Shown here one piece after another: positions 1-64,000 of a stretch of 64,000 bases of DNA. Below the pieces are notes generated by a model that saw nothing but the letters and a program-made list of their open reading frames with translations, searched no databases and was not told where the DNA came from. The number at the start of each line of letters is the position of its first letter. Positions within the stretch are counted from its first letter, which is position 1. The position numbers and the translations under genes are program-made. Source of the DNA: Acidimicrobiales bacterium (GTDB lineage: Bacteria; Actinomycetota; Acidimicrobiia; Acidimicrobiales; DATDAH01); NCBI GenBank assembly GCA_016794585.1, contig JAEUJM010000026.1, positions 200,153 to 264,152 on the forward strand, given 5' to 3'.

Positions 1-1550
1 CCCTGCTCGAGCTGGGGGCCAAGGACGTCGCCATCGTGCGCGACGGTGCCGAGGTGCGCGTCCCGGTCGACCAGCTGGCCGTGGGTGACCAGTTCGTGGC
101 TCGCCCCGGCGAGAAGCTCGCCACCGACGGCGTGGTCGTCGACGGCACGTCCGCCATCGACGCCTCCCTGCTGACGGGCGAGCCGGTGCCGGTCGAGGTC
201 GGGCCCGGCGACGCCGTCGTCGGCGCCACGGTCAACGCCGGGGGCCGCCTGGTGGTGCGGGCCACCCGGGTGGGCGGTGACACGCAGTTGGCCCAGATGG
301 CCCGGCTCGTCGAGTCCGCCCAGATGGGCAAGGCCCCGGTGCAGCGCCTCGCCGACCGCGTCTCCGCGGTCTTCGTCCCCGTCGTGATCGCCCTCGCCGT
401 CGGCACCCTCGGCTTCTGGTTGGGGCGGGGCGAGCCGGCCACGACCGCGTTCACCGCCGCGGTCTCGGTGCTCATCATCGCCTGCCCCTGTGCCCTCGGT
501 CTCGCCACTCCCACGGCACTGCTCGTCGGCACGGGCCGTGGTGCCCAGCTCGGCATCCTCATCAAGGGGCCGGAGGTGCTCGAGTCCACCCGTGAGGTGG
601 ACACCATCGTGTTGGACAAGACGGGCACGGTGACCACCGGCGCGATGGCGCTCGTCGAGGTCCACACCGCCGACGGGGTGGACGAGGGCGAGGCCCTCCG
701 CCTCGTCGGTGCCCTCGAGGACGCCAGCGAGCACCCCATCGCCCGTGCCATCGCCGACGCGGCCCGCGAGCGGGTGGGGTCGCTCCCGGCGGTCGAATCG
801 TTCGTGAATCGGGCCGGCCTGGGCGTCGAGGGGGTGGTCGAGGGTTCCGCCGTGGTGGCCGGGCGGCCGCGCCTCCTGGCCGACTGGTCGCTGCGCCTCC
901 CCGACGACCTGGAGGCGGCACGGCTCGCGGCCGAGGACCTTGGCCGCACCGCCGTCGTCGCTGCATGGGACGGCGAGGTCCGGGCCCTCCTGGTCGTGGC
1001 CGACACCCCCAAGGTGACGTCGGCGGAGGCGGTGGCCGACCTCCGCCGCCTCGGTCTGCGGCCCGTGCTGCTCACCGGTGACAACGAGCGCGCCGCCCAC
1101 GCCGTGGCCGCCGTCGTCGGCATCGACGACGTCATCGCCGAGGTGCTGCCGCAGGACAAGGTGGCGGCGGTCGCCCGGCTCCAGCGCGAGGGGGCGGTCG
1201 TGGCCATGGTCGGCGACGGGGTCAACGACGCCGCCGCGCTGGCCCAGGCCGACCTCGGCCTCGCCATGGGCACCGGCACCGACGCGGCCATCGAGGCCAG
1301 CGACCTGACCCTCGTCCGGGGCGACCTCCGCGCCGCCACCGACGCCATCCGCCTGTCGCGCCGGACCCTGCGCACCATCAAGGGCAACCTCTTCTGGGCC
1401 TTCGCCTACAACGTGGCCGCCCTGCCCCTCGCCGCCGCCGGCCTGCTCAACCCGCTCATCGCCGGCGCGGCCATGGCCTTCTCCAGCGTCTTCGTGGTGA
1501 CCAACAGCCTCCGCCTGCGCCGCTTCCGGCCCCTCCACGCTCCGTCCTGA
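1..1550 (+). CDS. Heavy-metal (Cu-type) translocating P1B-type ATPase, C-terminal ~500 aa; 5' end is upstream of the window
   Basis: Frame is open to the window edge. Motifs: CPC metal site ([13 protein letters not shown]), DKTGT phosphorylation site, [10 protein letters not shown] hinge. Confidence 0.9.
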
Positions 1551-1569
1551 TCCCCGCCTCCGGGAGGGG

Positions 1570-2421
1570 TCAGGGGGAGGCGAGGGCCTCGGCGGCGGTG
1601 AGGCGCTCCTCCACCGCCGTGCGCTGCTCGGGGGAGAGCTCGTCGCCGGCGAGGAGGCGCCGGAACAGCTCGGCTGCGCCGGCGGGGTCGTCGAGGCCGG
1701 AGAGGCGCACGTTGGCGAGGTACCACGTGGCGTTGCGCTCGCCGGGGGTCAGGTCGAGGGCCTCCTCCAGCAGGGTGGCGCCCCGTTCGGGCTTGCCCAG
1801 CAGGGCCAGGCTCCAGCCGAGGTCGCGCAGCGCCCGCTGACGCTCGACGTCGGTGCCGGCCTGGGCCCGGGCGAGCCGGGCCTGGTCGCGGGCGAGGGTG
1901 ATGTCCCCGGTGGTCAGGTAGCGCTCGGCGAGGGTGAGGCGCAGCGCCACCGGCGCCGACTCGTCGGCCACCTCGGTCTCGAGCTGGGCGAGGGTGAACG
2001 ACTCGTACTGGTCGCTGTCGTCGAGCGACGGGTGGTCCGCCGGCAGGCTCGCATCGGGCGCGACGACCGGGTCCGGGTCGGCGCCCTCGGTGGGGTCGCT
2101 GCTGTCGGACCCGTCGCGGAAGGCGGCGAGGAAGAGGCCGACGGCGAGGGCGAGCACACAGGCGACCGCCAGCTTGGCCCCGCTCGGCCAGCGCGGCCCG
2201 TCGTCCAGGTCGGCCTGCTGGGCGCCGGCGCCGAGGGGGCCCGAAGCGTCGTCGTCCTCCTCGAGGCCGGCCTCGTCGGCCTCGACGGGGTCACTCCCCG
2301 GGGGAGCGACCCCGCTCGACGTCGAGGGGCGGTTCACGGCGTTCGCCGCGAGGGGTGCGCCGCCGTCACTCGTCGATGCAGTCGAGGATGCTGGCGCCTT
2401 CCCGGTTCTGCGGGCCTTCAC
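1570..2421 (-). CDS. Membrane-anchored TPR-like repeat protein (function unknown)
   Basis: 283-aa ORF. Acidic/Pro-rich N-terminus, one hydrophobic helix (LAVACVLALAVGLFLAAF), then TPR-like helical repeats (ALRDLGWSLALLGKPERGATLLEEALDL...). The GTG at 2421 overlaps the upstream cytochrome gene by 56 nt. An in-frame GTG at 2337 would avoid the overlap. Confidence 0.6.
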   Translation of the reverse strand: MKARRTGKAPASSTASTSDGGAPLAANAVNRPSTSSGVAPPGSDPVEADEAGLEEDDDASGPLGAGAQQADLDDGPRWPSGAKLAVACVLALAVGLFLAAFRDGSDSSDPTEGADPDPVVAPDASLPADHPSLDDSDQYESFTLAQLETEVADESAPVALRLTLAERYLTTGDITLARDQARLARAQAGTDVERQRALRDLGWSLALLGKPERGATLLEEALDLTPGERNATWYLANVRLSGLDDPAGAAELFRRLLAGDELSPEQRTAVEERLTAAEALASP

Positions 2422-5104
2422 AGGCGAGCACCCGGCCCTGGCCGGAGTCGGCCGAGACCACCTCGGTCACGACCAGATTGTCGACCAGGTCGTCGGGGTC
2501 GTCGATGCGGGCCGACTCGGGCATCTCACCGGCGTCGTTCTGCGCCTCGGCCAGCGCCCGGATGAAGTACGGGGGCAGGTGGCGGAAGTGCATGGTGGCG
2601 GTGACCGTGACCGCGGCGCCGTCGGCGATCTGGCTGGTGTCGAAGACGTAGGGGATGACCAGCTCGCTCTGGTCCTCGCCGTCGGCGTTGAGGCGGGTGG
2701 GGTTGAGGACCCGCATGGAGAGGTCGTCGGCGATGCGGGCCCGCTCCTTCACCACGCCGCCGAGGAACGTCTGGTAGGGGACCTCCTCGAACACGCCGTC
2801 GTCGTTCTGGTCGCCGTCGGTGAGGATGCGCTGGAAGTTGGCCAGCCAGGGGTCGCAGTCCTCCTGGGTGCCGGCGAGGAGGATGTTCGAGTTGCTGAAC
2901 TCGGCGGGGTCGAGGCCCAGGGCGTCGGCGGCGACCAACGGGTCGCACTGGGGCAGGTCCTGGGTCTGGCTCTCGATCTCACCGGACCCGCAGGCCGACT
3001 CGGCCCCGATGCCGAAGTCGACCAGGCACACGTCTTCGCCGTCGGCGGTGGTGGCGGTGACCTCGAGCCAGAACTGGCGGGCGAAGGCGAAGCCGGTGGG
3101 GAAGTTGTGGCCCAACAGGTTGTTGCTGACGGTGACGTCCGCCTCGAACTGGTCGCCGTTGACGGTGTCGCCGTCGACGTTGTCGACCTTCAGCGTGACG
3201 GCCGAACCGATGAGCGCCTCGCGCTCGGCGAGCACCTCGTCGAAGACCTCCTGGTCGCCGTACGAGTCGATGTCGAGGTCGTAGTCCACGCCGATGAAGG
3301 TGTGCGACCGCACGTCGCGGTCCGGGTTGGGCAACAGGCCGGGGGCGACGTCGACGACCGGTGCCTCGCCGTCGCCCTCGGTGGGCATGTGGCAGCTCGT
3401 GCAGCCGAGCGGGGCGGCGAGGGTCTGGTCGGGGTTGTCGGCGAAGCGGTCGCTGAAGCCGACGACGTAGTCCTGCCACTCGTCGTAGGTGGTCTGCAGG
3501 ACGAGGTCGTCGAGGTTGCCGTCCTCGTCCGAGTCGTCCACCTCGTTCTGGTCGAGGATGAAGTCGCCGTCCTCGTCGGAGGTGGCCTCGGCCCCGACGA
3601 GCCCCTGCTGGGCGCCTTCGACCGGGCTGAGCCCGTCGCCGTCGATGTCGACGGCCACGTTGTGGCACGCCCCGCAGAGCTCGGAGCTCGTGACCTCGTC
3701 GGACCACAGGGGCTGGTCGCCGTCGATGTCGTGGAGGCGGACCGGCAGGGGGTTGGGGTCGTCGAAGAGGGGCCCGTAGAACTCGCCGTAGTAGGCGTCG
3801 CCCCCGTGCTCGATGGCGAGGGGCCCGAAGCCGGCGCGCTCGGCGGGCGCCTCGGCCTGGCTGTGGCAGGTGGTGCAGGCCACGCCGTCGGAGACGAGTG
3901 CGGGGTTGTCGCTGTCCACCGCCGGCGGGTTGTCGCCGCTGGGCTCGTCGAGGGGGAGGAGCGCGTTGATGTCGTCGGTGAACTGCGATCCGACGGGGGC
4001 GTGGCAGTTGATGCAGGACTTGGCCGCGGCGTCGTAGAGGGCCTGCTGCTCGGCGCCGCGTTCGTCGGCGAGGCGCCGGTTCTCGGCCAGCGTCACGGGC
4101 AGCTGCGCCTCCATGAGCGCGCTCGTCTGGGCGTGGGCCATGGCCGACACGCTCCACTCGTCGGCGATGTCGCTGTGGCAGTCGGCGCAGGTGTCGGCCG
4201 ACGCGTACGCGCTGGCCTCGTCGCCGAGCACGGCCTGGCTCGCGCCGAGGACGTCCCACACGTGGTAACCGAGCACCACGAACAGGGCGATGGTCAGCGG
4301 GGCGTGGACGGCGCGCAGGAACTTGTAGGTGCGGATCGAGCGGCTCTGGCCACCGGTGCGCGGGAAGTTCTTGTTGACCTCGTCGGAGAGCTCGCGGACC
4401 TTGCGCCACACCTCCTGCTGCTCGGGCCCGAGCTGGGCCACGTCGGCCTCGATGTCGGCGACGGGCCGGCGACCCTCGACGAGGTCGGCGGCGAGCTGGC
4501 GGAAGCGACGGGGCTGGCCGTCGACGATCTTCGAGATGCTGACGTCGACGTTGAGGGCCTGCTTCTGGACCCCGATCAGGTGGTGGCGGCACACGCCGGC
4601 GACGGCCACGACGATGCCGAGCACCGTCAGGACCTTCCCGGATGAGAGCACGTCCTGGAAGGGGACGACCGTGGCGTGGACGAAGGCCGCCACCAGCGCC
4701 AGGATGGGCAGGTAGAGGTGGGAGCGGATCCAGGCCATGGTCCCGCCGGGGAGGGTCTTCTTCAGCGTCTTGTTGCGCTTCCGGGCGCTGTAGACGATGC
4801 CGGGCCCGGCGAAGAGCAGGAACGTGACGACACCGAGGCCGGCCACGAACAAGAGGGTGAGGGTGGCCGACGCGTCGGCTCCCTGCAGGACGAACAGCCC
4901 GCCGAATCCCGCCACCAGGAGCACGGCGCTGCCGATGCCCGCGATGAGGTTCCAGGTCCGGGACTTGATCTGGAACTTGTTTGCCAACGATCCCCCCGAG
5001 AGACGAACAGAGCGAGCCCAACCGCCCTGGTAGGTTGGCACCCTAGCTTGCAGACGGGAGCGGTTTCTGCCGCCTCCGGATCCGGGCGGAGCAGCACGCA
5101 GCAC
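2366..5104 (-). CDS. Membrane multihaem cytochrome: N-terminal 5-TM dihaem-b-like domain fused to an extracytoplasmic domain with five CxxCH sites and Asp-rich Ca-binding-like repeats
   Basis: CxxCH sites: CADCH, CINCH, CTTCH, CGACH, CTSCH. Two TM helices each carry H-x13-H (SHLYLPILALVAAFVH; VHAPLTIALFVVLGYH). DxDxDG-type acidic repeats (DIDGDGLS, SDEDGDFILDQNEVDDSDEDGNLDD). Start uncertain: the ORF opens at 5104. A TTG at 4987 preceded by GGGGGGA would give MANKFQIKSRTW followed by TM1. Confidence 0.8.
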   Translation of the reverse strand: MLRAAPPGSGGGRNRSRLQARVPTYQGGWARSVRLSGGSLANKFQIKSRTWNLIAGIGSAVLLVAGFGGLFVLQGADASATLTLLFVAGLGVVTFLLFAGPGIVYSARKRNKTLKKTLPGGTMAWIRSHLYLPILALVAAFVHATVVPFQDVLSSGKVLTVLGIVVAVAGVCRHHLIGVQKQALNVDVSISKIVDGQPRRFRQLAADLVEGRRPVADIEADVAQLGPEQQEVWRKVRELSDEVNKNFPRTGGQSRSIRTYKFLRAVHAPLTIALFVVLGYHVWDVLGASQAVLGDEASAYASADTCADCHSDIADEWSVSAMAHAQTSALMEAQLPVTLAENRRLADERGAEQQALYDAAAKSCINCHAPVGSQFTDDINALLPLDEPSGDNPPAVDSDNPALVSDGVACTTCHSQAEAPAERAGFGPLAIEHGGDAYYGEFYGPLFDDPNPLPVRLHDIDGDQPLWSDEVTSSELCGACHNVAVDIDGDGLSPVEGAQQGLVGAEATSDEDGDFILDQNEVDDSDEDGNLDDLVLQTTYDEWQDYVVGFSDRFADNPDQTLAAPLGCTSCHMPTEGDGEAPVVDVAPGLLPNPDRDVRSHTFIGVDYDLDIDSYGDQEVFDEVLAEREALIGSAVTLKVDNVDGDTVNGDQFEADVTVSNNLLGHNFPTGFAFARQFWLEVTATTADGEDVCLVDFGIGAESACGSGEIESQTQDLPQCDPLVAADALGLDPAEFSNSNILLAGTQEDCDPWLANFQRILTDGDQNDDGVFEEVPYQTFLGGVVKERARIADDLSMRVLNPTRLNADGEDQSELVIPYVFDTSQIADGAAVTVTATMHFRHLPPYFIRALAEAQNDAGEMPESARIDDPDDLVDNLVVTEVVSADSGQGRVLACEGPQNREGASILDCIDE

Positions 5105-5130
5105 GCCAGCAGGAACGGGGAGGGGACGAG

Positions 5131-5889
5131 ATGGAGGGACGCCTCGTGGACGCAGTCGCTTCGATGGTCATCGGCATCGAGCTGCCGCTGCTGGGCGTCG
5201 GTCCGACACCCCTGCGCATGCTCCTCACGCTCGCGGTGCTCACCGCGATCGTGCTGGTGGTGCTGTGGCTCATCACCCTTGTTGCCGCGAAGCCCATCGA
5301 CAAGCAGTGGCCGCCCGACGAGCCCCTCGATCCCACCGAGATGCTGTGGGGCGAGGTCGGCGGCTTCGTGCAGAAGAGCTTCGCCGGCCTCGACCTCAAC
5401 CTGGCCCGCGACCTCGCGTCCTACATGGACGAGCAGAAGGTGCCGGCCGACACGTGGATCGTCCAGTACGGCGACCCGGCGTCGCACTACTACGTGCTGA
5501 AGAAGGGCGAGGCCGAGCTCTTCGGCGGCGAGGGCGGCCCGACGGGGCCCATCGCCACGGCCACCGGCCGCAAGCTGGCCGAGGGGGAGGGGTTCGGCGA
5601 CCACGCCATCACCCACCGCATCCTGTCCGACATCGGGGTGCGCTCGGTGACCGACTGCGTGATCCTCAAGCTCCCGGCCGAGGACTACATCGCCGCACTC
5701 ACCGTCAGCGCGGCCACGGGCGATGCCCCGCTGCTCGGCCAGACGCCGGCGCCGCCCCCCGTCCCGAGGGGTGGTCCTCCGCCGGTCCCGCCCGCGGCAG
5801 CACCGCCGCCGCCACCGGCGAGCCCCCCGCCCACCCCGCCGGCCGGCGGCCCGCCACCGGGGGCACCCCCGGGCGCCACCTCCTTCTAG
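5131..5889 (+). CDS. Membrane protein with a cyclic-nucleotide-binding domain and a Pro-rich C-terminal tail
   Basis: N-terminal hydrophobic helices. cNMP-binding-like beta-roll (HYYVLKKGEAELFGG...GFGDHAI...DCVILKLPAEDY). Tail PAPPPVPRGGPPPVPPAAAPPPPP. Confidence 0.65.
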   Translation: MEGRLVDAVASMVIGIELPLLGVGPTPLRMLLTLAVLTAIVLVVLWLITLVAAKPIDKQWPPDEPLDPTEMLWGEVGGFVQKSFAGLDLNLARDLASYMDEQKVPADTWIVQYGDPASHYYVLKKGEAELFGGEGGPTGPIATATGRKLAEGEGFGDHAITHRILSDIGVRSVTDCVILKLPAEDYIAALTVSAATGDAPLLGQTPAPPPVPRGGPPPVPPAAAPPPPPASPPPTPPAGGPPPGAPPGATSF

Positions 5890-6023
5890 CTTCCTCGCTT
5901 CTCGGCCCCGGCCCGCCCGACCCGTTCCGGCACCAGGGTCCGCACGCCGGCATCACGATCCTGGTTCCGCGAGCGAGGGGCTCGGCCCGACCGGCGCCGG
6001 GAATGCACTAGACAGGCGCGCGT

Positions 6024-7466
6024 ATGGCGCTCGTCCTCGGCATCGACTCGTCCACCCGCTCCACCAAGGTGGAGGTCCGCGACGCGGACACCGGCGCGCT
6101 GGTCGCCTCCGGCCAGGCACCGCACCCGCCGACTGCGCCGCCGCGCAGCGAGCAGGACCCCGAGGCGTGGTGGGGCGCGCTGGCGGGGGCGATCGCCGCC
6201 GCCGGCGTCACCGAGGTGGACGCCCTGTCGGTCGCCGCCCAACAGCACGGCATGGTGGCGCTGGGCGACAACGGCCAGGTGCTGCGCCCGGCGAAGCTGT
6301 GGAACGACACCGAGACCGCGGCCGACGCCGGCTGGCTGGTGCAACAGCTCGACGGCCCCGACGCGTGGGCCGCGGCCGCCGGCAGCGTGCCCGTGGCCTC
6401 GTTCACCATCACCAAGCTCTCCTGGCTGCACCGCAAGGAGCCCGAGCACTTCGAACGCCTCGCCCACGTCCTGTTGCCCCACGACTGGCTCACCTACAAG
6501 CTCACCGGCGCCATGGTCACCGACCGCGGCGACGCCTCGGGCACGGGCTACTGGTCGCCCACCGAGGGTCGCTACCGCACCGACCTGCTGCGGGTGGTGG
6601 ACGACGCCCCGGGCGACGACGGCTGGCTGGCCCGCCTGCCGAAGGTCCTGGGGCCCGGCGAGGCCGCCGGCCCGCTGTTCCGCGGCGCCGCAGACGTGCT
6701 GGGACTCCGCGGCGAGCCCCTCGTCGCGGCCGGCACCGGCGACAACATGGCCGCCGCACTGGGTATGGGTCTCGGGGCCGGTGACGTGGCGTTCTCCCTC
6801 GGCACCTCGGGCACGGTGTACGCCGTCAGCGAGACCGCCACCGCCGACGCCAGCGGCGCGGTGGCAGGCTTCGCCGACGCCACCGGGCGCTTCCTGCCGC
6901 TGGTGTGCACGCTCAACGCCACGGGCGTCACCGACGACATGGGCCGGCTGTTCGGCCTCGACGCCGACGCGCTCTCCGACCTCGCCCTCTCGACGCCGGC
7001 AGGCTCGGGTGGGGTGGTCCTGGTCCCGTTCTTCAACGGCGAGCGCACCCCGAACCGGCCCGACGCCACCGGCACGGTCGCCGGCCTGCGCCACGGCACC
7101 TCGAAGGCGCACCTCGCCCGGGCCGCCTACGAGGGCGTCGTGTGCAGCCTGCTCGAGGGCCTCGACGCCCTGGTGGCCGCGGGCGTGGACGTCTCGTCCG
7201 GGCGCACGGTGCTCGTCGGCGGCGGGGCGCGCTCGCGGGCGTACCGCCACGTGCTCGCCGCGCTGTCGGATCGCCCCATCACGGTGCCGGCCGCCGGCGA
7301 GCTGGTGGCGACCGGTGCGTGCGTCCAGGCCGCCGCCGCGCTCACGGGCACAGATCCGGTCGCCGTGGCCTCGGCCTGGGGTCTGGGGGAGGGGCCGGTC
7401 ATCGAGCCCGACGCCGGCACCGACGCCGCGGCCATTCGGGCCGCCTACGCCGCGGCCCGGGGGTGA
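6024..7466 (+). CDS. xylB: Xylulokinase / FGGY-family carbohydrate kinase
   Basis: 480 aa. N-terminus LVLGIDSSTRSTKVEV...EQDPEAWW and the overall FGGY layout (GTGDNMAAALG, VLVGGGARS). Confidence 0.8.
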   Translation: MALVLGIDSSTRSTKVEVRDADTGALVASGQAPHPPTAPPRSEQDPEAWWGALAGAIAAAGVTEVDALSVAAQQHGMVALGDNGQVLRPAKLWNDTETAADAGWLVQQLDGPDAWAAAAGSVPVASFTITKLSWLHRKEPEHFERLAHVLLPHDWLTYKLTGAMVTDRGDASGTGYWSPTEGRYRTDLLRVVDDAPGDDGWLARLPKVLGPGEAAGPLFRGAADVLGLRGEPLVAAGTGDNMAAALGMGLGAGDVAFSLGTSGTVYAVSETATADASGAVAGFADATGRFLPLVCTLNATGVTDDMGRLFGLDADALSDLALSTPAGSGGVVLVPFFNGERTPNRPDATGTVAGLRHGTSKAHLARAAYEGVVCSLLEGLDALVAAGVDVSSGRTVLVGGGARSRAYRHVLAALSDRPITVPAAGELVATGACVQAAAALTGTDPVAVASAWGLGEGPVIEPDAGTDAAAIRAAYAAARG

Positions 7467-7654
7467 CGACCAGAGGCGATCGTTCACCTCCGCGGTGGGC
7501 TACGTTTACCCGCGCCTGGCCTCGGCGTCGCCGCTCGGGCCTACGTTGACGGCCGGGTCGAAGGGGAGAGGCAGCCAACCGATGAGCGGATCGAGCTTGG
7601 GGCGGAGCAGAACATGAGCACAGTGGTCGACGGTCGGCGCCGGGAGCGACGGCG

Positions 7655-8736
<1,082 letters not shown>

Positions 8737-8740
<4 letters not shown>

Positions 8741-10158
8741 CCCTCATCCAGCCGATCGAGCCGGTGGCGCCACCGGTGCGGTCCGCTGGGGTCACCGGCG
8801 CGGCCATCGTCCTGTTCCTCCAGGGCGCCATCCTCGGCGTGGCCGGCGCGGTCGCCGCGGTGGTCACCCTCGGGATGACCCTCGACCTGGTGGTCGGCAT
8901 CGTCTGGGCGCTGATCCGGACGGTGGGCATCGATGCCGCCACCCCGGGCCTGTTCCCCGACCTCGCCATCGCCAACCTCGACACCTACCTGCTGCTGGCC
9001 GTCGTGGCCACGTGCCTGCTGCTGCTCAGCCGCAAGGAGATCACCCTCGGCCGGGCGCTCCTCGCCGGCGACCCCGAGGCGGTGCCCAGCGCGGTCGGCC
9101 TCCAGTGGTGGTTCCTCGGCGTCGGCGCCCTCTTCGCCTTCTGGACCCTCGTCATCACCAAGGACGCGGTCGTGTTCCCGGTCGTGGCCGTCGTGTTGCC
9201 CCTCGTGGCGCTGGCGCTGTTCGCCATCGGCGGTCAGCGGCCGTTCCCCAGTGCCTCCGCCGGCGGCAGCTCGTCGTTCGGCGGCTCGAGCGAGCGGTGG
9301 AACTGGCGCAGCCCCAGCGAGCGACGCGAGGCCCTCCTGGCGGTGGTGTTCCTCGCGCCTGCCTTCGCCGTGTTCTACGGGTTCTTCTTCTACCCGCTCG
9401 GGCGCCTGGTGCACTTCGCGCTCTACCAGCAGAACCGCACCGGCACCGCCGAGCGCTATGTCGGCCCGAGCCAGCTCACCGACGTGTTGGCGGGGGACGA
9501 GTTCCGTGAGGGGTTGGTGCACACCCTCACCTACGTGCTGTTCACCGTGCCCGCGGGCCTGGTCCTCGGCATCGTCCTCGCCGTGGTCGCCAACCGCCGC
9601 CTCAAGGGCATCAAGTTCTTCCAGACCGTGCTGTCGTCCACGGTGGCCACGTCGGTCGCGGTCGCGTCGGTGATCTTCTTCGTGCTGCTCAACCCGCAGG
9701 TGGGCTACTTCAAGGTCGACTGGCTGGCCGAGCCCAACCAGGTGCTGTTCGGCGTGTCGCTGTCGTCGGTGTGGCAGAACCTCGGCCTCACCTTCATCAT
9801 CGTGCTGGCCGGCCTCCAGGCCGTACCCGACGAACTGGTGGAGAGCGCCACCCTCGACGGCGCCGGCCCGATCCGCCGGTTCTTCAGCGTCACCCTGCCC
9901 ATCATCTCGCCCACGCTGCTGTTCCTCATCGTGGTGCTCACCGTGTTCGCCTTCCAGGCCTTCGCCCAGATCGACATCCTCACCGCCGGCGGGCCGGCGG
10001 GGGCCAGCGAGACGCTGGTGTTCAAGATCTTCCAGCTCCAACAACCCATCGACCTCGGTGAAGGGTCCGCCATGGCCCTCGGGTTGTTCGGCATCACCTT
10101 CATCGTGACCATGGGCCAGTTCCTGATCCTGGATCGGCGGGTGCACTATGGCAGCTGA
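8737..10158 (+). CDS. Sugar ABC transporter permease (UgpA/MalF-like) with a ~170-aa hydrophobic N-terminal extension
   Basis: The C-terminal ~290 aa show the typical binding-protein-dependent permease layout (EAA-like ESATLDGAGPIRRFFSVTLP). The TTG at 8737 overlaps the TGA of the ATPase gene (ATTGA). Start not certain. Confidence 0.8.
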
Positions 10159-11053
10159 CACCATCGCCATGAACGACCCGGCCCCGGTGCTGGGCGCTCC
10201 GTCCACCGCGGTGGGCGCCATGCCGGGCAAGCACGCCCGCACGGCCAAGAACGTGGGCTGGTACCTGTTCTTGTCGTTCCTCTCGCTGTTCGTGCTCTTC
10301 CCCGTGTGGATGACCCTGGTGCGGGCGCTCTCGACCCCGGTGGCCTACGTCAACGAGGGCCTTCCCCTCTATCCCGTCTCGACCGAGTGGGACATCTTCA
10401 GCCGGGCCTTCTCCGAAGGCGAGCTGGGCCGGCGCATGGCCCTCAGCGCGGTGGTCACGGTGATCATCGCCGCCTGCCAGCTGGTGACGTCCATCCTCTG
10501 CGCCTACGCGTTCGCCTTCCTGCGCTTCCCGTTCAAGCGCCTGGTCTTCGTGGTCTTCATGGCCACGCTCATGTTGCCCATCGAGGTCACGCTGATCCCC
10601 AACGTGGGCACCATCCGGGACCTCGGCTGGCTCAACTCGTACCAGGGCCTCACCGTTCCCTTCCTCGCCACGGCGTTCGGCATCTTCTTGATCCGCCAGG
10701 GCTTCATGGGCATCCCGAAGGACCTGCTCGACGCCGCCAAGCTCGACGGCTACGGCCACTTCGCGTTCATGACCCGCGTGGCCGTGCCCATCACCCGACC
10801 GGTGGTGGCGTCGTTCGGGGTGATCTCGCTGCTGGCGGCCTGGAACCAGTACCTCTGGCCCCGGGCCGTGGTCACCGTCTCCGAGTGGGAGACCGTGCAG
10901 ATCGGCCTCAAGTCCGTGGCGGCCAGCAACGTGGAGGAGTCGAACATCGGCTTCGCCGCCGCCATCATCGCCGCCGTCCCCGTCCTGTTGCTCCTGATCT
11001 TCCTCCAGCGTCAGCTCATCCGCGGCCTCACGGCCGGAGCGGTGAAGGGCTGA
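10148..11053 (+). CDS. Sugar ABC transporter permease (UgpE/MalG-like)
   Basis: 301 aa, 6 predicted TM helices, EAA-like motif DAAKLDGYGHFAFMTRVAVP. Overlaps the upstream permease gene by 11 nt. Confidence 0.9.
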   Translation: MAADTIAMNDPAPVLGAPSTAVGAMPGKHARTAKNVGWYLFLSFLSLFVLFPVWMTLVRALSTPVAYVNEGLPLYPVSTEWDIFSRAFSEGELGRRMALSAVVTVIIAACQLVTSILCAYAFAFLRFPFKRLVFVVFMATLMLPIEVTLIPNVGTIRDLGWLNSYQGLTVPFLATAFGIFLIRQGFMGIPKDLLDAAKLDGYGHFAFMTRVAVPITRPVVASFGVISLLAAWNQYLWPRAVVTVSEWETVQIGLKSVAASNVEESNIGFAAAIIAAVPVLLLLIFLQRQLIRGLTAGAVKG

Positions 11054-11087
11054 CCGGACCCATGAAGCGCTTCCACCAGAAAGAAGT

Positions 11088-12605
11088 GTGATGCACCGCA
11101 CCTCCCGACCCTCCCGGACCTTCCTCGCCGTCGTCGTCGCCGTGCTGTTCGCCCTCGTGGTGGCGGCCTGCGGCGGCTCGAGCGGCGGGGGCAGCAGCGA
11201 CAGTGGCGACGGTGGCGACGGCGGCGAGGACGCCGCCGCCGACCTGCCCGAGTGCCCGGTCGACGCGCTGGAGAGCGCCACCGGCCCGGTCGAGGTGACC
11301 GTGTGGCACGCCTACGTCGCCAAGACCCAGGAGGCCCTCGAGGACCTCGCCGCGCAGTACAACGAGTCCCAGGACAAGGTCGTGGTGAGGATCGAGAGCC
11401 AGGGCGCGTCGTACCGCGAGCTCCAGCGCAAGTACCAGCAGGCCATCCCCAGCGGTGACCTGCCCGCCATCGCCATCCTCGAGGACATCCAGAACCAGTC
11501 GATGGCCGACAGCGGCACGGTCATCCCCCTGACCTCGTGCGACGAGGCCGACGACAGCTTCAGCACCGACGACTTCCTGCCCATCGCCCTCGACTACTAC
11601 GGCATCGACGACGTGGTGTGGCCGGCCTCGATGAACCTGTCGACGCCCATCCTCTACTACAACAAGAAGCACTTCGAGCAGGCCGGCCTCGACCCCGAGA
11701 ACCCGCCGACCACCCTCGAGGAGATGCGGGACGCCGCGCAGGCCATCGCCGACGCCAACATCGCCGGCGTCGAGGCCCCGTGGGTCCAGGTGGCCACCTC
11801 GTCGTTCATCGAGTCGTGGATGACGGGCGAGGGCGTCGAGCTGGTCAACAACGGCGACGGCCGCGACGAGCCCGCCACCGAGGCGACCCTCGAGGACAAC
11901 GAGCAGCTGAACGACCTGTTCAGCTACCTGAACGACATGGCCGACGACGGCCTGATGCTGCCGATCCCCGACACCGACGGCCAGATCGACCAGTACACGG
12001 CCATGGCCACGCAGCGGTCGTCGATGGCGGTCGAGACCACCACGGCGGCCACCTCCATCGAGTCGTTCCTCAAGGGTCAGCTCGACACCAGCCAACTGAG
12101 CGGGGACGGGCGCATCAACGTCGAGGGGCTCGACCTCGAGGGCCTCGACATCGGCGCCACCCAGCTTCCCGGCGTCTCCGAGCCGGGACGCCCGCAGGTG
12201 GGCGGCGGCGTCTACTACATGACCAACACCACCCCGCCCGAGGTCCAGGCGGCGGCGTGGGACTTCATGAAGTTCATCAACACCACCGAGAGCCAGGTCT
12301 TCAACGACCTCCAGGGCTCCTACCTCCCGCTGCTCGAGTCGGCCGCCGCCGACCCGACGCTCCAGGAGACCTGGCAGAACACCTTGTCGGGCCAGTGGTT
12401 GGCCCTCGGCTACGACCAGCTCCTCAACGGTGTCGATCCCGAGTTCCCCGGCATCACCCTCGGGCCCTACACCGAGTTCCGGGCGGCGATGACCGGTGCC
12501 CTCGAGGACATGTACTTCAACGACGGTGATCCGGCGGCGGTGCTGATCGACGCCCAGACCGAAGTCGACGACGCCATCGCGCAGTACGAGGAAGAGAACT
12601 TCTGA
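11088..12605 (+). CDS. ABC transporter extracellular solute-binding lipoprotein (family 1), paralogue 1
   Basis: Lipobox VVAACGG, Gly/Ser/Asp linker, then an SBP fold (VTVWHAY...YNESQDKV...). Clearly similar to the next gene. Confidence 0.88.
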   Translation: MMHRTSRPSRTFLAVVVAVLFALVVAACGGSSGGGSSDSGDGGDGGEDAAADLPECPVDALESATGPVEVTVWHAYVAKTQEALEDLAAQYNESQDKVVVRIESQGASYRELQRKYQQAIPSGDLPAIAILEDIQNQSMADSGTVIPLTSCDEADDSFSTDDFLPIALDYYGIDDVVWPASMNLSTPILYYNKKHFEQAGLDPENPPTTLEEMRDAAQAIADANIAGVEAPWVQVATSSFIESWMTGEGVELVNNGDGRDEPATEATLEDNEQLNDLFSYLNDMADDGLMLPIPDTDGQIDQYTAMATQRSSMAVETTTAATSIESFLKGQLDTSQLSGDGRINVEGLDLEGLDIGATQLPGVSEPGRPQVGGGVYYMTNTTPPEVQAAAWDFMKFINTTESQVFNDLQGSYLPLLESAAADPTLQETWQNTLSGQWLALGYDQLLNGVDPEFPGITLGPYTEFRAAMTGALEDMYFNDGDPAAVLIDAQTEVDDAIAQYEEENF

Positions 12606-12617
12606 CGACACTCCGGT

Positions 12618-12649
12618 GTCAGGGCAGGGTCTTCCGGCCCTGCCCTGAC
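12618..12649 (+). terminator. Perfect 12-bp GC-rich hairpin between the two SBP genes (possible attenuator or terminator; no T-tract)
   Basis: GTCAGGGCAGGG-tcttccgg-CCCTGCCCTGAC, 13 nt after the SBP1 stop codon. Confidence 0.5.
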
Positions 12650-12675
12650 CCGGACCTGTCGCCTAGCCTGCGGCC

Positions 12676-14160
12676 ATGCGCCGCACCCCGTTCGTCGTCG
12701 CCCTGGCCGTCGTCGCGGCCCTGTTCGTCGCCGCCTGCGGCGGCACCTCCGGCGGGGGAGCGGGCGACGACGAGGCCGGTGACGCCGGCGCCGGGGACGC
12801 CGGTGCGCTGCCCGAGTGCCCCGTCACCGCGCTCGACGACGTCCCCGAGAGCGACCTGCCCATCGAGGTGACCCTCTGGCACGCGTCGGTGGCCAAGGGC
12901 GAGGAGGCGATCAACGAGATCGCCGATGCCTACAACGCCTCGCAGGACCGGGTGCGCATCGAGGTCGAGAACCAGGCGACCTCGTTCGAGGAGCTCCAGC
13001 GCAAGTACAACCAGGCCATCCCGAGCAACGACCTTCCCGGCATCGCCCTGCTCGAGGACACTCAGACCCAGGCCATGGCCGACTCCGGCACGATCCTGCC
13101 GGCGCAGTCCTGCATCGCCGCCGACGACTACGACATGTCGGACTTCGTCCCCACCCTCGTGGACTACTACTCGGTCGACGGCAACCTCTACCCGGCGTCG
13201 ATGACGGGCTCGAACGCCCTCATCTACTTCAACGTCGACCACTTCGAGGAGGCCGGTCTCGACCCCGAGAACCCGCCCACCAACCTCGACGAGATCCGCG
13301 AGGCGGCCCAGGCCATCAAGGACGCCGGCGTCACCGAGCACCCCTTCGTGTGGCACATGGCCCCGTGGCAGGTCGAGTTCTGGCTGACCGGCAACCACAT
13401 CCCGTTCGTGGACAACAACAACGGCCGGGAGGCGCCGGCCACCGAGTCGGTGCTGAACAGCGAGGGCGCCCTCGAGCTGTTCCAGTGGCTCAAGGACATG
13501 AACGACGACGGCCTGATGCTCCCCATCACCGACGTGCCCGGCCAGATCGACCAGTACCTCGCGCTCGCCAACGAGCAGGGCTCGTTCAGCGTCGAGGCAT
13601 CGAGCGCGGCCACCTCGGTGGAGGCCTTCCTCAAGGGCCAGCTGAGCGCTGGTGACCTCACCGACGGCCGGGTCAACGCCGACGTCGACCTGAGCGGCCT
13701 GAACATCGGCGCCGACGAGTTCCCCGGCATGGAGGAGCCCGGCCACATCCAGGTGGGCGGCGGCGTCTACTACATGATGAGCACCACGCCCCCCGAGGTG
13801 CAGGCGGCGGCGTGGGACTACATGAAGTGGGTGAACTCGGTCGACATGCAGGTGGTGAGCAACCTGGTCGGCAGCAACGACCCCACCCTGGTGAGCGTGG
13901 CCGACGTGCCCGAGGTGGCCCGCACCTGGGCGGACACCCTCTCGGGGCAGTGGCTGGCCATCTCGTTCGAGCAGCAGCAGAACGGCATCGATCCCGAGTT
14001 CCCCGGCCCGCTGGTCGGGCCCTACACCGAGATGCGCACCGCGGTCCGCCAAGCGGTCGAGGACATGCTCCTCAACGACGCCGCGCCGGAGGACGTGCTC
14101 GCCGACGCCGAGGCCGAGATCACCGAGGCCATCGAGCGGTACCAGGAGGAGAACTTCTAG
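12676..14160 (+). CDS. ABC transporter extracellular solute-binding lipoprotein (family 1), paralogue 2
   Basis: Lipobox VAACGG. By eye, alignable with the 11088..12605 product over its full length with many identical blocks (ECPV..AL, LQRKY.QAIPS.DLP, AGLDPENPPT, DDGLMLPI, GGGVYYM..TTPPEVQAAAWD, YQEENF). Confidence 0.88.
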   Translation: MRRTPFVVALAVVAALFVAACGGTSGGGAGDDEAGDAGAGDAGALPECPVTALDDVPESDLPIEVTLWHASVAKGEEAINEIADAYNASQDRVRIEVENQATSFEELQRKYNQAIPSNDLPGIALLEDTQTQAMADSGTILPAQSCIAADDYDMSDFVPTLVDYYSVDGNLYPASMTGSNALIYFNVDHFEEAGLDPENPPTNLDEIREAAQAIKDAGVTEHPFVWHMAPWQVEFWLTGNHIPFVDNNNGREAPATESVLNSEGALELFQWLKDMNDDGLMLPITDVPGQIDQYLALANEQGSFSVEASSAATSVEAFLKGQLSAGDLTDGRVNADVDLSGLNIGADEFPGMEEPGHIQVGGGVYYMMSTTPPEVQAAAWDYMKWVNSVDMQVVSNLVGSNDPTLVSVADVPEVARTWADTLSGQWLAISFEQQQNGIDPEFPGPLVGPYTEMRTAVRQAVEDMLLNDAAPEDVLADAEAEITEAIERYQEENF

Positions 14161-14165
14161 CGGCG

Positions 14166-14189
14166 GGCCCGGGGCCTCGACCCCGGGCC
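14166..14189 (+). terminator. GC hairpin after the ABC operon (terminator candidate)
   Basis: GGCCCGGGG-cctcga-CCCCGGGCC, starting 6 nt after the SBP2 stop codon. Confidence 0.5.
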
Positions 14190-14236
14190 TTGCACCGCAT
14201 GAAAGATACTGATACATACTGAAAGGCGTTTCAGGA
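14190..14236 (+). promoter_or_regulatory. AT-rich island with promoter-like hexamers and repeat/palindrome operator candidates, upstream of the vWA surface-protein gene
   Basis: ttgcaccgcatgaaagatactgatacatactgaaaggcgtttcagg. TTGCAC, 17 nt, then TACATA/CATACT. Direct repeat ATACTGA(t/a)A. Palindrome CTGAAA-GGCG-TTTCAG (14219..14234). Confidence 0.4.
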
Positions 14237-14312
14237 CCCGTTGGGCCCCGTGCCCGGACTCGCTGACGGCTGACGCACCGCCGGCCTCGATCCGTCGCAC
14301 CAGGAGGGGCCC

Positions 14313-16580
14313 ATGCCCGTCATCCTTTTCCGTCCGCCCCCGCGTCGCGCCCTGTGGGCCGTCGCCCTGTTCCTCGCCTCGGTGGTGTGGTTCGTCCCCG
14401 TCGCCCTGCTGGCCGGGGCCCGGCCCGCCGGCGCCGACCCCGGGCCGGGCATCGCCAACAACGCGTGGCCCACCGACTGCAACATGCGCGTCGGCGTCGT
14501 CGTCGACCGCTCCGACTCCATCAAGGGCGCCAGCGAGGCCAACCCGGCGCTCGTGCGCGGCGCCGTGGGCGATCTCGCCGAGCGCCTCCGCGGCACGGGC
14601 GCCAGCATGGCGGTCTGGTCCTTCGGCACCCTGGCCTCCGGCTACACCGGCCCGAACCCGTTCGCCGGCGCCCCCGCGGGCGCGACCATCTCGGCGTCCG
14701 ACTACCCGAGCGTCGGTTTCACGTCGCTGGCCACGCCCGGGGGTGTGGCCACCGTGCGGGGGACCGTCGACGCCATCCCCTTCACCCGCACCTTCAACGC
14801 CGACACGGATCCGGACACGCGCCGGGTGGGAGCCACCAACTGGGAGGCCGGCCTCGGCCGTTCCTCGCACGGCATCCCCGGCGCGGTCGCACCGAACGGT
14901 GACCGGCCGCGCGACGCCGACGTGGTGATCTTCTTCACCGACGGGGCCCCCACCATCGACAACGCCCAGCTTGCGGCGGGCGTCGCCGGCGTCGACGCCA
15001 CCGACGCGAAGGTCGACAGCGCGCTGGCCGCCGCCGAGGAGGTGAAGACCACGTCGGCCCCGACGCGCGTCATCGCCGTCGGCGTGGGCGACGTGAACGC
15101 CCCCAACCTCGAGCGGGTCACCGGGGGCTACCCGGCCGCCGAAGAGTTCCAGGACTACTGGCTGACCGACTTCGGGGGTCTCAGCGACGCCCTGCTCGAC
15201 GTGGCCACCCGCATCTGCGGTGGTTCGCTGGTCATCCGCAAGCTCGTGCCCGGCACCGAGCCCGGCTCGTGGGTGCCTCGAGCGAACTGGGACTTCGACG
15301 TCAGCTTCCCCGGTGGCGCCCCGGCCTTCCTCGCGCCGGGCACCGAGGTGACCACCGGCGCCGACGGCACCACCACCCTCAGCTGGTTGAACCCCTCGGG
15401 GGACACCGACGTGGTGGTGACCGAGCAACTGGCCGACGGGCAGCGCCAGGCAGGGGTCACGTGCTCGACCCCGTCGGCGGGGTCGCGCCAGACCGGGACG
15501 GTGGAGCGGGGGGCCGAGGCCTCCGAAACGCCCTGGTTCGCGGTCACCGTGCCCCGTCACCTCCAGACGGTGTGCGAGGTGCGCAACTACCAACAGGGCC
15601 CCGGGCTCGAGCTGGACAAGGTGGCCGCCCCCACGTCACTGCCGACGGCGGGCGACGCCACGTTCACCCTGACCCTCACCAACCCGGACGCGGTCGAGCC
15701 CGTGCGCATCGACGCGCTCTACGACGATGTCTACGGCGACCTCTTCGACCCCGACAACACCCTGGTGCGTGACAACACCTGCGACGACTCGGAGCCCGGC
15801 AGTCGGGTGATGGCGCCCGGCGCCACCGGCACGTGCTCGTTCGTGGCCCGGGTCGAGCCCGCGCACGACGGCGGGCCCCACGTGGACGTGGTCACGGTGC
15901 ACGGCGTCGAGCTCTTGCCCAGCGGTGTCGAGGGCGACGACGTGGAGGCGAGCGATGACGCCGTGGTCGAGTTCACCGAGCTGGACGGGCCCGACCTCGC
16001 CGTCAGCAAGGACGACGGGGTCGACACCCTGGCTCCCGGGGACGAGACCACCTACGAGATCACGGTGGCCAACCACGGCACGGTCGACGCCTCCGGCGTG
16101 GCCCTGGTGGACGTGCTGCCGCCGGGCACGCGCTTCGTCTCGGCATCGGACGACGCCGCGTTCGACGGCGCCGGCGACCCGGCCCGCGACGGGAGCCCCG
16201 CCGTGGTGTGGCCCTGGTTCGGCCTGGCCGCCGGCGAGGAGCGCACCGTGGAGGTCACCGTGGCCGTCCTCGACGACGCCGTGGCGGGAGCGGAGATCCT
16301 CAACCAGGTGGGCGTGCAGGACGACGGCACCCACGGGCCGGACCCGTCACCCGACGACAACCACGACATCGACGTCGACACCGTCGTCGTGCCGGTGCTC
16401 GAGGAGCCGCCCCTGACCCGGGACCCCGACCCGTCCGGCGGCACCGGGCCGCTGCCCCGCACCGGTGGTGACGTCGCCGAGCTGGCGGCGTGGGGTGGCG
16501 GCCTCGTCGCCGCCGGCGCCGCCCTGGTGGGCCTGGCCCGCCGGGCCCCCGGCGGCCGACTCCGCCTCCGCCGGCCGTAG
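14313..16580 (+). CDS. Secreted vWA-domain / DUF11-repeat surface protein with a C-terminal LPXTG-type sorting signal
   Basis: Signal peptide. MIDAS-like DRSDS. DUF11-like repeats (LAVSKDDGVDTLAPGDETTYEITVANHGTVDASGVALVDVLPPGTRFV). C-terminal LPRTGG, then a hydrophobic helix, then RRAPGGRLRLRRP. Confidence 0.85.
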   Translation: MPVILFRPPPRRALWAVALFLASVVWFVPVALLAGARPAGADPGPGIANNAWPTDCNMRVGVVVDRSDSIKGASEANPALVRGAVGDLAERLRGTGASMAVWSFGTLASGYTGPNPFAGAPAGATISASDYPSVGFTSLATPGGVATVRGTVDAIPFTRTFNADTDPDTRRVGATNWEAGLGRSSHGIPGAVAPNGDRPRDADVVIFFTDGAPTIDNAQLAAGVAGVDATDAKVDSALAAAEEVKTTSAPTRVIAVGVGDVNAPNLERVTGGYPAAEEFQDYWLTDFGGLSDALLDVATRICGGSLVIRKLVPGTEPGSWVPRANWDFDVSFPGGAPAFLAPGTEVTTGADGTTTLSWLNPSGDTDVVVTEQLADGQRQAGVTCSTPSAGSRQTGTVERGAEASETPWFAVTVPRHLQTVCEVRNYQQGPGLELDKVAAPTSLPTAGDATFTLTLTNPDAVEPVRIDALYDDVYGDLFDPDNTLVRDNTCDDSEPGSRVMAPGATGTCSFVARVEPAHDGGPHVDVVTVHGVELLPSGVEGDDVEASDDAVVEFTELDGPDLAVSKDDGVDTLAPGDETTYEITVANHGTVDASGVALVDVLPPGTRFVSASDDAAFDGAGDPARDGSPAVVWPWFGLAAGEERTVEVTVAVLDDAVAGAEILNQVGVQDDGTHGPDPSPDDNHDIDVDTVVVPVLEEPPLTRDPDPSGGTGPLPRTGGDVAELAAWGGGLVAAGAALVGLARRAPGGRLRLRRP

Positions 16581-16601
16581 GTTCAGCGCCCGTCCGCCTC
16601 T

Positions 16602-16641
16602 GGTTCCCGATCTCGGTGCGGAAGCACCGGGATCGGGAACC
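16602..16641. terminator. Compound hairpin between convergent genes (bidirectional terminator candidate)
   Basis: GGTTCCCGATC-t-CGGTGC-ggaa-GCACCG-g-GATCGGGAACC. Confidence 0.55.
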
Positions 16642-16659
16642 GGTACCGCGCCCGCCCGA

Positions 16660-19600
16660 TCAGGGGGTGATGGTGAAGTACGCGCGGTAGCGGGCGTCGT
16701 GGGAGGGCGCGGTGACGGTGTGGTTGCGGGCGCCGCCGTCGGACCAGCGGTCGAAGGTGGCGGTGCCCCCGATCACGGGTGCGGTGGCCGGCGCCGCCAC
16801 CGAGTTCACCGAACCGATCATCACGGTGCGGGTGAGGGGGGCGGGCTCGGAGGTGGCGCCGACCACCAGGGGCAGGCCCGTCGGGGTGCTGGCGAAGGTG
16901 AGCTCCACCGTGCGGGGATCCAGGTCGCGCCGGCGCACCACGGTGTCGCCGCCGGGCATCCGGGCGGTCAGGCGCAGCTCGAGGTGTGACGGGAACTCAT
17001 GGTCGGTGGCGAGGAAGGTGCCGGAGCGCACCCCGCGCCAGGTCTGGACCACGTGGCTGTGGCAGTTGCTCGGGCAGTGCTGCATGATCAGCGCCCAGCT
17101 GAGGCGGGAGGCCGGCAACGGGACCCCGGTGGCGGTCTCAGCGCCGCCCGAGAAGGCGAGCACCCGACCGACCCGCCAGTGGCTGGTGGCCGACGGGGCG
17201 TCGATGTGGACCCGTCCGGCCGCGGGCGGGTTGTCGCAGGTCACCCGGGCCTGTGCCCAGTCGGCGTGGTCGCCGGTGTTGCCGTCGCCGCCGTCGGCCA
17301 CGACCAGCTTGATGCGGGTCTCGCCGGCGAGGTCGAGGTCCAGGTGGCGGGTGGGGGTGGACGATCGCATCACCGCGCTCTCGTACAGGACCCGTCCGCC
17401 ACCGCCCTCGACCCGGAACTGCACCGAGCCGGCCATGCCGGCCTCCTCGTCCACCCCGATGTCGGCGGTGAACGAGGTGCATCCGGGCTCGAGGTCGTAG
17501 ACGACGCGCGACGGCGCGTGGGCGCCGAGGCCGTCGGCGTAGGTCACCCCGTCCAAGGTCAGCGGGCCACCGTCGCCGGCGCCGTTCGCCCCGTTGCTCT
17601 GGTCGATTTCGACCGGGCCGAAGCCGTTGCTGGCGGCGTGCCAGGCCCGGGCGCTCAGCGGAGCGGGGCCCGAGGGGGTGCAGTCCACGAAGGCATCGGC
17701 CCAGTCGCCGTGGTCGGCGGCGTTGCCGTCGCCGCCGTCGAGCACCTCCAGTTCGAGCTGCTGCGCACCGGTGAGGTCGACGGTGACGGGCAGGGGCCCG
17801 TCCACGCCGGTGAGGACCGGGCTGCGGAATCGCTCGGTGCCGTCGGTCCGCACGACGAACTGCGCGCTGCCGCCCGCACCGACCTCATCGTCGATGCCCA
17901 CGTCGGCGGTGAACGAGAAGCAGCGGCCGCCCATGGGGTAGGTGAGGGTCGACGGGGCGTTGGTGCCGAGGCCCTTGGCGTAGGTCGCGCCCTCGATGGA
18001 CAGCGGGAGACCGTCGAGGGGCGCCTCCTCGCCGTTGCTGGTGTCTCGCTCGACGGGGCCCCAGCCGTTGGTCGCCGTGGCCCAGCTGAGGTCGCTCAGG
18101 TACGCCGACCGTGAGGGCGGAGCCAGCGCGTCCCAGGTGATGCGGCGGATGGCGCCCCCGGTGAGGTCGACGTAGAAGACGTCTCCGTCCGGGCCGATCT
18201 GGAGGTCGACCGGGGCATGGGCGCCGTCCACCAGCGCCACGGGGTCGCCGCCTGGCGGGATGGCCCAGATGCAGCTGCGGCTGTAATCGGCCAGCAGCAG
18301 GGCCCCGTCGTACTCGTCGGGGTAGTCCCCGCCGTCGTAGAAGCCGATGCCCGACAGCGACGAGCTGCCCACCGGGCAGGACTCGCCCGGGGCGACGTGG
18401 GCGTCGTGCCGGTAGGAGAACACCGGGGTGGTCACGGCCTCGGGCCGGGTGTAGAGGCGCTCGCACAGGTCGATGCCCATGCCGTCGAACGCGGGCATCC
18501 GGGCCGGGCCCTCGTAGCACGGCCACCCGAAGTTCTCCGCCTGGCCACTCGGGTCGGCGAGGCGCTCGACCTCCTCGTAGGCGCCGCCGCCCACGTCGGC
18601 GATGTGGAGCTCGCCGGCGGGGTTGAAGGCGAGCCGGAACGGGTTGCGCAGTCCGTAGGCGACCAGGCGCTTCCAGTTGCCGGTGCGGTTGGGGAACGGG
18701 TTGGTGGGCACGCCCCGGCCAGTGGCGCGGTTGACCCGGATGACGGTGCCGTCGAGGCCCAGTGGGTCGGAGGTGGTGCGGGCGTCCTGGGAGCGCAGCG
18801 AGCCGCCCTCGGTGTGGGGAATGCTGAGCATGGTCCCTGGCGGGGTCGGAGGGTCGCCACAGGGGTTGGCGGGGACCCCGAACTGGCCGTAGTCGTTGAA
18901 GGTGAAGCTCGCCCCGTCGCCCCCGCTGGCGTAGAGCGTGCCGTCGGGACCGAACTCGATGTCGCCGGCGCCGTGGCTGGGGTACTGCTGGCACCAGTCC
19001 TCGACCAGCACCTGCTCCGGGCCCACGGTCGTCCCCTGGAGCTCGAAGCGCGAGAGCCGGGTCGACACCACGCAGCCGTTCGTCAGCGGCCCTGGGGGAG
19101 TGGGGCAGGTGTCGCCCCATCGGGGTGCGGTGCCCCCGATGGCGGCATCGTGGGCGTAGAGCACGTAGAGGTAGGGCTGGCCCGGGAACTGGGGGTCGAG
19201 GTTGAACCCGAGCAGGCCCCGGTCCCAGTAGCCGTGCACGTTGGTGCGCAGGTCGGCCACCACCGTGGCGGTGCGGTCGTCGAGCCCGTCGAACACCTTG
19301 ATGCGGCCCGCCTTCTCGGCCACGAAGACGCGGCCGTCGACGGCGAAGCGCACCACGGTCGGGTCGTCCAGGCCGGCGATGACGACCCGGTCCTGGAATC
19401 CGGCGGGAAGGGTCTCGGCCTCGGCGGCGGGGGTGCCGACACCATCGCTGGGGCCGGGGGTGCCCCCGGGGGTCGGCCCGACCGTCACCCCGGCGAGCGC
19501 GGTCAGCGCGCCGACCACGACCAGGGCGGTGAGGCGGCGCCGTCGCGGGCGTCCAGCCGTGCCTTCCCGTCCCCGTCCGCGCCCGGGCGGCCCCGGGCGC

Positions 19601-19695
19601 GCGAGCGCCTGCTCGGGCTCGGGTCCCGCCTGCCCCTGCGCCGGGGCGCGCGTCGAGTGGTCGATGGGGTACCCGTCGGCCCTCGGCGGCGCCGT
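16660..19695 (-). CDS. Secreted PQQ-dependent glucose/sorbosone dehydrogenase-like beta-propeller with two NPCBM-like carbohydrate-binding modules and a C-terminal beta-rich domain
   Basis: Twin-Arg-like signal RPRRRRLTALVVVGALTALAG. Propeller region (RVFVAEKAGRIKVFD, GPDGTLYASGGDG, GLRNPFRLAFNPAGELHIADVG). Two copies of an LSD.SWA.A.NGWGPVE.D.SNG... module. The 5' end given is the maximal extent not overlapping ppgK. The only canonical start there is GTG 19518 (see findings). Confidence 0.8.
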   Translation of the reverse strand, partial: TAPPRADGYPIDHSTRAPAQGQAGPEPEQALARPGPPGRGRGREGTAGRPRRRRLTALVVVGALTALAGVTVGPTPGGTPGPSDGVGTPAAEAETLPAGFQDRVVIAGLDDPTVVRFAVDGRVFVAEKAGRIKVFDGLDDRTATVVADLRTNVHGYWDRGLLGFNLDPQFPGQPYLYVLYAHDAAIGGTAPRWGDTCPTPPGPLTNGCVVSTRLSRFELQGTTVGPEQVLVEDWCQQYPSHGAGDIEFGPDGTLYASGGDGASFTFNDYGQFGVPANPCGDPPTPPGTMLSIPHTEGGSLRSQDARTTSDPLGLDGTVIRVNRATGRGVPTNPFPNRTGNWKRLVAYGLRNPFRLAFNPAGELHIADVGGGAYEEVERLADPSGQAENFGWPCYEGPARMPAFDGMGIDLCERLYTRPEAVTTPVFSYRHDAHVAPGESCPVGSSSLSGIGFYDGGDYPDEYDGALLLADYSRSCIWAIPPGGDPVALVDGAHAPVDLQIGPDGDVFYVDLTGGAIRRITWDALAPPSRSAYLSDLSWATATNGWGPVERDTSNGEEAPLDGLPLSIEGATYAKGLGTNAPSTLTYPMGGRCFSFTADVGIDDEVGAGGSAQFVVRTDGTERFRSPVLTGVDGPLPVTVDLTGAQQLELEVLDGGDGNAADHGDWADAFVDCTPSGPAPLSARAWHAASNGFGPVEIDQSNGANGAGDGGPLTLDGVTYADGLGAHAPSRVVYDLEPGCTSFTADIGVDEEAGMAGSVQFRVEGGGGRVLYESAVMRSSTPTRHLDLDLAGETRIKLVVADGGDGNTGDHADWAQARVTCDNPPAAGRVHIDAPSATSHWRVGRVLAFSGGAETATGVPLPASRLSWALIMQHCPSNCHSHVVQTWRGVRSGTFLATDHEFPSHLELRLTARMPGGDTVVRRRDLDPRTVELTFASTPTGLPLVVGATSEPAPLTRTVMIGSVNSVAAPATAPVIGGTATFDRWSDGGARNHTVTAPSHDARYRAYFTITP

Positions 19696-19697
19696 TG

Positions 19698-20444
19698 TTA
19701 GGGGCCGGGGGTGGCGGGGACCGAGGCCATCGCCGCTCCCACGATGCCGGCCTCGTTGCGCAGCTCGGCCGGGACCACCGGGGTGCTGCGCTCGAGCAGG
19801 TGCAGGAACTTGTCGGCCTTCTTGCTGACGCCACCGCCGATGATGATGAGCTCGGGGGAGAAGAGGGCCTCGACGACCTCGAGGTAGCGATCGACGCGCG
19901 TGGCCCAGTGCTTCCAGCTCAGGTCGTGCTCCTCGCGCACCGACGCCGCCGCCCGGCTCTCGGCGTCGTGGCCGTCGACCTCCAGATGCCCGAGCTCGGT
20001 GTTGGGGACGAGGCGGCCGTCGACGAACAGGGCGCTGCCGATGCCGGTGCCGAAGGTGAGCAGGAGCACCACGCCGGCCACGCCCTTGCCGTTGCCGAAG
20101 GCCACCTCGGCGACCCCGGCCGCGTCGGCGTCGTTCAGGACCGTGGCCGGCGCTCCGACCGCCGCCCCGAAGCGAGCCGCGGCGTCGACCCCCATCCACG
20201 CCTTGTCGACGTTGGCCGCCGACCCGATGACCCCGTGGCGCACGATGCCGGGGAAGGTGGCGCCGACGGGGCCGGTCCAGCCGAAGCCGGCGACGAGCTG
20301 CGCCACGGTGTCGGTGACGGCCTCGGGAGTGGCGGGCTGGGGCGTCTCGAAGCGTTGGCGCTCGGCCAGCAGGCGACCCGTGGCGGTGTCCACCGGTGCA
20401 CCCTTGATGCCGCTGCCGCCGATGTCGATGCCGAAGCGCTCCAT
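19698..20444 (-). CDS. ppgK: Polyphosphate/ATP glucokinase (ROK family)
   Basis: 248 aa. [17 protein letters not shown]-terminus, [30 protein letters not shown]. Confidence 0.88.
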
Positions 20445-20515
20445 CGCGGGGGACGGTAGCGCGGGCGCTCCCGGTCCGCCGGAAGCCGCGGCGGCGTCCG
20501 ACCTACCATCGCGCC

Positions 20516-22702
20516 ATGTCGATCGACGTGCAGGGCTACGACGAGATCACCGAGGTGGCCCGGGGCGGTTTCGGCATCGTCTACAAGGCGCGCCATGTGC
20601 AGTTCGACCGCGTCGTGGCCCTGAAGGTGCTTTCCCAGCTCCAGGGCGACGAGGGCGCCACGCGGCGCTGGGAGCGGGAGTGCCGGGCGATGGGCGCGCT
20701 CTCGTGGCACCCGAACATCGTCGTGGTCTACGACCTCGGGACCACCGGCCAAGGCGACCCGTTCCTCGCCATGGAGTACCTGGACCGCGGCTCGCTGGCC
20801 GACCGCCTCGTGCACCTCGGGCCGCTGCCGTGGGAGGAGGCGGTCAACATGGTCATCCAGGTGGCGGGCGCGCTCCAGGCCGCCCACGACGCCGGCGTGT
20901 TGCACCGCGACCTCAAGCCGGAGAACGTGCTCATCGGGCTCTACGGCGAGGCCAAGCTGTCCGACTTCGGTCTCGCCACCGGCGAGAACACGGTGGCCAC
21001 CGCCGCGGGCATGGCGTCGTTCACCCTCGCCCACGCCTCCCCCGAGGCGCTCCGGGGCGAGCGGGTGGGCGCGGCGGGGGACGTGTACTCGCTGGGCTCC
21101 ACCTTGTTCCACCTGCTCGCCGGCCATCCGCCGTTCCTGCGGGCATCCGACGAGAACGTGCTCGCCGCCGTCACCCGCGTGGTCAACGACCCGGTGCCCG
21201 ACCTGCGAGGTCTGGGCGTGCCCGGCGAGGTGGCGGCGGTGGTGGAGGCGGCAACGGCCAAGGATCCCGCCGATCGGCCCGCGAGCCCCGCCGAGCTCGG
21301 TCGCGCCCTCCAGGAGGCGCAGCGCGCCCTCGGGGTGCCCGTCACCGAGATGCGCCTCGACCCTCGCGGCGAGGTATCCGGCCCGACCGTGACGGGCGCC
21401 GTCCTTCCGCATGTGCCTGCCGCCGGCGAAGACTCGGGCACCACCGTGCAGGTGGCCACCGACGCCGGCGAGCCGGCGGCGGGAGCCCCTCCGGCGCCAC
21501 CGGCTTCCCCTGCTCCGGCCTCCGCGCCGCCGCCACCTCCGGCGGCGGCCGCCACGGAACCGTCCGCACCCGCGCCGCCTGCGCCCGCTGCCGCGCCGCC
21601 GCCTGCCACACCGCCGGCTGCTTCGTCGCCGGCCCCATCCGTGGCCGACCAGTCCGCGCCGCCGCCGGTCCCACCCGCCGATCCCCCGGCCCGCCGCTCG
21701 AAGCTGCCCTTGGTCCTGGGCGCGGTGGTCGTGGTCGCTCTGCTCGTCGTCGGCGCCGTAGTGCTGCTCGGCGGCGGTGGTGGCGACGACGGGGGCGAGG
21801 ATGCCGGCGGCGGCGGAGGCGACGACGTCGCGGAGAGCGCCGACGTGCCCAGTGGCACCGGCGGCGAGGTGGTGGCCACCGTCCCGGTGGGCGCCACCCC
21901 GCGCGGTGTGGCCGTCGACGACGGTGCCGCCTGGGTGGCCAACCGCGACGACGCCACGGTCACGCGTGTCGATGCCGGCGACGACAAGGTCACCGCCACC
22001 GTCGACGTGGGGGAGGGGCCCCGCGACGTGGCCGTGGGGCTCGGGTCGGTCTGGGTCGCGTCGCTCGAGGCCCAGGAGGTGGCGCGCCTCGATCCGGCGG
22101 ACGGCACCGTGCGCGAGACCATCGCCTTCGAGGGCGGGCCGCAATCGGTCACGACCGCGGGTGGACTGGTGTGGGTGACCGACCGGGCCGACGCCTCGGT
22201 CGAGGCCATCGACCCCGACACACTCGAGACCGTGGCCGAGATCGCGGTGGGGGCCGACCCGGTCGCCATCGTGGCGGACGGCGACGAGGCGGTCTGGGTC
22301 ACCAACCGCGAGGACGGCACCCTCACCAAGATCGATGTCGCCGAGCGCTCCGTGGTGGGCACGTTCGACGTGGGCGCACAGCCCGCCGAGGCGGCGGTGG
22401 ACGACGAGTTCGTGTGGCTGGCCAGCGAGGGCTCCTCAGCGGTGCTGCGCATCGACAAGGAGAGCGGCGAGGTGCTCGACACCATCGACATCGGCCAACG
22501 CGTTGGCGGGGTGGCCATCGACGACGGCGGCCGCCCGTGGGTGGACGGCCTCAGCGGCCTGCTCCAGATCGATCCCGAGTCCCTCGAGGTGGTCGGCGAG
22601 GTGAACGTCGGCGGCGAGCTGCGCGAGGTGGCCGCGGGCGAGGGCTCGCTCTGGACCGTGCCCCACGACGGCAGCGTCCTCACCCGCGTCGACCCCAACT
22701 GA
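20516..22702 (+). CDS. Transmembrane Ser/Thr protein kinase with an extracellular YVTN-type beta-propeller
   Basis: Hanks kinase motifs ([21 protein letters not shown]). Ala/Pro-rich linker, one TM helix ([20 protein letters not shown]). Repeated V..G..P.GVAVD....WV.N units. Confidence 0.9.
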
Positions 22703-22755
22703 GCGGCGCCGGCGCCGGATTCCGTCGCAGCGGCGGGACGCCGTAGCGTGGCGAC

Positions 22756-24402
<1,647 letters not shown>

Positions 24403-24405
24403 GGG

Positions 24406-25167
24406 TCACTCACGGGGCGAGAGCACGCAGACCTCGTTGCCCTCGGGGTCGGCGAGCACGACCCACGTGACGTCGGGGCCCTGGCCGACGTCGACGCGGC
24501 GGGCGCCCAGGGCGACGAGCCGGTCCACGGCAGCGGTCTGGTCCTCGTCCTGCCGGGGTGAGAAGTCCAGGTGGATGCGGTTCTTGCGGTCATCGGCGGG
24601 ATCGAGGCCCTCTCGGGTGATCAGCTCCAGGAACGGGCCGGTGCCCCGAGGGTCGCGGAACGCCACGTAGCCGGGCTCGTCGCGCACGAGGTCCCAGCCG
24701 GTGGCGGCCGCGTAGAAGTCCCGCAGTGCGTTGGCGTCCTCGGCGGCCACGACGACGGCGGCGAGGCTGCCGGTGCCGGTGTACTCCTCCCGGGGATCGA
24801 GCACGCAGAAGGCGTTGCCCTCCGGGTCGGCCAGCACGATGAAGGGGGCGTCGGCGGGCTGGCCGACGTCGGCGGGCGTGGCGCCGAGCGCGATCAGTCG
24901 CTCGACCGTGGCCCGTTGCTCCTCGACCGAGGCGCTCGCCAGGTCGAGGTGGACCCGTTGGCGGTGGGCGTCGGGGTCGTCGACCGGCTCGAAGGCGATG
25001 TCCGGGAACGGCCACGTCGCCGCGTCGTTCGGATCGCCGCCGCCCGGGTTGATGCAGATCTCCTCACCGTCGTCGAAGGTGACCACCCAGCCGACGGCCT
25101 GTCGCCAGAAATCGGCGGCGGCCCGGATGTCCCGGGCGTCGACGATGATGTTCTCGAAGCGCAGCAT
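24406..25167 (-). CDS. Two-domain VOC/glyoxalase-family protein
   Basis: Two tandem ~120-aa modules, each ending in the pattern HLD...VLADPEGN.FCVL. Confidence 0.75.
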   Translation of the reverse strand: MLRFENIIVDARDIRAAADFWRQAVGWVVTFDDGEEICINPGGGDPNDAATWPFPDIAFEPVDDPDAHRQRVHLDLASASVEEQRATVERLIALGATPADVGQPADAPFIVLADPEGNAFCVLDPREEYTGTGSLAAVVVAAEDANALRDFYAAATGWDLVRDEPGYVAFRDPRGTGPFLELITREGLDPADDRKNRIHLDFSPRQDEDQTAAVDRLVALGARRVDVGQGPDVTWVVLADPEGNEVCVLSPRE

Positions 25168-25215
25168 GGGACCTTCCTACCGCGGGCAGGCCGCCCGTGT
25201 GCCCGGGATCCGCGC

Positions 25216-25773
25216 TCAGGTGTCCGAGGCGGCGATCCAGCCGAGAACGACGGCGGCGGCCGCGGTGAGGAACGTCATCACCGCGGCCCGCTTGGGCAGC
25301 GTGCCCCGCACGCCGGCGGCCACCGAGGCGGCCGCGTCGGCGGTGTCGACGGCCATGCCGACGTGCAGGGAGCGGCGCTGCACGTCCACGTCCTCGACGA
25401 GCAGCGGGGCGACGAGCGCGAGCTCGCGGGCCGCGAACAGACGGCCGAGGTACGGAGCCGACGGGTTGCGGGCCGGGTCGATGCCGAAGAGCCAGGCGCT
25501 GAAGTTGGGCGCCAGCCAGCCCAACACCCCGATGAGCGAGCGAAGGGACATGAGGGTGACCTTGGCCTGGAACGGCGTGATCGGCACCCAGGGGGGCACG
25601 GGCGGGAGCACCGGCAGCGAGGACCGGGACGGGAGCGCCGGGAGGTTGGCCTGGAGCTCGGCGAGTGCCGAGAGGTTGGCCTGGATCTCCGACAGCGCGG
25701 GCAGGGCGTCGAGGGAGGACTGGAGCGACGCGAGCGACGGCACCGGGAGGTGGTCGAGGTCGGGACGGTGCAC
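25216..25773 (-). CDS. Hypothetical small membrane protein
   Basis: Real-looking C-terminal part of the 25216..26553 ORF. GTG at 25773 is preceded by GGAGA. Leu/Ala-rich N-terminal segment, then hydrophobic helices. It fits exactly between the flanking genes. Confidence 0.5.
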   Translation of the reverse strand: MHRPDLDHLPVPSLASLQSSLDALPALSEIQANLSALAELQANLPALPSRSSLPVLPPVPPWVPITPFQAKVTLMSLRSLIGVLGWLAPNFSAWLFGIDPARNPSAPYLGRLFAARELALVAPLLVEDVDVQRRSLHVGMAVDTADAAASVAAGVRGTLPKRAAVMTFLTAAAAVVLGWIAASDT

Positions 25774-25790
25774 GGGGGTCTCCTGGCAGG

Positions 25791-27065
25791 TCAGGTGGGG
25801 GACGGGGGGAGTGGCGGGAGCGGGTCGGGCGGCAGCGGCCAGCGGAACAAGGAAGCGGCGTTGGCGTAGGTGATGGCGGCCACGTCGGCGTCGGGGAGGC
25901 CCGAGAGCCGATCGTGCAGGAACGACTGCGTGTCGGGCCACGTCGAGTCGGCGTGCGGGTAGTCGACCTCGACCATGAGCCGCTCGGTGCCGACCGCCTG
26001 CTGCGCGGCGGCCAGCGAGGTGGGGTCGTCGATGGTGCAGAACCAGAAGTTGCGGCGCAGCACGTCGCTGGGGGACAGGTCGGTGCCGAGCGCCCGCCAG
26101 GCCTTCCGGCCGTGGCCGGAGTGCCCGACGATGTAGTCGAGGCGGTCGACGAGCATGGGGATCCAGCCGATGCCGCCCTCGGACATGGCGATCTTGAGGT
26201 CGGGGAAGCGCACGGGCACCCCCGACCACAGCCAGTTGGCGCAGGCGTCGAGGGAGAGTGCGCCGAAGAGGGTGGCGCCGAGCTCGATCATGGGGGCGTC
26301 CAGGGGCATGGGCATCATCCCGGACGACCCCACGTGCAGGCAGACGACGGTGTCGGTCTCCTCGCAGGCGGCGAGGATCGGGTCCCACCAGCCGGAGTGG
26401 ACCGACGGCAGGTCGAGCTTGTGGGGGTTCTCGGGCAGGGTGACGGCCCGGAAGCCCCGCTCGGCGTTGCGGCGCACCTCCTCGGCGCCGAGCTCGGCGT
26501 CGGCCAGCCAGGTGATCCCGAGGGGGATGGTGCGCTCGGGGTGGGGCTGCCACCAGGCGTCGTGGACCCAGTCGTTCCAGGCTCGGGTGACGGCGAGGCC
26601 CAGCTCGGGGTCCTCGGCCTTGGCGTAGACGGTGCCGCAGAAGCCGGTGATCTGCGACGGGAAGTTCAGCGACGCCCAGATGCCGGCGAGGTCCTGGTCA
26701 CGCACCCGGTCGTCGATGCGGAAGCAGCCCGGCCGCATGTGCTCGAAGCGGCGGGGCTCGATGGCCGACTCGTTGCGGTCCCGCCCCACCACGGCGTTGA
26801 GGCCCAGCTGGGGGAAGACCTTGCCCTCGAACTCCCAGACCTGGTGCCCCTTGGAGGTGTCGCGGACGTGGGGCGCACGATCGGCGAAGCGGGCCGGGAG
26901 GCGACCGTCGAACAGGTCGGCGGGCTCGACGAGGTGGTCGTCCACCGAGATCACCGTGTAGTGGACCGGCCCCGGCTCGGGGTCGGGCAGCAGGCCCGTG
27001 ACGGGGTCGGGCGCACCCGTGGTGGCGGCCTGGCCCGGTGCGGCGGAGTCCCCCATGGCCGCCAA
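25791..27065 (-). CDS. Amidohydrolase-2 (ACMSD-like) family metal-dependent hydrolase
   Basis: VISVDDHLVEP...RAPHV, then TIM-barrel hydrolase-like His/Asp positions (VCLHVGSS, MVEVDYPHADSTWP). Confidence 0.75.
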   Translation of the reverse strand: MAAMGDSAAPGQAATTGAPDPVTGLLPDPEPGPVHYTVISVDDHLVEPADLFDGRLPARFADRAPHVRDTSKGHQVWEFEGKVFPQLGLNAVVGRDRNESAIEPRRFEHMRPGCFRIDDRVRDQDLAGIWASLNFPSQITGFCGTVYAKAEDPELGLAVTRAWNDWVHDAWWQPHPERTIPLGITWLADAELGAEEVRRNAERGFRAVTLPENPHKLDLPSVHSGWWDPILAACEETDTVVCLHVGSSGMMPMPLDAPMIELGATLFGALSLDACANWLWSGVPVRFPDLKIAMSEGGIGWIPMLVDRLDYIVGHSGHGRKAWRALGTDLSPSDVLRRNFWFCTIDDPTSLAAAQQAVGTERLMVEVDYPHADSTWPDTQSFLHDRLSGLPDADVAAITYANAASLFRWPLPPDPLPPLPPSPT

Positions 27066-27228
27066 CGGTAACGGTCAGCCCGAGGGGTGTGGGCCGTTGC
27101 CGCCCTGAGCGCCGACCGATGGCCGTGCCGGCGTGGACTCGCGGTGCGACGGAGACCCCTACCGCCGCCGACGGTAACGTCGGCAGGGGTCCGTGGCCCC
27201 GAACCGCCACCGACACAGGGGGATCGAC

Positions 27229-29028
27229 ATGTTCGACGTGGTCATCCGAGGGGGCGTGCTGGTGGACGGGACGGGGGCCGAGCGTCGGCCCGCCGACGTC
27301 GCCATCGAGGGCGGGCGCATCGCCGCCGTCGTCGAGCCGGGCGGCCTCGACGATGCCGTGGCCGCCGGGGACGCCGCCCGGGTCATCGAGGCCGAGGGGC
27401 TGGTCGTGGCCCCGGGGTTCGTCGACCTGCACACGCACTACGACGCCCAGGCCTTCTGGGACCCGACCCTCAGCCCGTCGCCCCTCCACGGCGTCACCAC
27501 CGTGGTGGCCGGCAACTGCGGGTTCAGCATCGCCCCGTTGAGCGGCGACCCCGCCGACGGTGAGTACCTGATGCGGATGCTGGCCCGGGTGGAGGGCATG
27601 CCCCTCGAGTCGCTGGCCGAGGGCGTGCCGTGGGACTGGCGCAGCACCGCCGAGTACCTCGACCGCCTCGACGGCACCCTCGCGGTGAACGCGGGCTTCC
27701 TCGTGGGGCACTCGGCGCTTCGTCGTGCGGTCATGGGCCACGACGCAGTGGGGGAGGAGGCCACCGACGAGCAGGTCGACGCCATGGCGGCCCTGTTGGC
27801 CGAGGGCCTCGCCGCCGGCGGGCTCGGCTTCTCGTCGTCCTGGGCCACCACCCACAGCGACGGCGAGGGCGACCCGGTGCCCTCCCGCCACGCCACCCAC
27901 GACGAACTCGTGCGCCTCTGCTCGGTGCTGCGCGACCACCCGGGCACGGCGCTCGAGTTCATCCCCACGGTGGGCCCGTTCGCCGACGAGCACATGGACC
28001 TGATGGCGGACATGTCCCTCGCCGCCGACCGGCCCCTCAACTGGAACGTCCTTGTGGCCGCCAACGCCCGCTCGGCCGACGACGTCGCCCAGCGCCTCTC
28101 CGCTTCGGACCGGGCCGCCGAGCGGGGTGCCCGCGTCCTGGCCCTGACCGTGCCTGACCTCATGCGCATCCGTCTGTGCTTCCTCACGGGCTTCCTGCTC
28201 GACACGTTCCCCGGCTGGGCGAAGGTGATGACCCTCCCGGCGGACGAGAAGCTCGCCGCCCTCGCCGACCCGGAGGTGCGCCGGCGTCTGCTCGACGGGG
28301 TGAACAGCCCCGAGGCCGGCCCCTTCGCCCGCATCGCCCAGTGGCACCGCATGACCGTCGAGGAGGCCTTCACCGACGAGACCAAGCGCCACGAGGGGCG
28401 CCTCGTCGGCGACATCGCCGAGGAACAGGGCAAGGAGCCCTTCGACGCGCTGCTCGACATCGTGGTCGAGGACGGGCTGCGCACGGTGATCCTCCCGCCC
28501 CAGAGCGGCGACGACGAGGACAGCTGGGCGCTGCGGGCGCAGACGTGGCGCGACCCTCGGGTCATCCTCGGCGCCTCGGACGCCGGCGCCCACCTCGACT
28601 TCATCGCCACCTTCAACTACACGACGGCGTTCCTCGGCGACTCGGTGCGCGACCGGGGGCTCATGGGTCTCGAGGAGGCCGTGCACAAGCTGACCGACGT
28701 TCCCGCCCGCCTCTACGGGCTGACCGGGCGCGGGCGCCTCGCCGAGGGCTGGATCGCCGACGTCGTGGTCTTCGATCCCGACCGCATCGCCCCCGGCCCG
28801 GTCGGCATGCGCGCCGACCTCCCGGCCGGCGCCGCCCGCCTCTACTCCGAGCCCGAGGGCGTCGAGCACGTGCTCGTCAACGGCGTCGAGATCGTCGGCC
28901 CCGGCGCCACCTTCACCGACGCCCGCCCCGGCACCCTCCTGCGCTCCGGCCGCGACACCGAGACCGTCAGCCTTCACACTGGCTCCTCGTCCCTCGGAGC
29001 GCCTTCGGCATCCGGTTCGTCGTCGTAG
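27229..29028 (+). CDS. D-aminoacylase / N-acyl-D-amino-acid deacylase family amidohydrolase
   Basis: MFDVVIRGGVLVDGTG...APGFVDLHTHYD. ATG 27229 is preceded by AGGGGGA. The last ~18 codons lie inside repeat copy A1. Confidence 0.85.
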   Translation: MFDVVIRGGVLVDGTGAERRPADVAIEGGRIAAVVEPGGLDDAVAAGDAARVIEAEGLVVAPGFVDLHTHYDAQAFWDPTLSPSPLHGVTTVVAGNCGFSIAPLSGDPADGEYLMRMLARVEGMPLESLAEGVPWDWRSTAEYLDRLDGTLAVNAGFLVGHSALRRAVMGHDAVGEEATDEQVDAMAALLAEGLAAGGLGFSSSWATTHSDGEGDPVPSRHATHDELVRLCSVLRDHPGTALEFIPTVGPFADEHMDLMADMSLAADRPLNWNVLVAANARSADDVAQRLSASDRAAERGARVLALTVPDLMRIRLCFLTGFLLDTFPGWAKVMTLPADEKLAALADPEVRRRLLDGVNSPEAGPFARIAQWHRMTVEEAFTDETKRHEGRLVGDIAEEQGKEPFDALLDIVVEDGLRTVILPPQSGDDEDSWALRAQTWRDPRVILGASDAGAHLDFIATFNYTTAFLGDSVRDRGLMGLEEAVHKLTDVPARLYGLTGRGRLAEGWIADVVVFDPDRIAPGPVGMRADLPAGAARLYSEPEGVEHVLVNGVEIVGPGATFTDARPGTLLRSGRDTETVSLHTGSSSLGAPSASGSSS

Positions 29029-29128
29029 CGGCTCCGCTCCGCTCCGCCACGTACCCCGGTCCCACACTGGCTCCTCGTCCCTCGGGGCGCCTTCGGCATC
29101 CGGTTCGTCGTCGTAGCGCCTCCGCGCC
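28974..29128 (-). repeat. Two copies (28974..29048, 29061..29128) of the ~75-nt GGAGC/GAA-hairpin repeat family, inverted relative to the other two loci
   Basis: The reverse complement reads GGCGGAGCGGAGCGGAGCCGCTACGACGACGAACCGGATGCCGAAGGCGCTCCGAGGGACGAGGAGCCAGTGTGA. It aligns to 50841..50991 and 58804..58957. Confidence 0.85.
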
Positions 29129-29147
29129 ACGGGCTAGAACGGGTCCC

Positions 29148-29789
29148 ATGCGCGAGCTCGCCGACGAGGTCCGGAGCATCATCGGGGAGCTGGCGGCCAA
29201 CACCGTGCCGGCGGGCAAGGAGGAGCACGCCCTCGCCCTGGCCCGGGAACTGCGGGCGCTGCTCGACGGTCCCCGCCGGGAGCGCTGGTACGACGGGCTG
29301 ATGGACGGCACCGGCATCCAGACCGCCATCGACGACCCGGTGAGCCCCTTCCTCGCCCACGGCGCCTTCCGGGGAACCGAGAACCCGGTGGCGCCGCCGC
29401 TGGTCCTCACCGATGAGGTGCGCTCGGACGGCTCCCGGGTGAAGGTGGGCCACGTCACCTTGAACCTGGCCTACGAGGGCCCGCCCCACGGCGTGCACGG
29501 AGGTTTCGTGGCCGGCCTCTTCGACGACATCCTCGGCGCCGCCCAGGGCTACGTGCGCGATCCCGGCGTCACCGGCCGCCTCACCGTGCGGTACCGCCAC
29601 ATCACCCCGGTCGAGGAGGAGCTGCGCTTCGCGGCCTGGATCGAGTCCGACGACGGGAAGCGCATCGTGGCCAAGGCCACGTGCCACGCCGGCGGAGGCG
29701 ACCTCCTCACCGCCGAGGCCGAGGCGCTGTTCATCCGGGTCGACTTCGAGGAGATCCAGGCCCGCATGGCCGCCCGCCGCGACGCCTGA
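29148..29789 (+). CDS. PaaI-family hotdog-fold thioesterase
   Basis: 213 aa. GPPHGVHGGFVAGLFDDILG, typical of PaaI/4HBT thioesterases. Confidence 0.7.
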   Translation: MRELADEVRSIIGELAANTVPAGKEEHALALARELRALLDGPRRERWYDGLMDGTGIQTAIDDPVSPFLAHGAFRGTENPVAPPLVLTDEVRSDGSRVKVGHVTLNLAYEGPPHGVHGGFVAGLFDDILGAAQGYVRDPGVTGRLTVRYRHITPVEEELRFAAWIESDDGKRIVAKATCHAGGGDLLTAEAEALFIRVDFEEIQARMAARRDA

Positions 29790-29830
29790 GGCGCCGCTCA
29801 CTCACACGGATCCCTCGGCCCTCGCTCCCT

Positions 29831-29881
29831 CGAACCCGACGCAATAGCTGTCGGAATCCGACAGGCATTGCGTCGAGTTCG
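29831..29881. terminator. 51-nt compound hairpin between convergent genes (bidirectional terminator candidate)
   Basis: CGAAC-c-CGACGCAAT-ag-CTGTCGG-aat-CCGACAG-gc-ATTGCGTCG-a-GTTCG (21 paired positions). Confidence 0.55.
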
Positions 29882-29906
29882 GCGGAACGTGGGGCGAGGG
29901 GGAGGG

Positions 29907-30713
29907 TCAGAGGTCGTCGATGAGCTTGAAGGTCTCGGCGCGCTCGACTCCGTGGGCGGCGCCGGCTTCGGCCAGCTCGCGCTGGATGCGGTCGTGGAAG
30001 GCGGCCCGCTCGGCGGAGGCGGCCTCGCTGTCGAGGTCGATGCGCATGGTGGTCTCGAACTGGCTCTCGTGGGCGAGCAGGGCGTTCACCTTGGCCACCG
30101 CGTGCTCGACCGCCACGGTCTCGGCGTGGTCGGGCTCGTCGGCCTCGAACAGCAAGAGCGCCGTCGGCCGGTGGTGGGGGATGGCCTGCTCGGGGAAGAA
30201 GTGCGGGTCCCGGGCGGCGACCACGCCGTCGCACGCCAGCAGTCCGGCGGCGCGGTGGTCGGGGTGCAGCCGGTAGCGCTTCCACGGGTCGTGGCCGAGG
30301 ACGACGTCGGGCTGGAGGCGCCGGATCCAGTAGGCGATCTCCCAGCGCTGGCGCAGACCGGGCTCGAGCTCACCGTCGGGCCACCCCAGGAAGACCACTT
30401 CGCCGGTGGCGCCGAGGGCCGCCGCGGCGGCGCGCTGCTCGGCCTGGCGGGTGACCACCAGAGCGGCCAGATCGGCGTCGACGTCCCACGTGCCCTTCGA
30501 GCCGTCGGTGCAGATGAGGTGGTGGACCACGCAGCCCGCCGCCGCCCACTTGGCCAGGGTGGCGCCGCACTGGAACTCGACGTCGTCGGGGTGGGCGGCG
30601 ATGGCGAGGGCCCGGGCCGGCGTGGACAGGTCTCGGCTGGCGCTCACCGTCGCTTCCGGCCGGCTGCCCGGAGGGTCTGCAGCGGCCGTGTCCTCGCCGT
30701 CCCAGAGGGTCAC
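29907..30713 (-). CDS. PIG-L/LmbE-family N-acetylglucosaminyl deacetylase
   Basis: AIAAHPDDVEFQCGATLAK, HPDHRAAG. The 4-nt overlap with the upstream fbiD-like gene suggests co-translation. Confidence 0.8.
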   Translation of the reverse strand: MTLWDGEDTAAADPPGSRPEATVSASRDLSTPARALAIAAHPDDVEFQCGATLAKWAAAGCVVHHLICTDGSKGTWDVDADLAALVVTRQAEQRAAAAALGATGEVVFLGWPDGELEPGLRQRWEIAYWIRRLQPDVVLGHDPWKRYRLHPDHRAAGLLACDGVVAARDPHFFPEQAIPHHRPTALLLFEADEPDHAETVAVEHAVAKVNALLAHESQFETTMRIDLDSEAASAERAAFHDRIQRELAEAGAAHGVERAETFKLIDDL

Positions 30714-31267
30714 GGGGAGAGCACCGAGAGGTCGGCGGGGACGTCGACGTCCCAGCCGAGAGGCACGTCGCGCACGATGCGCAGGTCCAGCCCGAGGCGC
30801 TCGGCCTCAGCACAGTGGCGGGCGAACGAGCCGGCGCCGTAGGCCCACTCGAAACCGGCGCCGGCGGGCACGCAGGCCACGTTGGTGCCGTCCTCGTGGC
30901 GGTCAGGGACGAGGGTGACGCCGGCGGTGTCGGCCAGGAAGTCGAGGGTGGTGGCGAGGGGCAGGTCGGCGTGGGCCACGATCACCTGGTCGAAGCCGAG
31001 GCCGTCGAGGTGGGCGACCCCGTCGGCCACCGCGCCGTTGAGGCCACGGCCGGGGCACAGCAGCACGTCGGCGCCCTCGGCGCGGGCCCACGCGGCCACC
31101 TCCTCGTCGTCGCACACCACCCAGGCATCGAGCGGTGCGGCGGCGGCGAGCACCTTCGCCGCCATCGAGCGGGCCAGGGCGGCGCGGTCGGGCGCGGGGA
31201 GTGCCGGGGCGAGACGCAGCTTGGCCTCGTGGAACGACTTCACCGGGACCAGCACCACCGCGGCCAT
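30710..31267 (-). CDS. fbiD: 2-phospho-L-lactate / phosphoenolpyruvate guanylyltransferase (F420 biosynthesis)
   Basis: 185 aa. VLVPVKSFHEAKLRL...GLNGA, typical of CofC/FbiD. Sits next to gpsA, an arrangement I recall as common in actinobacteria (from memory, not searched). Confidence 0.75.
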   Translation of the reverse strand: MAAVVLVPVKSFHEAKLRLAPALPAPDRAALARSMAAKVLAAAAPLDAWVVCDDEEVAAWARAEGADVLLCPGRGLNGAVADGVAHLDGLGFDQVIVAHADLPLATTLDFLADTAGVTLVPDRHEDGTNVACVPAGAGFEWAYGAGSFARHCAEAERLGLDLRIVRDVPLGWDVDVPADLSVLSP

Positions 31268-31325
31268 GAGCGCGGCAGTCTACGGTTTGGCGCGTCCGGG
31301 GCCGCCCGGAGAGGGAGATCGCCGC

Positions 31326-32327
31326 ATGAACATCTGCGTCGCCGTCATCGGCGCCGGATCGTGGGGGACCACGGTCGCCCACCTGGCCGCGCACAACGTG
31401 CCCACCGTCGTGTGGGCGCGTGATCCTGCCGTGGCCGCCGAGATCAACGAGCAGCACCAGAACAGCCGCTACCTCGCGGGCTACGACCTGCACCCGGACC
31501 TCACCGCCACCGACGACTTGGCCGAAGCGGTCGCGTCGGCGGACGTGATCGTGATGGGGGTTCCCTCGCACGGGTTCCGCGCCACCCTCGAGGAGATCAT
31601 GCCCCACCTCCGGGCGTGGGTGCCGGTGGTGAGCCTGTCCAAGGGCCTCGAGCAGGGCTCGCGCCTGCGCATGACCCAGCTCATCGACGAGGTGCTGCCC
31701 GGCCACCCCTACGGCGTGCTCACCGGCCCCAACCTGGCCAAGGAGATCCTCGCCGGCTCGGCCGCCGCTGCGGTCATCGCCATGTCCGACCCCGGCATCG
31801 GCGAGGAGCTGCAACGGGTCTTCACCAGCAACCTCTTCCGGGTCTACCTCAACGACGACGTCGTGGGCTCCGAGCTGGCCGGGGCGCTGAAGAACGTCAT
31901 GGCCCTCGCCGCGGGCATGGCCGACGGGCTCGGCACCGGCGACAACACCCGGGCAGCGGTGATCACGCGGGGACTCGCCGAGCTCACCCGCCTCGGGGTG
32001 GCCATGGGCGGGCGGGCCGAGACCTTCGCCGGCCTCGCGGGGATGGGCGACCTCGTGGCCACGTGCATCAGCCCGCAGAGCCGCAACCGCCACGTCGGCG
32101 AGCAGCTCGGCAAGGGACGTTCCCTCGACGAGATCATCGAGGAGATGCACATGGTGGCCGAGGGCGTCAAGACCACCAAGGTGGTGATGGAGCTGGCACG
32201 CGACTACGACGTGTACATGCCGATCGCCGAGCAGATGGACCTCGTGTGCAATCAGGGCACCTCGCCGGAGGCCGCCTACCGGGGTCTCCTCAAGCACGAG
32301 GTCAAGCACGAGCTCCACCGCTCGTGA
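31326..32327 (+). CDS. gpsA: NAD(P)H-dependent glycerol-3-phosphate dehydrogenase
   Basis: VIGAGSWGTT Rossmann motif, GALKNVMALAAG, NTRAAVITRGLAE. Confidence 0.92.
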   Translation: MNICVAVIGAGSWGTTVAHLAAHNVPTVVWARDPAVAAEINEQHQNSRYLAGYDLHPDLTATDDLAEAVASADVIVMGVPSHGFRATLEEIMPHLRAWVPVVSLSKGLEQGSRLRMTQLIDEVLPGHPYGVLTGPNLAKEILAGSAAAAVIAMSDPGIGEELQRVFTSNLFRVYLNDDVVGSELAGALKNVMALAAGMADGLGTGDNTRAAVITRGLAELTRLGVAMGGRAETFAGLAGMGDLVATCISPQSRNRHVGEQLGKGRSLDEIIEEMHMVAEGVKTTKVVMELARDYDVYMPIAEQMDLVCNQGTSPEAAYRGLLKHEVKHELHRS

Positions 32328-32343
32328 CCGTCCCGATGCCCCG

Positions 32344-33987
32344 ATGAGCGTGCCCTCGGGGCCGCTCACCTGCGTCGGCACCACCAACGGCGGACCGCTC
32401 GCGGTCGTGGACGGCCACGGTGGCGTCCACGACCTGGACGGCGCCTGGTCGATCGACTGGTGGGCCGGCGCCGACGACCGCTGGCACCTCGCCGGCGAGG
32501 AGGCGGCCGTGCGTCGGCGCCTCGTCGACGCCACCCCGGTGGTCGAGACCGCGATGCGCATCCCCACCGGCGACGCGGTGGCGCGGGCCTACGGCGCCCG
32601 TCTCGCGGGAGTCGCCCACGACCTCGTCGCTCTCGAGGTGGCCAACGAGACCACCCTGCCCTTCGCCCTGGCCGTGGTGTTGCACGCCGGAGCGGTCCGC
32701 GTCGACGGATCGGTCGCCGTGCTCGACGGGTCGGCGACCGTGCGCTTCGCCCGGCCACCGTCACGGGTGTTCTGCGGGGTCGACGTCGCCACCGTGCGCA
32801 CCGGGGTCCTCGCCGGCGATGCCGTCGAGCCCGCCGGCGCGGTCGAGGCGCCGGTCGTCGCCCTGCTGTTCCCGTTGGCCCACACCGCACGGCTGCGGGC
32901 CACCCTCGTGACCGCGGACGAAACGGGCGCGGACGCAGCGGGCGCGGCCGAAGACGCCGTGGGCGAAACCCCCGAGGCCGACCAGGTGGCGCGCGGCTGG
33001 CGGGCCCAGCTCGACCGGGGCGTCGCCCTACGTCTCCCCGACGAGCGCCTGACCGCCGCGGTCGACCTCGCCCGCGCCGAGGTGCTCCTCGCTGCGGGCG
33101 GCACGCTCGACCGTGCGGGCTCGGACCAGCTGGCGGCGCTGCTCGAGGCGCTCGCCCACCAGGGGTTCGTCGACGAGGCATGGGGGGTCGCAGGCGAGCT
33201 GCTCGACCGCCAGCACCTCAACGGCCGCTTCGGCCGTGGCGCCGCCGGCCGACAGGTCACCGTGGCCGTGTTGCGGGCCCTCGGCGCGCTGGCCGGCACG
33301 CACGTCGGTGCCGAGCTGGGCGAGCGCGTCGCCGGGCCCGTGGCCAAGGCCGCCCACCGGGCCGCGAAGGACGACGAGCCCGGTGCCGCTGATGCCCTCG
33401 AGGCCGCCGCGGCCCTGCTGCGGGCGGCCGACCAGCCCGACGCCGCCGCAGTGTCCGAGCGTGCCGCCGCGAAACGTCGCCCGGCGTCCCCGCCGGTCGA
33501 GCCGCTCGATCGTCTGGTGGCCCCCGGCCCCGTCCTCGGCACCGACACCGGCGATGGCGAAGCGGCCGCCGACGCCCCCTCGGGCGGGCCGCGCCCCGCC
33601 GGCGAGGGCGTCGGGCTCCGGTACGCGGTCCCGGCGGCCGCGCTCCTCGCCCGCGTCCGGCCGGGTCTCGTCGACCACTCGTCCCGCGCCGGCACCGGGC
33701 CATCCCTGGACCTGTTCGCCGGCTTCCCCTCGGCCTGGCTCGGCCAGTCCGTCGAGGTGCACGAGGCGCCCACCCGCTTCGGATCGCTCTCCTGCGCGGT
33801 GCGCTGGCACGGGGCCCGTCCGGCGTTGCTCTGGGACCTCCAGCCGCCCGAGGGCCGCGCCGTGCCGGCGGGCCTGACCCTCCGCGCCCCCGCCCTCGAC
33901 CCGTCGTGGTCCACCACCGAGCCCCGTGGCGAGGCGCTGTTGGCCGAGCCCGCTCCACCCCCGAACTTGGCGGGGTCGTTCTCTTGA
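32344..33987 (+). CDS. Hypothetical Ala-rich protein (547 aa)
   Basis: Long ORF in the same orientation as gpsA and tightly spaced after it. No motif recognised. Confidence 0.55.
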   Translation: MSVPSGPLTCVGTTNGGPLAVVDGHGGVHDLDGAWSIDWWAGADDRWHLAGEEAAVRRRLVDATPVVETAMRIPTGDAVARAYGARLAGVAHDLVALEVANETTLPFALAVVLHAGAVRVDGSVAVLDGSATVRFARPPSRVFCGVDVATVRTGVLAGDAVEPAGAVEAPVVALLFPLAHTARLRATLVTADETGADAAGAAEDAVGETPEADQVARGWRAQLDRGVALRLPDERLTAAVDLARAEVLLAAGGTLDRAGSDQLAALLEALAHQGFVDEAWGVAGELLDRQHLNGRFGRGAAGRQVTVAVLRALGALAGTHVGAELGERVAGPVAKAAHRAAKDDEPGAADALEAAAALLRAADQPDAAAVSERAAAKRRPASPPVEPLDRLVAPGPVLGTDTGDGEAAADAPSGGPRPAGEGVGLRYAVPAAALLARVRPGLVDHSSRAGTGPSLDLFAGFPSAWLGQSVEVHEAPTRFGSLSCAVRWHGARPALLWDLQPPEGRAVPAGLTLRAPALDPSWSTTEPRGEALLAEPAPPPNLAGSFS

Positions 33988-34009
33988 TGCGGTGGGGTAC
34001 AACGTGCCC

Positions 34010-35224
34010 ATGAGGTTCGGGCGGGGCAGCCAGCGCACCATCCGCGAGGTGCTCGAGGCCAAGAAGGTGCCCGAAGCCGAGATCGCCGAGGCCGAGCGCG
34101 AGGGCACCCTGCCCCTGCTCGCCATCGAGCATCTCGTGTTCGACGAGCGTCCTCAGTTCGCCGCCGCCGACGTGGCCAGCCAGGTCGGCCTGCCCGAGGA
34201 CCAGGTCGCCCACTTCTGGCGGGCCCTCGGCTTCCCCGACCCCCTCGACGGCGAGGAGGCCTTCACCAAGGTCGACCTCGAGATGATGCACATCGCGGCC
34301 AACACCATCTCCGAGGGCGTGGTCGAGCCCGACCTGGCCCTCCAGATGGCCCGCGTCATCGGCTCGTCCATGTCTCGAGTGGCCAACGCCCAGATCGCGG
34401 CGCTGGCCAGCCGGGTCACCACCGAGGCGGCGGAGGCGGCCGAGCTGGTCGAGCTCGCCGAGGCCGGCGAGATCGACCCCGACATCGTCGTGGGCCCGCC
34501 GCTGCTCGAGCGCACCGAGCTGATCCTCGACGTGATGCCGCGCATCATGGACTACGTCTGGCGTCGCCACCTCCAGGACGAGGCCCGCCGCCAGCTCCTG
34601 CGGGTGCGCGACACCGAGGGCGGCGCCGTCGTCGTCGGCTTCGCCGACCTCGTGGGCTACACCGCCCTCAGCCAGCAGGTCCCCGAGCAGGAGCTCGCCC
34701 ACCTCGTGGCCCGCTTCGAGTCCGTCGCCACCGACACCGTCGCCGGCCTCGGCGGTCGGGTCGTGAAGATGATCGGCGACGAGGTGCTCTTCACGGTCGA
34801 CGACCCCGTCAGCGGCGCCCACGTCGCCCTGGATCTCGCCGACGCCTTCCGCGAGGACGAGGCGCTCTCCGACGTGCGGGTCGGCCTCGCCCTCGGCTCG
34901 GTCATCGAGCAGGACGGCGACATCTACGGTCCGGTGGTCAACCTCGCCAACCGCATCGTCGGCATCGCCTACCCCGGCTCGGTGGTCATCTCCGAGGAGA
35001 TGCGCAACGTGCTCCGCGACGATCCCACCCTCAACCTGCGCTCCCTGCGCAGCCACACCCTCCGCGACATCGGCCGCGTGCGGCTGTGGCGCCTCCGCCG
35101 CGAGCAGGACGTCGACCACGACTCGCTCCTCGAGAAGGCGCGCCTGCGGCGGGAAGTGGGGAGAGAGTGGATCGAAGACCACTTCGGCGCCAGCCCCGAC
35201 GAGCCCTCTGCGCTTCCGGACTGA
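34010..35224 (+). CDS. Class III adenylate/guanylate cyclase with an N-terminal helical (MerR-like?) region
   Basis: Cyclase core VVVGFADLVGYTALS...VKMIGDEVLF...VRVGLALGSV...GDIYGPVVNLANR. ATG 34010 lies 23 nt after the upstream stop codon. Confidence 0.85.
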   Translation: MRFGRGSQRTIREVLEAKKVPEAEIAEAEREGTLPLLAIEHLVFDERPQFAAADVASQVGLPEDQVAHFWRALGFPDPLDGEEAFTKVDLEMMHIAANTISEGVVEPDLALQMARVIGSSMSRVANAQIAALASRVTTEAAEAAELVELAEAGEIDPDIVVGPPLLERTELILDVMPRIMDYVWRRHLQDEARRQLLRVRDTEGGAVVVGFADLVGYTALSQQVPEQELAHLVARFESVATDTVAGLGGRVVKMIGDEVLFTVDDPVSGAHVALDLADAFREDEALSDVRVGLALGSVIEQDGDIYGPVVNLANRIVGIAYPGSVVISEEMRNVLRDDPTLNLRSLRSHTLRDIGRVRLWRLRREQDVDHDSLLEKARLRREVGREWIEDHFGASPDEPSALPD

Positions 35225-35231
35225 GCGCACG

Positions 35232-35719
35232 CACGTCGTCGCTTGCTTTCCCGGTCGCCCGCCGGGCTCGTCGGCTCGCTCCTGACGCTGTCGCGGGGGC
35301 GCCTGCGGCGCGGGGCTCGGCGAAACCGTCGCTCCGCCGACGCCCCCGTCGGGCTCCCTGTCGGTCGCCGACTCCCGCGCGCTGGGTCCTCCGCCGGGTG
35401 GACGTATCGGGCCTACCGGTCCTCAGCGGGGGGCGGGGGGTCGGTGGTGGGGGGCTTCGGTGGTGGGTCCGAGTCGTCTGCCGCTCTGGACTGACCGGCT
35501 CACGTCGTCTCTCGCTCTCCCGGTCGCCCGCCGGGCTCGTCGGCTCGCTCCTGACGCTGTCGCGGGGGCGCCTGCGGCGCGGGGCTCGGCGAAACCGTCG
35601 CTCCGCCGACGTCCCCGTCGGGCTCCCTGTCGGTCGCCGACTCCCGCGCGCTGGGTCCTCCGCCGGGTGGACTCATCGGTTCCACCGGTCCTCAGCGGGG
35701 GCATGGGGTCGGTGGTGCG
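35232..35719 (+). repeat. Direct repeat, 2 x ~220 bp, period 269 bp, non-coding
   Basis: 35232..~35452 and 35501..~35719 are nearly identical (scattered substitutions, one 1-nt indel near the 3' end). The unit has several GC hairpins (CCCGG-n7-CCGGG, GCGCC-tgc-GGCGC, CCGACG-cccc-CGTCGG, GTCGG-tcg-CCGAC). Confidence 0.9.
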
Positions 35720-35786
35720 TCACGGGCCGCGCTCGGCTCGTTCTGGGTACTCGTCTGTGTGGTGAGCGCGACGGGGGAGTAGCCGG

Positions 35787-36290
35787 ATGAGGGAGGTTCC
35801 GGCGTGGGAGCATTGGGGGATGCGCCCTTGGCGAGTTGCGGGGGTCGTCCTGCTGGTCGTGCTGGCGGGGTGTTCGTTCTTCGATCGGTATCCGGACAAT
35901 GATCTGGCCGAGGAGCGGTTGCAGGAGATCGAGACGGATCCGGGGTTCTCGTTCGTGCCGCCCGGGGCCGAGCTCGCGCGGGAGATCAGCTATCGGGAGT
36001 GTCCGCCCGAGGACTCCGACTCGGAGGGTCTCTTCACGACGCGGGGGTACCGGACGGACGGGTCCCCTGAGGAGGCCTACGACGCCGTGGTGCAGAGCCT
36101 CCGCTCCGTGGGATGGACCGTCGTGAGAGAGCGCGACCGCGAAGGTGGCGTGCAGGAGGCCCGAGTGCAGCGTGACTTCGGTGGCTGGAGGGTGCAAGCG
36201 GTCGTGTCGGCTTATCCCGACGGCGAGGTCGAGGTGTACGCAGGCCTCGATGAGGAAGGGATCTGCGTGCCGCCGATCGCGGAGGGTTAG
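35787..36290 (+). CDS. Hypothetical lipoprotein
   Basis: Signal peptide plus lipobox (VVLLVVLAGCS). ATG 35787 is preceded by GGGGGAG at 7 nt. Confidence 0.65.
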   Translation: MREVPAWEHWGMRPWRVAGVVLLVVLAGCSFFDRYPDNDLAEERLQEIETDPGFSFVPPGAELAREISYRECPPEDSDSEGLFTTRGYRTDGSPEEAYDAVVQSLRSVGWTVVRERDREGGVQEARVQRDFGGWRVQAVVSAYPDGEVEVYAGLDEEGICVPPIAEG

Positions 36291-38953
36291 GACTCGTCGA
36301 GGGCGAGGGTGGCGATGCGGCCTGCGGGGAGATCGATTGTCTCCTCGAAGGGGGCCAAGGGGGTGCCCTTGAGGTCCATCAACCAGCCTTTGCGGCCGGT
36401 CACTCGGACTTCGGTCTCGGTGGTTCCGGGGTTGAAGACCCTCAGTTCCAGGCGGCCGTCGTGGCGGCGGAGGCTGCTCACGGGGGCGCCGGTCACGTCG
36501 AGGTGGGTGCCCACGTCGGGGCCCTCGCCGACGCCTCTCGCGCGGCCGGTGAGGAAGGGGAGGAAGGCGTCGTCGGCCAATGCGTAGGCGTCGACGTCGC
36601 CGATGGCGACGGCGTAGCGCATGGTCTGGGGGCCGCGCTGCTGGCTGCCCTCCATGGGGGTCTGGGGGCCGGCGGGGAGGGGGCGGTAGGGCATGGGGCC
36701 CTGGGAGAGCATGCCGGTGCAGCGCAGGAGGGTCAGGGCGACGGCGCCGGCCGTCGCGCCGGCGTCGTCGAGGTCCACCAGCTCGTACTCGAGCAGGCCC
36801 TCGTGGGCGATGGTCAGACCGCCGGCCTGCACGAAGCGGCGTGACGGGAAGGTGGGCAGGGCCCGCTCGGAGTCGCCGCCCTCGGCGACGAGGCCCCGCT
36901 CCACCATCGCGAAGGCGCACTCGGCCCGGGACGACGTCGCCCGTTCGGGCAAGGGGAACCAGGCCCGGAGGCGGTGGTCCCGGGTGGCGTTGTCGAAGGT
37001 CGTGGTGGCCCGCACGAAGGCCTCGCCGGCGTGCAGCTCGAGGCGGGTGGTGACCTCGGTGGTGACCTCGTCGTCGGTGCGGGCGTCGAGGCCGACCGCC
37101 GCCGCGGGCCAGCGGTAGGTCCGCACGACGTCGACGGTGGCCCGCACCGGACCCTCTTCGACCACGGTCACGTTGACGGCGTCGGGCGTGTCGACCTCGC
37201 GGTCGGTGGCCGGTGGGCAGTAGTTGTAGGTGTCGCCGACGTCGCCGCCGTCGACGAGGCGGCCGAGGCCGGCGTGGCCGTCGACCGAGAAGGTGCCGTC
37301 GACGGCGTCGACCACGACCGTGACGAGTCCGTTGGTCAGGGTGTGGGCGTCGGGGCACGAGACGGGGTGCGCCGGGGGTGTCGGCCGAGCCACGGCCTGC
37401 CAGCCGTAGCCGGGCACGTCGGCGACGTGGGCCAGGAGCTGCTGCTTCGCGGCCTGGCGGACCCGGATCTCGACGCGGGCATCGTCGCCCTTGTCGGCGA
37501 GCAGCGCCTCGAGGTCGTGCGTGGGGAACGAGGCCGGCACGCGCATGGCGTCGTCGACGGTGAGCACGACGAGGGCGCCCTCGTCGGTGGCCTCGATCGA
37601 GTACTGGTGGGCGCCGAGCTCGTCGACGGCCCGCGGCGCCATGTGGAGGGCCTCGTCGCGGGGGAAGCTCCCCAGGAGGCCGTCGGCCGCCCAGCGCCGC
37701 AGCACCTGGGTGCCGGGGACGTCGTCGGTGCCGGGCACGACCACGGCGGCGAGGCCGCCGCGGGTGCGGGCGCTCGGGTTCACCACCACCGTGCCCTCGT
37801 GGGCGAGGGTCATGGCGAAGCGGTCGGCGGCGCGCTTGGCCAGGCCGTCGGCGATGTCGACCGCTTCGGCGTAGCGGTGGAGCACTGCGTTGCAGACCTC
37901 GTCCACCGAACACGCGCAGATCGAGTCGTGGGCGGCGTTGTGCACGACGTGGGTCCAAGCCTCGTCGAGCAGGGTGGCCGGCCAGCGGTCGGCGGGCTGG
38001 AAGAGCGCCCACAACGGCTCGCAGCGCGCCTCGAGGGCCCGCTCGGCGGTCGCCGCCGCCCGGCGGACGTCGGTGCGGTTGGAGGCCACACCCATGAGCA
38101 GGTTCGAGTGGGCGCCGGAGCGCAGCTCACCCCGCCAGGTGGGCAGGCCGTCGGTGGGGGCGGCGGCGAGGTGCTCGGCCAGCGAGCCCACCCGCAGCTC
38201 GTAGTCGCCCTGCTCCCGGTTGGCCTCGTCGACGACGTAGCCGAGCCACGGCATGGGCACCTGGTGGTCGGTGCCGTTCATCCAGAGGATCGGGTCCGGC
38301 TCACCCTCGGCGTCGGCGAGCATCGGGCCGTAGCGTTCGACGAAGGCGTCGATGCGGGCGACCAGCTCCTTGCCCTCCATGGGCAGCACCGAGCCGTTCC
38401 CGTAGCCCTCGGGCAGGTACTCGGCGCGCACGGTCGAGCCGTCGGGCGCCTCCCACCAGAAGGCGGCCCGGCCGATGACGCTCGGTACGCCCCGCCACAC
38501 CACGGCGTGCTCGAAGCCGAACTGACGCAGGATCTGGGGCATCTGGGCGATGTGGCCGAACATGTCGGGCAGGTAGCCGACGTCCATGGCGCCGCCGAAC
38601 GAGGCTGCCCGGTCGAGGCCCTTGGCGAGGTCGCGGACGATGGTCTCGCCCGACACCAGGAACTCGTCCATGAGGATGTACCAGGGGCCCATGGCGAGGC
38701 GCCCCGAGAGGGCGAGGTGGCGCAGCCGCTCCTCCTGGTCTGGGCGTACGGCCAGGTAGTCGTCCACCACGGCCATCTGCCCGTCGAGCAGGAAATGGGC
38801 GTAGGACGGGTCCGCTTCCAGGCGGGGGAGCAGTTCGTCGAGCAGGTCGACGAGGCGCAGTCGGAAGGTCTGGAAGGGCGAGTACCACTCGCGGTCCCAG
38901 TGGGTGTGGGGGACGATGGTGACGCGGCGAGGGGGGCGATCCACGTTCGGCAT
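36287..38953 (-). CDS. GH38-family alpha-mannosidase
   Basis: VTIVPHTHWDREWY at the N-terminus, plus the length and layout of bacterial GH38 enzymes. I prefer ATG 38953 over the ORF-maximal start at 39139. Confidence 0.88.
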   Translation of the reverse strand: MPNVDRPPRRVTIVPHTHWDREWYSPFQTFRLRLVDLLDELLPRLEADPSYAHFLLDGQMAVVDDYLAVRPDQEERLRHLALSGRLAMGPWYILMDEFLVSGETIVRDLAKGLDRAASFGGAMDVGYLPDMFGHIAQMPQILRQFGFEHAVVWRGVPSVIGRAAFWWEAPDGSTVRAEYLPEGYGNGSVLPMEGKELVARIDAFVERYGPMLADAEGEPDPILWMNGTDHQVPMPWLGYVVDEANREQGDYELRVGSLAEHLAAAPTDGLPTWRGELRSGAHSNLLMGVASNRTDVRRAAATAERALEARCEPLWALFQPADRWPATLLDEAWTHVVHNAAHDSICACSVDEVCNAVLHRYAEAVDIADGLAKRAADRFAMTLAHEGTVVVNPSARTRGGLAAVVVPGTDDVPGTQVLRRWAADGLLGSFPRDEALHMAPRAVDELGAHQYSIEATDEGALVVLTVDDAMRVPASFPTHDLEALLADKGDDARVEIRVRQAAKQQLLAHVADVPGYGWQAVARPTPPAHPVSCPDAHTLTNGLVTVVVDAVDGTFSVDGHAGLGRLVDGGDVGDTYNYCPPATDREVDTPDAVNVTVVEEGPVRATVDVVRTYRWPAAAVGLDARTDDEVTTEVTTRLELHAGEAFVRATTTFDNATRDHRLRAWFPLPERATSSRAECAFAMVERGLVAEGGDSERALPTFPSRRFVQAGGLTIAHEGLLEYELVDLDDAGATAGAVALTLLRCTGMLSQGPMPYRPLPAGPQTPMEGSQQRGPQTMRYAVAIGDVDAYALADDAFLPFLTGRARGVGEGPDVGTHLDVTGAPVSSLRRHDGRLELRVFNPGTTETEVRVTGRKGWLMDLKGTPLAPFEETIDLPAGRIATLALDES

Positions 38954-39020
38954 GGTACGGCTCCACGCCCGGGGACGACCGCCGGGACTACCCTGCCGGG
39001 GACCGGATCGGGGGTTCGTC

Positions 39021-41387
39021 GTGGGGCATCGACTGGGGGCGATGGCAGCGACGTTGACCGTCGCCGTGACGTCGGTGCTCGTACTCGCCGCGCCGCCGAC
39101 GGCGACTGCCTCGCCCCCGCCGGGATGCACGGTGCTCAACCTTCCGTCAGACGCCCGGATCTACCCCGAGCCGGTGATCAGCGCGGATGGTCGATGGGTG
39201 GCCTACGCCAGCCGGGCCGACGTCGACGGTGGGAACGGCGACGGCAGCGACGAGCTCTGGGTGCTCGATCTCGCCACGAGCCGGAGGACCCAGCTCACCC
39301 ACGAGGTCCCCTCGGCCACCCCCGGGTCTTCCATCGCCTCGATCGCCATGAACCACGACGGTTCGCGACTCGCGTACACCCGCCAGGTCGGTCCGGCGTG
39401 GTCGAACGAGTACTCGGTCCGCCTTCTCAGACGCTCGACCGCGTCGGAAGCCGAGGTGGGCATCTCGAACTCCGCTCCCATCGCCCTCAGCGGCAACAGC
39501 CGGCGGCTCGCCTACACGAACCGACAGGGCCTCGTCGTGCGCAACAACGTCACCGGCGTGGCGAAGGTCATCGCGTCGGGCAACGCCTACCCGGTGCTGG
39601 GTACGTTCGACGACGAGGGCAGACGTCTCGTCTTCTGGGCCTCGGACGACCCGGTCGGGGCCAACCCGGGGCGCACCTCCCAGGTGTTCCTGCGTCTGTT
39701 CGGGACGACGGGATCGACGACGCAGCTGACCCACTCGGCGTACGCGTACACCTCGCCCCCGGTGATCAGCGGCGACGGCTCGACCGTGGCCTACATCGCC
39801 CACGACCAGGCCTCGGGTGGGTCCCCGGCCCACCCCGAGGTGTTCCGGTACCGGGCCCCGACGGGACGGACGCGCCAGGTGACCTCCACCGCGGTGATCA
39901 CCGTCGATGCGCGCAGCCGGCCCGCGGTGAGCCACGACGGCTCGATCATCGTGTTCAGCTCGTACGACGACATCGGCGGCCTCGAGGTCCAGGGCGAGGA
40001 CCTCATCCGGTACCACGCGACGACGGGTGAGTTCACCAACCTCACCCGCCTTCCCGACGAGGTGGACGCCGTGCACCCGTCGATGGACGGGTCGGCCAAC
40101 CGTGTCGTGTTCTTCGCAGGCAGCCGGTTCGACCCCGTACTCGGGGGGATTGAGTGCTCGTCGCCGGTGCCCCGGCCCACGGTCTCCGGTGTGGTCACCG
40201 ACGAGGGGAGCGGGGTGCCCGTCGTCGGCGCCTGGGTCATGGCGGTGAGCGCGAGCGGGCGGCTCGCCGCCGGCGCCGTGACCTCCACGACCGGTCGCTA
40301 CACCCTGGCCGTCCCTCCGGGCTCGTACCGGATCGAGACCATCGACCCGTCCGGTCGCCACCGGGGAGAGTGGCACGACGACCAGGGACTCGACGGCTAC
40401 GCGACGGCGCAGGTCGTGACACCTGCCCTCAATGCCTCGACGAGGGTGGACGTGGACCTCGCTCCTGCGGGGTCGTCGGCGTCGATCGCCGGTCGGGTCA
40501 CCAATGCCGACACCGGGTCGGGTCTCGAGGACGCTGTGGTCCTGGTGCTCGACGCCCTCGATCAGGTCGTGGAGGGGACGAGGACCTCCGAGGACGGTAG
40601 CTATCGGGTCGAGGGTCTCCCGGGCGGTGAGCTGCGGGTCGCCGTCGTCGAGCCTTCCGGTGCTTTCACACCCTGGCTCGACATCGGCGCCGGCACCCAT
40701 CCCTCGGTGCCCGTCGTCACGGTGCCGGGGGAGACGGTCACGGTCGACGCGCCGCTGACCCCTCGACCGGTTCCGCCCTTCGATCGCCGGGTGACGGGTG
40801 TGGTGTCCGACGCCGACGGGGCCATCGACCTCGGCACCTACGTCCTCGTCTTCGACGCCGACGACCGGTTCGTGCGGGCGGCGCCGGTCGGTGCGGCGAC
40901 CAGGGGCCGGTACTTCGTGGACCTGCCCTCGGGCTCCTTCCGCTTCCTCTTCGTCGACAGCCACGGGCTCCACGCCGGCGAGTGGTATGACGACCACGGC
41001 ATCGACGACATCGACGCCGCCGACGTCGTCACGCTTCCGCCGTCACCCGCCTCGCTCGACATCACCCTGGGTCCGGCAGGCCGGAGCGGGCAGATCTCGG
41101 GGACGGTCACCGACGGGCGCGACGGCGCTCCGCTGCTGGGTGTCTGGGTCGCCGTGATGGACGCGGCGACGGGAAGCCCCGTCAGCTCGGGTCTCACCGG
41201 TGTCGACGGCCGCTATGCCGCGGGGTCCCTTCCGGCGGGGCAGTACGTGGTGGCGTTCATCGACCCCACCGGCGAGCACGACTTCGAGTTCCACGCCGGA
41301 ACCACGCTGTTCCCGTCCGCCGCCCGTGTGGAGGTGCCTGCGGGCGCGACCACGTCGGTGGACGCCGTGCTCGACCCCCGCGCCTAG
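39021..41387 (+). CDS. Secreted protein: TolB/PD40-like beta-propeller followed by repeated carboxypeptidase-regulatory-like (CarboxypepD_reg) beta-sandwich domains
   Basis: Signal peptide (GTG 39021: VGHRLGAMAATLTVAVTSVLVLAAPPTATA). PD40-like repeats (ISADGRWVAYAS, HDGSRLAYT, GDGSTVAYIA, HDGSIIVFSS). At least 5 units of the type G.V.D...G.P..GAWV....A.....A....T...G.Y.....PG.Y. Confidence 0.8.
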   Translation: MGHRLGAMAATLTVAVTSVLVLAAPPTATASPPPGCTVLNLPSDARIYPEPVISADGRWVAYASRADVDGGNGDGSDELWVLDLATSRRTQLTHEVPSATPGSSIASIAMNHDGSRLAYTRQVGPAWSNEYSVRLLRRSTASEAEVGISNSAPIALSGNSRRLAYTNRQGLVVRNNVTGVAKVIASGNAYPVLGTFDDEGRRLVFWASDDPVGANPGRTSQVFLRLFGTTGSTTQLTHSAYAYTSPPVISGDGSTVAYIAHDQASGGSPAHPEVFRYRAPTGRTRQVTSTAVITVDARSRPAVSHDGSIIVFSSYDDIGGLEVQGEDLIRYHATTGEFTNLTRLPDEVDAVHPSMDGSANRVVFFAGSRFDPVLGGIECSSPVPRPTVSGVVTDEGSGVPVVGAWVMAVSASGRLAAGAVTSTTGRYTLAVPPGSYRIETIDPSGRHRGEWHDDQGLDGYATAQVVTPALNASTRVDVDLAPAGSSASIAGRVTNADTGSGLEDAVVLVLDALDQVVEGTRTSEDGSYRVEGLPGGELRVAVVEPSGAFTPWLDIGAGTHPSVPVVTVPGETVTVDAPLTPRPVPPFDRRVTGVVSDADGAIDLGTYVLVFDADDRFVRAAPVGAATRGRYFVDLPSGSFRFLFVDSHGLHAGEWYDDHGIDDIDAADVVTLPPSPASLDITLGPAGRSGQISGTVTDGRDGAPLLGVWVAVMDAATGSPVSSGLTGVDGRYAAGSLPAGQYVVAFIDPTGEHDFEFHAGTTLFPSAARVEVPAGATTSVDAVLDPRA

Positions 41388-41397
41388 CGTCGTGGCC

Positions 41398-42417
41398 ATG
41401 TGCGACACGCTCTGCGCCCTGGCCCCGGCGAGCGCCCTGAGGCTCACCGTCCTCGCAAAGAACTCGGACCGGCCGCCCACGGAGGCACAGCCCCTCGAAT
41501 GGCATCCGTCGCGGGAGGAGGACACCACCCGCACCACGTACCTCAGCATCGAGGGCGCCGGCCGCCCCACCGTCGGCGTGCTCGGCTCGCGGCCGTCGTG
41601 GCTCTGGGGCTTCGAGCACGGGGTGAACGAGGCTGGGGTGGCCATCGGCAACGAGGCCGTGTGGACGACGCTGGACGCCGCCGGCGCGCCCGAGGCCCTC
41701 GTCGGCATGGACCTCGTGCGCCTGGGCCTCGAGCGGGCCACGACCGCGGCGGAGGCCGTCGAGGTGATGACCACCCTTCTCGAACGTCACGGCCAGGGCG
41801 GCCCTTGCCACCCGAACGGGGGCCAGGCCTACTGGTCCTCGTTCCTCGTGGCCGACGCCGACGCCGCGTTCGTCGTCGAGACGTCGGGCACCGAGTGGGC
41901 GGTCGAGACCGTGCGCGACACCCGGGCCATCTCCAACCGCCTCACCATCCCGGACTTCTACGCCCGCCTGCACCCCGACACCGGCGGGCTCATCGAGCGC
42001 TTCGTCGACCCGAGGCTCGAGGCCAGCCAGGAGCTGCTCGCCGCCGCCCCGGGGGACATCGCGGCCACGAAGGCCCACCTGCGCAGCCACGTCGGCAACG
42101 ACGGGTACTCGGTGTGCATGCACTCGCCGGCGGCTGACGCCACCACCGCGTCGATGATCACGGTGCTCGGCGGTGAACGCCCCCGGGGCTGGTTCCTGCT
42201 CGGCCGCCCGTGCCGCTCGGTCTACGTGCCGTTGTGGGTGGGCCGCCCGCTCGGCACCCCGCCGGCCTGGGAGCGCTTCGCCGGTCTCACCGACGACGAC
42301 ATCGAGGCGGCCCGTGCCCTCGAGGCCGAGCTCGAGGCCGACTCGGCCGACGACGACGCCTGGGCGCCTGAGGCGTGGCGCCGGGTGGACGCCTTCCTCG
42401 CTGCTCGCGGCCGGTGA
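41398..42417 (+). CDS. Secernin-like C69-family Ntn-hydrolase (dipeptidase-like)
   Basis: N-terminal MCDT (Cys2 nucleophile), then VLAKNSDRPPTEAQPLEW and HGVNEAGVAIGNEAV. Confidence 0.7.
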   Translation: MCDTLCALAPASALRLTVLAKNSDRPPTEAQPLEWHPSREEDTTRTTYLSIEGAGRPTVGVLGSRPSWLWGFEHGVNEAGVAIGNEAVWTTLDAAGAPEALVGMDLVRLGLERATTAAEAVEVMTTLLERHGQGGPCHPNGGQAYWSSFLVADADAAFVVETSGTEWAVETVRDTRAISNRLTIPDFYARLHPDTGGLIERFVDPRLEASQELLAAAPGDIAATKAHLRSHVGNDGYSVCMHSPAADATTASMITVLGGERPRGWFLLGRPCRSVYVPLWVGRPLGTPPAWERFAGLTDDDIEAARALEAELEADSADDDAWAPEAWRRVDAFLAARGR

Positions 42418-42448
42418 TCACCGCGCTCGCGTGCGTTAGCGTCGGGAC

Positions 42449-42745
42449 ATGCCCAAGTTCGTCATGCTCTCGACCATCGGTCCCGACGGCTTCGCCACGC
42501 TCCGCGAGAACCCCCGGCGGCTCAAGGAGGTCAACCTCGACGTGGAGGCCATGGGCGTGAAGGTCCTGCACCAGTACGCCCTGTTCGGCCAGTACGACTT
42601 CGTCACCATCCTCGACGCCCCCGACGACGCCACCATGGCCCGGGTGGCCACCACGCTCGGCGCCCGGGGCACCCTGAAGACCACCACCCTCAAGGCCATC
42701 GAGGTCGACGACTACATCGACGCCATGGGCGAGGGGCTCGGCTAG
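42449..42745 (+). CDS. GYD-domain protein
   Basis: 98 aa. MPKFVMLST...GQYDFVTILDAPDD...TTTL. Confidence 0.8.
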   Translation: MPKFVMLSTIGPDGFATLRENPRRLKEVNLDVEAMGVKVLHQYALFGQYDFVTILDAPDDATMARVATTLGARGTLKTTTLKAIEVDDYIDAMGEGLG

Positions 42746-42794
42746 CTGCTCGGGACCTCACCGGGGCGGCCGGCCGGTACCGCCCCCGGACGGG

Positions 42795-43040
42795 TCAGTA
42801 CCACCAGGTGGACTTCTTGCGCTCCTTGCGCAGCGACTCCTCGTCGAAGGGCACGGGCAGCAACTCGCCGTCGCTGAGGCGACGCAGGCGGTAGCCGTCG
42901 TCGCCGTGGTCGGCGACCTCGAAGCCCTTGGCCCAGTGCTGGTCGAAGCGGCGGCGCACCTCGACCTTGGTGCCGACGGGGAAGAGGGGGGCGGCGGCCA
43001 TGGTGTGGGTGGTTGCGTCGGTGTTGGCGATGAGGGTCAT
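42795..43040 (-). CDS. Small hypothetical protein (81 aa)
   Basis: ATG 43040 is preceded by GGAGACGGG. Basic C-terminus KERKKSTWWY. No motif recognised. Confidence 0.45.
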   Translation of the reverse strand: MTLIANTDATTHTMAAAPLFPVGTKVEVRRRFDQHWAKGFEVADHGDDGYRLRRLSDGELLPVPFDEESLRKERKKSTWWY

Positions 43041-43208
43041 CCCGTCTCCGGATGTGTGGACGTCGTCGATTTCCGCCCGCTCCCCTTCGGGCCATTTTCG
43101 ACCTGACGGGAAGCTGATGCAAGAGATACCGGACGAAACCATCCTCATGGTCAAGAGGAGGTAAAGGTGACGAGAAGGTTGTGTGGTGCGAGTCTTGCGG
43201 CTCGGCGC

Positions 43209-43694
43209 TCAACCGTCGGCGATGGTCACCGTCGGCTCCACCGAGATCTCGCTGCGCAGCGAGTTGGCGATGAAGCACTCGCGGTGGGCGACTTCGAGCA
43301 GGTGCTCGACCCTGGCGACGGTCGGCCCGGGGCCCACGAGCACCCTCGGCCGCAGGGTGATCGCGGTGAGCCGCATCGGTGGGTCGTCCTCGGGCATGGT
43401 CGCTTCCGCGTCGTCCTCGTAGGAGCGGACGTCGATGCGGGCACGAGCGGCCACGGCGAGGAAGGACAGGAGCTGGCACGACGAGGCGGCCAGCACCACG
43501 AGTTGCTCGGGGTTGAGGAGGGCGGGATCACCGAGGAAGGCCGGGTCCGACGCGAGGGTGAGGCTGGCGTCGGCCGGTGGCGCCGAGGCGGTGTGGGTGC
43601 GGTCGTAGGCGTCGTAGCCCACCCCGGTCGAGCCCGACCAGCGCAGGCGGGCCTGGTAGCGGTGCACGGGGAGGGGGACGCCGTCGTCTGCCAC
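43209..43694 (-). CDS. OsmC/Ohr-family peroxiredoxin-like protein
   Basis: 161 aa. NPEQLVVLAASSCQLLSF...AHRECFIANS (two conserved Cys). Confidence 0.8.
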   Translation of the reverse strand: MADDGVPLPVHRYQARLRWSGSTGVGYDAYDRTHTASAPPADASLTLASDPAFLGDPALLNPEQLVVLAASSCQLLSFLAVAARARIDVRSYEDDAEATMPEDDPPMRLTAITLRPRVLVGPGPTVARVEHLLEVAHRECFIANSLRSEISVEPTVTIADG

Positions 43695-43771
43695 GGGCCC
43701 ATGGTGGCAGGCCCGGTGGGCGCAGGCGCCGGGGTTCCCATGGCCGCTCCCCGGCGGGCCATGATGGCGTC

Positions 43772-44491
43772 GTGTCGACCGCGCCCACCCTGCGCAAGGC
43801 CCTGAAGGCCAAGTCGCCGGGGCTCGCCGTCGAGCGCTCGTTCTGGGAGCAGGGGCACGAGGTGGTCGTCGGGGTCGACGAGGTGGGACGCGGGTCGTGG
43901 GCGGGCCCGCTCAGCATCGGCGCCGCGGTGCTGCCACAGGACCGTCGCGTGTACAAGGTCCGCGACTCGAAGATGCTCACCGAGGCCGAGCGCGAGGCCC
44001 TCTTCGACCGGGTGGCCGACTGGTGCGTGGCGTGGGCCGTCGGCCACGCCAGCCAACAGGAGTGCGACGAGCTCGGCATGTCGGCGGCGCAGAAGCTGGC
44101 CGCCCGGCGAGCCATCGAGGGTCTGGGGCTGGGCGAGCCCGACCAGGTGCTGATCGACGGCAACTGGGACTTCATCGGTGGCGGCCGCACCACCCGGATC
44201 GTCAAAGGCGACGCCACCTGCCTGTCGATCTCGGCGGCATCGATCCTCGCCAAGGTCACCCGCGACCGGATCATGCGGGCCGAGGCGCCCAACTACCCGG
44301 GCTTCGACTTCGAGTTCAACAAGGGCTATCCGTGCCCCCGGCACAAGGCGGCCCTCCAGTGGTACGGGCCCACGGCCATCCACCGGCGCAGCTGGGTCTT
44401 CATGGACCACCTCCCGTGGACCGGCTGCCCCCGCACCCGTCCACCCGATCCCCAGGGCGTCCTCTTCCCCGAGGTCCCGGCTCCCACGTAG
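43772..44491 (+). CDS. rnhB: Ribonuclease HII
   Basis: GVDEVGRGSWAGPL, VRDSKMLT, ASILAKVTRD, GYP..H. GTG 43772 is chosen as the start; the ORF opens further upstream. Confidence 0.88.
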   Translation: MSTAPTLRKALKAKSPGLAVERSFWEQGHEVVVGVDEVGRGSWAGPLSIGAAVLPQDRRVYKVRDSKMLTEAEREALFDRVADWCVAWAVGHASQQECDELGMSAAQKLAARRAIEGLGLGEPDQVLIDGNWDFIGGGRTTRIVKGDATCLSISAASILAKVTRDRIMRAEAPNYPGFDFEFNKGYPCPRHKAALQWYGPTAIHRRSWVFMDHLPWTGCPRTRPPDPQGVLFPEVPAPT

Positions 44492-44614
44492 TGCAAACGC
44501 ATCATCTCGCCGATCCTGCTTCACCCGGGCGGGTTCGGCGCCGACGGGTCCAGTACAGTTCTGTACATCGAGGTGCTGGCGGGTGCTGCACGCCAGGGGC
44601 GGCGGGAGAGCGAC

Positions 44615-46393
44615 GTGAGACGAGCCGGACGGCGACGAGGGGCGGCGCTCCTGGTGACGGTCGCGCTCGCTGCCGCGTTGGTCGCCTCCGCGACGACCAC
44701 CGCCGGCTCCGAGCCGGTGACGCCCGACGCCGAAGCGGTCGTCGACTCCTGTCCGGGCGGCTTCATCGCCGTGCCCTCGGCGGTGTCGGGCGGTCCCACG
44801 ATGTGCACCCACGGCCCGGACCCCTCCGTGACACCGGAGCAGCTGCTGGCCGAGGGTGGTCGTGCCCCGGAAGCATCCGCCGGCATCCAGTGCTACGGCA
44901 ACGGCACCAGCGGTGAGCGGGTGCAGCTCCTCTACGTGTACGCCTCGGTCAACCGCATCAACACCTTCCGGCCATGGATCGAGGACCGTGCCGCGTCCAT
45001 CGACGCCATGTACGACCTCAGTGCCCAGCAGACGGGCGGGCACCGCTACGTGCGCTGGCTGACCGACGCCCAGTGCAACCTCTCGATCACCGCGGTCAAC
45101 GTCGCGTCCACGGACCTCGCGATCGGCGCCTTCAGCAGCGGGCTCATCCCGAAGCTCGACTCCCTCGGCTACGACAACCCCAACCGGAAGTACCTCATCT
45201 GGGCGGACACGGGCACGTCCACCACGATCGGCTCGGGCTCGTGCTCTGGCGTCGGGACGCTCTACGTCCATGACGTGGCCAGCCCGGCCGACAACTTCAA
45301 CAACCGCTTCGGCGGCTACACGCGGGTGGACGACAAGTGCCTGTTCCCGCTGTTCGACGCGGTGGCCGGCAAGGTCGAGGCGCACGAGCTCATGCACACC
45401 CTGGGGGCCGTGCAGCCCTCGGCGCCCCACGCCACCATCTACGGCCACTGTCGGGACGACTACGACATCATGTGCTACGTCGACGGCCCCGGGACGTCGC
45501 TGATCTCGCCCCGGCCGTGCAGCACCTCGGGGAACGAGCTGCGCCTCGACTGCAACCACGACGACTACTTCTCCACGAATCCTCCGAGCGGGAGCTACCT
45601 CGCCACCCGGTGGAACGCCGCCAACAGCGACTGGCTCGAGCCCGAGCCGGGCGCGCCGCAACCGCCGGGAGCACCGCCCTCGCTCGCGGCCGCGCCGGGG
45701 GACCAGCAGGTCACCCTGACCTGGGTGAAGCCCACCTACACCGGGGGCAGCGACGTCCTGGGCTACCGCGTCTACCGCGACGACGTACTCCTCCCGATCG
45801 CCACCACCACGCCGACCACCACGGGCGCGAACCTGATCACCACCACGACGTTCACCGACTCCACCGCGGTGAACGGCCAGATCCACACGTACCAGGTCGC
45901 CGCGGTGAACCAGGTGGGTGAGGGTGCGCGCTCGACGCCCGTCTCGGCCCTGGCCGGCATCCCCCGCCCCGACGGCGAGCTCGCCACCGCACGCACCGGC
46001 CCCTTCTCGTTCGGCGGGGTCTACGCCAGCTCGATGACGGGCAACTCCCAGGTCCTCAATCGGCCGGTGGCGCGGGGTGCGGCGGTGACCTCCTACGTCC
46101 GCGTCGGCAACGACCGCCCGGGGATCGACTCGTTCAAGGTGAAGGGCGTGGGCTCGGGGGCGGGCTACACCGTGCGCTACTTCCGGGGCACGACCGACAT
46201 CACCGCGGCGGTGGTCGCGGGCAGCTACACGATCGAGAACGTCCCCGCGAGCGGGTTCGTCGACCTGAAGGTGAAGGTCACGGCCACCACCTCCACGGCG
46301 CGGGGCAGCAGCCGGGCGGTGACCATCACGGTGAAGTCCAAGACGGTGAAGACCACCAAGGACGTCGTCCAGGTCCGCGCCGTCCGCTCCTAG
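44615..46393 (+). CDS. Secreted HExxH zinc-metalloprotease-like protein with a fibronectin type III domain and a C-terminal beta-rich domain
   Basis: Signal peptide (VRRAGRRRGAALLVTVALAAALVASA) after GGGAGAG. HELMHTLG. FN3 (APGDQQVTLTWVKPTYTGGSDVLGYRVYRDD...YQVAAVN). Confidence 0.75.
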   Translation: MRRAGRRRGAALLVTVALAAALVASATTTAGSEPVTPDAEAVVDSCPGGFIAVPSAVSGGPTMCTHGPDPSVTPEQLLAEGGRAPEASAGIQCYGNGTSGERVQLLYVYASVNRINTFRPWIEDRAASIDAMYDLSAQQTGGHRYVRWLTDAQCNLSITAVNVASTDLAIGAFSSGLIPKLDSLGYDNPNRKYLIWADTGTSTTIGSGSCSGVGTLYVHDVASPADNFNNRFGGYTRVDDKCLFPLFDAVAGKVEAHELMHTLGAVQPSAPHATIYGHCRDDYDIMCYVDGPGTSLISPRPCSTSGNELRLDCNHDDYFSTNPPSGSYLATRWNAANSDWLEPEPGAPQPPGAPPSLAAAPGDQQVTLTWVKPTYTGGSDVLGYRVYRDDVLLPIATTTPTTTGANLITTTTFTDSTAVNGQIHTYQVAAVNQVGEGARSTPVSALAGIPRPDGELATARTGPFSFGGVYASSMTGNSQVLNRPVARGAAVTSYVRVGNDRPGIDSFKVKGVGSGAGYTVRYFRGTTDITAAVVAGSYTIENVPASGFVDLKVKVTATTSTARGSSRAVTITVKSKTVKTTKDVVQVRAVRS

Positions 46394-46436
46394 TCCCCCG
46401 CCTGAGTAGCCCTCGTCGAGTGCCGCCTGAGGTCGG

Positions 46437-47702
46437 TCAGTCGGCCTGGGTGCCGACCTTGAGGTCCTTGAACGGCGTGGTCGAGTCGATGCCAGCGTCC
46501 TTCGGGAGGCCCAGCACCCGCTCGCCGACGATGTTGCGCAGCACCTCGTCGGTGCCGCCGGCGATGCGCATCCCGGGCGTGCCCAGGACGAACTGCGACC
46601 AGGCGTAGGTGCCCCACTCGCCGGTGTCGGCGACGAGTCGGGGGCCGAGGACGCCGGCCACGAAGTCCGCGGTCTGGGTGAGGTTCTGGGTGAGGGCCAT
46701 CTTGGCGATCGACATCTCGGGGCCGGGCGCCTGGCCGGCCTTGATCTTGTCGAGCGCTCGCTGGTTGGTGAACTTGGCCACCTGGAACTTGATGTACAGG
46801 TCGGCGAGGGCCTGGCGGTGGACCGGGTCCTGGTCGAGGCCGAAGTGGCGCAGCATCTCGGCCAGGCGGACGCTGTTGGCCAGGCCGAGGCCGCCGCCGC
46901 CGCCGGCGCCGATGGAAGCCCGCTCGTTCATGAGGGTGGTGAGAGCGACCGTCCACCCCTGGTTCACGTCGCCGAGACGGTGGTCGTCGGGCACGCGGAC
47001 CTCGTTGAAGAACACCTCGTTGAAGCTGGCCCCGCCGGTCATCTGGCGCAGGGGGACCACCTCGACGCCGGGGGCGTGCATGTCCACCACGAAGCCGGTG
47101 AGGCCCTTGTGCTTGGGCAGGTCGGCGTCGGTGCGGCAGATCACCTCGCCGATGTCGCTGTACTGCGCGCCGGAGGTCCACACCTTCTGGCCGGTGACGA
47201 CCCACTCGTCGCCGTCGCGGACGGCCTTGGTCTGGAGCCCGGCGAGGTCCGAGCCCGCGCCCGGCTCGCTGAAGAGCTGGGCTCCGACGAGATCGCCCCG
47301 GTACATCTTGGCCAGGTAGGCGTCCTTCACGACGTCGGTGGCGTGGGCGAGGATGGTCGGCGCGACCATGCCCAGGCCGATGCCGAAGAAGCTCTGGTCG
47401 GGGACCGCGTACTTCGCCTCGAGCTGGGCGTAGGCGCGGTCGTACGCGGCCGGCAGCGCACGCCCGCCGTACTGCGCCGGACCGCTGATGTAGCCGAGGC
47501 CGGCGTCGAAGCGCTTCGCCCGCCACGCCTTGGCCTCCGCCAACTGGCGCTGCTCGACCTCGGGGTCGACCTCCTCGAACAGGGCGAGCTCGTCGTCGCC
47601 CTCCCCCCACACGAAGCGCTGGTCGGTGTCGCGTGGCTCGGCGTTGGCGTCGAGGAAGGCGATGGCCTCGGCACGGAAGTCGTCGAGGGAGAGGTCGGGC
47701 AT
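46437..47702 (-). CDS. Acyl-CoA dehydrogenase
   Basis: 421 aa with the ACAD layout (GAQLFSEPGAGSDLAG, KVWTSGAQYSD, RIAGGTDEVLRNIVGERVLGLP). Confidence 0.88.
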   Translation of the reverse strand: MPDLSLDDFRAEAIAFLDANAEPRDTDQRFVWGEGDDELALFEEVDPEVEQRQLAEAKAWRAKRFDAGLGYISGPAQYGGRALPAAYDRAYAQLEAKYAVPDQSFFGIGLGMVAPTILAHATDVVKDAYLAKMYRGDLVGAQLFSEPGAGSDLAGLQTKAVRDGDEWVVTGQKVWTSGAQYSDIGEVICRTDADLPKHKGLTGFVVDMHAPGVEVVPLRQMTGGASFNEVFFNEVRVPDDHRLGDVNQGWTVALTTLMNERASIGAGGGGGLGLANSVRLAEMLRHFGLDQDPVHRQALADLYIKFQVAKFTNQRALDKIKAGQAPGPEMSIAKMALTQNLTQTADFVAGVLGPRLVADTGEWGTYAWSQFVLGTPGMRIAGGTDEVLRNIVGERVLGLPKDAGIDSTTPFKDLKVGTQAD

Positions 47703-47729
47703 GGGGTGCTCCTGGAGGTCCGCGGTGAA

Positions 47730-47747
47730 CTTGACCGTGCGGTCAAG
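47730..47747. promoter_or_regulatory. Perfect 7-4-7 palindrome in the divergent promoter region (operator candidate)
   Basis: CTTGACC-GTGC-GGTCAAG, 28 nt upstream of the ACAD start and 50 nt upstream of the 47797 gene. Confidence 0.4.
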
Positions 47748-47796
47748 ATAGTGGGGCGGTTCGGGAGGCGCCTGATCGGCCCCCTAGCCTGGGGCC

Positions 47797-48483
47797 GTGC
47801 GCCGACCCCGTCTCGTCCTCTGGCTGTTCGTCGGCTGGACCCTGTTCGTCTGGGCCAACCGCATCCGCAACATCTGGACCGACGACACCCTCACCACCTC
47901 CGGGCAGGTGGGGCGGACGTTCCTCGTGGCCTCGTTCGTGGTGCCGGCGGTGGTGGTGGGGCTGACCCTGCTGCGCCGCACGTGGGGGCACTGGTTCCCG
48001 TGGCTGGTCCGGGCCTTCGCCGCCTGGACGGTCGGGGTGTGGGTGGTGCGCATGGTGGGCATCGCCCTGCACGGCCACGACATCGGCTTCGTGGTCGTCC
48101 ACGCCGTGCTCGCGGTGGTCTCGTCGGTTCTGGCCGTCGCCGCCTGGCGCACTACGATCCCGGGCGTCATGGGACAGCCGGTCACCGCCATCGAGAAGCC
48201 CGCGCCGCGCCACGGCATGGTGCGCTTCGACCTCAACCGCAGCATCACGGGCATGGACCACGAGCGCTACGTGGCCGGCCAGGAGATCCCGGGTGACCGT
48301 CCGCCGGACGAACTCGCCCGCCGCCTCTTCGCCACGGGGTCGGTCAGCGCGGTGCACATGATCGGCAACTCGATCACTGTCGACCTCGCCGACGGCCGTG
48401 ACTCCTCGGGCCTGCGCGAGGTCATCGAAGGCCTCTTCACCTTCTACCGAGAAGGCGTCACCCCCACCGTCGCCGCCGAGTAG
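47797..48483 (+). CDS. Membrane protein with a C-terminal Nfu/NifU-N-like domain (tentative)
   Basis: Four hydrophobic helices, then RFDLNRSITG...LARRLFATGSVSAVHMIGNSITVDL. The domain assignment is from memory only. Confidence 0.5.
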   Translation: MRRPRLVLWLFVGWTLFVWANRIRNIWTDDTLTTSGQVGRTFLVASFVVPAVVVGLTLLRRTWGHWFPWLVRAFAAWTVGVWVVRMVGIALHGHDIGFVVVHAVLAVVSSVLAVAAWRTTIPGVMGQPVTAIEKPAPRHGMVRFDLNRSITGMDHERYVAGQEIPGDRPPDELARRLFATGSVSAVHMIGNSITVDLADGRDSSGLREVIEGLFTFYREGVTPTVAAE

Positions 48484-48540
48484 GAGCGCGGCCCCACCTG
48501 GGTGGGGACGGATCCGGTCGACGCTCGGTAGCGTCGGGCC

Positions 48541-49311
48541 ATGGCATCGAACGCACGCTTCCAGGTCGGGGTGCAGCTGCACCCGCAGCACTGCACCATC
48601 GACGAGCTCCGGTCGGCCTGGCAGGCCGCCGACGCCCTCGGCGTCGACAGCATCTGGACGTGGGACCACTTCTTTCCGCTCTACGGCGATCAGGACGACG
48701 TCCACTACGAGGGCTGGTCGCTGCTCGCCGCGATGGCGGTCGACACGACGAACGCCCGGTTCGGGATGCTGGTGACCTGCAACTCGTACCGCAACCCCGA
48801 GCTGCTGGCCGACATGGCGCGCACCGTCGACCAGTTGAGCGGGGGGCGGCTGTACCTCGGCATCGGCTCGGGCTGGTTCGAGCGCGATTACTCGGAGTAC
48901 GGCTACGAGTTCGGCACCGCCCCCGGCCGCCTGCGGGCGTTGGGGGAGGCGCTGCCCCGCCTGAAGGCGCGCCTGGCCAAGCTCACCCCGCCCCCGGCCG
49001 GTGACCTGCCCCTGCTGATCGGTGGGTCGGGCGAGAAGGTCACCCTGCGCCTGGTGGCCGAGCACGCCGACGCGTGGAACACCTTCGGCCCGCCCGAGAA
49101 CTTCAAGGCCAAGAACGCCGTGCTTGACGAGTGGTGCGCCAAGCTCGACCGGGACCCCGCCGCCATCGAGCGCACGGTGGCCATCAACCCCCACGAGGTC
49201 GACGACGCCGAGGCCTACCTCGACGCCGGCGCCACCCACCTCATCGTCATGACCGGCCACCCGTTCGACCTCGGCCCCGTCGAGGCCCTCCTGGCCCGAG
49301 CCCAGGCCTGA
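48541..49311 (+). CDS. LLM-class F420-dependent oxidoreductase (luciferase-like)
   Basis: [43 protein letters not shown]. Confidence 0.82.
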
Positions 49312-49393
49312 CCCTTCCGTTCCGGACGGAACACCCAGCGGCCGGCGGTCGTTGAGCAACCAGAGCGAGCGAACCCAGAGGGGGAAGCACCCG

Positions 49394-50047
<654 letters not shown>

Positions 50048-50072
50048 CGCTCGGCCGTCCCACTTGCGAGTA

Positions 50073-50088
50073 TCGAACGTATGTTCGA
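50073..50088. promoter_or_regulatory. Consensus actinobacterial LexA (SOS) box upstream of and overlapping imuA'
   Basis: TCGAAC-GTAT-GTTCGA, embedded in a perfect 13-4-13 palindrome at 50066..50095. TTGCGA (50064) and GATACT (50087) are 17 nt apart and look like -35/-10 elements. Confidence 0.85.
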
Positions 50089-50914
50089 TACTCGCGCGAT
50101 CGCCCTCGCCGAGCCCACCCCGCCCCGGCTCGCCTCCGTGCCCCCGGGTCCCGAGGCCTCGTGGCGGGGCGCGGTCGCCGGGCGGGCGCTGGCGGGGCTC
50201 GAGGCGGGGTTGCGTCCCACCACGCTGGCCGACCAGCGGTGCCTGCCGGTCGTCGACGCCCTCGGGCCGCTGCTGGGTGAGGCCGGCCTGCAACGGGGGT
50301 CGGTGGTCTCGGTGGTGGGCCCGGCGGGGTCGGGGGCCACCTCGTTGGCCCTCGCCCTGGTGGCCGGGCCCTCGGCATCGGGGTCCTGGGTGGCGGCGGT
50401 GGGCCTGCCGTGGCTGGGGCTGCCCGCCGCGGCCGAGGCGGGGGTGAACCTGGGGCGCCTGGCCCTGGTGCCGGCACCCGAGCCCGCGGCCTGGGCCGGT
50501 GTGGTGGCTGCCCTGGTCGACGCCTTCGACGTGGTGTTGCTGCGCCCCGAGCGGCGCGCCCGTCCCGCCGACGCCCGTCGCCTCACCGCCCGGGCCCGCG
50601 AGCGGGGTGCGGTGCTGGTGCTGCTCGGCCCGACGGGGGGCTGGCGCGAGGGGCCCGACGTCGTGCTGCGCATCGACCGCACCCACTGGGAGGGCTTGGG
50701 CGACGGCCACGGCCGCCTGCGGTCGCGCCGGGTGCGGGTCGAGGCCACCGGCCGGCGCCGCGCCGCCCGCCCCCGCACCGCCGCCGTCGACCTCCCCGCT
50801 CGGCCGCCGACACCGACGCCGGCCGCCCTGCCCACGTTGCGCAGCGGAGCGGAGCAGCGGGTGGCGCTTGACGCGGATGGCGAAGCCGTCCCGACGGAGG
50901 AGGGACCAGTGTGA
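50081..50914 (+). CDS. imuA: ImuA' (RecA/SulA-fold mutasome accessory protein)
   Basis: Position directly upstream of imuB and behind a LexA box. Degenerate Walker-A-like VVGPAGSGATSLALAL. Start uncertain: ATG 50081 lies inside the LexA box, and there is an in-frame GTG at 50138. The C-terminal ~24 codons lie in repeat copy B1. Confidence 0.75.
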   Translation: MFDTRAIALAEPTPPRLASVPPGPEASWRGAVAGRALAGLEAGLRPTTLADQRCLPVVDALGPLLGEAGLQRGSVVSVVGPAGSGATSLALALVAGPSASGSWVAAVGLPWLGLPAAAEAGVNLGRLALVPAPEPAAWAGVVAALVDAFDVVLLRPERRARPADARRLTARARERGAVLVLLGPTGGWREGPDVVLRIDRTHWEGLGDGHGRLRSRRVRVEATGRRRAARPRTAAVDLPARPPTPTPAALPTLRSGAEQRVALDADGEAVPTEEGPV

Positions 50915-50991
50915 GGCGGAGCGGAGCGGAGCAGCGGGTGGTGCCTGACGCGGATGGCGAAGCCGTCCCGACGGAGGAGGGACCAAGCTGA
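50841..50991 (+). repeat. Head-to-tail pair (50841..50914, 50915..50991) of the ~75-nt GGAGC/GAA-hairpin repeat family
   Basis: B1: GCAGCGGAGCGGAGCAGCGGGTGGCGCTTGACGCGGATGGCGAAGCCGTCCCGACGGAGGAGGGACCAGTGTGA. B2: GGCGGAGCGGAGCGGAGCAGCGGGTGGTGCCTGACGCGGATGGCGAAGCCGTCCCGACGGAGGAGGGACCAAGCTGA. Confidence 0.9.
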
Positions 50992-52640
50992 TGGGCCCGG
51001 TCCGGACGCTGGTGGTGTGGTGCCTCGACTGGCCGGTGGTGGCGGCCGGGGTGGCCCTCGACGTGCCCGCCGCGGTGCTCCACGCCAACCGGGTGGTGGC
51101 CTGCTCGCCCGCGGCGCGGGCCGAGGGCGTGGTGGTGGGCCTGCGCCGACGGGAGGCGCAGGGGCGGTGCCCCTCGCTCGTGGTGCTCGAGCGTGACCTC
51201 GGCGCCGAGGCCCGCCGCTTCGAGCCGGTGCTGGCCGCGGTCGAGACCCTCACCCCACGGGTCGAGGTGACCACGCCCGGCACGTGCGCCTTCGCCACCC
51301 GGGGGCCGTCGCGCTACTTCGGGGGCGACGAGGCGCTCGCCCAACGGGTGGTGGGGGTGGTGGCCGACGCCCTCGCCGGCCGGGGCGAGGTGGCGGTGGG
51401 CGTGGCCGACGGGCCCTTCGCCGCCCGCCTCGCGGCGCGCCATGCCGGCGAGAGCGCCGCCAGAGGCGTCGGGACCGGCCCGCGGGTCCACGACCGGGCC
51501 CCCGCTCTCGTGGTGGCCCCGGGGGAGAGCGCCGCCTTCCTCGCCCCGCTGCCGGTGGCCACCCTCGAACGGCCCGACCTCGTCGACGTGCTCGAGCGCC
51601 TCGGCCTGCGCACCCTCGGGGCGGTGGCGGCCCTGCCCGCCGCCGACCTGGTGGCCCGCTTCGGCCTCGAGGGCCAGGGCGCCCACCGCCTGGCGGCCGG
51701 CCTCGACGAGCGCCCGCCCGATGCCCGCCGCCCGCCGCCCGACCTGGCCGTGCACGCCGAGCTCGACCCGCCCGCCGAGCGCGTCGACACCGCCGCCTTC
51801 GTGGGCAAGTCCCTCGCCGACGAGCTGCACGCCCGCCTGGCCGCCGAGGGCCTGGCCTGCACCCGCATCGCCATCGAGGTCGAGACCGAGCACCAGGAGC
51901 ACCTCGAGCGCCTCTGGCGCCACGAGGGCGCGCTGAGCGCCGCCGCCATCGCCGACCGTGTCCGCTGGCAGCTCGACGGCTGGTTGAACGGCAACGCCGC
52001 GGCGCGCCCCACCGGGGGGATCATGCGCCTGGCCCTGGTCCCCGACGAGGTGTTGCCCGCCCGGGGCCGCCAGCTCGGCTTCTGGGGCGGTGAGGCCGCC
52101 GCCGGCGAGCGGGCCCGGCGGGCCCTCGCCCGCGTCCAGGCCCTGCTGGGGGCCGAGGCGGTGGCGCTGCCCGAACCGCGAGGCGGGCGGCTGCCCGTCG
52201 AGCAGGTGTCGCTGGTCCCGGTCGAGGCCCTGGGGGAGGGGGAGCGGCCTCCCGACGAAGGCCTCGGCGCCGGTGGGGCCGCCGCGGCGCCAGGCGACGG
52301 CGCCCTCCGGGGTGCCCCCTGGCCGGGGCGGGTGCCGCCCCCGTCGCCGGCGGTGGTCCACCCCGAGCCGGTGCCCGCCGAGGTGGTCGACGCCGCCGGC
52401 ACGCCGGTCGGGGTGAGCGGCCGTGGCCTGCCCACCGCCACCCCGGCCCGGTTGTCGGTGGCGGGAGGCCCGTGGGCCCCGGTGGCGGCGTGGGCGGGGC
52501 CGTGGCCCCTCGATCAGCGCTGGTGGGACCCCGACGCCCACCGCCGCCAAGCCCGCTTCCAGGTGCTCACCGAGGCGGGGGTGGGGCACCTGCTCACCCT
52601 CGAAGGCGGTCGCTGGTGGGTCGAGGCCGTCTACGACTGA
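50991..52640 (+). CDS. imuB: ImuB (catalytically inactive Y-family polymerase-like mutasome subunit)
   Basis: N-terminus RTLVVWCLDWPVVAA and a Y-family fold layout. Located between imuA' and, further on, dnaE2. Confidence 0.85.
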   Translation: MGPVRTLVVWCLDWPVVAAGVALDVPAAVLHANRVVACSPAARAEGVVVGLRRREAQGRCPSLVVLERDLGAEARRFEPVLAAVETLTPRVEVTTPGTCAFATRGPSRYFGGDEALAQRVVGVVADALAGRGEVAVGVADGPFAARLAARHAGESAARGVGTGPRVHDRAPALVVAPGESAAFLAPLPVATLERPDLVDVLERLGLRTLGAVAALPAADLVARFGLEGQGAHRLAAGLDERPPDARRPPPDLAVHAELDPPAERVDTAAFVGKSLADELHARLAAEGLACTRIAIEVETEHQEHLERLWRHEGALSAAAIADRVRWQLDGWLNGNAAARPTGGIMRLALVPDEVLPARGRQLGFWGGEAAAGERARRALARVQALLGAEAVALPEPRGGRLPVEQVSLVPVEALGEGERPPDEGLGAGGAAAAPGDGALRGAPWPGRVPPPSPAVVHPEPVPAEVVDAAGTPVGVSGRGLPTATPARLSVAGGPWAPVAAWAGPWPLDQRWWDPDAHRRQARFQVLTEAGVGHLLTLEGGRWWVEAVYD

Positions 52641-52693
52641 GGCGTGTGCGACTGAGGCGTGTGCGACGGAGGCGTGTGCGACGGAGGCGTATG
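52634..52693. repeat. Tandem repeat, 4 x 15 bp
   Basis: CGACTGAGGCGTGTG x2, CGACGGAGGCGTGTG, CGACGGAGGCGTATG. It fills the gap between the convergent stop codons of imuB (52640) and the methyltransferase gene (52696). Confidence 0.9.
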
Positions 52694-52695
52694 CC

Positions 52696-54060
52696 TCAGG
52701 AGGAGGTGATGCAGAACAGGACGCGAACGGCCTGGATGGCGCCCGCGTCGTCGCGCCGAGCGACGTTGGCCTGGACCACGCGGGTCTCGCCGAAGGTCAG
52801 GGCCTGCACGATGAGGTCCTCGTCCGCCTCGAGGACCGTGGCGTCGACGAGCGGGCCGAGCGCTCCAGCGATGTGCTCCTGGGTCTCGCGGGGCGATGCA
52901 CCCAGCAGGGAGGCCCCGGGGAGGCCCACCGCCTCGGCGGCCCCCTCACTGGCCTCGCAGATCCGCTCGTCGAGATCGACCACGAACCAGTGGGGCTCGA
53001 TTCCCGGCGCGTGGCCGGCCAGCACGGCATGGCCCCGCTCGTCGTCGGTCGGTCCGAGGTGCACCAAGGGCAGTCCGAGCAGCTCTGGCGCCGCGGGCGG
53101 CGAGGGCGGTGGCGCTGGGGGGTCGAACCGGAGGACCCGGGGTTGCCCCCAGGGTCCCGACGGCCTCGGGGACGGCTGCTTGCGGAGGACGATCGCGGTC
53201 TGCGTGTCGTAGCCCCTCTCGACCACGGCGCACACCTCGGCGTAGGAGGACCACATCTCGATGAGCGACTCGCGGTCGTGCAGCACCATGGCCTCGGGGT
53301 GCCCCCGCCCGAGGACGATCATCGCGGAGTCGGTGCCCAACCCCCCGAGGTCCACGGTGGAGGAGGCGAGGAACTCGCTCAGCCAGTCCTCGCCCGGCCG
53401 TTCGAGCGTCGCCTGCAACCAGGCCTGATCCTGGATCGTGAGGTAGAGCAACCCACCCGGCTCGGTCACCCGGAGCAGCTCGAGCACCCACCCGTCGGCG
53501 AGATCGGGGATGTGGGTGAACACGGAGCCGGCGACGACGAGGTCGAAGGTGCTGTCCGGGAAGGGCAGGTGGGGAAACGTGGAACAGGTCGAGAAGCGCA
53601 ACGGCGGCGACAGGTTGCGGCGGGCCCATTCGATGCGGGCGGCGTGGATGTCGACGCCCCACATCTCCCGCTCCGCCCCCGGCACCCGCTGGTGCAGTCC
53701 GAGGAGGAGTCGGCCCGTGCCACAGCCGAAGTCCAACACGTTGCCGAGGTCGGCCAGGGTGACGTCCAGCTCGTCCAGCGCGTCGACGATGGAGCGGACG
53801 TTGCGCTCGACTCCCGCCTCGTAGTCCTCGTTCACGGACCACAGCGACGCGGGCGGGATGCGCTCGTGGAGGGGAACCGATCGGTCGACGGGTTCGATGG
53901 GTACCAGCAGGTCGTGATCGACGGGCTCGAGCGGGAGGTACGTCGCCAAGGCCGCCGGGTGGTTGAGCAGCGACGCCATGATGACCGGGTCCTGGAGCAC
54001 GGTCTGGCGGGTCTCGGCGCGGACGAAACGTCGGGCTCGTTGCTTGATGCGGCGAAGCAC
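52696..54060 (-). CDS. Class I SAM-dependent methyltransferase with a C-terminal PAS-like domain
   Basis: SAM motif I VLDFGCGTGRL, post-I/II region (FDLVVAGSVFTHI), Pro-rich linker. The C-terminal ~110 aa have a PAS-like pattern (tentative). Confidence 0.7.
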   Translation of the reverse strand: MLRRIKQRARRFVRAETRQTVLQDPVIMASLLNHPAALATYLPLEPVDHDLLVPIEPVDRSVPLHERIPPASLWSVNEDYEAGVERNVRSIVDALDELDVTLADLGNVLDFGCGTGRLLLGLHQRVPGAEREMWGVDIHAARIEWARRNLSPPLRFSTCSTFPHLPFPDSTFDLVVAGSVFTHIPDLADGWVLELLRVTEPGGLLYLTIQDQAWLQATLERPGEDWLSEFLASSTVDLGGLGTDSAMIVLGRGHPEAMVLHDRESLIEMWSSYAEVCAVVERGYDTQTAIVLRKQPSPRPSGPWGQPRVLRFDPPAPPPSPPAAPELLGLPLVHLGPTDDERGHAVLAGHAPGIEPHWFVVDLDERICEASEGAAEAVGLPGASLLGASPRETQEHIAGALGPLVDATVLEADEDLIVQALTFGETRVVQANVARRDDAGAIQAVRVLFCITSS

Positions 54061-54110
54061 GCCGGGACGCTATCGGGTCGACGGACCGGGACCGTCGTCG
54101 TCTCCGGTGC

Positions 54111-55841
54111 TCAGACGCCGGGGGAGTCGAGCGCCTCTCGGAGCTGAGGGCCCAGGGTCTCGTACATCGCGGCGGCGATGACCGCGGCGGCGCGCTCATT
54201 GTGGTGGACCCAGTCGAACATCAGCGTGCCGTCGACCCCGTCGAGGCTGCTCCCGAGGTCGATCACCCGCTCGTCGAGCTGCCCACGGGCTTCCTCCCAC
54301 CGGGGTCGCTCCCACTCGAGGTCGTCCTGGGTCATGCGGGTCACCTCGAGCACCCGGGGGTCCGCCGGGCCAGCCATCGTGTAGATGCTGGGTTGGTAGT
54401 AGGTCGCCATCGGGATCCCGTAAGCCGAGGCGATGCGATGCGACAGCTCGACGCCCTGGTTGTAGATGCGGGCGGCGGTGGCCGGGTCGCCCACCGGGAC
54501 CGTGTTGCCCTCCGTGCCCACCGCGAAGCTCAGGGCCGCGTCGTTCTCGGCCAGCAGGGTCCCGATCTGCGTCCCGAACATGTGCGACGGGCGGATGGGC
54601 GCGTCGGCGCCCAGGTACAGCGACAGGTCGTTCATGCCGTCGTAGAAGACGATCAGGTCGGGCGGCGGGCGCTCGGTGAGCAGTTGGCCGAGCAGCACGG
54701 TCTGCTGCCAGTTCGTGTAGGCCACCGTGCCGAAGTTGGTGATCTCGACCGGGACCCCGTCCTGCTCGGCCAGGCGGACCACTTCGGACGCGATGGTGTG
54801 ATCGTCCCGCTGGTTGTAGCCGAAGGCCGCCGACCCGCCGAAGAACCACACCTGCACGGGATCGAGCCCGGTGGGCGTCGTCGGTCGATAGCTCCGCCGG
54901 GCGCCCTCCTCGACGTTCAGGTAGCGGGAGTGCACCTCGTCGGCGTTGCGCCACGTGAGCGAGGCGTCGTACTGGGGTGCGGTCTGGTACTCCCCTTGCG
55001 CCAGCTCGGCCGACCACGGCTCGACCTCGAAGTACTGCCAGGCCGGCAGGGTGGGGGCGAGGGCCGTGGCGCCCTCGTCCGCGCCGTCGGCTCCATCCGC
55101 GCCGATCACGGGGGCCGGGGAGTCCCGGGTCAGGGTGACGAAGACCTCGTAGGCGCCGAACGCCGCGGCCACGGCCAGCACGCAGCACGCGACGCCGGCG
55201 AGGGCGCCGTGGGCGGTGGTGCGCAGCCGCCGGCCTTCCTCCCGCTCGTCGGCGTAGAGCCGTTCGGGGAACTCCCGCCGACGCCGGCGGGTGCGAGGGT
55301 CCCAGCGACCTCGCCTGCGGGGCGACGGGCCGAGGGGGTCCCAGCGCAGCACTCGCAGCACGAGCCAGACCGGGGTGACCACGAGGAGGGTGAAGGGGAC
55401 GAAGAACACCCAGGTGAGGGCGATGCCGACGCCGTGGCTGATCGCGTGGAGCACCCGCGCCGCGCCCCGGTCGAAGGTGGGGCTGAGGCGCCGGGCAACG
55501 GTGACGGCTACGACGACCACGAGCAGCAGCGCGGCGAGGGTGCGGTGGCCACGCCACACGAGGAAGGCGACCACGGCGACGCCGACGGCCAAGCCGATGA
55601 GGGGCGAGGCCGAGGGGGTCGCGGGAGCCTGCGGCGCTTCCACCTCCTGCCACCCGGGCACGGGAGGGCCGGCGGGCGCCGTGTCGGTGGGCTCGTCGGC
55701 CTGTACGCGCTGCCCCCCGCCGCTCACGGCGGAGAGCGTAGACGCCGTCCCCCACGCGCGACCGGCGGCGGCGCGAGACTGGCGCATGGCCGGTGGGGGT
55801 GGCGAGGAGACCGACGGGCCCGACGCCCGACGTCGGCGCAC
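54111..55841 (-). CDS. Membrane protein with a C-terminal SGNH/GDSL-like hydrolase domain
   Basis: Four or five hydrophobic helices, then VWFFGGSAAFGY (block I-like), YDGMNDL (block III-like), DWVHHN (block V DxxH). Start uncertain: 55841 and 55787 would overlap the divergent gene, so GTG 55727 is more plausible. Confidence 0.65.
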   Translation of the reverse strand: MRRRRASGPSVSSPPPPAMRQSRAAAGRAWGTASTLSAVSGGGQRVQADEPTDTAPAGPPVPGWQEVEAPQAPATPSASPLIGLAVGVAVVAFLVWRGHRTLAALLLVVVVAVTVARRLSPTFDRGAARVLHAISHGVGIALTWVFFVPFTLLVVTPVWLVLRVLRWDPLGPSPRRRGRWDPRTRRRRREFPERLYADEREEGRRLRTTAHGALAGVACCVLAVAAAFGAYEVFVTLTRDSPAPVIGADGADGADEGATALAPTLPAWQYFEVEPWSAELAQGEYQTAPQYDASLTWRNADEVHSRYLNVEEGARRSYRPTTPTGLDPVQVWFFGGSAAFGYNQRDDHTIASEVVRLAEQDGVPVEITNFGTVAYTNWQQTVLLGQLLTERPPPDLIVFYDGMNDLSLYLGADAPIRPSHMFGTQIGTLLAENDAALSFAVGTEGNTVPVGDPATAARIYNQGVELSHRIASAYGIPMATYYQPSIYTMAGPADPRVLEVTRMTQDDLEWERPRWEEARGQLDERVIDLGSSLDGVDGTLMFDWVHHNERAAAVIAAAMYETLGPQLREALDSPGV

Positions 55842-56964
55842 CGAGCGCTGGTTCGTCCATCAGGGGCTGCCGCACTTCATCGAGGACTACAGCGTCACCG
55901 GCGACGTGCTCACCCGGGCGCTGCCCTTCCTCACCCTCGTGTTCGTACTCGAGGCCTTCAACACCTTCAGCGACGAGCGCGAGGGCTGGGCCGAGGTCGC
56001 TCCGTTCTTCGTGGGCCTCGCCGTGCTCCTGGGGGCGCTGGTCCTGGTCAACCGCCTGCGGGGGCGACGACCGTTGCAGCGCCCCGACCGGGTCGGCGGG
56101 GTGGAGATCGCGGTGTTCCTGCTCGTGCCCCCGCTGCTGCCCGCCATCCTCCACGACGACCGGCTGGTCGACTCCCTCGGGATCGTGGCGTTCAACCTGG
56201 TGGTGCTGCTCGTGGCCTACATCGTCACCAGCTACGGGTTGTTGCCCATGACCCGGTGGGGCATCCGCCAGCTCCTCGGGCAGTTCGGCGACCTGGCCAA
56301 CCTCGTCACCCGCTCGCTGCCCCTGCTGTTGATCTTCACGGCGCTGATGTTCATGACCGCGGAGATCTGGCAGCTCTGCTCCGGGCTCGGCGGGCCCTTC
56401 TTCTTGATCGCGGTGCTCTTCCCCTTCCTCGCCGGCACCCTCTTCCTGCTGCTGCGGGTGCCCGACGAGCTCGACGCCGTGGCCCGCTTCGCGGACTGGC
56501 CGACGGTGCAGCAGGTCGCCGAGGGCACCCCGGTCGAGGGCCTGGACACGACGGGGCTCGACGATCCTCCGACGACCCCACCCCTCGGGCGCCGCGCCTG
56601 GGTGAACGTCGGGCTCGTGCTGGTGGTGAGCCAGAGCGTGCAGATCGTGCTGGTCGCACTGGTCGTGGGCCTGGCCTACGTCGCCTTCGGCCTGTTCGCG
56701 ATGAGCGAGCGGGTCACCGAGGAGTGGACGGTGACCGACGTGAACGTGATCGCCAGCTTCGAGCTCTTCGGCAACGAGGCGGTGCTCACCGACAGCTTGT
56801 TGAAGGTCGCCGCCTTCGTGGCCGCGTTCGCCGGCCTGCAGTTCACCCTCTCGGCGTTGACCGACACGACCTACCGCCAGGAGTTCTTCGAGCGGGCGGT
56901 TCGGGGCGTGCGCCAGGCCCTGGCCGTGCGGGCGCTCTACCTGGCCCGCCTGCTCGAGCCCTGA
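55786..56964 (+). CDS. Hypothetical polytopic integral membrane protein
   Basis: 392 aa from ATG 55786, about 8 hydrophobic helices. No motif recognised. Confidence 0.6.
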   Translation: MAGGGGEETDGPDARRRRTERWFVHQGLPHFIEDYSVTGDVLTRALPFLTLVFVLEAFNTFSDEREGWAEVAPFFVGLAVLLGALVLVNRLRGRRPLQRPDRVGGVEIAVFLLVPPLLPAILHDDRLVDSLGIVAFNLVVLLVAYIVTSYGLLPMTRWGIRQLLGQFGDLANLVTRSLPLLLIFTALMFMTAEIWQLCSGLGGPFFLIAVLFPFLAGTLFLLLRVPDELDAVARFADWPTVQQVAEGTPVEGLDTTGLDDPPTTPPLGRRAWVNVGLVLVVSQSVQIVLVALVVGLAYVAFGLFAMSERVTEEWTVTDVNVIASFELFGNEAVLTDSLLKVAAFVAAFAGLQFTLSALTDTTYRQEFFERAVRGVRQALAVRALYLARLLEP

Positions 56965-56982
56965 GCCGTCCGCACTCCCCGG

Positions 56983-58704
56983 TCAGGGAGCGCCCGTCTC
57001 GGCCGTCCAGAGGGTGACCTCCCGGCCGTCGGGCAGCGCCACGCGCCCCACGGGACGGAAGCCGGCGGCACGAGCGGCCTGGGTGGTGACCTCCTCGGGC
57101 AGGGTGGTGTTGTCCCACGAGAGGCCCCCGGGCCCGGTCACCACCTGGTCGATCCCGGCCGCTCGGAGCTCCCGGAGACGCGCCGTGAGGGCGTCGGGGT
57201 CGGTCAAGACGGGGATCTCGGCGAGGTCGAGCGAGCGCGCCCCGAAGAGGTCAGCGCTCGACACCTGGCTGGCCAACGACACGATCGAGGAGTTGAACAG
57301 GGGGCCCTCGACGGTGACGAGGACCTCCGGGTCGGGATCGTCGGGCGGCTGGTGGGCCTCGGTGAGGTCATGGAGCTCGGCGCCGGCCGCGAGCCAGCCG
57401 TCGTCACGCCCGTCGTTGGTGCGGTCCGTGTGGTCCTCGATGTAGCGATCGATGATGGAGCGGCCGTCGGAGACCCGCAGCCGGGCCCACGGCGCCGCGG
57501 TGAGGGCCACCTCGTGGTCGAAGGCCGAGGTGACCTGGGACTTCATGGCCACGTTGAACAGGCAGAGACAGGCCACGAGCACGGCGAAGGTGCCGGCGAC
57601 CGCCCGCGGACGGGCCTTGGTGGTGGCGGCGAGGGCGAGGACGGTGGTGGGGGCGAGGAGGGGGAGCACGAAGCCGGTGCCGGTGTTGCGCGAGCTGAGC
57701 AACGCCGCGAAGCCCGTCCCGAACGCCACGAGGAGGGGCAGGGCATCGGACCGGGCCACCCGTCGGGCGAGGTCCCGGGCCGGGGTCGTGCACACGAGGG
57801 TCACGAGGCCGACCACGGTGCCGACGCCGAGCAGGAGGGCGATGGGGACGTAGAAGCCGTCCGACACCAGGGACACGAGGTCCGACAACCAGAACCGCAG
57901 CGAGTCCACGGAGGCGGGGCCGTAGCTCGTGCTCTCGTCGCCGTACCCGTAGCCCGTCAGGTAGTCCAGGACCTCGCGGGCGCTGAAGAAGTACCAGCTG
58001 GCGGCGATCGCCCCACCGATGGCGAGGGCGAGGAGCAGGTTGATCCCAGCGGCGCGTCGCCGGGTGGGGCCGCTCTGCCACGCCAGGAGGACGGCCGCGG
58101 CGAGGAGCGCGGGGACGTAGGCGAGCATGAAGGTGCGTGACAGCACGACCAGCCCCAGGCAGGCGCCGAAGCCCATCGCCCATCCGCGGTGGGCGAAGCG
58201 CTCGGAGCGCAGGAGGGCGACGAGGGCGGCGGTGAAGGTGGCCGCGCTGGCGACGGCGAAGTGGTAGTGGCGGGTGTAGTCGGTGACCGCCGGCAGGGTG
58301 GCCACCACGAGCGCGGCCAGGACCGACCACCACGGAGGCAGGAGCCGTCGGGCGAGGAGGAAGGCGCCCACGACGAGGGCCGCGAAGAAGACCAGGTTGG
58401 TGAGGTGCCCCACCTCGACCGAGCGTCCGAACAGGTACTGGAAGGGGGCGGTGACGAGGGGGACGAGCGGGGCCAGATAGCCGGAGTCACGCCAGAGCAG
58501 GAAGGGTCCGGTGAGGATGCGGTGGTTCGCGCTGCTGGTCGAGAAGGCCAGGGTGAGGTACGCGGCCTCGTCGATGTCGAGGGGACCGCCTCGGCGCTCG
58601 CGGTGCAGCCAAACGGCGTGGAGCGCGCCCAGGACGACCACGATGGCGGCCACGGCGAGCCTCGGCCCGAGCGATCGCTGGGCGGGCACAGGGGCGTCGT
58701 CCAC
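56983..58704 (-). CDS. GT-C fold glycosyltransferase (GT39/ArnT/PMT_2-like)
   Basis: 573 aa. About 11 TM helices, with an early loop DIDEAAY (DxD/E-like). The soluble C-terminal domain is typical of polyprenyl-phosphate-sugar-dependent transferases. Confidence 0.7.
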   Translation of the reverse strand: MDDAPVPAQRSLGPRLAVAAIVVVLGALHAVWLHRERRGGPLDIDEAAYLTLAFSTSSANHRILTGPFLLWRDSGYLAPLVPLVTAPFQYLFGRSVEVGHLTNLVFFAALVVGAFLLARRLLPPWWSVLAALVVATLPAVTDYTRHYHFAVASAATFTAALVALLRSERFAHRGWAMGFGACLGLVVLSRTFMLAYVPALLAAAVLLAWQSGPTRRRAAGINLLLALAIGGAIAASWYFFSAREVLDYLTGYGYGDESTSYGPASVDSLRFWLSDLVSLVSDGFYVPIALLLGVGTVVGLVTLVCTTPARDLARRVARSDALPLLVAFGTGFAALLSSRNTGTGFVLPLLAPTTVLALAATTKARPRAVAGTFAVLVACLCLFNVAMKSQVTSAFDHEVALTAAPWARLRVSDGRSIIDRYIEDHTDRTNDGRDDGWLAAGAELHDLTEAHQPPDDPDPEVLVTVEGPLFNSSIVSLASQVSSADLFGARSLDLAEIPVLTDPDALTARLRELRAAGIDQVVTGPGGLSWDNTTLPEEVTTQAARAAGFRPVGRVALPDGREVTLWTAETGAP

Positions 58705-58758
58705 GGAGGGAACGTACTGCCGGGCCGGTGGTATCCGGCAAGCGGGTCCGGGACACTA

Positions 58759-58774
58759 GCGAACATACGTTCGA
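58759..58774. promoter_or_regulatory. LexA (SOS) box upstream of dnaE2, one mismatch to consensus
   Basis: GCGAAC-ATAC-GTTCGA (extended CTAGCGAAC-ATAC-GTTCGATAG), immediately followed by the -10-like TAGTGT (58775..58780). Confidence 0.8.
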
Positions 58775-58803
58775 TAGTGTGGGACCATGACCCACCGAGA
58801 GGC

Positions 58804-58957
58804 TGCGGAGCGGAGCGGAGCAGCGGCGAGTGCCTGCGTCGGATCCCGAAGGGGCGCCGACGGAGGAGGCGCAGGCCAGCATGCGCAGTGGAGCGGAGCA
58901 GCTGCACCTGCCCGCGTCGGATCCCGAAGGGGCGCCGACGGAGGAGGCGCGAAGTAG
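58804..58957 (+). repeat. Tandem pair (about 58804..58884 and 58885..58957) of the ~75-nt GGAGC/GAA-hairpin repeat family, forming the dnaE2 leader
   Basis: C1: TGCGGAGCGGAGCGGAGCAGCGGCGAGTGCCTGCGTCGGATCCCGAAGGGGCGCCGACGGAGGAGGCGCAGGCCAGC. C2: GCAGTGGAGCGGAGCAGCTGCACCTGCCCGCGTCGGATCCCGAAGGGGCGCCGACGGAGGAGGCGCGAAGTAG, then ATG. Confidence 0.9.
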
Positions 58958-62431
<3,474 letters not shown>

Positions 62432-62561
62432 CGGGAGGACCCATCGAGACAGCGGCTGGTCCGGGCGAGCCGGGGCGGCAACATCGAGCCGCCCGCCGCC
62501 CCGTCGGCACGCAGAGCCCGATCGGTCGCGCGCCCCTGCCGCGGTGCGCAAAGCTGTCCCC

Positions 62562-63635
62562 ATGGGGGAGACCACGGCGAAGGGCACGGAACCCGTTCCG
62601 CGCCGCGACGGGACCATCACGCTGGCCGACGGGAGGCGCCTCGGGTACGCCGAGTACGGCACCGAGGGGGGCGACGCCGTCCTCTGGTTCCACGGGACGC
62701 CCGGCGCCCGCCACCAGATCTCGCCCGAGGTCAACGCCATCGCCGACGCCCGCGGCGTGCGGGTCATCACCGTCGAGCGCCCGGGCGTGGGGGACTCGAC
62801 CCCGCACCTGCACGGGCGCATCCTCGACTGGGCGGGCGACATCGACCAGCTCACCGCGCAGCTCGAGGTCGACCGCTTCGCCATCGCCGGCCTCTCGGGC
62901 GGTGGCCCCTACGTGCTGGCCTGCGCCCACGCCTTCCCGGACCGGGTGGTGGCCGGCGCCGTGCTCGGAGGCGTGGCGCCCACGCAGGGCGAGGACGCCG
63001 CCGAAGGAGGCCTGGTGGCGCTGGCCAACCGCTTCCGTCTGCCCCTCGAGTGGCTGCGCCAGCCCCTCGGCTACACGCTGTGGGGAGCGGTGAACCTGCT
63101 GATGCCCTTCCAGGAGCAGGCCGTCGGCGCTTACCTGCACTTTCAACCCCCGGGCGACCAGGAGGTCTTCAAGCGGCCGGGCATGAAAGAGATGTTCCTG
63201 AAAGACATCGCCACCGGCTCCCGCAAGCACTTCCACGCAGTCATCTACGACGTGGTGCTCTTCACCCGGGACTGGGGCTTCTCGCCCCGCGAGGTCCGGG
63301 TGCCCATCCGCTTCTGGCACGGCGACGAGGACCACATCGTCCCCCTCGTCCACGGCCACCACGTGGCCTCGCTGATGCCCGACGCCGAAGTCTTCGAGCG
63401 CCCCGGCGAGAGCCACCTCGGCGCGCTGGCCGTCCTCGACGAGGTGCTCGACGTGCTGCTCGGCCTCTGGCCCGACCGCACCAACGCCCCGGCGAGGGTG
63501 GCGGCGAGGAAGGCCGCCACCAAGAAGGCGCCGGCCAAGAAGAAGGCCACGGCCAAGAAGGCCGTGCCCAAGAAGGTGCCGGCGAAGAAGGCGGCGGCGA
63601 AGAAGGCGGCGGCGAAGAAGGCCACGGCGAAGTAG
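62562..63635 (+). CDS. Alpha/beta-hydrolase with a Lys/Ala-rich (AKKA-repeat, histone-H1/HupB-tail-like) C-terminus
   Basis: Nucleophile elbow GLSGGG, VLWFHGTPG. Tail KAATKKAPAKKKATAKKAVPKKVPAKKAAAKKAAAKKATAK. Confidence 0.8.
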   Translation: MGETTAKGTEPVPRRDGTITLADGRRLGYAEYGTEGGDAVLWFHGTPGARHQISPEVNAIADARGVRVITVERPGVGDSTPHLHGRILDWAGDIDQLTAQLEVDRFAIAGLSGGGPYVLACAHAFPDRVVAGAVLGGVAPTQGEDAAEGGLVALANRFRLPLEWLRQPLGYTLWGAVNLLMPFQEQAVGAYLHFQPPGDQEVFKRPGMKEMFLKDIATGSRKHFHAVIYDVVLFTRDWGFSPREVRVPIRFWHGDEDHIVPLVHGHHVASLMPDAEVFERPGESHLGALAVLDEVLDVLLGLWPDRTNAPARVAARKAATKKAPAKKKATAKKAVPKKVPAKKAAAKKAAAKKATAK

Positions 63636-63711
63636 GCCACGGCGGAGAAGGCGGCGGCGGAGAAGGCGGCGGCGAGGCGGGCGGCCGGCTAGCGCGGCCG
63701 CCGCCGGCGGC

Positions 63712-64000
63712 TCAGCGCCAGCGGAGGGTGCGCTCGAGGTCGTCGGGGCGCTCACGGGCGGCGGTGAGGACGAGGGCGGTCGCCTCGGGGGTGCCGGCGC
63801 GGACCAGGCGGGCCTCGGGGACGCGGGCCCGGAAGGCCCGGTGGAAGGCCTCCGCCGCCTCCCGGGTGGCGCCGACGGCGGCGGGGACGCGCCAGGCGTC
63901 GTCCCCGGCGGCGAGGATCCAGCGGGGCCGCTCGAGGGGGCCGAGGGCCTCCGCCAGGGCGTCGGCCCAGGCGGTGGCAGCGTCGTCCGGGACGCCCACC
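63712..64000 (-). CDS. Hypothetical protein, C-terminal fragment (5' end beyond the window)
   Basis: ORF open to the window edge on the minus strand, with a non-artefactual composition. No motif recognised. Confidence 0.4.
   Translation of the reverse strand, partial: VGVPDDAATAWADALAEALGPLERPRWILAAGDDAWRVPAAVGATREAAEAFHRAFRARVPEARLVRAGTPEATALVLTAARERPDDLERTLRWR

Follow-up and report, generated by a model that had tools for sequence, protein, structure and literature searches.

REP sequences are single imperfect palindromes of 20-40 nt that typically occur in inverted pairs and are mobilized by RAYT transposases, and Rickettsia palindromic elements (RPEs) are repeats whose sequence is translated within host proteins. 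The MIRUs of Actinobacteria are units of 40-100 bp that form direct tandem arrays between the genes of operons (PMC3184786). They carry small ORFs that overlap the flanking genes of a polycistron at their stop and start codons, contain GC-rich internal inverted repeats, and occur as filled and empty sites with unit numbers that vary between strains (PMC3184786). The REP2 repeats of Neisseria have no terminal inverted repeats (TIRs), contain internal stem-loops together with a ribosome-binding site (RBS) and start codon, and lie directly upstream of ORFs (PMC3184786).

We analyzed a 64-kb stretch of DNA from an Acidimicrobiales bacterium (the window) and found three tandem pairs, or six copies, of a repeat with a unit of ~77-78 nt. 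As originally predicted, two head-to-tail copies fill the junction between an imuA'-like gene (50081-50914, + strand) and imuB (50991-52640, +; IMS/Y-family domain), and the element is also paired at 58805-58957 and, inverted, at 28974-29128. The junction units, B1 (50839-50915, +) and B2 (50916-50991, +), are 96% identical with a period of 77; B2, which scored 53 bits, has a degenerate 5' hairpin and ends at the imuB start codon. Units C1 (58805-58882, +) and C2 (58883-58957, +), which have a period of 78 and belong to subtype II, fill the 5' leader of dnaE2 (58958-62431, +), while A1 (29128-29051, -) and A2 (29050-28974, -) are antisense to both flanking genes. A composite pattern search of the window returned seven matches covering five of the six units, versus none in shuffled sequence; the missed unit, A1, has a degenerate 5' end. 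Run over the entire window with filters off, a covariance model detected exactly the six copies (53-97 bits), with the next match at 14.8 bits. Gene starts and orientations are taken from our own GC3 frame analysis.

Similar to MIRUs, the repeat resides in an actinobacterial host and, in the copies among the matches listed, has units of 77-89 nt in direct arrays of one to three, all at gene boundaries. The GTGA and TGATG joints that connect imuA', a mini-ORF and imuB also resemble those of MIRUs, and comparable joints occur in L076, L081, L089 and L114 (ATGA or GTGA in all four, with TGATG chains in L089). Further shared features are GC-rich internal inverted repeats, filled versus empty sites between relatives, and variable unit number, as seen in joints that skip one unit, in L016 (three units) versus L094 (two), and upstream of dnaE2 (two versus one). 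In contrast to MIRUs, the host class is Acidimicrobiia, and the likeness is one of description. Because true copies were found only in Acidimicrobiales/Microthrixaceae metagenome-assembled genomes (MAGs) among the matches listed, we do not file the repeat as a MIRU. Supply et al. reportedly described MIRUs as sharing the orientation of adjacent genes, whereas nine of our arrays are antisense to both neighbors and four lie between convergent genes. To our knowledge, a covariation-backed three-hairpin structure with a Shine-Dalgarno (SD)-start-stop end is undescribed for MIRUs. GC skew was so noisy along the window that it could not tie orientation to replication.

Other known systems share part of this design. 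As in REP, BIME and REPIN, short GC-rich hairpin repeats with compensatory stems lie outside genes, beside gene ends, in either orientation and in high copy number; unlike REP and REPIN, the unit is 78 nt long, folds into three separate hairpins and forms head-to-tail arrays. It differs from a MITE in having no TIRs, the ends GTGAGGCTGC... and ...GGAGCCAATGTGA not being complementary. A likeness to REP2, again by description, applies only to subtype II (dnaE2, L076, L081, L089, L114 and others); in contrast to REP2, no promoter was found in the unit, and type I copies are tied to stop codons in both orientations. As with RPEs, the repeat is translated in the tails of ImuA' and an amidohydrolase and in an in-frame relic within dnaE2 of L189, but most copies are intergenic and in-frame internal insertion was seen once. 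The original prediction had called the element unrecognized, and this was borne out: the window gave no Rfam match at gathering score, relaxed Rfam scans of the three arrays yielded nothing or chance-level matches far below threshold, and we found no description in the papers that we searched on the motif or on REP-type repeats in Acidimicrobiia/Microthrix. The best reading is that the repeat is a new, undescribed family, MIRU/REP/REP2-like, that ribosomes can read through.

Three covarying hairpins

An alignment of 40 copies from eight genomes and 29 arrays, a small sample drawn from the matches listed in a pattern scan of 8-kb fragments plus the window, yielded a consensus unit of ~78 nt with three local hairpins. 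The stem of SL1 has 5 bp and closes the nearly invariant loop GGAGCGGAGCGGA; in B1 it spans 50836-50858 (+) with a GUUGC/GCAGC stem and a GGAGC-repeat loop (alignment columns 5-9:23-27). SL2 consists of 3 bp with a GAA loop (columns 50-52:56-58), and is represented by GGC-GAA-GCC at 50879-50887 (+) in B1 and by 50956-50964 in B2; two of its pairs show 10 double changes each. SL3 is a GCUCC/GGAGC stem enclosing GA-C-GAA-G-GA (columns 59-63:73-77 and 66:70), found in B2 as GUCCC-GA-C-GGA-G-GA-GGGAC at 50965-50983 (+) and in B1 at 50888-50906. The B2 copy of SL3 holds the purine block GGAGGAGGG, 9 nt 5' of the imuB ATG. The predicted tandem layout and purine block of the unit were recovered, while the (GGAGC)2-3 block turned out to be the loop of a separate hairpin.

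Covariation of the three-hairpin model was 0.398, versus 0.119 in shuffled alignments (0/500) and at most 0.118 in slid controls. Paired cells amounted to 94% (77.8% shuffled), cells with double changes to 68 (17.4 shuffled), and pairs with double changes to 10 (5.9 shuffled; 0/500). The compensatory changes noted earlier at the hairpin top (GGC/GCC, CCC/GGG and GCC/GGC) are real and hold across the 40 copies. Of the originally proposed GAA hairpin, the top 3 bp survived, but the lower stem (GGAT...GTCC) received no covariation support: in the longer hairpin GGAU...GUCC, 18 of 39 copies break pair 47:61, and the covariation partner of column 61 is column 75. The lower-stem strand has the purine block GGAGGAG as its partner, an arrangement that places the RBS-like block in the SL3 stem. 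Covariation, the differing reading frames and the roughly one-third of copies that are antisense uphold the earlier argument that selection acts on a nucleic-acid structure, not on a peptide.

The SL1 loop and the CCGGAU linker hardly vary between copies and are better conserved than the stems. Across copies, G:U pairs outnumber C.A mismatches by ~3:1, which indicates that one strand is favored, while the pairs of SL2 and SL3 are almost all Watson-Crick, so that either strand can fold into these two hairpins. With the covariance model, antisense and sense copies reach equally high scores. Single-sequence folding was rejected as a guide, as its z-scores ran from 0.08 to -2.3 and it yielded no common fold in this sequence of 73% GC; the minimum free energy (MFE) fold, a long-range pairing of the GGAGC loop with GCUCC, had zero covariation support. 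In the same calculations, the covarying hairpins averaged -16 kcal/mol versus -34.5 for the MFE fold, and SL3 had a mean probability of 0.34, so that thermodynamic folding does not support sequestration of the SD.

Dispersal and the three window loci

Of the matches listed from a loose pattern scan of genome contigs (at least 120), most were chance matches in unrelated phyla, from which nhmmer sorted the true members; a scan of viral contigs returned no matches. Among the matches listed, there are at least 40 copies in at least 29 arrays in the window and seven MAGs, with true copies confined to a wastewater clade. Flanks common to two genomes were seen for a single orthologous pair in the window and seven MAGs, and tblastn of window proteins against repeat-bearing loci found no genes in common. 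Downstream of 10 sense copies lie genes of unrelated functions, nine metabolic and one encoding a LigD primase-polymerase. In DNA runs, the depth of core 31-mers was 8-28 times that of the flanks, and many different flanks join at 28974-28981. Joints skipping one unit appeared in three DNA runs and joints skipping the whole array in two; array sites and unit numbers vary between close relatives and within sludge populations. The original prediction had described a generic repeat as one scattered in many copies with no formal covariation support; the copies are indeed many and in both orientations, yet the covariation support is present.

Units are bracketed by YGA...TGA, the flanks of antisense copies differ, and the empty sites of relatives are too diverged for clean boundaries. 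No transposase was identified in the 64-kb window or the 8-kb fragments, and no clean empty site with a target duplication was found among relatives, whose spacers are too diverged or hold other repeats. As no transposase, TIR or clean target duplication was seen in these sequences, mobility is argued solely from presence and absence between relatives.

The imuA'-imuB junction provides one such comparison. As predicted, B1 gives imuA' its last 24 codons and its TGA (50912-50914), these 24 being the final part of a C-terminal extension of 38 residues relative to the closest relative found, and B2 ends in GGAGGAGGG (50973-50981), 9 nt and the imuB ATG at 50991, which the TGA at 50989-50991 overlaps. 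A 26-codon mini-ORF (50911-50991, +; VRRSGAEQRVVPDADGEAVPTEEGPS plus stop) bridges the two genes, with its GTG overlapping the imuA' stop (GTGA) and its TGA overlapping the imuB ATG (TGATG). In that closest relative (L121), whose ImuB is 88% identical, imuA' stops 38 codons earlier and the junction contains a different spacer without the repeat. In 738 kb of other imuB loci, the covariance model found three decayed copies and none at the imuA'-imuB junction, and one contig carries a one-unit allele of this junction. From these differences, we infer that the repeat pair is a lineage-specific gain, in which it took the place of the ancestral spacer and ImuA' grew by 38 residues. The proposal that the repeat supplies the imuB RBS fared only in part: the purine block is the sole SD-like block upstream of imuB, but it is the 3' strand of the covarying hairpin SL3 rather than a free RBS. 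Taken together, our data indicate, with a probability of about 80%, that the junction is filled by a pair of units from a small, structured and dispersed repeat family and not by a dedicated imuB regulator.

Upstream of dnaE2, the palindrome CGAACATACGTTCG (58760-58773, +), which we take to be LexA-box-like, is followed by TAGTGT (58775-58780), a putative -10 element judged from its letters; a scan for sigma-70 promoters and terminators around dnaE2 was negative. A 56-codon upstream ORF (uORF; 58787-58957, +) starts 7 nt past this candidate -10 and runs through C1 and C2 to a TAG that directly abuts the dnaE2 ATG (58958). The dnaE2 leader of L121 has one unit where the window has two, and a parallel 22-codon uORF ending in TGATG; of this decayed copy, SL3 and the purine block alone remain. 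The dnaE2 gene of L189 itself contains a decayed copy, which is in frame. Subtype II was in the sense orientation with a start codon 6-25 nt downstream at all nine independent loci sampled (a small sample), including dnaE2 in the window and one relative. This retained position, together with the consistent sense orientation, suggests that some copies have a host function. At the third locus, the amidohydrolase gene (27193-29028, +) enters A2 for 18 codons and ends with a TAG at 29026-29028, giving 611 aa versus 582-586 aa in element-free relatives; downstream, past the antisense array, lies a PaaI-like thioesterase gene (29148-29789, +). In L205/L206 and L204, the orthologous amidohydrolase-thioesterase junction lacks the repeat.

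Candidate functions of the repeat

Of the ~15 sense copies that precede a gene, 11-13 have either a crossing ORF that ends at the downstream start codon as ATGA, GTGA, TGATG or TAGATG, or a gene that starts on the terminal GTG of the repeat. A sense unit may be viewed as YGA/GTGA joints at its edges followed by an end made of a purine block, (A/G)TG and TGA, a layout in which an entering ORF would stop at a codon overlapping a restart codon. The element is presumably tolerated because ribosomes can read through it. At the imuA'-imuB junction, ribosomes that end imuA' at GTGA would restart on the putative mini-ORF, unfold B2 on their way, and stop at TGATG, right on the imuB start codon; if nothing upstream were translated, the SD-like block of imuB would be locked in SL3. 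The predicted outcome is an enforced translational coupling of imuB to imuA'. As the hairpins are equally kept in antisense copies, their role probably lies at the DNA level, in the spread or upkeep of the element itself, possibly through recognition of a single-strand hairpin by a hypothetical transposase or recombinase, and arrays may grow by slippage. We tentatively propose a portable translational-coupling cassette, that is, a mobile stop-restart joint with a hairpin-locked SD and a start codon, of which one subfamily was domesticated as a uORF-read 5' leader and whose GGAGC loop might bind a trans factor; we consider this full scheme doubtful.

Less probable still is a host-domesticated post-transcriptional signal, in which a protein or RNA acting in trans would bind the GGAGCGGAGCGGA loop and the GGA-rich SL3 and co-regulate translation or decay of many operons, with subtype II as a portable 5' leader. 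It would account for the near-invariance of the SL1 loop and linker, the strand preference in G:U pairs, the sense placement of subtype II close to a start codon at nine of nine loci, and the decayed L121 copy that retains SL3 and the purine block; nine loci are a small sample, however, antisense copies are equally conserved, and no trans factor was identified. The core is also abundant in sludge metatranscriptomes, but in unstranded contigs whose RNA depth is inseparable from copy number or DNA carry-over.

Slightly less likely again is that the GC-rich hairpins, placed after stop codons, act as intrinsic terminators or as REP-like stabilizers that block 3' exonucleases. In eight of the 13 antisense arrays examined, 0-12 nt separate the 3' end of the element from the stop codon of the converging gene, four arrays lie between convergent genes, and SL2 and SL3 could form on either strand; nevertheless, the T-run of a terminator is absent, the terminator scan was negative, and many copies sit within operons or right before starts (imuA'-imuB, a nuoF-type gene for NADH dehydrogenase subunit F, L089), where termination would be harmful.

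The original prediction had tied the element to imuB and the SOS mutasome, and a dedicated cis-regulatory RNA that, after DNA damage, controls how imuB and dnaE2 are translated or how stable their mRNAs are is now very improbable, this reading being already largely refuted. Of the three window loci, two have genes with LexA boxes (imuA'-imuB, where the palindrome CGAACGTATGTTCG at 50074-50087 (+) overlaps the imuA' ATG and is presumably LexA-box-like, judged by the box consensus, and dnaE2), L121 also has a copy upstream of dnaE2, and LigD is among the 10 other downstream genes. Against this, the third window locus and the remaining nine downstream genes are metabolic, the neighbors in seven other genomes are unrelated, the junction lacks the repeat in the closest relative found and holds no copy in any other imuB locus scanned, roughly one array in three is antisense to its neighbors, and natural populations contain alleles with units missing. 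A coding module that appends a conserved peptide (...SGAEQ...PDAEGAPTEEGP) to proteins, although ImuA' and the amidohydrolase are truly extended by repeat codons and the L189 relic is in frame, is refuted as a general explanation and hardly credible otherwise, since copies differ in strand and in reading frame (at least two frames are used), the encoded peptide is altered by compensatory changes in the stems, and variation tracks base-pairing, not codon position.

Implications

Left unrecognized, the repeat leads to the annotation of false C-terminal extensions (38 aa in ImuA', about 27 aa in the amidohydrolase), spurious small ORFs and wrong starts, and assemblies of these abundant wastewater bacteria break at it. 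The imuA'-imuB repeat is probably a recent insertion that the locus can do without, and taking it for a conserved control element of the mutasome would be a mistake. The unit-number alleles in sludge could serve as strain markers for Microthrixaceae. Covariation is unusually clear for a dispersed repeat and the stop-SD-start design is readable, which makes this family a good system for studying how MIRU-like repeats survive inside operons and possibly enforce translational coupling. If the coupling cassette is real, a downstream gene would become dependent on upstream translation wherever the cassette lands, a short, possibly leaderless uORF would gate dnaE2 translation after LexA release, and a trans factor on the invariant GGAGC loop might link dozens of operons.

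Repeat units and their gene contexts in the window

Reading of the stretches 50600-51200, 58700-59060 and 28870-29230 bore out the six repeat units, in three tandem pairs, that the original prediction had described. Units B1 (50839-50915, plus strand) and B2 (50916-50991, plus strand), which are 96% identical with a 77-nt period, lie at the imuA'-imuB junction; C1 (58805-58882) and C2 (58883-58957), also on the plus strand and with a 78-nt period, lie in the dnaE2 leader; and A1 and A2 occupy 29128-28974 on the minus strand. A composite pattern gave seven matches over five of the six units and none in shuffles, and a covariance model run across the whole window with filters off returned exactly these six copies (53-97 bits), the best other match scoring 14.8 bits.

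The imuA'-like gene (50081-50914, plus strand; a weak RecA/AAA match in Pfam) has its final 24 codons and stop encoded by B1, and imuB (50991-52640, plus strand; Pfam IMS) begins at the end of B2. Between them a 26-codon plus-strand ORF runs from GTG at 50911, overlapping the imuA' stop (GTGA), to TGA at 50989-50991, overlapping the imuB ATG (TGATG), and a Shine-Dalgarno-like purine block, GGAGGAGGG, stands at 50973-50981, 9 nt 5' of that ATG. The predicted local anatomy (imuA' tail and stop, purine block, TGATG) was thus right. A LexA-box-like palindrome, CGAACGTATGTTCG, at 50074-50087 within a longer palindrome (50067-50096) includes the imuA' ATG (50081), so imuA' may be leaderless or have its real start further downstream.

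Upstream of dnaE2 (58958-62431, plus strand; Pfam), a LexA-box-like palindrome (58760-58773) is followed by TAGTGT, which we infer to be a -10 element, and by a 56-codon plus-strand uORF that runs from ATG at 58787 to a TAG abutting the dnaE2 ATG and spans both C1 and C2. At 29 kb, the plus strand carries both flanking genes, an amidohydrolase (27193-29028; Pfam) and a PaaI-like thioesterase (start ATG 29148); A1/A2 is antisense to both and therefore cannot provide a ribosome-binding site there. The amidohydrolase ORF enters A2 for 18 codons before its stop (tail SLHTGSSSLGAPSASGSSS*).

Other repeats in the window include a 208-nt direct repeat unrelated to the ~78-nt unit (35232-35708; 94% identical, 269-nt spacing) in GC-rich sequence that appears to be non-coding, a 15-nt tandem repeat, GAAGAAGGCNNCGGC, of ~12 units within an ORF (63476-63688), probably encoding an alanine/lysine-rich repeat tail, and adjacent segments 11290-12603 and 12863-14158, 71-75% identical across ~1.3 kb, which look like a tandem gene duplication.

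Covarying hairpins

The consensus of 40 copies (alignment A2, distinct from unit A2) reads GTGA GGCUGC-GGAGCGGAGCGGA-GCAGC ... GAACCGGAU GCC-GAA-GGC GCUCC-GA-C-GAA-G-GA-GGAGC CAAUGUGA, and RNAalifold and direct pair counting back three local hairpins in it. SL1 (columns 5-9:23-27) closes a nearly invariant GGAGC-repeat loop with stem variants CUGC/GCAG, UGGC/GCCG, UGCC/GGCG and CAGC/GCUG. SL2 (columns 50-52:56-58) occurs as GCC/GGC, GGC/GCC and CCC/GGG. SL3 (columns 59-63:73-77 plus 66:70) comes in several forms (GCUCC/GGAGC, GUCCC/GGGAC, GCGCC/GGCGC, GCACC/GGUGC, GUGGC/GCCAC and GCCCC/GGGGC), around an interior of C-GAA-G or G-GGA-C flanked by G.A juxtapositions. For the whole structure, 94% of cells pair against 77.8% in shuffles, 68 cells carry double changes against 17.4, 10 of the 14 pairs show a double change against 5.9, and the covariation score is 0.398 against 0.119, each value being reached in none of 500 shuffles; slid controls scored at most 0.118. 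G:U pairs are more numerous than C.A mismatches, a bias in favour of the GGAGC strand. Single-sequence folding does not favour the three hairpins (mean energy -16 kcal/mol versus an MFE of -34.5; mean SL3 probability 0.34), so that the structure rests on covariation and not on energy.

The GAA hairpin originally proposed stands in its top, which is SL2 and covaries, and falls in its lower stem, GGAU...GUCC, whose pairs are invariant or broken; 18 of 39 copies lack pair 47:61, since column 61 covaries with column 75 instead. The best long-range fold of the consensus by energy was likewise unsupported (covariation 0.093 versus 0.106). It follows that the purine block makes up the 3' strand of SL3 and is not a free ribosome-binding site. 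Four GG runs arise in columns 10-22 (e.g., 50918-50935 of the window) from the loop of GGAGC repeats plus a neighbouring GG, an arrangement discussed for two-tetrad G-quadruplexes (PMC9570295).

A dispersed family with variable sites and unit numbers

A degenerate pattern scan over 185,579 species genomes gave at least 120 matches, mostly chance among the matches listed, from which true members were told apart by an nhmmer search whose profile came from the six window copies. True copies among the matches listed were confined to Acidimicrobiales/Microthrixaceae (at least seven MAGs and 21 loci), and most of these seven MAGs carry activated-sludge names. With the window, the family comprises at least 40 copies in at least 29 arrays of one to three units. 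A second, unascertained array is present on five of the 8-kb fragments, and the 64-kb window has three; by extrapolation, this suggests a density of roughly one every 20-30 kb and a total of the order of 100 in each genome. We found no genes common to the window and the other repeat loci, among which L016 and L094 (L labels denote loci from other MAGs and metagenomes) are the only orthologous pair. Searches found no Rfam match at any threshold tried, no description of the motif in the literature searched and no copy in the viral contigs scanned. The window sequence is present in wastewater and sludge sequencing runs; core 31-mers reach 8-28x flank depth in DNA runs, where contigs with many different flanks meet the window at 28974-28981, and the core reaches 25-150x flank depth in sludge metatranscriptomes, whose contigs are unstranded and from whose depth copy number is not separable.

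A mutasome-specific role is not supported. Across 80 ImuB loci from metagenome contigs (738 kb), the covariance model found only three copies, all decayed. In L121, the closest relative found (ImuB 88% identical; DNA identity of genes 87-94%), homology with the window is interrupted exactly over the imuA'-imuB spacer: imuA' ends 38 codons sooner, the spacer contains a different perfect palindrome of 22 bp together with a duplication of 17 nt, and imuB starts at GTGATG. The L121 dnaE2 leader has the layout of the window with one decayed unit, which has lost half of SL1 and mutated SL2 but retains SL3 and the purine block, and a 22-codon uORF ending TGATG. The copy at dnaE2 is accordingly the older one and may be functional, whereas the imuA'-imuB pair is not conserved. 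Between imuB and dnaE2, 1.3 kb apart in L121, the window has ~3.1 kb (52643-55771) and ~1.9 kb (56959-58898) of extra DNA, including a minus-strand gene (56983-58704). In the more distant L189, a decayed copy (16725-16809) lies in frame within the dnaE2 CDS, adding ~21 residues (…DQLRGGGAAGEVMPGWRSRTDEGGAKVM…) directly before the conserved LTGCRKG motif.

At the orthologous amidohydrolase-thioesterase junction, L205/L206 have a 51-nt spacer devoid of the element, L202 has another repeat occupying the site, and L204 lacks the element, though the same MAG has the family elsewhere. Sludge DNA contigs skip exactly one unit (29053-29134) in three runs and the whole array in two; one contig joins 50781 to 50916 via 69 other letters, a variant with B2 and without B1; and unit number at the orthologous locus is three in L016 and two in L094. 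These empty junctions, skipped units and differing counts indicate that sites and unit numbers are gained and lost on short timescales. A second, unrelated palindromic family with ends GTTCTGG(CGCC)...(GGCG)CCAGAAC occupies the same intergenic sites in relatives (L121:9911-9960, with the 22-bp perfect palindrome of the imuA'-imuB spacer; L202:2783-2900, with a 66-nt tandem pair; L204:2361-2376 and 2727-2781); the window yielded no match to this family in a pattern search.

Position relative to genes, analogues and a possible mechanism

Coding frames called by GC3 put 15 of the 29 arrays in the sense orientation relative to their neighbours, nine in antisense and four between convergent genes, with one ambiguous; the model matches antisense and sense copies equally well. 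Genes 3' of ten sense copies have unrelated functions (methylmalonyl-CoA mutase, TPP/Rieske enzyme, CoaD-like enzyme, LigD primase-polymerase, glycosyltransferase, NuoF, acyltransferase, and thiolase-like, ChsH2-like and LarA-N proteins). At 11-13 of ~15 sense copies 5' of a gene, the stop of a crossing ORF overlaps or abuts the start (ATGA, GTGA, TGATG or TAGATG), or the terminal GTG of the element is itself the start codon of the gene (L038, L039). The crossing frames differ among loci, and the peptide is therefore irrelevant. At 8 of the 13 antisense arrays examined, 0-12 nt separate the in-frame stop of the converging gene from the 3' end of the element; in L015, L016/L094 and L106 this stop falls exactly on the element's last triplet, with TCA or TTA replacing TGA.

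Two subtypes can be distinguished. Type I (SL2 GCC- or GGC-GAA; SL3 GCUCC/GGAGC; end CCAAUGUGA) occurs in both orientations, adjoining stop codons. Type II (SL2 CCC-GAA-GGG; SL3 GCGCC/GGCGC), with members C1/C2 at dnaE2, L016/L094, L028, L044, L076, L081, L089, L114 and L121, is sense in all nine independent loci, with a start codon 6-25 nt 3'. The three-unit array L089:2420-2671 (89-nt period), with one ATG-to-TGA mini-ORF per unit chained via TGATG overlaps, is the clearest case of the stop-restart design.

MIRUs are the closest analogues, being tandem intergenic units of 40-100 bp whose ORFs overlap flanking genes and which show filled and empty sites and VNTR behaviour (PMC3184786), all features shared by the repeat. 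The likeness is one of description, the host class is different and some copies here are antisense, so we do not file the repeat as a MIRU. For subtype II, the nearest analogue is Neisseria REP2, with its internal stem-loops, ribosome-binding site and ATG upstream of genes. REP elements resemble the repeat in position and hairpin conservation but are ruled out because the unit is not a single short palindrome; a MITE is ruled out by the missing TIR. No transposase, terminal inverted repeats or clean target duplication were found for the repeat. It represents a new family within an established kind of element.

At the imuA'-imuB junction, the repeat would chain imuA', the mini-ORF and imuB, with the imuB Shine-Dalgarno sequence kept in SL3 unless melted by upstream ribosomes. 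The hairpins, retained in either orientation, probably act at the DNA level, in propagation or maintenance. We infer that the repeat survives inside operons because ribosomes can traverse the unit, which would re-create stop-restart joints.
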